A stretch of DNA of 27,008 nt, from the NCBI GenBank assembly GCA_038128265.1, contig JAYPJE010000038.1, positions 1 through 27,008 on the forward strand, given 5' to 3'. Shown in pieces: positions 1 through 27,008 of this stretch (positions are counted from its first letter, which is position 1; each line of letters opens with the position of its first letter). The DNA comes from Gemmatimonadota bacterium. Its GTDB lineage: Bacteria; Latescibacterota; UBA2968; UBA8231. Under the pieces are notes generated by a model that did no database searches, was not told the DNA's origin, and saw only the letters and a program-made list of their open reading frames with translations. Made by a program: the position numbers and the translations under genes.

Positions 1-1496
1 TCCGCGGTCTGTGCCGCATCGTCTGCGGCCGTTTCCCGCGCAGCATCGTCCCGCAACACAAACGGTTCGTCGTCTGCGACGAGCGATGCCTCTGGAGGCC
101 GCTCCGGCTCGGTTTCCGGATTGGCAGCAGGCCGCGGACTAGATCCCATACCCTCCATGGCAGCTATCAGCGAGCCAAAGTCGACAGGCGGCACATCCTG
201 ACGGCCCTCGTCGGCCGCAGCGGCCTGTTCCGCAACGACACCGTCTGCAGCCGGCACATCGGCCTCTGCACTACGATCTTCGTCAGCCGCAACCGGTGCA
301 GCGAAAGGCTCGTCGCCCTCGCCGCTGCCGGCAGTCGACGCTGCCGGCGGTGCGTTGGCTCCCTTTAACGCCGACAGCACAGCGGCAAAGGTCTCGCGAT
401 CAAACTCGCCGTGACGTCCGCTAACCGATGGCGGCTGCTCGACAGCAGGCGCGCTGTCACTCGCCTCGGCTTCGCGGGTTTGCTCGACCTCCGTTGCCTC
501 GGTCGGATCGGCTTCCACCTGCTGCGCGGCGGGCACTGCTTCAACTTCCTCCGATTCCTCCTCACCGTCCTCATCAATCTCGGGCATTTGAATGCCGGCC
601 GCCTCGGCGGGCGGGCCGCTCGGCTGCGGCTCAAATATATCGGCGTCTTCCGGAAGGTTATCGGGGGAAAATATAGAGATTTCCTCTTCGGCCTCCCCAC
701 CGTCAGCCCCCTCAGCAGCCGCGTCTTGGGCGGGCTCGTACCGCACCCATCCATCGCCATCATCGCCTGCTGATGCGCCATCGTCGGCGGCATCCGTCTC
801 AGCCAAATCGGAGTCGGCAGCCGATACTACTGGCGCATCGTCACTCGTCTCGTGGGCGGGCGAAGAAACCGGTTCGAACGACGCATTAGGCTGCCGCTCA
901 TCCGCCTCTAAGACAGCGCTTATATCCGGCTCATCGGACCGATCCCCCTGCGGCGATACCTGAGCAAAGGGTTCGTCGGCCTGCTCGCCATCGGCGACCT
1001 CGACGGGATCGCCGTCTGTCGTTTCAGTCGAACTAGCTGCTGCGTCGACAAAAGGCTCCACCGAGGCTCTTTCGTCGCGGCGCGCAGTCTCGAGCCGCAC
1101 CTTGTAGGTCAACTCGTCAACCTGCGACGGCAAATCGTCGGCGAGTGGGTCAAGCTCGGCCGCCTGCTGCAAGCTCTTTAGCGCCAGCGTCGGCACGCCC
1201 AGCTTTTCGTAGATGGCCGACAGGCGGCAATATCCCCGCGGATTGACTGGATCCAGGCGCAGCGATTGATCCATTGCGTCGCGTGCCTGTTCAATAGAAC
1301 CCTGGACCTCGTAGCACTGGGCTAAGACCATGAAACCCGTCGCGTAGTCTGGAAAGTGCTGGCATCCGCGAAGACAGACTTCCAGTGCTTCGTCGGTCTT
1401 GCCTCTCTTAAGATAGAGGTCGGCTAGACGAGCAAAAAGCGGAGATTCTGGATTGCGGCGATAGGCCTTTTCCAGCTTTGCCAATCGATCAGCCAT
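1..1496 (-). CDS. TPR-repeat protein with long acidic low-complexity region (3' end runs off the window)
   Basis: Hand translation from ATG at 1496 is open for 498 codons to the window edge. N-terminus MADRLAKLEKAYRRNPESPLFARLADLYLKRGKTDEALEVCLRGCQHFPDYATGFMVLAQCYEVQGSIEQARDAMDQSLRLDPVN has TPR helical pattern. The rest is D/E/A/P-rich. A promoter lies directly upstream. Absent from the ORF track because there is no stop in the window. Confidence 0.9.
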   Translation of the reverse strand, partial: MADRLAKLEKAYRRNPESPLFARLADLYLKRGKTDEALEVCLRGCQHFPDYATGFMVLAQCYEVQGSIEQARDAMDQSLRLDPVNPRGYCRLSAIYEKLGVPTLALKSLQQAAELDPLADDLPSQVDELTYKVRLETARRDERASVEPFVDAAASSTETTDGDPVEVADGEQADEPFAQVSPQGDRSDEPDISAVLEADERQPNASFEPVSSPAHETSDDAPVVSAADSDLAETDAADDGASAGDDGDGWVRYEPAQDAAAEGADGGEAEEEISIFSPDNLPEDADIFEPQPSGPPAEAAGIQMPEIDEDGEEESEEVEAVPAAQQVEADPTEATEVEQTREAEASDSAPAVEQPPSVSGRHGEFDRETFAAVLSALKGANAPPAASTAGSGEGDEPFAAPVAADEDRSAEADVPAADGVVAEQAAAADEGRQDVPPVDFGSLIAAMEGMGSSPRPAANPETEPERPPEASLVADDEPFVLRDDAARETAADDAAQTA

Positions 1497-1569
1497 GGTG
1501 TCGTGGGGGAGGGCAAGGGGACAAAAATCATCGTTAATTCGCAATCAAATGCCGTGTAGACGAGGTGCT

Positions 1570-1598
1570 ATTCTACGCTCTATACCTAAAAATGTCAA
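1570..1598 (-). promoter_or_regulatory. sigma70-type promoter for the TPR gene
   Basis: Minus strand reads TTGACA (1598-1593), 17-nt spacer, TAGAAT (1575-1570). Confidence 0.75.
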
Positions 1599-1642
1599 GA
1601 GATTAGGCCACTGTAAGATAGGCGTTTAGCGCCATCGGCGCC

Positions 1643-1671
1643 TTGACAAGGAAATCCGCGGCGGCTATCTT
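1643..1671 (+). promoter_or_regulatory. sigma70-type promoter for the tRNA
   Basis: TTGACA (1643-1648), 17-nt spacer, TATCTT (1666-1671), about 20 nt before the tRNA. Confidence 0.75.
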
Positions 1672-1690
1672 TTTCGCCTCGCTATTACGT

Positions 1691-1766
1691 GCGCCTATAG
1701 CTCAGCTGGTAGAGCGGCTGACTCTTAATCAGCGGGTCCTTGGTTCGAGTCCAAGTGGGCGTACCA
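1691..1766 (+). tRNA. tRNA-Lys, anticodon CTT
   Basis: 76-nt cloverleaf: acceptor GCGCCTA/TGGGCGT, D-arm GCTC..GAGC, anticodon arm GCTGA-CTCTTAA-TCAGC (CTT at 1724-1726), T-arm CTTGG-TTCGAGT-CCAAG, encoded ACCA end. Confidence 0.97.
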
Positions 1767-1771
1767 TTTAC

Positions 1772-1805
1772 GGGGGTACAGCAATACGCTGGCCCCCCTT
1801 TTTTT
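1772..1805 (+). terminator. Intrinsic terminator after the tRNA
   Basis: GGGGGTaCAGC-AATAC-GCTGGCCCCC hairpin followed by a 7-T run. Confidence 0.8.
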
Positions 1806-1950
1806 GTCCTAGTCGCCCTGTGCCACTACGCGAGTGTATTTTTCGGCAGATGTAGCATTTTTTGCTTGTTTTTTGGTCTTTTTTATCTTTATTTTAATCC
1901 GTTGAGCCGATTTACGCCTTATGACTTGTCTTTATTCTATCTTTCGTATC

Positions 1951-1959
1951 TGCTAAAAT
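1951..1959 (+). promoter_or_regulatory. Possible extended -10 promoter element for the HDOD gene
   Basis: TGcTAAAAT at the end of a very AT-rich stretch, 15 nt before ATG 1975. No good -35 element. Confidence 0.35.
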
Positions 1960-1974
1960 TAAACCCGCTGACTC

Positions 1975-3336
1975 ATGGGAAAGACCAGTATCGTCGTCCT
2001 CGAAAGCTGCCCGAAGCGCGCAGCGCAATTAGAAACCTTGCTCCGGGATAGTGGGCAGTACGACATCGTCCTGTCTGACTCGCCACGCCAGTTAATGGAC
2101 GCCATAGAAGGCAGAGATGACATCAAGCTGGTCATCACCAACACCAGAATTAGTCGCGATGAGAAAGACGGCGGGAAGTTTATAAAGGCCCTCTATCTGA
2201 AGTATCAGCGCGACAAGATGGCACTCCCTCCCATTATCGTTTGCAGCGCAGAGCAGCGAGGCGAAATCGTTCGCCTATATGCCTATCGATTCTCCGAGCT
2301 GGCGCTAGTGCACTACGTGCTATTGCGCGACGATGAAATCGCAACGGCGGGCGACAAGCTGCTCGATGCCATGCGCCGTTCTATTGATAAGCGCAAAACG
2401 CTCGACAATAGCACGAGCGATGAAGCGCAAAACCATCAGGCGATAAAGGGCCGCTTGAAAGAGACCCTCAAGCAGATTGTCCACCTGCCTGCTCTCTCGA
2501 ACATGGTTGCTCACATGCGAGACGTGCTGAGCGATCCAAAGGTCTCATTTGAAGAGCTGAGCAAGATCATCAATCTGGACATGACGTTAGCGGCCAACTT
2601 GATTAAGCTGGCCAACAGCCCCGCCTATGGCGCATCAGGCAAGATTATGACGGCCGAAGACGCGTGTAAAAAGCTGGGGCTGAAATCCGTTACGAATACC
2701 CTGCTAGCGACCAAGGCCCTGGAAGCCCTCGGCACGCTGCCGATGGATTTCGATATGGAGTCCCTGCGCAGACACAGCTATGCCGTGGGCTCGATTGCAC
2801 GCCTCGTTGCGCGACGCTGCCACGCCTACGGCAATGTGCAGGATCGCATAGACTTTAGCAGCGCCATGTTTTCGGCTGGACTGCTGCACGACATTGGCAA
2901 GGCGCTACTGGCGCAGCACTTTGTCATGGAGGTAGATGAAATCGTTTCGCGCATGCACTCGAACGACTCTTCTATGACGCAGGCGGAGACGGCCGTTCTG
3001 GGTTTTGACCACGCGGATGCAGGGCTGCACGCCAGCATGGAATGGCAGTTCCCAATTCTCCTTATCAACGTCATTGGACGCCATCACTGGCCGCTGGAAA
3101 AAATCCTTCCACGCCTCAAGACCAAACAGGGCCGCCTCGCCCAGCGCGTCATACGCATTGCCGATGCAGCCAGCTATGAACTCGGCTATGGCATGGTGCG
3201 ATCAGACGGTAAGGCCCCCCCCCTACACGACGATTACTTCGAAAAAACGGGCATTGATCGCAGCGAATTCGATAAATGGTGCCCCGAAATGCGCAACGAT
3301 ATATCCTACACATTGGAAACGATGGGAAGCGCGTAG
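1975..3336 (+). CDS. Signalling protein with degenerate receiver domain plus HDOD (HD-related output) domain
   Basis: N-terminal REC-like pattern (IVVLE..KLVITN..DG..PIIVCSA). HDOD motifs LPAL, LIKLANSPAYG, HS, AGLLHDIGK, GFDHADAG, WQFP, IGRHH, IADA. Confidence 0.88.
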   Translation: MGKTSIVVLESCPKRAAQLETLLRDSGQYDIVLSDSPRQLMDAIEGRDDIKLVITNTRISRDEKDGGKFIKALYLKYQRDKMALPPIIVCSAEQRGEIVRLYAYRFSELALVHYVLLRDDEIATAGDKLLDAMRRSIDKRKTLDNSTSDEAQNHQAIKGRLKETLKQIVHLPALSNMVAHMRDVLSDPKVSFEELSKIINLDMTLAANLIKLANSPAYGASGKIMTAEDACKKLGLKSVTNTLLATKALEALGTLPMDFDMESLRRHSYAVGSIARLVARRCHAYGNVQDRIDFSSAMFSAGLLHDIGKALLAQHFVMEVDEIVSRMHSNDSSMTQAETAVLGFDHADAGLHASMEWQFPILLINVIGRHHWPLEKILPRLKTKQGRLAQRVIRIADAASYELGYGMVRSDGKAPPLHDDYFEKTGIDRSEFDKWCPEMRNDISYTLETMGSA

Positions 3337-3695
3337 ACTGCGCCAACGGATTGACCTGATTCCCTGGCTCACATGCCCTCTTGATCTGGAGCAGAACTCG
3401 ATCAGGCAACAAAGACGGCGTATAGGTGCTTCAAGGAATGCTGTAACGAGGTCGCAACATTCTGGGCTTGGATATTAGCCATAAGCGACAGGCGGTATTG
3501 GTAAAGCGATGTGTAACAGCCGTTGTGATCTGTTTACCCATAGCACTTATCTCCACAAGCAAGCGTGTATGGGATCGTTTGTATGATAGGGGCCAAAGGA
3601 AGACGACGGATAGACAACCCCACAGTGCGTTTACTCACCAGATTCAGAATGCCAAACAGGCCGTAGCCCTCACCCATTAGCGGGAAGCAATCGTC

Positions 3696-4661
3696 ATGAA
3701 AGCTGCGCAACTAGTGGCTCCGCGCCGCTGGGATATCATCGACGTAGAGAAGCCGCAGGCCAGCCAAGAACATATGCTGGTGCGCATGGAGCTAGTCGCC
3801 ATATGCGGCAGTGACAAACCCCCATTTGTAGGCGTGCACGAAGACTATCCCCTCGCTCCTGGCGCAACGGGCCACGAGGGCATGGGCATCGTCGAGGCGT
3901 GCCCGTCGGGCCGCTACAGCAAAGGCGATCGCGTGCTGCTGTGGGGGTTTGACCGGGGCCTGTACCAGGAATACGTCCTGGCCACCGACACAGGCGGCTG
4001 CATCCGCTTGCCAATCGACTTGGCCGACGAACAGGTGCTGATGAGCCAACTATTGGGCACCGTTATCCACAGCTTCTACAAGTTGGGCAACATTATCGAT
4101 TGGAAGGTAGCCGTACTAGGCCAGGGGCCGGTGGGTCTGCTCTTCAACGCGGTGCTGCGCAATTTGGGCGCAGGCCAGATCATCGCCATCGATCCACTCG
4201 AATACCGGCTCCAGGTCGCCGAGAAGATGGGAGCAACGCACGCCATCAACTCGTCGCGCGAAGACCCGATTGACACCGTCGCACACATTACCGGCGGCGA
4301 CATGGTCGACCTCGTCGTCGAAGCCGTTGGCCACACCGACACCTTCAACCTCTGCGCCCCCATCGCCCGGCGCAACGCCTATGTCATCTGCTTTGGCGTG
4401 CCCGACAAGGACAGCCACGACGGCGTCGTATCGCTGCAGCTGCGCGATATGTACCGCAAAGAGCTGCGCCTTATCACCTCGATTGGGCCAAACCCCGACC
4501 GCGACTACCGAGTCGCGCTGGATTGGATCGTTCAGCAGCGCATTGACGTCGCGCCCGTCGTGAGCCACGTTCTGCCCTTCGACCAGATTCAGCAGGGCTT
4601 TTCCATGGCCTTTGACGAACCCCAGCAGCATCGCGCGCTCAAAGTGCTACTCGCGTTCTGA
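3696..4661 (+). CDS. Zinc-binding medium-chain (MDR) dehydrogenase, sugar/polyol dehydrogenase-like
   Basis: ICGSD and GHEGMG catalytic-Zn motifs, GDRV, Rossmann GQGPVG, DLVVEAVG. The four-Cys structural-Zn loop is missing. Confidence 0.88.
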   Translation: MKAAQLVAPRRWDIIDVEKPQASQEHMLVRMELVAICGSDKPPFVGVHEDYPLAPGATGHEGMGIVEACPSGRYSKGDRVLLWGFDRGLYQEYVLATDTGGCIRLPIDLADEQVLMSQLLGTVIHSFYKLGNIIDWKVAVLGQGPVGLLFNAVLRNLGAGQIIAIDPLEYRLQVAEKMGATHAINSSREDPIDTVAHITGGDMVDLVVEAVGHTDTFNLCAPIARRNAYVICFGVPDKDSHDGVVSLQLRDMYRKELRLITSIGPNPDRDYRVALDWIVQQRIDVAPVVSHVLPFDQIQQGFSMAFDEPQQHRALKVLLAF

Positions 4662-4676
4662 GCACGTGCCCCGCCT

Positions 4677-5492
4677 TCATAGGGCAAACCACTCGTCGAC
4701 AAAGTGGTACAGACCGTGGAGGTGATCTGTGTGATCGGGCGCGGAATTGCCGGCAAACCCCATGATGCGCAGCCTGCCGCTGCCAGTTTCGCTCAGCTGC
4801 TGCATCCCAAGTGGACCCCATTCAAGCACGGCCCGCCGCGACAGGCCAAGCGCATCGAGCAAATAGTCAGCTGTCTCCGTCGTGCTGGCGAACGTGCCGG
4901 GAAATACTTCGGAATGGGTGATCAGCATGCGGACCTCACCCGCCATCGCGCGACGGGCAAAGCGCACAAAGGGTTCCAGCTGCCCCGCTTCGATTGCACC
5001 CCCTGCTGCCAGCGGACACCCTTCGGGACGATAGCCGCTGTGCAATCCGTCCAGTATCAGCACACCGTCGACTTGCTCGGCCAGCGCCTCTTCTCCGAGA
5101 ATAGCGCGGAGCGCACCGTAGCCCGCGCTGAAGCTGCTCAACCATAGTCCTGTCGCACTACCCGCTGCCGCGCGCAGAGCCGACAGCAGGCGCGCAAACG
5201 CGCCGGGCTCGGCAAAGGGTCGCTCATACGCCGCACTGCCAGCGCCCAACTGCACGCAGGCCAGCGACAGCGGGCTTTTCGCACGCGCCGCAGCATAGTG
5301 GGCGACAAAGGGCGTGCCGTGAAAGTGAACCCACAGCGCAGACGCGTTAGCCGGCGACACGTAGAGCTCAACCGGTCGCGGTAGGATGCCATCAACCGTG
5401 CTCTGCACGCCTGGCCACGTGCGCTCTTTGATCCGCTCGTGCGCCCGCGTGTGCTCCTGCATGGGCGATGGGTTTTGCGGCACGGACGCCAT
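4677..5492 (-). CDS. Hypothetical protein, alpha/beta-hydrolase-like
   Basis: 271-aa ORF filling the gap downstream of msrB. Has VHFHG, nucleophile-elbow-like SFSAGYG, LILDGLH and a C-terminal DHxxHL. Confidence 0.65.
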   Translation of the reverse strand: MASVPQNPSPMQEHTRAHERIKERTWPGVQSTVDGILPRPVELYVSPANASALWVHFHGTPFVAHYAAARAKSPLSLACVQLGAGSAAYERPFAEPGAFARLLSALRAAAGSATGLWLSSFSAGYGALRAILGEEALAEQVDGVLILDGLHSGYRPEGCPLAAGGAIEAGQLEPFVRFARRAMAGEVRMLITHSEVFPGTFASTTETADYLLDALGLSRRAVLEWGPLGMQQLSETGSGRLRIMGFAGNSAPDHTDHLHGLYHFVDEWFAL

Positions 5493-5524
5493 CGACTATT
5501 TCCCTAGCGGCGCCTCGGCTGCGT

Positions 5525-5926
5525 TCAAGCCGAGCGCTCGACAAAGTCGAGCGAAGCAGAGTTCATGCAGTAGCGCAGCCCCGTCGGCGGCGGACCGTCG
5601 GGAAATACATGCCCCAGGTGTGCACTACAGGCGCTGCACACCGTCTCTACGCGCACCATGCCGTGACTGGTATCCGTCTTTTCGGCAATGCAGTCGGCGC
5701 TGATCGGCTGCCAGAAGCTCGGCCACCCCGATCCCGAATCGTATTTGCTCTGCGAGCTGAACAGTTCATTTTCACAGCAGGCACAGCGATACACGCCCAC
5801 GCCCTTGTGGTTCCAGTACTTTCCAGTGAAGGCGGGCTCGGTGCCGCCACAGCGCGCAACGGCGTATTGCTCATCGCTCAGCTGCTGCCGCCATTCGGCG
5901 TCGCTCTTTTCTACTTTGTCTGCCAT
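5525..5926 (-). CDS. msrB: Peptide-methionine (R)-S-oxide reductase
   Basis: [54 protein letters not shown]. Confidence 0.97.
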
Positions 5927-6010
5927 ATTCTCTATGCTCCCAATTATGCGTGCTGCGTTATCGCTTCACGCGCGCATGACGCTCTAACTTTCTTCAAGCG
6001 AGGTCTTCAC

Positions 6011-7066
6011 GTGAAGCTCGGACTCGGACTCTACCGCCATCTGCTCGACCGCGACCACTACCAATTTGCCGTTCAGGCCGGCGCCACGCACATCGTAGCC
6101 CACCTCTGCGACTACTTTGCCCACAAAGAACGGGACGGACAGCCCACCGACGAGCGCGGCGGCTGGGGCCGCGCCGGCAGCCCCAAGTGGACGCTCGACG
6201 ACTTGCGCGCCCTCAAGCGCGAAATAAACGACGCCGGCCTCGAACTCGAAGCCATCGAAAACTTCGATCCAGCCCACTGGTACGACGTGCTGCTCGATGG
6301 CCCGCGCAAGGCAGACCAGCTCGAAGACATAAAGATGATGGTACGCAACGTGGGACGCGCCGGCATTCCCATTATCGGCTACAACTTTAGCCTGGCCGGC
6401 GTCTGCTCGCGCGTCTCGCTTCCCGCCGCACGCGGCGCGGCGCTCTCGGCGTGTATGGAGCACGTCGACCAAACGCCGGTGCCCAACGGGACGGTGTGGA
6501 ATATGATCTACGACGAGGAGGCCCCGAGCGGCACCGTGCCGAATATACCGCATGACGAGCTATGGCAACGTCTGGACGCCTTTCTCGAAGCCGTGCTGCC
6601 TGTGGCCGAAGAAGAAGGCGTCAAGCTGGCCGCACACCCGGACGATCCACCCGTGCCCGTGCTGCGCCAGACACCTCGCCTCGTGTACCAACCCCAGCTC
6701 TACCAGCGGCTTCTCGACCTGCGTCCCAGCCCATCTAGCGGCCTCGAGTTTTGCTTGGGATCAATCGCAGAAATGACCGAAAGCGATGTCTATCAGGCCA
6801 CCGAGCAGTACAGTCGCCAAGGCAAAGTATTTTACGTGCACTTTCGCAACGTATCGGGCACTGTACCCAACTACCGCGAGGTATTTGTCGACGAGGGCGA
6901 CATCGATATGATCCGCGTTCTGCGCATACTGCGCGACAACGGCTTTGACGGTGTGCTCATTCCAGACCACACGCCGCAAATGCACTGCGCAGCCCCTTGG
7001 CATGCCGGTATGGCCTTCGCCATGGGCTATATGAAGTCGGCTATGCGCACGGTCCTCGAGGAATGA
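6011..7066 (+). CDS. uxuA: Mannonate dehydratase (UxuA family) sugar-acid dehydratase
   Basis: GYNF, AAHPDDPP, FCLGS, VHFRNV, EVFVDEGDIDM, IPDHTP, AFAMGY motifs. Start reassigned to GTG 6011 (GAGG upstream) because the longer ORF from 5468 overlaps msrB antisense. Exact substrate uncertain. Confidence 0.85.
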   Translation: MKLGLGLYRHLLDRDHYQFAVQAGATHIVAHLCDYFAHKERDGQPTDERGGWGRAGSPKWTLDDLRALKREINDAGLELEAIENFDPAHWYDVLLDGPRKADQLEDIKMMVRNVGRAGIPIIGYNFSLAGVCSRVSLPAARGAALSACMEHVDQTPVPNGTVWNMIYDEEAPSGTVPNIPHDELWQRLDAFLEAVLPVAEEEGVKLAAHPDDPPVPVLRQTPRLVYQPQLYQRLLDLRPSPSSGLEFCLGSIAEMTESDVYQATEQYSRQGKVFYVHFRNVSGTVPNYREVFVDEGDIDMIRVLRILRDNGFDGVLIPDHTPQMHCAAPWHAGMAFAMGYMKSAMRTVLEE

Positions 7067-7664
7067 CGGGGTTCGACGTGCAGACCGACTCAATCGCCGC
7101 ACGCACGCCGCGCTCGATATGGGCCAAGGGGAGCGATGGACACTGCAGGCGCCGCTCTACCAGCGCCTGCTCACTGGCCATTGGCAAGTGCAAAAAACCC
7201 GCACGGCAGGGCCAGTCCCTCTCTTCCAGAAAATGCAGCACCTGATACATAACGTGGTTACACAGGTAGTTGCCCGCGTAGACGTGGGCAATAGCCGCAA
7301 CGCCGGCTTCGCGTATTGCGCAGGCCACCGCTTCGGCGTCTAAGCGTGCGAAATAGGCGGCCGGTCCCTGCGCAATAATAGGCTGTTCACCGCCTTCCTC
7401 GCGTCGCAAATTGAGCGCAATGCGCTCCACCCAAATACACGGTGCCGCCGCAGCCAAGCCCAGCGACAGCACGAGATGCGGTCGTACTTTCTCGATTGCT
7501 GGCAGCACCCGCTCGGTATCGCAGCCAAACACCACGGGGAGAACCAGGCTCTCTACGACGTGCTCGGCTATGCGCGCGCCGTGCAAGGCCTCGGCCACGC
7601 GCATAGCGGGATTGTCAGCAAAGCCATCAAAGGGCTCAAACCCCGTCAAGAGCACCGTGCCCAC
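7041..7664 (-). CDS. pcp: Pyroglutamyl-peptidase I (C15)
   Basis: LLTGFEPF..NP, ERIALN (Glu), AGNYLCN (Cys), GFLHLP (His). GTG start. 3' end overlaps the convergent uxuA by 26 nt. Confidence 0.92.
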   Translation of the reverse strand: MGTVLLTGFEPFDGFADNPAMRVAEALHGARIAEHVVESLVLPVVFGCDTERVLPAIEKVRPHLVLSLGLAAAAPCIWVERIALNLRREEGGEQPIIAQGPAAYFARLDAEAVACAIREAGVAAIAHVYAGNYLCNHVMYQVLHFLEERDWPCRAGFLHLPMASEQALVERRLQCPSLPLAHIERGVRAAIESVCTSNPVIPRGPCA

Positions 7665-7667
7665 GGT

Positions 7668-8165
7668 CTATTTGCGATCCTCGCGCACCGCGCCAGAAAC
7701 CAGCTGATCGTAGCGTCCACCGTAATACATCAGCGGCACGCCCTCACCGGTTTCACCCGCCAACGGCTCGCCAAAAAACAGATCGTGGTCTCCCGCCTCT
7801 ACCACGGTTACTAAGCGGCAGTCCAACCACGCCAGCGCATCGGCCAAAATGGGCGCACCCGTCTCCGACGTCGTTACGGATAGATCGGAAAAATCCTTGG
7901 GGCCAGGCGTGGCAAAGCGGTTGGACAGCGCTTCCTGCTCGAGGCGAAGAATATTGATGGCAAAGCACGATCCCTCGCTTATGTGCTCGTGCATACTGGC
8001 GCCTTTATCTACGCAGACGGCCACTAGCGGTGGATCGAGCGAAAGCGAAATTACGGCATTGGCCGTCATGCCGGAGACCTCTTCTCCATAGCGCGTCGTG
8101 ACGACCGTTACGCCCGTGGCAAAGCGCCCCATTATCTGTCGCTGCTTCATCGCATCAAATGCCAT
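7668..8165 (-). CDS. Flavin reductase family protein
   Basis: MGRFATGVTVVT, GMTANAVISLSLDPPLV, FAINIL, GAPIL, AGDHDLFFG. Confidence 0.93.
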   Translation of the reverse strand: MAFDAMKQRQIMGRFATGVTVVTTRYGEEVSGMTANAVISLSLDPPLVAVCVDKGASMHEHISEGSCFAINILRLEQEALSNRFATPGPKDFSDLSVTTSETGAPILADALAWLDCRLVTVVEAGDHDLFFGEPLAGETGEGVPLMYYGGRYDQLVSGAVREDRK

Positions 8166-8239
8166 GCCTTGTGCTCTCCTCTATAAAAGGGCAATGTGGT
8201 ATCGCCGTATGAATGAATCACCAAACATAAGCCACCGAT

Positions 8240-9484
8240 TTAGTCCAGCACCGCTCGGTAGATTGCCTCCGCGTCCGGCGCCTGCACTTCGACCGGATTG
8301 GGATCGAGCAAGCGACGCACCGTCATGGCCAATTCGACCATCCGCGGCACATCGGCCTCGCTCAGCCCCGACGCACGCAGCGACGCATAGGGCGTGAAGC
8401 GTCGGCGCAGGTCGTCAACCCATCGGGCGGCAGCTTCGGCGCCCTCTTCGCGGCTCTTGTCCCGCAAATCCAGCCCCGTTACGCCCGCAGCATAGTAATA
8501 CTTGTCGGCAACGGCCGGTGCGTTGTGGCGCATAACGCCCGGCAGCACGAGGGCAACGGCTGCGCCGTGGGGCACTGGATTGCCCCGCTCGTAGGATAGT
8601 TTTTCAATGCCGTAACCCAGCGCATGTCCCGCTCCAGTATTGATCGGGCTGAGCAGCAATCCGGCCAACAGCGCACAGCGGGCCATGCCCAGACGGGCCG
8701 CGCGGTCATCGGCTCCGTTTTCGACAGCTGCGACAAAGGACGCGGCACCGGCCCGCAGCGCTTCGCGCGCCACCGCATCGCCCACTGCATGACTCTTTTT
8801 CGACGCCGTGCACTCCAGCGCATGCCCCAGGGCATCGAGGCCTGTCACCGCCGTTAGCAGCGGTGGCAGCGTGCGCTGTAACAGCGGATCAACCAGGGCT
8901 ACGCGCGGCTGCAAATAGTCGCTGTAGACGGCCTTCTTACCCTCCGCATCGGCGATGACGCATACCCGGCTGGCTTCGCTGCCCGTGCCCGCCGTCGTCG
9001 GCAGCGCCAACACGGGCCAGCGCGCCGGCTGGGGAATCAGATCAAAGCCCCAATAGCGGTCAATCGGCTCACCTGTCGTCGCCACGCAGGCGGCCGCTTT
9101 GGCCGTATCCATGGTGCTGCCGCCGCCCAGCGCGAGCACGGCATTGGCTCCACTGGCGACGATCGCATCGGCGCATGCACCAACGCTGTCGACCGTGGGG
9201 TTGCTCACGACCCCATCGTACTCGCCGACCCGTTCGACTCCAGCCTCTTGCAGTGCGCGATGCACGTGCGGGGCCAACCCGCGCACGCCCGGGTCGCGCA
9301 CCAGCAGGACCCGCGTTACTTCGAGCCGCTGACACTCGGCGCCCAGCGCATCTAGGGCTCCTTCGCCCAACAGCACGCGCCGTTCGGCAAATTTGAAAAT
9401 GTGCACCAACTCTTCGAGGTGCTGCGCATCGGAAAAAAACGCGCTATCACCCAGTAGCTGCTCGTTTACCTGCACCTGAACCAT
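8240..9484 (-). CDS. Iron-containing alcohol dehydrogenase family protein
   Basis: GGGSTMDTAK, PTTAGTGSE, metal ligands DALGHALE, GHALG and PHG. GGAGG Shine-Dalgarno upstream. Confidence 0.93.
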   Translation of the reverse strand: MVQVQVNEQLLGDSAFFSDAQHLEELVHIFKFAERRVLLGEGALDALGAECQRLEVTRVLLVRDPGVRGLAPHVHRALQEAGVERVGEYDGVVSNPTVDSVGACADAIVASGANAVLALGGGSTMDTAKAAACVATTGEPIDRYWGFDLIPQPARWPVLALPTTAGTGSEASRVCVIADAEGKKAVYSDYLQPRVALVDPLLQRTLPPLLTAVTGLDALGHALECTASKKSHAVGDAVAREALRAGAASFVAAVENGADDRAARLGMARCALLAGLLLSPINTGAGHALGYGIEKLSYERGNPVPHGAAVALVLPGVMRHNAPAVADKYYYAAGVTGLDLRDKSREEGAEAAARWVDDLRRRFTPYASLRASGLSEADVPRMVELAMTVRRLLDPNPVEVQAPDAEAIYRAVLD

Positions 9485-9747
9485 GCCAACTGATTCCTCC
9501 GCCTATGGCGATTTGATCGACCCACTTAGGCTGCGCCCCACAGGCAACGCGCGGCGCACACACCGCCGGATATGGCTTTTGCCAACGACATCCGGGCGAC
9601 CTGCACACCGGCCTACAGCCCATTGGTGCGCATACCTTTTTCCCATATATTATGCACATCTCGTCGCGTCGAGTAAAACGACGAGGCGCACCACACCAGC
9701 GCCGATGGGTGCGACGCCCAATCGGCAGCTACAGGAGCCAAGCGCAT

Positions 9748-10509
9748 ATGAGCATCACGACCGATATACGTCAGCAATACGCCGAACAGGGTTACGTCAC
9801 GGGCATCGATATATTCGACCGCAGTGAAATCGACCACTACCGCAGCTGCTTTGACGCCCTGGAGGAGAGAGAAGGACGCGAAAAGTGCCAGATCGGCCTG
9901 CAGGCGCGCCATCTGACGGACGAGTTTATCTGGCAACTGTCTACCGATAGCCGACTGCTCGACGCCATGCAGGCCGTCATGGGCGATGATCTCTTGCTGC
10001 TGTCGACCCATTTTTTTTGCAAATACCCCGATCCCGACGCCAAGAAGTTCGTCGCCTGGCATCAGGACGTCACCTACTGGGGACTGGATCCGGCCGAAGC
10101 GCATACGGCGTGGATTGCCATCGACGATGCCGACGTGGAAAACGGCTGCATGCAGGCCATCCCCGGGTCGCATAAGCACGGCATTGCCATGCACTCCAAG
10201 TCCGACAAAGAAGGCAATTTGCTCAGCATCAACCAGGAAATTCCCGACGAGTATGTAGATACCAGTCAGGCCGCGAACATGGCGCTGCGAGCCGGACAGA
10301 TATCCATCCACGACGGCCAGCTGTATCACGCCAGCAACCCCAACGCATCCAATCGCCGCCGCTGCGGCCTGACGGTGCGCTTTGTGCCCCCGCACGTAAA
10401 GCAGGTCAACCTAAACTCCACGGGCGATAAATGGCCTGCCATTCTGGTCCGTGGCGAAGATCGCTACGGACACTTTCCCGTGCAGGACTGTCCATTTACA
10501 CTGTCCTGA
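9748..10509 (+). CDS. Phytanoyl-CoA dioxygenase (PhyH) family Fe(II)/2-oxoglutarate dioxygenase
   Basis: WHQD (HxD), WIAIDD..ENGC..IPGSH, distal HAS and RR. Start reassigned to ATG 9748 because of AGGAG at 9733-9737. Confidence 0.92.
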   Translation: MSITTDIRQQYAEQGYVTGIDIFDRSEIDHYRSCFDALEEREGREKCQIGLQARHLTDEFIWQLSTDSRLLDAMQAVMGDDLLLLSTHFFCKYPDPDAKKFVAWHQDVTYWGLDPAEAHTAWIAIDDADVENGCMQAIPGSHKHGIAMHSKSDKEGNLLSINQEIPDEYVDTSQAANMALRAGQISIHDGQLYHASNPNASNRRRCGLTVRFVPPHVKQVNLNSTGDKWPAILVRGEDRYGHFPVQDCPFTLS

Positions 10510-10563
10510 TCGGGCTCGACAACGCAAGCATGCTCATTACACAACCACTCAAGGAGTACGCGC

Positions 10564-11244
10564 ATGGCCCAGTATGACCGTATGGCCGTTCTAAATGCCA
10601 TATACGACACCGGGATCGTTCCCGTCTTCTACCATAAAGACCCTGAGACAACCATTCACATTGTCGAAGCCTGCGCCCGCGGCGGCGCGCGCTGCGTGGA
10701 GTTTACCAACCGCGGCGACTTAGCCTATCACGTCTTCACCGACGCCGTTCGCCACGTCATCGCCAACGAGCTCGACGTAATCATGGGCGTCGGCTCCATT
10801 GCCGATGCGCCCACCGCCGCGCTCTACATCGCCAACGGGGCCAACTTTGTCGTCGGCCCGCTGCTCAACGAAGAGGTCGCCCGCCTGTGCAATCGCCGCA
10901 AGATCGCCTATTCTCCGGGCTGCGGTTCGGTTACGGAAATTGGCCAGGCCGAAGAGCTGGGCGTCGAAATCGTAAAGGTGTTTCCCGGCAGCGAAGTCGG
11001 CGGTCCCGCCTTTGTAAAATCGGTCCTCGGCCCCTGCCCTTGGACGCGCATCATGCCCACCGGTGGCGTCGACGCCACGCGCGAGAGTCTGGAATCTTGG
11101 GTCAAAGCGGGCGTAGCCGCCGTCGGCGCCGGCTCCAAGCTCATCACCAAGGAATTGGTCGATGCCAAAGACTGGGACGGACTGGCCGAAAAAGTAGCGC
11201 AGAGCGTGCAGTGGGTTAAGGAAATTCGCGCCGAGATGGCCTAG
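10564..11244 (+). CDS. eda: KDPG/KHG aldolase
   Basis: VEFTNR, GVGSI, GANFVVGP, PGCGSVTEI, VKVFP (Schiff-base Lys), MPTGGV. AAGGAG SD at 10551. Confidence 0.93.
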   Translation: MAQYDRMAVLNAIYDTGIVPVFYHKDPETTIHIVEACARGGARCVEFTNRGDLAYHVFTDAVRHVIANELDVIMGVGSIADAPTAALYIANGANFVVGPLLNEEVARLCNRRKIAYSPGCGSVTEIGQAEELGVEIVKVFPGSEVGGPAFVKSVLGPCPWTRIMPTGGVDATRESLESWVKAGVAAVGAGSKLITKELVDAKDWDGLAEKVAQSVQWVKEIRAEMA

Positions 11245-11270
11245 CTCTTAGCACGGCGCTGCTAGCAGCA

Positions 11271-11305
11271 AGAAGGCCCCCGGCACAGCTGCCGGGGGCC
11301 TTTCT
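11271..11305. terminator. Probable bidirectional intrinsic terminator between convergent genes
   Basis: 13-bp perfect stem AAGGCCCCCGGCA-CAGC-TGCCGGGGGCCTT with T-rich and A-rich flanks. Confidence 0.85.
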
Positions 11306-11329
11306 CGTTTTGCGCTCGAGCGATGGCGT

Positions 11330-12640
11330 CTAAGCCAAATACGCTTTCATCAATTCGGCCATTTTATCGACTTCGTCTTCGCTATTGAAGATGTGGGTAG
11401 AGACGCGAATGGCATTGTAGCTGATGCGCGGCCCCGTCTCGTGCTCTTTGGGCACATAGGGATACGTTCCCTGCGCCGTCTTGAGCACGATATTGTGCTC
11501 GCTGCTGAAGTAGCTGTAAATCTCGCTGTTCGACGCCTTGTCGGGATCGACGGAAAAGCTGACCATGCCCGACGACAGTTCCTCTTCGTCCGGCGTCATA
11601 AGCGTCAATGCGGGGATTTCACGCAGGTGCGCGCGCACCCGCCGACTGAGCGCCCGGCAGCGCGCCTCAATGCGCTTGCGTCCAATCGCGTTGTGAAAAT
11701 CTACCGCCGCGCCGTGACCGTAGATATGCGCGACGTTGCTCGATCCGGACTGGGCGCTGTAAATGTTGTAGTTATCGCTGTCGCCCACCGGATTGAACAC
11801 GCTGACCGGGCGAATGCGATCCTGCATCTCTTCCCGTATATAGAGCACGCCGCTGCCCTTGGGCGCCAGCAGCCATTTGTGGCTCGACGACGCAAAGGCG
11901 TCCACGCCGAGTGCTTTGACATCGACGTCGAGCATACCCGGCGCCTGCGCTCCATCGCAAACCAGCACGACGCCTTTGGGTCGCGTGATGGCCGCAATAT
12001 CGGCCATGGGCATCTGCATGCCGGTAATGGTATCAATCTGACTGACGCTGCAGACGCGGGTGCGATCCGTTATGTGCGTTTCGACCAGTTCCAAAATCTC
12101 CGCCTTGTCTCGGACGGGATGGGGAATATCCATGTAGCGTATTTTCACCCCGTGGAATTTGGCCAGATACTGCCAGCACAGCATGCCGCCGCCGTGTTCG
12201 TGATTCGTCGTGAGCACTTCGTCGCCCGACTTCAAGTGCAATCCCGTGGCAATCATATTCATGCTCTCGGTCGTATTGCGCGTCAGCGTGACCTCGCCTA
12301 CTTGGGCGCCGATAAACTCGGCCACTTTACCGATTACTTCGCTCTGAGAGGGAAAGGCGTGCGACCACGGGTTCATCTCGTCAGTGCGCAGGTAGTGGCA
12401 CACCGTATCGATTACGTGACGGGGTGGCGCCCCCGTGCTGCCGCAGTTGAAGTGGATAAAGCCCGGGTTGAGGGAAAATTCCCTGCGCACGCGTCGCCAC
12501 AGCTTATCCTCATCCTGTGCATCGCTCACGGCCGAGCGCAGGTCCTCAATTTGCGACGTCAGCGCCTCAGCCACGTCGGGAACTACCTGGGCAGCAACGG
12601 CCGCCGTCGCCAATGCCTTTACAAAATCGCGTCTTTCCAT
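11330..12640 (-). CDS. Tat-exported class-V PLP-dependent enzyme (isopenicillin-N epimerase / cysteine lyase-like)
   Basis: Twin-arginine leader MERRDFVK plus hydrophobic stretch. HFNCGSTG, RNTTESMN, TNHEH, DGAQAPG, SSHKWL (PLP lysine), IRVSTHIFN. Confidence 0.9.
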   Translation of the reverse strand: MERRDFVKALATAAVAAQVVPDVAEALTSQIEDLRSAVSDAQDEDKLWRRVRREFSLNPGFIHFNCGSTGAPPRHVIDTVCHYLRTDEMNPWSHAFPSQSEVIGKVAEFIGAQVGEVTLTRNTTESMNMIATGLHLKSGDEVLTTNHEHGGGMLCWQYLAKFHGVKIRYMDIPHPVRDKAEILELVETHITDRTRVCSVSQIDTITGMQMPMADIAAITRPKGVVLVCDGAQAPGMLDVDVKALGVDAFASSSHKWLLAPKGSGVLYIREEMQDRIRPVSVFNPVGDSDNYNIYSAQSGSSNVAHIYGHGAAVDFHNAIGRKRIEARCRALSRRVRAHLREIPALTLMTPDEEELSSGMVSFSVDPDKASNSEIYSYFSSEHNIVLKTAQGTYPYVPKEHETGPRISYNAIRVSTHIFNSEDEVDKMAELMKAYLA

Positions 12641-12846
12641 GTGTTTCCCTCTTCATGCGTGTATTGTGTCCTTCGCTGGTATCGCCGCCCCTCTTCAACG
12701 CGTATGTCCTCTAGTATAAATACGCCGACCGACAGCGACAAACAGCCCGTTGTGAGTCGATCAACCAATGCCTTTATTAAGCGCCTATCGCCTCTAAACG
12801 GATGCGCGGAAATCCCGCGCGCTAAGACACCAAAGGAGTGTACGCA

Positions 12847-13275
12847 ATGAACCTGCTACTCGCCGCCGCGCTCATCTGCGGCATGACCGTTACATCCGCA
12901 CTGGCACAGGAATCCGTCGCCATCAGCAAGCTGCCTTTCAGCGCTGCACGCATGGCCAATGGAACCCTCTACATCAGCGGACAGATTGCTCGCACCGCCG
13001 ACGGGAAAGACGTTAAAGACTCCGTAGCGGCAGAGACGCACCAAATCATGAAAAACATCGGGAGCATTCTCGCAGAACACGGCTATGCATATGACGACCT
13101 CGTCAACGTCACCGTCTGGCTCAGCGACATTGAAGACTACCACGAAATGAACCGCGTCTACGCGTCGTATTTCAAGGAACAGTTTCCCGCGCGCGCCTGC
13201 ACCGGTGGTGCGCAAATCGTCTTTGGGTTCAAAGTCGAAATTGCCGCCATAGCCCATCGGGACGACGAGGAATAG
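12847..13275 (+). CDS. RidA/YjgF/Rid family protein with N-terminal signal peptide
   Basis: PFS, LYISGQ, MNRVY..YF..FPARAC (catalytic Arg), KVEIAAIA. ATG 12847 follows AAGGAG. Leader MNLLLAAALICGMTVTSALA. Confidence 0.9.
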   Translation: MNLLLAAALICGMTVTSALAQESVAISKLPFSAARMANGTLYISGQIARTADGKDVKDSVAAETHQIMKNIGSILAEHGYAYDDLVNVTVWLSDIEDYHEMNRVYASYFKEQFPARACTGGAQIVFGFKVEIAAIAHRDDEE

Positions 13276-13276
13276 C

Positions 13277-14278
13277 ATGACCGTCACCCGCCGACAGTTT
13301 ATTCAAACTACTGCGCTGGCCGCCAGCAGTATCGCATTGACCGGCTCAGTCAGCGCCGCGACAAAGGAAAAGTACATGAGCGACGCCCGCCCTCTATTTG
13401 TATCGACCTGGCCCTTTGGCAAAGCGGCCAACGAACGCTCTCTGGAAGTGTTTGAGAACGGCGGCTCGGTCCTCGACGCCGTCGAGATGGGCATTCACGT
13501 GCCCGAAGCCGATGCCAGCAATGCCTCGGTCGGTTTAGGCGGCATTCCCAACGCCGAGGGTGTCGTGCAGTTGGACGCGTGCATAATGGACGGTGAAGGG
13601 CAGCGGGCTGGCAGCGTGGCCGGTATCGAAGACATCCTGCACCCCATTTCCGTCGCACGCCGCGTTATGGACGAGACCAAGCACGTTATGCTCGTCGGCG
13701 AAGGCGCACGCCAATTCGCCCTTTCGCAGGGCTTCGAAAAGGTCAACCTGCTGACAGAGGACCAGCGTCAGAAATGGGAAAAGTGGAGGGAAGACCAGCA
13801 CAAAGCCGATAACCACGACACCATTGCCCTGCTCGGCGTCGACGCCAGCGGCCACATAGCCGGCGGCTGTTCGACCAGCGGCTGGGGCTACAAACTGCCC
13901 GGACGCGTCGGCGACTCGCCCATTCTCGGCAGCGGCCTCTACGTCGACGGGCAGGTCGGCGCAGCCGGCGCCACGGGATTGGGCGAAAACGTCATGCGCT
14001 ACTGTGCCTCTTTCCTGGTCGTCGAGTACATGCGCCAGGGCCTGCATCCAGAGGAAGCCTGCATGGCCGCCATAAAACGCGTTGTGGCAGCCGACCCTCG
14101 CCCAGTTGAGGACCTGCACATCAACTTTGTCGCACTCGACAAACAGGGACGCTACGGCGCAGCTGGCACCAACGAAGGCTTCAAATACGCCGTCACCTAC
14201 CCCGGATACAGCGAAGTGCTCGAAGGGGCTGCCCTAAGCGCGGGCGACATTGGCCCCGAAGGAGGCAATATACGCTGA
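13277..14278 (+). CDS. N(4)-(beta-N-acetylglucosaminyl)-L-asparaginase (Ntn hydrolase) with Tat signal
   Basis: TRRQFI Tat motif, STWPF, SVGLGG.P, LDACIMD, HDTI autocleavage site, STSG..KLPGRVGDSP, ATGLGE. Confidence 0.92.
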   Translation: MTVTRRQFIQTTALAASSIALTGSVSAATKEKYMSDARPLFVSTWPFGKAANERSLEVFENGGSVLDAVEMGIHVPEADASNASVGLGGIPNAEGVVQLDACIMDGEGQRAGSVAGIEDILHPISVARRVMDETKHVMLVGEGARQFALSQGFEKVNLLTEDQRQKWEKWREDQHKADNHDTIALLGVDASGHIAGGCSTSGWGYKLPGRVGDSPILGSGLYVDGQVGAAGATGLGENVMRYCASFLVVEYMRQGLHPEEACMAAIKRVVAADPRPVEDLHINFVALDKQGRYGAAGTNEGFKYAVTYPGYSEVLEGAALSAGDIGPEGGNIR

Positions 14279-14376
14279 GTCGAACGGGGCGCTATCCCCC
14301 CTTTTATACGCAAATAGACGGAGGCATAAACTCCAGTAGATAATCGCAATTAGTAAATTTTCTATACTTTTTCCTG

Positions 14377-14418
14377 TTGACACTAGTGCGCGTCTTTTGT
14401 TTATTGTTGCAACGTCAA
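14377..14418 (+). promoter_or_regulatory. Candidate promoter/operator region of the exported-protein cluster
   Basis: TTGACA at 14377, best -10 TATTGT at 14402 (19-nt spacer), AT-rich upstream tract, palindromes CACTAGTG and GTTGCAAC. AGGAGG SD at 14494. Confidence 0.4.
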
Positions 14419-14504
14419 TCATAGATGTATCTGTCGTTCTCTGCGCGCACTGCGCAGCATTCATCAAACCTACAAAGCATTCATCCGCAAACTAGGAGGA
14501 AACG

Positions 14505-15461
14505 ATGCTTAAAGTAGCGAAAAGGGCTCTGGCTGCTAGCCTATGCCTCGTCGGCATAGCGAGCGCTCAGTTTTTTGATCCGCCGGCACTGGCCGACCGC
14601 AACGGTAGCCAGGGCTTCTGGTTTTACATGCTTGAAGTGCCGAATCCCGGCTCGATGAGCATGGACGGCTTCAACGACGATTGGGCCTGGTTCGATCCCG
14701 AGTTTACGCTGACCAACGACGAGTGGCGCGACGAAGGCGATCGCCCGGCTCCCGATCGCAGCGACCTCAACGTCACCACGTTTATGGGCTGGAAGGGCGG
14801 CGACGACAACCGCTGGTACGTCTTCCTCGAAGCCACGGACGACGTCATTGCCCACGCCGGCACCAACGTCGCGCGCTGGGACGGCGACATGCTGCAGGTC
14901 GGCCTCGATCCGCAGGATCACGGCCGCGAGCGCAGCCCGGCTTCGGGTTACACGATGGAATGGCTGATGGCGCCCGGCGATCTCAGCCCCCCCACCAACG
15001 TCGCTTTCCGCTACACCGAGCAGGAAGCATGGGCCGAGTACGGCGAGGCTCCGTGGATTGACTTCGCCGTGCGCGTCGATCCGGCGGAAGCTTGGGCTGC
15101 CGACCTGTGGACCGACGGTGGCACCACCTACTACGAGTTCAGCATCAAGGTGCTGGCCTTCCAGGAAGATGCCGGTCCCGGCGTCAGCGAAGTCTGGCAG
15201 TTGGACAACGTATCGGGTGAAGACGGTGCTGGTATGCCGTTCGCCATGTGGTACGAAGACGGCGAAGGCCCGGATTCGAGCTTCAGCCCGAACGACGACG
15301 GCACCCCCGGTGGTCGCAACGACTGGACGACTCGCGGTCCCGAAGCTTCGGCTCGTCAGTACTACTCGATCGCCAAGCTGCTGCGCATGGGCGAGTACGC
15401 CAGCAGCGCTACGGCTGTCGAATCCTCAACCTGGGGCGATATCAAGAACTCGTTCAAATAG
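14505..15461 (+). CDS. Secreted CBM9/DOMON-like putative sugar-binding protein with C-terminal TWGxIK tail
   Basis: Signal peptide ending ASA|Q. MDG..DDW, W...WYVFLEATDD, WDGDMLQVGLD, YYEFSI and FAMWYED match the CBM9-like pattern by eye. Ends ATAVESSTWGDIKNSFK. Strong SD. Confidence 0.8.
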   Translation: MLKVAKRALAASLCLVGIASAQFFDPPALADRNGSQGFWFYMLEVPNPGSMSMDGFNDDWAWFDPEFTLTNDEWRDEGDRPAPDRSDLNVTTFMGWKGGDDNRWYVFLEATDDVIAHAGTNVARWDGDMLQVGLDPQDHGRERSPASGYTMEWLMAPGDLSPPTNVAFRYTEQEAWAEYGEAPWIDFAVRVDPAEAWAADLWTDGGTTYYEFSIKVLAFQEDAGPGVSEVWQLDNVSGEDGAGMPFAMWYEDGEGPDSSFSPNDDGTPGGRNDWTTRGPEASARQYYSIAKLLRMGEYASSATAVESSTWGDIKNSFK

Positions 15462-15496
15462 AGCTTCTTGTTAATAGCAGTGCCCTGAGTTTGTGT

Positions 15497-15536
15497 GTCG
15501 GGCCAATTGGAGAGGTCCAATTGGCCCGACTTTTTT
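15497..15536 (+). terminator. Strong intrinsic terminator inside the cluster
   Basis: 15-bp perfect stem GTCGGGCCAATTGGA-GAGG-TCCAATTGGCCCGAC followed by T6. Confidence 0.88.
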
Positions 15537-15584
15537 CTGGTCTACACCGCTATTAGTTTTACTGCTTCAGGCAAGGTCGAGTTC

Positions 15585-16292
15585 ATGCGCGTAATACCTT
15601 TCATCTTATTGCTAATTGCCCTTAGCGGCTGTGGTCGCTATTTCCACACTCCGCTGCAGCCGTCCGAACAACAGGGTGACGGGATGACCCTAAACGACGA
15701 TGGGTCGATCACCTTCACGCGCGATCGCCTGTCGATCAACCTGAAGCCCATGACCGACGACGAGCTCAATCGCCTTTCGGCGGCCAGTGCCGATCCGTCG
15801 CTCAACCCCTATACCTTCGGCACGTGGAAAGCGCCTGGCGATGAGCACACTCCGGCGCGCTTCACCGTCTTCCGCCTCAAGGTAAATAACTACCAGTATC
15901 CTAAGATTCAGATCGATCCGCTCGAGGCTTCGATCTCGACAACCAACAGCCGCTACTACGAATCGCTGAGCTACGCCGACCTGTACAACTACTACCGCGC
16001 CTTCTGGCTTGGGCGCACGGGGCAGGGACGCCAGGCCTTTCAAACGCGCACCGATGCGCTCAAGCGCACGCTCTACAGCGACGCGCTTATCTTCAGCGGC
16101 AACGAGGAGCAGGGCTTTCTGGTATTCCCCACGCTGCACGACGACGTCCGCGACATCGACGTGCTCATTAAAAACGTGGCGCTGCGTTTCGACTACGCCA
16201 ACGAGCCAATCGAAACCCTAGATCTGAGCTTTTCTTTTAGCCGCGACATCTTGCAGGGCAACTCGGCGGCTACGGCCCAACCGCGCAACTGA
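15585..16292 (+). CDS. Lipoprotein of unknown function, probable Ig-like beta-sandwich
   Basis: From ATG 15585: MRVIPFILLLIALSGC, a canonical lipobox. The upstream GTG at 15495 lies at the terminator. The pattern FRLKVNN..IQIDP..IFSGNEEQGFLVFP resembles DUF4352-type folds (by eye). Confidence 0.82.
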   Translation: MRVIPFILLLIALSGCGRYFHTPLQPSEQQGDGMTLNDDGSITFTRDRLSINLKPMTDDELNRLSAASADPSLNPYTFGTWKAPGDEHTPARFTVFRLKVNNYQYPKIQIDPLEASISTTNSRYYESLSYADLYNYYRAFWLGRTGQGRQAFQTRTDALKRTLYSDALIFSGNEEQGFLVFPTLHDDVRDIDVLIKNVALRFDYANEPIETLDLSFSFSRDILQGNSAATAQPRN

Positions 16293-16300
16293 GCACTGAC

Positions 16301-18319
16301 ATGCAATCCTATTTTCGCCTGCGCGCACTTGCTATCGGACTCACGGCGTCAGCAATGCTCTTTTCGCCCAGGATCAGCCACGCGCAGATCGATGTATGGC
16401 ACATCGGCAAAGGCGGGCTCTCTTGGTCATCGCAGGCGGAAACGCAGATCGGCGCACTCGATGTGGATGGCGCGCTGCAGCCACTCGAACTGGTCGAAAG
16501 CGAAAGCTTGGTCGAGCTGCTGAACGCTTCGGGGCAGCGCTTCCTCAACGGACAGCCGCTCGACTTCACCCAGGGCGGTCAGCCGCGGGCCTGGTCAAAC
16601 GACGGTTTTTTCAACCAGCTCAACGGGCCGCTCGACCTGATTGACGGCGACCCCGAGACGTCTTCAAAAAGCGTATTCAAGTCGGCCCAAAGCCAGGCCG
16701 GCGCAGCGTTCTTCTGGGATTTGGGTGCCCCCTTCCCCATCAATCGCATACGCTTTTATCCCGAGCCCAATGACCCCGATGCCTTTATCAAGGCATTCGA
16801 GCTACAGGTTAACGACGGCGAGACATTCAACAATATAAACCGCCCCGAATACGAGCTGCTGCGCCGCGTCGAAGTGAATAGGCAACAGGTCGTCGATATT
16901 CAATTCGCCCCACTGCAGGGACGTTTTCTGCAGCTCCTCGTCCTATCGAAGACGACGTTCAATATTGCCGAATTTGAAATTTACGGGCAGGGTTTCGTGC
17001 CCATTGCCAGCTATGAGTCTTCGCTGCATTCGTTTGGGTCGGCCGTCAATTACGGCCTGCTACGCATGCATACAACCCGCCTGACTAGCGCACTGGGCGA
17101 TCCGGCTACTGCGCCCACAGCGACAATCCAAATGCGCACGGGTGCAGACGATACGCCGCTTGCGTACTTTCGCCGCGATCGCAACACCGGCTCTCAGGAA
17201 GAAGTGTCTTTTGCCGAGTACAACAACGACCTGCCGCGGCGCGCCCTATACCGACAGGATCCCACAACCGGGGAACTGCTAGAGGAAATAGACCGCGCAC
17301 CGTACCTCGACTTACCCGTCGAAGAGCAGGGCCCCGTTCGCGACTTTGTCAAAGGCGATATCCGCGCTGACGTAGAGAACTGGAGTTCTTGGTCTCCGGG
17401 CATCGAGATCAATTCAACGGGGCTGCTAGAAATCCCCATCGAACTGCCCAGCCCACGCCAGTACATGCAGTTTCGCGTATTTTTTAACGGCGACGCGGAA
17501 AATGCCATGCGCATCGATACGCTGCAGGTGCAGTTTTCGCCGAGCCTGGTAAGTAGTGCCATCGGCGAGATTGCACTCGCATCGAACCCGCAGCCAGCCA
17601 GCGGCGTGTTGGAAGTGGCCAGCGGTGTCGACACGACCTTCGTCTACGATGTGCGCACGGAGTTTGCCAGTGCCGACCTGGCCGGCTATCGAGGCATTCG
17701 CATCGAGGCATTCCCACCGCCCACTTTTTCTGACCTGCAGGCTGGCGATCCGCTCACCTCGATTGCCGACGTTAATGTCGTGCCGCGAGAACGGGGTTTT
17801 GACGTGCTCTTCCCCCCCGTCAGCAGCGACAACAACCAGCCCGTGCGCGTCGTGTTTGACATGCGGTTATTGGAGCACAACACGCCTATCAACGCCTGGC
17901 TATTGGGCGGCGACGGCGTGCCTCCACATCCAATTGCTCCGGGCAATGCCAGCGATGCCATTGGCACCGGCGTTATGAACGCCTTCGCCACGCAGTCTGA
18001 GCCCGATATGCGCGTCGACCTGTCCACGCGCTTTATCACCCCCAACGGCGACGGAGTCAACGACTTCGTAGACATCGAGTTAATCCTCTCGCAGTTCTCG
18101 GCAAATATCGATGTTTCGATTGGCATTTACGATCTGAGCGGGCGTCTCGTGCGCAGTCTGTCTACGGCACCTCGCTCTTCCGGATCCTATGCGGACGCTT
18201 GGGATGGGCGCAATGCGGCAGGGCGTACGGTTCCACCGGGACTCTACTTTTGCAAGGTAGAAGTCGCCGCTGATTCCGAGACATTTGATAGCACTCAGCT
18301 GATAGGAGTAGCGCATTGA
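16301..18319 (+). CDS. Secreted protein, discoidin/F5-8-like domain plus C-terminal CHU_C/FlgD-Ig-like domain (paralog 1)
   Basis: Signal peptide SHA|Q. LIDGD..WDLG..INRIRFYP..IAEFEIYG. C-terminus FITPNGDGVND..IYDLSGRLV..WDGRNAAGRTVPPGLY. Confidence 0.85.
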   Translation: MQSYFRLRALAIGLTASAMLFSPRISHAQIDVWHIGKGGLSWSSQAETQIGALDVDGALQPLELVESESLVELLNASGQRFLNGQPLDFTQGGQPRAWSNDGFFNQLNGPLDLIDGDPETSSKSVFKSAQSQAGAAFFWDLGAPFPINRIRFYPEPNDPDAFIKAFELQVNDGETFNNINRPEYELLRRVEVNRQQVVDIQFAPLQGRFLQLLVLSKTTFNIAEFEIYGQGFVPIASYESSLHSFGSAVNYGLLRMHTTRLTSALGDPATAPTATIQMRTGADDTPLAYFRRDRNTGSQEEVSFAEYNNDLPRRALYRQDPTTGELLEEIDRAPYLDLPVEEQGPVRDFVKGDIRADVENWSSWSPGIEINSTGLLEIPIELPSPRQYMQFRVFFNGDAENAMRIDTLQVQFSPSLVSSAIGEIALASNPQPASGVLEVASGVDTTFVYDVRTEFASADLAGYRGIRIEAFPPPTFSDLQAGDPLTSIADVNVVPRERGFDVLFPPVSSDNNQPVRVVFDMRLLEHNTPINAWLLGGDGVPPHPIAPGNASDAIGTGVMNAFATQSEPDMRVDLSTRFITPNGDGVNDFVDIELILSQFSANIDVSIGIYDLSGRLVRSLSTAPRSSGSYADAWDGRNAAGRTVPPGLYFCKVEVAADSETFDSTQLIGVAH

Positions 18320-20388
18320 GTGGCGCGATGCAAATAGTTAAAACCACGGCCCTCGGCCTAGTGCTCCTAGCGCTCTCAAGCCTGCCTGTCGACGCACAGA
18401 CGACCTGGGTGATTGGCGGCCCTAACGGCCAACCGTGGGCCGAGCTGGCCGAACGCTGGATCGCCCTCGACGACACGTCCAACGCCGGCTCCATTCAGCC
18501 GCAAGAGGTCCCGCGTGGCCACACGCTCACGCGCCAGCTGCTGCGCACGGGTATCGCTACTACGCAGCGCAACGTCTTTGGCTATCGCTGGAGTCTGCAC
18601 AAAGGTCCGCGACAAATCGAGGCCGATACGCTCGAAGTGGGTTGGCACCCGCGCCTGTGGCCGGGCGGTGGCACCAACGCCCTCGCTCCGGAAGTGTATC
18701 GCGGGCTGATCGACGGCGACGAATTGACGGCAGCATACCGGCACAACGCGCGTTTTGACGGACGTCCCAACAGCGTCAATTTTATCACGATCGACCTCGG
18801 CGTGCCCGTTCCCGTCGACAGCATCGTCTTTTTTCCCCCACAAACGGGGTTGACCAGCGACAACCAACGACAGGGCGATCTCTTTGCGCGCGCCTATGAA
18901 GTGAGCCGAACAAACGTGCCCGTCGAATGGCTGATCTTTGAAGACGAAAATACGTCGACGGGTTCCGTCGGTTACCACCCGCTCGACGAAGTCCTCGGCA
19001 GCACCTTCGCCAACAACACCAGTGTCGTATCGCTCACGCCCGAACTCGCTTTTACGCGGTTTCTGCGCTTCAAGTTTGGCGAGACGACGATCACGACGCT
19101 GCTGGCCGAAATTCAAGTCTTCGGACGCGGTTATCCACAGGAAGCGCGCTACATTTCCGTGCCGCATTCTTTTGGCGAACCCGTCAGCCTCGGCCGCGTG
19201 CACTGGAGCTTTACCCGCTATCGTCAGGCCACTTCTGGTGCGATCTTTGCCGATCCCGACGCCCCCGTCCACCTCGAGCTGCAGACGCGCGCCGGTTTTG
19301 ACGGCGAACCCAAGACCTACTTCATATTTGACGATCTCGGTCGACCCAGCGAGGTCGACGAAGCGACCTACTTCAACTCACCGCGCGTCGTAGAGCGTTT
19401 TTCTGAAGGCATCACCGGTTTCAGAGCACTGCGCGGAGACGACACCGAAAACTGGAATACGTGGTCCGTTCCCTATCAGGCGTCGGGAGATGAAATTCGC
19501 TCTTCCGACGGTGCGCAGTATCTCCAGTTTCGCTTTAACATCCGCAGCGAAGATCCAATGGCCTTCGGCGTGCTCGACAGCGTTGCCTTTGAAATTTCCC
19601 CCCTCCTAGCCGACAGTGCGCTGGCCGAGATTTCCATCGACGACGTGCAGCTAGCCGCGCAAAGTAGGCTGGTCGAAGTGCCGCTGGGCATACCGCAGGC
19701 CTTCGCATATGATCTGCGCACCGTAGCGGGCGCGGGGCGCGTAGGCTATGACACCATCGAACTCGACGTGCCGGGCGCCGCCCAGTTTAGCGGTCTCGAG
19801 ATCGACGGACAACCCGCCGTCGAGGGAAGCGACTTCTCGCTGGAAAGCACCAATCGACAGTTCCGCATTCGCTTTCCACAGGCCATACGCGAGGACCGCT
19901 CACTCCGCCTGCGCTTTAACTCGGCCATTTTTCAGGCCTCGGTATTCCTCGAAGGACGCATACTCAACAGCTCAACTGATGTCGCCCTGCCCCAGTCAGT
20001 CGAGGCGGGTAATGCACGCACAGACGTGGCCAGCGACGGCGTGCAAATCGTCGCCAGCGATGTAGAAATCGACATCCTCAGCCGCATCGCGCTATCCTCA
20101 GGTGCTTTTACTCCCAACGGAGACGGAATCAACGACCGCGCGACCGTATCGTTTGACCTATTCAGCGTCAACGGAGGCGCCTTGCGCGTCACCACCTTTG
20201 ACCTGGCCGGGCGCCGCATCGCCAATCTACTAGAAGAAGGCGCCGTGGCAGGTCCCTACGCCGTTGCGTGGAACGGTCGCAACGATAGCGGACAGGCCGT
20301 TCCACCAGGCATCTATTTGGTGCGCGTTGAAGTCGAAGTGGACGGGGGCCTATTCAGCCAGATCGCCCATGTGGGCGTAGCCTATTAA
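18316..20388 (+). CDS. Secreted protein, discoidin-like plus CHU_C/FlgD-Ig-like domain (paralog 2)
   Basis: TTG start overlaps the upstream TGA (TTGA) with AGGAG 7 nt before it; alternative ATG at 18328. Signal peptide VDA|Q. LIDGD..IDLG..LAEIQVFG. FTPNGDGIND..FDLAGRRI..WNGRNDSGQAVPPGIY. Confidence 0.85.
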   Translation: MSGAMQIVKTTALGLVLLALSSLPVDAQTTWVIGGPNGQPWAELAERWIALDDTSNAGSIQPQEVPRGHTLTRQLLRTGIATTQRNVFGYRWSLHKGPRQIEADTLEVGWHPRLWPGGGTNALAPEVYRGLIDGDELTAAYRHNARFDGRPNSVNFITIDLGVPVPVDSIVFFPPQTGLTSDNQRQGDLFARAYEVSRTNVPVEWLIFEDENTSTGSVGYHPLDEVLGSTFANNTSVVSLTPELAFTRFLRFKFGETTITTLLAEIQVFGRGYPQEARYISVPHSFGEPVSLGRVHWSFTRYRQATSGAIFADPDAPVHLELQTRAGFDGEPKTYFIFDDLGRPSEVDEATYFNSPRVVERFSEGITGFRALRGDDTENWNTWSVPYQASGDEIRSSDGAQYLQFRFNIRSEDPMAFGVLDSVAFEISPLLADSALAEISIDDVQLAAQSRLVEVPLGIPQAFAYDLRTVAGAGRVGYDTIELDVPGAAQFSGLEIDGQPAVEGSDFSLESTNRQFRIRFPQAIREDRSLRLRFNSAIFQASVFLEGRILNSSTDVALPQSVEAGNARTDVASDGVQIVASDVEIDILSRIALSSGAFTPNGDGINDRATVSFDLFSVNGGALRVTTFDLAGRRIANLLEEGAVAGPYAVAWNGRNDSGQAVPPGIYLVRVEVEVDGGLFSQIAHVGVAY

Positions 20389-20407
20389 TGCGCGTCGGAG
20401 ATTGGAT

Positions 20408-22786
20408 ATGAAGACCATACTGCGACTGTTCATACTGCTATCCCTGCTGGGCGTCGGCGGCACCGGCCACGCCCAGGACATCGACTTTGCCGGCAGCGAC
20501 TTCGACACGTGGAGCTACCCGCGCGGACTGGTCAACATACAGCCGGACGGCATCGTAGTTAAGCGCTTTGAGAAAGAGTTTAATGCCGTCGCGAATGCCG
20601 GCGAATTCAGCGCCAGCGTCATCGGCGAATACGGGCAGCGCTTTGCACGCACTCCGTCCAATGCCAATTCGGGTCATCTGGTCGGTGATCAAGACACCGG
20701 CACGTGGTGGCAGCCCAGCGCCGATGACGAGGTGGAAAAGTGGTGGATCGAAATCGACTTGGGTCGTGCGGTGGTAGCCGAAAAGCTGCGCGTCATCTTT
20801 CCCGACCAGGATGGGGCGCGCCCCTTTAGCTTTTTCTCCGTCTATGTCAGTCCCGGCATCCCGGTATTCGGCGGCGCCTCCCAGCGCATCGTCTACAACC
20901 GTCTTGGGCGGCCTATCAATAACAACACGCGCAGCACCGTCGAGTTTGATCTCAAAACGACCGGGCTTTTTCCCGCGACGGGAGACTTTCTTGCCACCGA
21001 CGAAGAAGTCAGCTTTGATGTCGTCCGCTTTGTGCGCTTTGAGGCAGCCGGCAAAACGCCGGATGCCGCCCTGGCCGAAATCGAGGTCGATGGAGTCGGT
21101 TTTAACCTCTCGACACGAGTGCAAACAGAAGCGCGCATAGAAGATAACCTGCCCCACTGGGGAGGCCGCACCTGGACGTCCAAAGACCGCGACTGCGACG
21201 GCTGCGGCAAGGGCAGCGGCTCTGAAGCGCTCATCGACCAAGATCTCGGATTTCGCGGCTGGAATATCGAGGCATCCGACAAGGGCAACTGGCGCGATTC
21301 AGGCGTTTGGTCCGTCATCGACTTTGGCAATGTGTTCCGCGTCGACCGCATCGTCTGGATGCCCATCGTATCCGGCCAAGGTCCGTTTCTCTACGGCTAT
21401 CAGCGCGACAAGCAGGGCCTCTGGGGCAGCTTTGAGTTTCTGGCGTCGGACGGCACGCCGAGCAACCGCTCCGACCCCGTCGTCGAAGGCCCGTTTCTCT
21501 ACGAGCAGCTCTCGGCCGTCGACAACTCGAAGCGACGCTACCTATTCGACTTCCAATTTGCTCCGCGCGCGCTGCGCCTGCTGATGTGGCGGGTAATTCG
21601 CCCCGACCAGTTTCACCGCGCCGTGCAGCTCTTTGTTTTTCACAGCGAAGGCTACCCCGCTCAAATCGAGTTGGAATCGGATGATATTTTTCTGGGAGGA
21701 GCGCGCAGTATACGCTTTGTCGAATGGGATGCCGACTTGCCGACAGGCACTCGAGTTGAGATTGAAACGCAGACTGGCAACGGCTTCGACACCTTACAGC
21801 GCTATTTCTTAGCCAACGGCAAAGAAGTGACGAAAGACGCCTACGACGCAGCCAAATCGCGCAACCGTGGAGATATTGTCGAAGAGCGCGTTCGCGATGA
21901 TACGTGGAGCAGTTGGAGTCGACCGCAGCGATTTTCTGGCCAAGAGTTTCTCTCGCCGTCGCCGCGTCAGTGGCTGCGCGCCCGCGTGCGTCTGATCAGC
22001 GACGACCCCACGGCTTTTCCGAAGCTGCGCAGCATAAAGTTTGTCGCCAACTCGCCGGTTATTACGGCTGGTTTGATAGGGCGCATCGCACCGCGCGAAG
22101 CAGCGATAGATTCACTACAGACGTTTCGCTACACCATAAAACCCTTGGCCTTTGGCAGGAGCGATGCCGGCTTTGACCGCGTGCTCATCGACCTGCCGCC
22201 GGGCAGCGTTGACGCCGAATTTGTCGGCGCCAGCGTCGGCGGCAACGACGTCGACGCCAGCGCGGCGCTGCGCAGCGATTCGCTTATTGTCCAACTGCCA
22301 CCGCCCGTCGTGCGCGGCGACTCCGTGCAGATAACCTTTCGTGCGCGCGTTAGCGAAAGTCCGACCGAGTTCAATACGGCCGTTGCCAACTCCGATCAGC
22401 AAGAGAATTTCCAAGGCGTTGTTCCGGCTGAATACGGCGCCATTCAGGTCTTTGTTCCGGATGCGGTCGCCGGCGTTTCGCTGGTGCGCAAAGTGGACGA
22501 CTCGCAGTGGATCACGCCCAACGGAGACGGCGTCAACGACCGCTACGAGTTGAATTTCACGGTGGTTAAGACCGGCGTCGAACCGCAGGTGCGCGTGTTT
22601 ACGCTGGGCGGCGAGCTGGTCGCCGAGTTGACCGACATGAGCGCCGGAGGCAACCGTTCGCACTATGAATGGGACGGCGCGCGCGCGGGAAAAACCGTGC
22701 CACCTGGAATCTATATTGTGCGCATTGAGGTGGACGCGGACGCCCGCGATGAACAGCTCCACCGACTCGTCCGCGTCGCATACTAG
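20408..22786 (+). CDS. Secreted protein, two discoidin-like domains plus CHU_C/FlgD-Ig-like domain (paralog 3)
   Basis: ATG 20408 with GGAG 7 nt upstream. Signal peptide GHA|Q. WIEIDLG..LAEIEV and a second IDFGNVFRVDRIVW. WITPNGDGVND..WDG..GKTVPPGIY. Confidence 0.85.
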   Translation: MKTILRLFILLSLLGVGGTGHAQDIDFAGSDFDTWSYPRGLVNIQPDGIVVKRFEKEFNAVANAGEFSASVIGEYGQRFARTPSNANSGHLVGDQDTGTWWQPSADDEVEKWWIEIDLGRAVVAEKLRVIFPDQDGARPFSFFSVYVSPGIPVFGGASQRIVYNRLGRPINNNTRSTVEFDLKTTGLFPATGDFLATDEEVSFDVVRFVRFEAAGKTPDAALAEIEVDGVGFNLSTRVQTEARIEDNLPHWGGRTWTSKDRDCDGCGKGSGSEALIDQDLGFRGWNIEASDKGNWRDSGVWSVIDFGNVFRVDRIVWMPIVSGQGPFLYGYQRDKQGLWGSFEFLASDGTPSNRSDPVVEGPFLYEQLSAVDNSKRRYLFDFQFAPRALRLLMWRVIRPDQFHRAVQLFVFHSEGYPAQIELESDDIFLGGARSIRFVEWDADLPTGTRVEIETQTGNGFDTLQRYFLANGKEVTKDAYDAAKSRNRGDIVEERVRDDTWSSWSRPQRFSGQEFLSPSPRQWLRARVRLISDDPTAFPKLRSIKFVANSPVITAGLIGRIAPREAAIDSLQTFRYTIKPLAFGRSDAGFDRVLIDLPPGSVDAEFVGASVGGNDVDASAALRSDSLIVQLPPPVVRGDSVQITFRARVSESPTEFNTAVANSDQQENFQGVVPAEYGAIQVFVPDAVAGVSLVRKVDDSQWITPNGDGVNDRYELNFTVVKTGVEPQVRVFTLGGELVAELTDMSAGGNRSHYEWDGARAGKTVPPGIYIVRIEVDADARDEQLHRLVRVAY

Positions 22787-22810
22787 ACGCATTTATTAAC
22801 GCAGTGAACA

Positions 22811-22846
22811 CGGCGTCTCATCCATTATTTTAGGCAAGAGACGCCG
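22811..22846. other. Intergenic inverted repeat without a U-tract
   Basis: CGGCGTCTC-N18-GAGACGCCG between paralog 3 and the last gene of the cluster. Confidence 0.5.
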
Positions 22847-22894
22847 CCCATAAGCGAAAAGTAAAAAGTTAGTACTCATCCATGGGAGGGTGAT

Positions 22895-25546
22895 GTGAGA
22901 CGTAATCCGCTCATACTGTTGGCCTGCCTGTCCGTCCTGTTGCTCTGCACGGCACGCCAGTCCACAGCCCAAAGCGTCACGGGGTATGAAAACCCCTACT
23001 ACACCACCGGCACCGAACTTTCGCCGGCAACGCTCGTGCCTTCTGTGCGCAAGTGGTACCTGCCGCAGCGTCTGTATTCGCTCTACGATTGGCGCCAAGA
23101 ACAGTACTCCAACTACGCGCGCAACAACTACGAGCGCTACACCGACGTCTTCTTAGAGGGCACGCCGTTCTACGACATATACGGCGACTACATAACCCAG
23201 GGATGGCTGGTATACGACTGGACGGAAGACTATCCGGTAGACAATGGCAGTATCATCACCAAGAATCCCAAGTTTCGCTCCTGGTTTAACAACTTGCTCA
23301 TCTCGTCGAGCCATTCGGGAGAATTTCACTCGTCGCTGATGGTCGGCGATGGCATCCGCACTACGCTGACGCCGCTAACCTTCTCAAAGCCCCGCTTTGA
23401 CGGCATCCAGTGGGATTTTATGACCGACAAATACGCCGTAACCCTGCTGTCATCGCGCGTGAGCAACACCGGTGAAATATCCAGCACGGAAATTGGCGGC
23501 GGCGTGCAGGCCGGCACGTTTACCAACCTGATGGCGGCGCGCGGCCGCGTGCAGGTCGGTGACTTTGCTAGCATGGGGGCAACGTTTGTCAACGCGGCGC
23601 ATCGCAACTCAAATGTGCCCTTCGGCGACAACTCGCTCAGCGGTTTGCTGAGCGGCCCGATGAACTCCGACTTTGTGCGCTCCATCGTGGTGCGCATATC
23701 GGATGACTCGCCCGAAGACGGCGAGGGCGGCGCGCTGCTATCGCGCTGGCGCATCTTTGTAAATGGCGTCGAACACACCGACGACATCATACCGACCGTC
23801 GAAGGCGGCGTGCGCCGACGCGGCGTCATCGAGGCCAGCGGCACAGACGTGATCACCCTGACTTTCAACATCGAAGATTTCTCGCCGAGCGTAGAGGATG
23901 AAATCGACGACTTCCGCGAAATTGAGCGCGTGGAAATCGGTCTGGTCTTGGCCAACGACTACCGCGTCGACATCACGTCCAACAAGCAGACCAACAACCT
24001 CGGCACGCCGGTCTACCTGCCCGTGCTGCGCGCCTCGGGCAATGTGAAAGACGGATCTAACCAGACCTTTCACCGCTTCAGCTACGGCTTGCCTACCGCA
24101 ACGCGCATGCTGGGATTTGACCTGTCCATTGCCGACGTGGGCGGTCTCGATATTAAGGGTGAATTCGTGCGCAACTTCCAGTATCGTCGCTTTCCCAACG
24201 AAAATTTTCCACGCGACCAGAAGCGCGCCACCAACAAGGCCGACGCCTTCTACTTAACCGCGCAGAAGCGCAGCTATCCGTGGACGGTTTATGGCGAATT
24301 ATTCAGCATTGATCCGGACTATAGCACGCGCGCCTTTATGCCCAATGCCGAAGGTCAGGTGTTCTACGATAACGAGCAGCGCCACATATACGAATTTGTC
24401 GACGACAACGACGACCAGGACGAACTGCCAGACTGGACGCGCCGTTCGTATGGCACCCGCGTCAATACGCGCCAAGGGCAGGGCCTATACGCCGATGCGG
24501 CCGTCTTTCCGGGCATCGACGAAGACAACGACGACATATCCGATTTCAACCGCAACTTCAATTCGCAGCCCGACTACGACGAACCCTTTCTGCGCTTTGA
24601 AGTCGAGTCACCGGATTTTCTCTTCGGCTTGGATATGAACAACAACGGCGTTATCGACCGCTTTGAAGACGACGAAGAGGCCGACTACCCCTACAAGCTA
24701 GGCCGCAGGGGATACAACGCCTATGCCACCGTCGAGATCGTTCCACGCGCCACGCTCATGGTCGGCTACTTGGACCAGCGCCTGCTAAAAACTTCGCGTG
24801 AAAACCAGTCGGCCTACATGCTGTTAACCGCGAAAAAAGAATACCCAGAGCGCGACCTGAGCGTGTGGATGGTCGTCAATCCGCGCAAAGTGAAGGACGA
24901 CATACCCGACGATGTGCTGCTGTGGAAAGACCTGCCAGGCACGTTTGGGCGTTCGATCTTTACCCGCGACATTCTCGCCGCACGCGATGCGTTTATCAAT
25001 ACCACCTATCTCGAGGTGCACTACGATCGCTATCTACCGCTGACGGCTAAAATCAAGCACGAGTTTTACGATCAGCTCGGTTCGGCTCCCGACGGCCTGC
25101 GCGATCAGAGCTTCTTGGGTGTAGTGACGAAGGGCGAATACGCAACCGACATCCAGCACTGGACGCTCATCCCGCGCTGGAAGCAGATATACAGCGATCG
25201 CACGCCGGCACAGCGCGGCAACCTGAAGCAGCGCGAGCTGACGCAAATCCTTTCGCTGCAAGCCGTCCGCCCCATCAATAAAAACATGCGCTTTATCGCC
25301 GGCAGCGAATACGAGATTTTTAACAACCTGCGCAAAAAGCCCGATCCTCTGCCCTCTGGCTACCTGTTAGATGGCAAGACGTGGATCTTGGCGGCTCAGG
25401 TGGCCAATAGCTCGGCGTATTTGGGCTACTCGCTGACCTCCAACGTCGGCGTGCGCTGGATTCACAGCAATTTCGACGAAGCCCCGGCGGCGTCGGAGTT
25501 CTTCTCCTTTATCAGCGTATACGCTGGATTGGGCACCGAGCGCTAG
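22895..25546 (+). CDS. Large exported hypothetical protein, putative outer-membrane beta-barrel with Asp-rich Ca-binding-like loops
   Basis: GTG start after GGGAGG. Signal peptide STA|Q. Many alternating hydrophobic/aromatic strands (e.g. GYNAYATVEI, LTSNVGVRWI, FFSFISVYAGL). DDNDDQD, DEDNDD and DMNNNGVID loops. The CDS is solid; the barrel call is inference. Confidence 0.75.
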   Translation: MRRNPLILLACLSVLLLCTARQSTAQSVTGYENPYYTTGTELSPATLVPSVRKWYLPQRLYSLYDWRQEQYSNYARNNYERYTDVFLEGTPFYDIYGDYITQGWLVYDWTEDYPVDNGSIITKNPKFRSWFNNLLISSSHSGEFHSSLMVGDGIRTTLTPLTFSKPRFDGIQWDFMTDKYAVTLLSSRVSNTGEISSTEIGGGVQAGTFTNLMAARGRVQVGDFASMGATFVNAAHRNSNVPFGDNSLSGLLSGPMNSDFVRSIVVRISDDSPEDGEGGALLSRWRIFVNGVEHTDDIIPTVEGGVRRRGVIEASGTDVITLTFNIEDFSPSVEDEIDDFREIERVEIGLVLANDYRVDITSNKQTNNLGTPVYLPVLRASGNVKDGSNQTFHRFSYGLPTATRMLGFDLSIADVGGLDIKGEFVRNFQYRRFPNENFPRDQKRATNKADAFYLTAQKRSYPWTVYGELFSIDPDYSTRAFMPNAEGQVFYDNEQRHIYEFVDDNDDQDELPDWTRRSYGTRVNTRQGQGLYADAAVFPGIDEDNDDISDFNRNFNSQPDYDEPFLRFEVESPDFLFGLDMNNNGVIDRFEDDEEADYPYKLGRRGYNAYATVEIVPRATLMVGYLDQRLLKTSRENQSAYMLLTAKKEYPERDLSVWMVVNPRKVKDDIPDDVLLWKDLPGTFGRSIFTRDILAARDAFINTTYLEVHYDRYLPLTAKIKHEFYDQLGSAPDGLRDQSFLGVVTKGEYATDIQHWTLIPRWKQIYSDRTPAQRGNLKQRELTQILSLQAVRPINKNMRFIAGSEYEIFNNLRKKPDPLPSGYLLDGKTWILAAQVANSSAYLGYSLTSNVGVRWIHSNFDEAPAASEFFSFISVYAGLGTER

Positions 25547-25558
25547 TCGCCTCCAAAT

Positions 25559-25596
25559 GCAAAGGGCCGCCGGAATGCTCCGGCGGCCCTTTTTGC
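25559..25596. terminator. Bidirectional intrinsic terminator
   Basis: 14-bp stem AAAGGGCCGCCGGA-ATGC-TCCGGCGGCCCTTT with A and T tails, between convergent genes. Confidence 0.88.
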
Positions 25597-25610
25597 GTCA
25601 TGCCCTCTAA

Positions 25611-26978
25611 TTACTGCGAAAACGCCAGGTCGAGTCCTTCGGAGAAAATCTCTACCTCTCCGTCAAACGCCTCCTTCAGCTCGACCAATAGCTCGTCCAT
25701 CGCCTTGTTCTGCGCGTCGTTTTGCATAGCCGTGCGAATGCTCTCGCGCAAAAACTCAAACTCCGTTACTTTGCCATCTTCGCGCGTAAATTCGCTGATA
25801 TTGGCGTCGTAGAACGCACGCACAGCGTTATCCGATATGGGCGCAGTTCGCTTTGTAACTTCAGCGCGAAAGAGCTTTCCGACAATCAGCTTGTCGCGCT
25901 CTGCGTCCAGTTTGCTGCGAATAGCCTCGTCTCGATCGAGTCCCAGCAAACGCGCTTCCGCTAGCATAATTTGCTTGCCGGCCAGATTGTCTGCGTCTCG
26001 CAGCAGAATATCTCCGGTGCGGCTGCCCGGAGCATGGGCACTGCCTGCGTTGACGGCATCCATATAATCGCCGTCTGTCAGTTGACCGCCGTCCCACGTG
26101 CACAGAGAGCGCTTCAATACGAAAGTATCCGACCATTTGGCCAGCAACTCTTCGTCGCAGCGCAGCTGGTAACGCGCGCGTAGACTGTGCACGTAGCGCT
26201 CCATATCGTCGGCCCGACGCTGCACGAGCGCCTGTTTTTCCATCAGTTCGCGCGCATCGGCAAAATCAATGGCACGGCGCTCGGCCAGACGAAACACGTG
26301 GTATCCCATAGCGGTGAGTACCGGTTGAGGATAGAGGCTGCCAACCGGCATCGTGCTCAGCGGCTTTTTTAGCGGCTCCATCACATCGCCAATCTTAAAC
26401 CATCCCACCCATCCCTTGGGGCCAAAGCGCGCAATAATGTTCTGGGTCGAGTAGGTGCCTACGAGCGATTCGAAAGCCGCGCCGGCATTGAGCGCTTCGA
26501 TAACCTCCAGTGCCCGTTCCTCGCTGGTGCAAACGATGTGCTGGCTCATCACCTCCACGTCGTACTGGTAGTCGTGAAAAAATGTGCGCAGTTCTTCTTC
26601 TGTGAAGCTGTACGACGGCTGAACGGCTTCGCGCTCATACAGCTCCATCATCAACATCTTGCGCTCGCTCTTTTCAATCGTCGTCGCAATCGTCGAGTCG
26701 CGATGGTATCCCCTACGCATACCTTCCATAATTAAGAGCTGGCGAGCGATGATGCCGTCGAGCAACGTTCGTTTGCCCTCGGCGTTGAACTGCGCAACGT
26801 GGCTATAGCCCGTCTGCTTGAGTTCTCTAGCCATGTCTTCAAACTGCTCGACCGATAGTGCTCTATCGCCAATACGCGCAACGAGCACCGTCTCGTCGGC
26901 CAACGCACGTTCCGCACTAGCCAACGCGACTACAACCCATATTAATGCCGAAGCGATAAACATTCTCATAGGCCTCAT
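25611..26978 (-). CDS. Exported parvulin-type peptidyl-prolyl isomerase / SurA-PrsA-like foldase
   Basis: Signal peptide ending ALA|D. VARIGDRALS..LLDGII.RQLL SurA-N-like segment that recurs near the C-terminus. Rotamase motifs QHIV, FESLV..YS, VGWF, PVLTAMGYHVF. Start could be 26978, 26969 or 26963. Confidence 0.82.
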   Translation of the reverse strand: MRPMRMFIASALIWVVVALASAERALADETVLVARIGDRALSVEQFEDMARELKQTGYSHVAQFNAEGKRTLLDGIIARQLLIMEGMRRGYHRDSTIATTIEKSERKMLMMELYEREAVQPSYSFTEEELRTFFHDYQYDVEVMSQHIVCTSEERALEVIEALNAGAAFESLVGTYSTQNIIARFGPKGWVGWFKIGDVMEPLKKPLSTMPVGSLYPQPVLTAMGYHVFRLAERRAIDFADARELMEKQALVQRRADDMERYVHSLRARYQLRCDEELLAKWSDTFVLKRSLCTWDGGQLTDGDYMDAVNAGSAHAPGSRTGDILLRDADNLAGKQIMLAEARLLGLDRDEAIRSKLDAERDKLIVGKLFRAEVTKRTAPISDNAVRAFYDANISEFTREDGKVTEFEFLRESIRTAMQNDAQNKAMDELLVELKEAFDGEVEIFSEGLDLAFSQ

Positions 26979-27008
26979 TCTCTAATGGTGTGCTTAATAG
27001 ACCGAACG

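Follow-up and report, generated by a model that had tools for sequence, protein, structure and literature searches.

The DNA analysed here (the window, 27,008 nucleotides) belongs to a marine or estuarine metagenome-assembled genome (MAG) of Latescibacterota and occurs in metagenomes from estuary, marine, seawater and biofilm samples; many of its relatives originate from sponge and biofilm samples. It carries six open reading frames on the forward strand, here called g1 to g6: a 318-residue exported protein (g1, positions 14505..15461), a 235-residue lipoprotein (g2, 15585..16292), three paralogs of 672, 690 and 794 residues (g3, 16301..18319; g4, 18316..20388; g5, 20402..22786) and an exported protein of 883 residues from an unnamed family (g6, 22895..25546). 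Convergent with g6, on the reverse strand, lies a gene for a SurA/PrsA-like peptidyl-prolyl isomerase (PPIase, 25611..26978). All six proteins possess, near the N-terminus, a hydrophobic segment (Kyte-Doolittle 19-residue mean 1.2–1.8; signal-peptide cleavage sites were read by eye) and, since no such mean reaches 1.6 past residue 35, a helical membrane span was seen in none of them by this measure; searches of Pfam and NCBIfam found no catalytic domain in any of the six. The gap between g2 and g3 is 8 nt, g3 and g4 overlap by 4 nt, and g5 follows g4 at a distance of 13 nt if it starts from the TTG at 20402, which gives the 794 residues, or of 19 nt if it starts from the ATG at 20408. The original prediction had described six co-directional, exported genes without a catalytic motif, which is what we find, and with the ATG start its gaps of 8, -4 and 19 nt among genes 2–5 are reproduced as well; its framing in terms of Bacteroidota does not fit an organism that belongs to Latescibacterota.

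The ribosome-binding site AGGAGG, read from the sequence, lies upstream of the start codon of g1 at a distance of 5 nt (14494..14499, forward strand), and an intrinsic-terminator-like hairpin with a T6 run separates g1 from g2 (15497..15530, forward strand). This terminator, which had been proposed before, is real: with a stem of 15 pairs, nine of them G-C, it far outranks the others among 13 terminator-like sites between positions 14000 and 26000, a total that is not above that of shuffled sequences (12.0, s.d. 3.9); in a crude scan without shuffle control, a hairpin and T run follow g1 in 29 of 58 orthologous loci. Two RNA-labelled runs, one of which may be DNA, have contigs over g1 only, a weak hint that g1 is abundant; a DNA run covers all 30 bins. 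Support for the earlier description of g1 as CBM9-like is weak: no Pfam match (E ≤ 0.01) exists for g1 itself, but CBM9_1 (PF06452) is matched by 3 of 16 members of its family (best E 6.5e-7), and the family profile matches the CBM9 structure 1i82 in a PDB search (E 0.0012 over 72 positions). The family, which comprises 443 cluster representatives at E ≤ 1e-3, ends in a tag with the consensus TAVExxSWGxIK, a candidate sorting or docking signal that in g1 reads TAVESSTWGDIKNSF (15408..15458, forward strand). Residues T303, V305, W310 and K314 of the g1 tag are invariant in an alignment of 16 relatives (16/16), and the tag is carried by 69 of 88 full-length g1 relatives. Among the 3444 open reading frames of the source genome the motif occurs 19 times, 17 of them within the last 40 residues; nine of these 17 tagged proteins are encoded at most 10 kb from a g6-type gene, versus 225 of the 3444 frames overall (the genes not being independent), and the eight that have no nearby g6 gene count against the reading that we favour below. 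A CBM9-like family with such a strongly conserved C-terminal tag is, as far as it can be so classified, a new observation.

The open reading frame of g2 spans 15495–16292, with the real start at the ATG at 15585, and its expected identity as a lipoprotein is confirmed by a lipobox (L-S-G-C) whose Cys16 is kept without exception in 15 of 15 relatives. No Pfam match was found for g2; its AlphaFold2 model (pLDDT 85.3, pTM 0.82) is a β-sandwich with two helices, the closest folds being those of YcdA, YjhA and MPT63 at borderline Z-scores of 8.3–8.9. The proteins g3, g4 and g5 are mutually 26–28% identical (g4 versus g3, 28%). Against a cut-off of 28.2 bits, the discoidin domain (F5_F8_type_C, PF00754) scores 36.0 bits in g3, 18.2 in g4 and 18.1 in g5, so that the proposal of three paralogous discoidin-like proteins stands as regards paralogy and g3, whereas g4 and g5 fall below the cut-off and are counted as members because of their paralogy to g3. 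Each ends in a domain of the kind found on cargo of type IX secretion systems (T9SS), at residues ~578–672, ~597–690 and ~702–794, respectively. These C-terminal domains score 37.3 bits with FlgD_ig and 35.2 with CHU_C in g3, 27.3 and 21.7 in g4, and 30.0 with CHU_C in g5; g3 and g5 are thus above the CHU_C cut-off of 27 and g4 is below it, and FlgD_ig scores equal or exceed those of CHU_C on these domains. The type B model TIGR04131 gives 27.4 bits for g3, 26.5 for g5 and no match for g4 (NCBIfam cut-off 35), and the type A score of 21.1 bits is likewise under its NCBIfam cut-off of 23. A profile of g5 matches the FlgD Ig-like domain of 3osv with E 3.2e-4 over residues 719–792.

The largest protein, g6, matches nothing in Pfam or NCBIfam and no sequence in the PDB, and none of 39 family members (0/39) has a Pfam match, although the family itself is sizeable: with 8000 candidates scored, 1197 matches reached E ≤ 1e-3. 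Numerous strand-like stretches in a crude amphipathic-strand scan suggest that g6 is strand-rich; together with the signal peptide, the lack of a helical span and the linked SurA-like gene they are indirect signs of an outer-membrane protein, possibly a barrel. Columns invariant in 39 sequences extend from D504 to D513, D534 to P564 and G578 to Y600 and form Asp/Asn-rich motifs at residues ~500–600 (24392..24694, forward strand) that, as a guess, might bind calcium; this stretch has no Pfam match even at E ≤ 10. No match to the PorP/SprF family (TIGR03519), or to Plug or TonB-dependent-receptor models in Pfam and NCBIfam, was detected in g6, and g2 is not SusD-like, which agrees with the previously noted absence of SusC/TonB, SusD and PorP signatures. 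In comparisons with hhalign, the g6 profile gave probabilities of 0.06% with the PorV and 0.3% with the PorP-like protein of the same genome, both of them single-sequence templates to which the method is insensitive, and 0.36% with one of its TonB-dependent receptors. The genome contains nine Plug matches, none inside a g6-type gene. DUF6029, a "TonB-dependent receptor-like barrel", matches a different gene, with whose product the g6 profile aligns at an hhalign probability of 0.12%. The PPIase matches Rotamase_2 (43 bits) and, weakly, SurA_N_3. In 49 of 64 related loci it comes next downstream, and of its ten paralogs in the source genome, eight are at most 350 nt away from a gene of the cassette families; it is a seventh member of the module.

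The order g1–g6 is kept in 57 of 59 related loci whose sequence extends 8.5 kb or more upstream of g6; many Latescibacterota MAGs contribute to this set, in which the identity of g6 falls as low as 55%. The source genome (4.3 Mb) harbors a second complete cassette on another contig (C28, 46–68% identity) and 24 genes of the g6 family in all, 16 of which have a co-directional discoidin/CTD gene directly upstream; three others are located behind another g6 paralog, one is at a contig edge and four have a different upstream gene. Across 121 Latescibacterota genomes, g6 is present in 72 and g2 in 68, with nearly the same pattern by family: each occurs in 40/40 genomes of family f1, 0/29 of f2 and 0/13 of f3. 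Literature searches found no description of the cassette. The six genes are a genuine conserved module, repeated many times in Latescibacterota, and no chance cluster, as the original prediction of a dedicated, undescribed multi-protein surface module had it. The module is not self-standing, since the C-terminal domains of g3–g5 tie it to the genome's own T9SS (SprA, 593 bits; PorU, 656 bits; a PorV-family protein, 260 bits), a known secretion system to which it is an accessory. SprA is found in 116 of the 121 genomes, including 29/29 of f2 and 13/13 of f3, which lack the cassette, and the cassette is accordingly not part of the T9SS core. The source genome encodes ~69 discoidin/CTD genes against the 24 of g6 type, so many of the former lack an adjacent g6-type partner.

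Most likely, the product of the cassette is a complex that binds sugars at the cell surface. The specific reading that we favour, tentatively and at somewhat less than even confidence, is a cell-surface lectin module fed by the T9SS, analogous but not homologous to the combination of type B cargo, PorP/SprF and PorE. According to this scheme, g3, g4 and g5 would cross the inner membrane by Sec and be steered by their C-terminal domains through the type IX system of the genome; g6, as a large outer-membrane protein, would receive them and hold them at the surface as their cognate anchor or shuttle, with the g2 lipoprotein on its periplasmic or membrane face and the SurA-like PPIase chaperoning assembly. 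The g1 protein would be made from its own promoter, with transcription mostly terminated before g2, and may serve as a binding or structural subunit in its own right, brought into place by the conserved tag at its C-terminus. We infer all of these physical contacts, and also the ligand class: the complex would bind polysaccharide or glycoprotein, and the roughly two dozen diverged cassettes could each be devoted to a different ligand. Besides the tagged proteins far from any g6 gene, several points weigh against this reading: g6 has no sequence relation to PorP/SprF or PorV and greatly exceeds the PorP family in size, the C-terminal domains of g3–g5 stay below the NCBIfam cut-offs for types A and B, and many discoidin/CTD genes have no partner beside them.

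The main rival, which we consider rather unlikely, is a glycan capture-and-import locus that would be a functional analogue of SusC/SusD, in which the discoidin proteins and g1 bind surface polysaccharide and g6 channels oligosaccharides to the periplasm, one substrate for each paralogous cassette and some g6 paralogs possibly energised by ExbB/ExbD; this is compatible with an anchoring role of g6. The multiplicity of g6-type genes resembles that of polysaccharide utilization loci (PULs), with 24 in this genome and, at a first look, candidates numbering from 20 to more than 100 per related genome, and a distant paralog cluster (contig C7) terminates in ExbB, ExbD and ExbD genes. Neighbors of cassettes include ABC binding proteins and permeases and MR_MLE enolase-superfamily, GFO/IDH/MocA and PhyH enzymes, and UxuA-like, KDPG-aldolase, PhyH and alcohol-dehydrogenase genes are situated upstream within the window; the Pfam-bearing Atlas cluster closest to g6 is a DUF6029 barrel (score 0.89), to be taken as a lead only. 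However, g6 has no Plug or TonB-dependent-receptor match and the ordinary Plug-domain receptors, nine in number, are encoded elsewhere in the genome; DUF6029 falls on another gene, the g6 profile aligns with the product of that gene and with a TonB-dependent receptor at the hhalign values given above (0.12% and 0.36%), the six-gene unit includes no glycoside hydrolase, lyase or regulator, and g2 is a β-sandwich in place of a SusD-like protein. A bolder version, unlikely as a joint claim, would make the cassette a self-contained new outer-membrane machine, in which a giant barrel, of a family so far mainly in Latescibacterota, captures glycans via lectins delivered by the T9SS, also imports them and possesses its own docking tag, TAVExxSWGxIK, that plugs CBM9-like and other small exported proteins into the barrel. 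If true, this would be a PUL equivalent invented independently of SusC/SusD, along with a new protein-sorting signal.

Decidedly improbable, in our estimate, is an adhesion or coat structure that is no nutrient system, with g6 merely as a platform, g1 as a subunit resembling a surface layer and present in abundance, and the discoidin proteins as adhesins for particles, biofilm matrix or host. The strong ribosome-binding site and terminator of g1 and, as a weak hint, its contigs in the RNA-labelled runs are in line with such a role, as are the habitats of the stretch and its relatives and the recurring neighbors, FG-GAP/ASPIC, TPR and leucine-rich-repeat proteins, which typically take part in interactions at the cell surface. 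Against it, discoidin and CBM9-like domains are known above all for binding carbohydrates, two dozen diverged copies suit substrate diversity better than a single coat, and neither repeat nor self-assembly features were seen. That these are mere neighboring exported genes without joint function is hardly credible, being contradicted by the synteny counts, the repetition of the cassette as a unit inside genomes, the close spacing of genes (an overlap of 4 nt, a gap of 8 nt) and the matching family distribution of g6 and g2.

The uncultured Latescibacterota are widespread and degrade polymers of algae and plants. Given two dozen diverged copies per genome, the cassette is probably central to their ecology; for the handling of substrates at the outer membrane, a 2015 single-cell genome study (PMC4454575) assumed non-specific porins. 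As a T9SS-fed lectin module, the cassette would stand next to SusC/SusD loci as a second mode of organising surface glycan capture, and the g6 family and the C-terminal tag offer concrete handles for structural and sorting studies.

Among known systems, the closest parallel is the type B branch of the T9SS (SprB-SprF; PG1035-PorP-PorE), in which, according to two reports, the lipoprotein PorE, the barrel PorP/SprF and the type B CTD cargo are encoded by adjacent genes (PMC9143113, PMC12618676), as the genes for putative cargo, putative outer-membrane partner and lipoprotein are here; in both cases many cognate pairs per genome coexist with "orphan" cargo, and the T9SS core genes are present. 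In contrast, g6, at ~880 residues, has no detectable similarity to the ~300-residue, 14-stranded PorP/SprF/PorV family, g2 is a predicted small β-sandwich whereas PorE is composed of TPR, propeller and OmpA-like parts (PMC9143113), and the cassette has three paralogous cargo proteins per unit, adds a tagged g1 and a PPIase, and belongs to Latescibacterota. With the SusC/SusD loci of Bacteroidota it shares the dozens of diverged loci per genome and the association of a large, here putative, outer-membrane protein with carbohydrate-binding-type surface proteins and a lipoprotein, but g6 lacks a Plug or TonB-dependent barrel signature and the unit contains no SusD-like protein, enzymes or sensor. 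Finally, the C-terminal domains of g3–g5 resemble the FlgD-Ig or type A-like domains of cargo handled by PorV and the PorU sortase, as does the tail of PorU itself, which as a model is matched by ~50 such domains in the source genome; PorV, however, is a single general shuttle that is not encoded beside each cargo, whereas the cargo of the cassette has a large partner gene alongside.

All six predicted open reading frames were found on the + strand between positions 14505 and 25546, encoding a CBM9-like protein (g1), a lipoprotein (g2), three discoidin-like paralogs (g3, g4 and g5) and an 883-aa protein (g6). The predicted gaps of 8, −4 and 19 nt among g2 to g5 were recovered as 8, −4 and 13 nt, the last becoming 19 nt when counted to the ATG of g5, which lies two codons inside the listed start. 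In agreement with the export signals and the absence of catalytic motifs proposed in the original prediction, each protein has a hydrophobic N-terminal segment and none has a catalytic Pfam or NCBIfam domain; past the N-terminal segment, a hydrophobicity scan found no stretch in g1–g6 hydrophobic enough for a membrane helix. The proposed terminator between g1 and g2 is likewise present, as a hairpin with a 15-pair stem and a T6 run at 15497–15530, the strongest such site in the region. The GTG at 15495 that opens the listed g2 frame falls inside this hairpin, and the true start of g2 is the ATG at 15585, with the N-terminus MRVIPFILLLIALSGC.

Conservation of the gene order, which the prediction had left to be checked, holds both in related metagenome-assembled genomes (MAGs) and within the same genome. 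Among 71 related loci, 59 extend 8.5 kb or more upstream of g6, and 57 of these keep the order g1-g2-g3-g4-g5-g6; under a 50%-coverage filter, one exception lacks g1 alone and the other g1–g3. On g6 identity and flanking genes, the loci represent three or more ancient paralogous types (about 79–97%, 72–73% and 68–70%), all of which can co-occur in one genome, as in a MAG that has three loci on a single contig. In the genome studied here, a second full copy lies on contig C28 (identities of 60% for g1, 46% for g2, 55% for g3, 52% for g4, 56% for g5 and 68% for g6), and contig C9 carries a reduced copy consisting of g1, g2, one discoidin gene and g6. By best blastp hit (E ≤ 1e-5) among 3444 ORFs from a simple longest-ORF caller, this genome encodes 24 g6-type, 69 discoidin/C-terminal-domain (CTD)-type, 9 g2-type and 4 g1-type genes. 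A discoidin/CTD gene lies immediately upstream, on the same strand, of 16 of the 24 g6-type genes; of the other eight, three follow another g6 paralog, one is at a contig end and four have another gene upstream. "Orphan" cargo is also seen, where as many as five discoidin/CTD genes stand in tandem and adjoin no g6-type gene (C9:19031-31176; also C24, C66, C88, C98, C23 and C6).

The gene next downstream of g6 in 49 of 64 loci encodes a SurA/PrsA-like peptidyl-prolyl isomerase (25611–26978, − strand, convergent with g6), and 8 of its 10 paralogs in this genome are no more than 350 nt away from a cassette-family gene; we count it as the seventh member of the module. Other genes recur around the cassettes: FG-GAP/UnbV_ASPIC pairs and multi-TPR proteins (C28, C9, C11), leucine-rich-repeat proteins inside cassettes (C18, C40), and DUF6785/DUF6784 membrane proteins (C9, C65). 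A distant paralog cluster at C7:56000-75999 comprises a CBM9-like tagged protein, a 1042-aa g6-like protein, a g2-like lipoprotein, a second g6-like protein (1009 aa), a 1095-aa TPR protein and then ExbB, ExbD and ExbD. In the window itself, the genes upstream of the cassette (3696–11244) resemble sugar-acid catabolism and redox enzymes, namely a zinc ADH, a UxuA-like dehydratase fused to a TIM-barrel part, a pyroglutamyl peptidase, a flavin reductase, an Fe-ADH, a PhyH dioxygenase and a KDPG aldolase; PhyH, MR_MLE and GFO/IDH/MocA genes flank other cassettes too.

The genome (4.29 Mb, 84% complete, in 102 contigs of which the window is C38) has a type IX secretion system (T9SS). SprA is matched at 593 bits and PorU at 656 bits, the latter adjoining a PorV-family member (260 bits) and an M6-like cargo protein; PorP-family matches are only weak, at 52.7 and 25 bits where the cut-off is 90.55. 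The CTD part of the PorU model is matched at about 50 places in the genome, g3 among them. The g3, g4 and g5 proteins are 26–28% identical in pairwise comparison, as befits the three paralogs predicted; the discoidin domain is recognized clearly in g3 (36.0 bits) and scores below threshold in g4 and g5. Their CTDs, of about 90 residues, score for the Pfam families FlgD_ig and CHU_C and fall below the NCBIfam cut-offs for sorting domains of either type, A or B, which makes them, as judged by sequence, putative T9SS-type tails that are neither type A nor type B by cut-off. A profile of g5 also matches solved FlgD Ig-like domains (E = 3.2e-4).

Of 121 genomes sampled from the phylum, 72 have a match to the g6 profile and 68 to the g2 profile, with a near-identical pattern by family: for both profiles, 40 of 40 genomes in the organism's own family, 0 of 29 in one other family of the class (f2) and 0 of 13 in another (f3). 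SprA is present in 116 of the 121 genomes, including 29/29 of f2 and 13/13 of f3. Since SprA is present in these two families, in which g6 and g2 have no match, the cassette is a lineage-specific accessory of T9SS-bearing cells and does not belong to the core secretion system. The 42 sampled f2 and f3 genomes with SprA and no g6 or g2 family match include many complete ones, and the cassette was either lost in these families or gained elsewhere. Relatives of g6 at 55–97% identity occur in MAGs titled Latescibacterota; some MAGs with g6 relatives bear the names Gemmatimonadota, Handelsmanbacteria or Planctomycetota instead, a discrepancy we attribute to labelling. The stretch is present in estuary, marine, seawater and biofilm metagenomes (13 studies).

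The g6 protein has no Pfam or NCBIfam match (Pfam, 0 of 39 family members) and no match to PDB sequences. An hhalign comparison with the PorV, PorP-like, DUF6029 and TonB-dependent proteins of the same genome gave probabilities of 0.06–0.36%, a weak test with single-sequence templates; a DUF6029 identity, an Atlas lead (score 0.89), was not borne out. The family is large, with 1197 matches at E ≤ 1e-3 among 8000 scored candidates, and the source names are all "hypothetical" among the best 120 matches listed. Its invariant motifs are aromatic-rich at the N-terminus and Asp/Asn-rich in the centre, and a crude scan finds about two dozen amphipathic strand-like stretches in g6. At residues about 500–600 (24392–24694), the invariant Asp/Asn runs DDNDDQD, DxNxNxN and GxDxNxN...DRFExD look like calcium-binding loops; no Pfam model matched this stretch even at E ≤ 10. 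In g2, the lipobox cysteine is kept in 15 of 15 relatives. The confident AlphaFold2 model (pLDDT 85.3) is a β-sandwich with two helices, and its fold matches, at borderline Z scores of 8.3–8.9, are generic sandwiches among lipoproteins and secreted proteins of the YcdA/YjhA/MPT63 kind; the g2 profile has no match in PDB, and in the Atlas it meets only unnamed lipoprotein clusters.

The CBM9-like assignment of g1 stands only weakly, on a profile match to a CBM9 structure and on Pfam CBM9_1 matches in 3 of 16 family members. The C-terminus of g1 carries a tag (TAVExxSWGxIK, 15408–15458) that the original prediction does not mention: past a variable linker, 16 aligned g1 relatives close with TAVExxSWGxIKxxF, in which T..V....W...K is invariant. 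Matches to [ST]W[GAS]x[IVLM]K number 19 in the 1.34 million residues of the genome, 17 of them within the last 40 residues of proteins of 137–366 aa (g1 itself and proteins on C7, C9, C11, C13, C14, C16, C24 and C28). Nine of these 17 have a g6-type gene no more than 10 kb away, compared with 225 of 3444 ORFs overall; the hypergeometric value of 3e-7 is too strong, since it treats non-independent genes as independent. With the tail removed, a g1 profile recovers only 7 of the 17 and a tail-only profile 12 at E < 0.01, and four tagged neighbours have no Pfam match; the tail is therefore attached to bodies that have diverged or differ altogether. In a search of 1.84 billion cluster representatives, 443 proteins match the g1 profile at E ≤ 1e-3; among the best 150, the motif lies in the last 30 residues of 69 of the 88 full-length proteins (250–400 aa), mostly ending 4–6 residues short of the C-terminus. 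Ten clusters were checked, and the two with organism names are both Latescibacterota. In the literature searched, the motif strings are absent in such a sense, the sole text match being an unrelated virus paper. An outer-membrane β-signal was rejected, because the spacing of the tail, read by eye, does not fit the consensus of such signals. We regard the tail as a candidate signal for sorting or docking, and it may be an undescribed sorting signal common to the 17 small exported proteins and most of the 443-cluster family; docking to g6 would be one possibility, but eight of the 17 tagged proteins are encoded away from any g6 gene.

An AGGAGG site precedes g1 and the terminator follows it; a crude scan without shuffle control picks up a similar hairpin plus T run behind g1 at 29 of the 58 related loci. 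Two metatranscriptome-labelled runs from two studies, one flagged as probably DNA, gave error-free contigs over 14482–15410, that is, g1 only, and two short pieces from g2–g6, contig gaps being no evidence of silence; a DNA run covers all 30 bins of the whole 13.8-kb stretch. This coverage hints weakly at a separate and abundant g1 transcript.

The searched literature on Latescibacteria yielded no account of type IX secretion or discoidin proteins, and that on the outer membrane and polysaccharides of Latescibacterota only unrelated work, as far as titles and abstract openings tell. The main rival to a surface-anchoring role, and one that could also hold alongside it, is that captured glycan is imported through g6. 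The multiplicity of the cassettes, reminiscent of polysaccharide utilization loci, the sugar-acid and ABC-transport neighbour genes and the ExbB/ExbD genes of the C7 cluster speak for such import, whereas the cassette has no plug, no enzymes and no SusD-like protein. For cargo secretion and anchoring, the closest known arrangement, by analogy, is that of type B CTD cargo, in which, as outlined in excerpts of two reports (PMC9143113, PMC12618676), adjacent genes encode the surface protein, a 14-stranded PorP/SprF anchor or shuttle and the periplasmic lipoprotein PorE. The cassette similarly combines CTD cargo with a lipoprotein and a large exported partner whose gene directly follows the cargo genes, and cargo–partner pairs are likewise many and accompanied by orphans. 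Membership fails on the partner protein: g6 shows no detectable relation to the PorP/SprF family and is three times the size. Judged by gene arrangement, the cassette would work like the type B/PorP-SprF system and is not a member of it.
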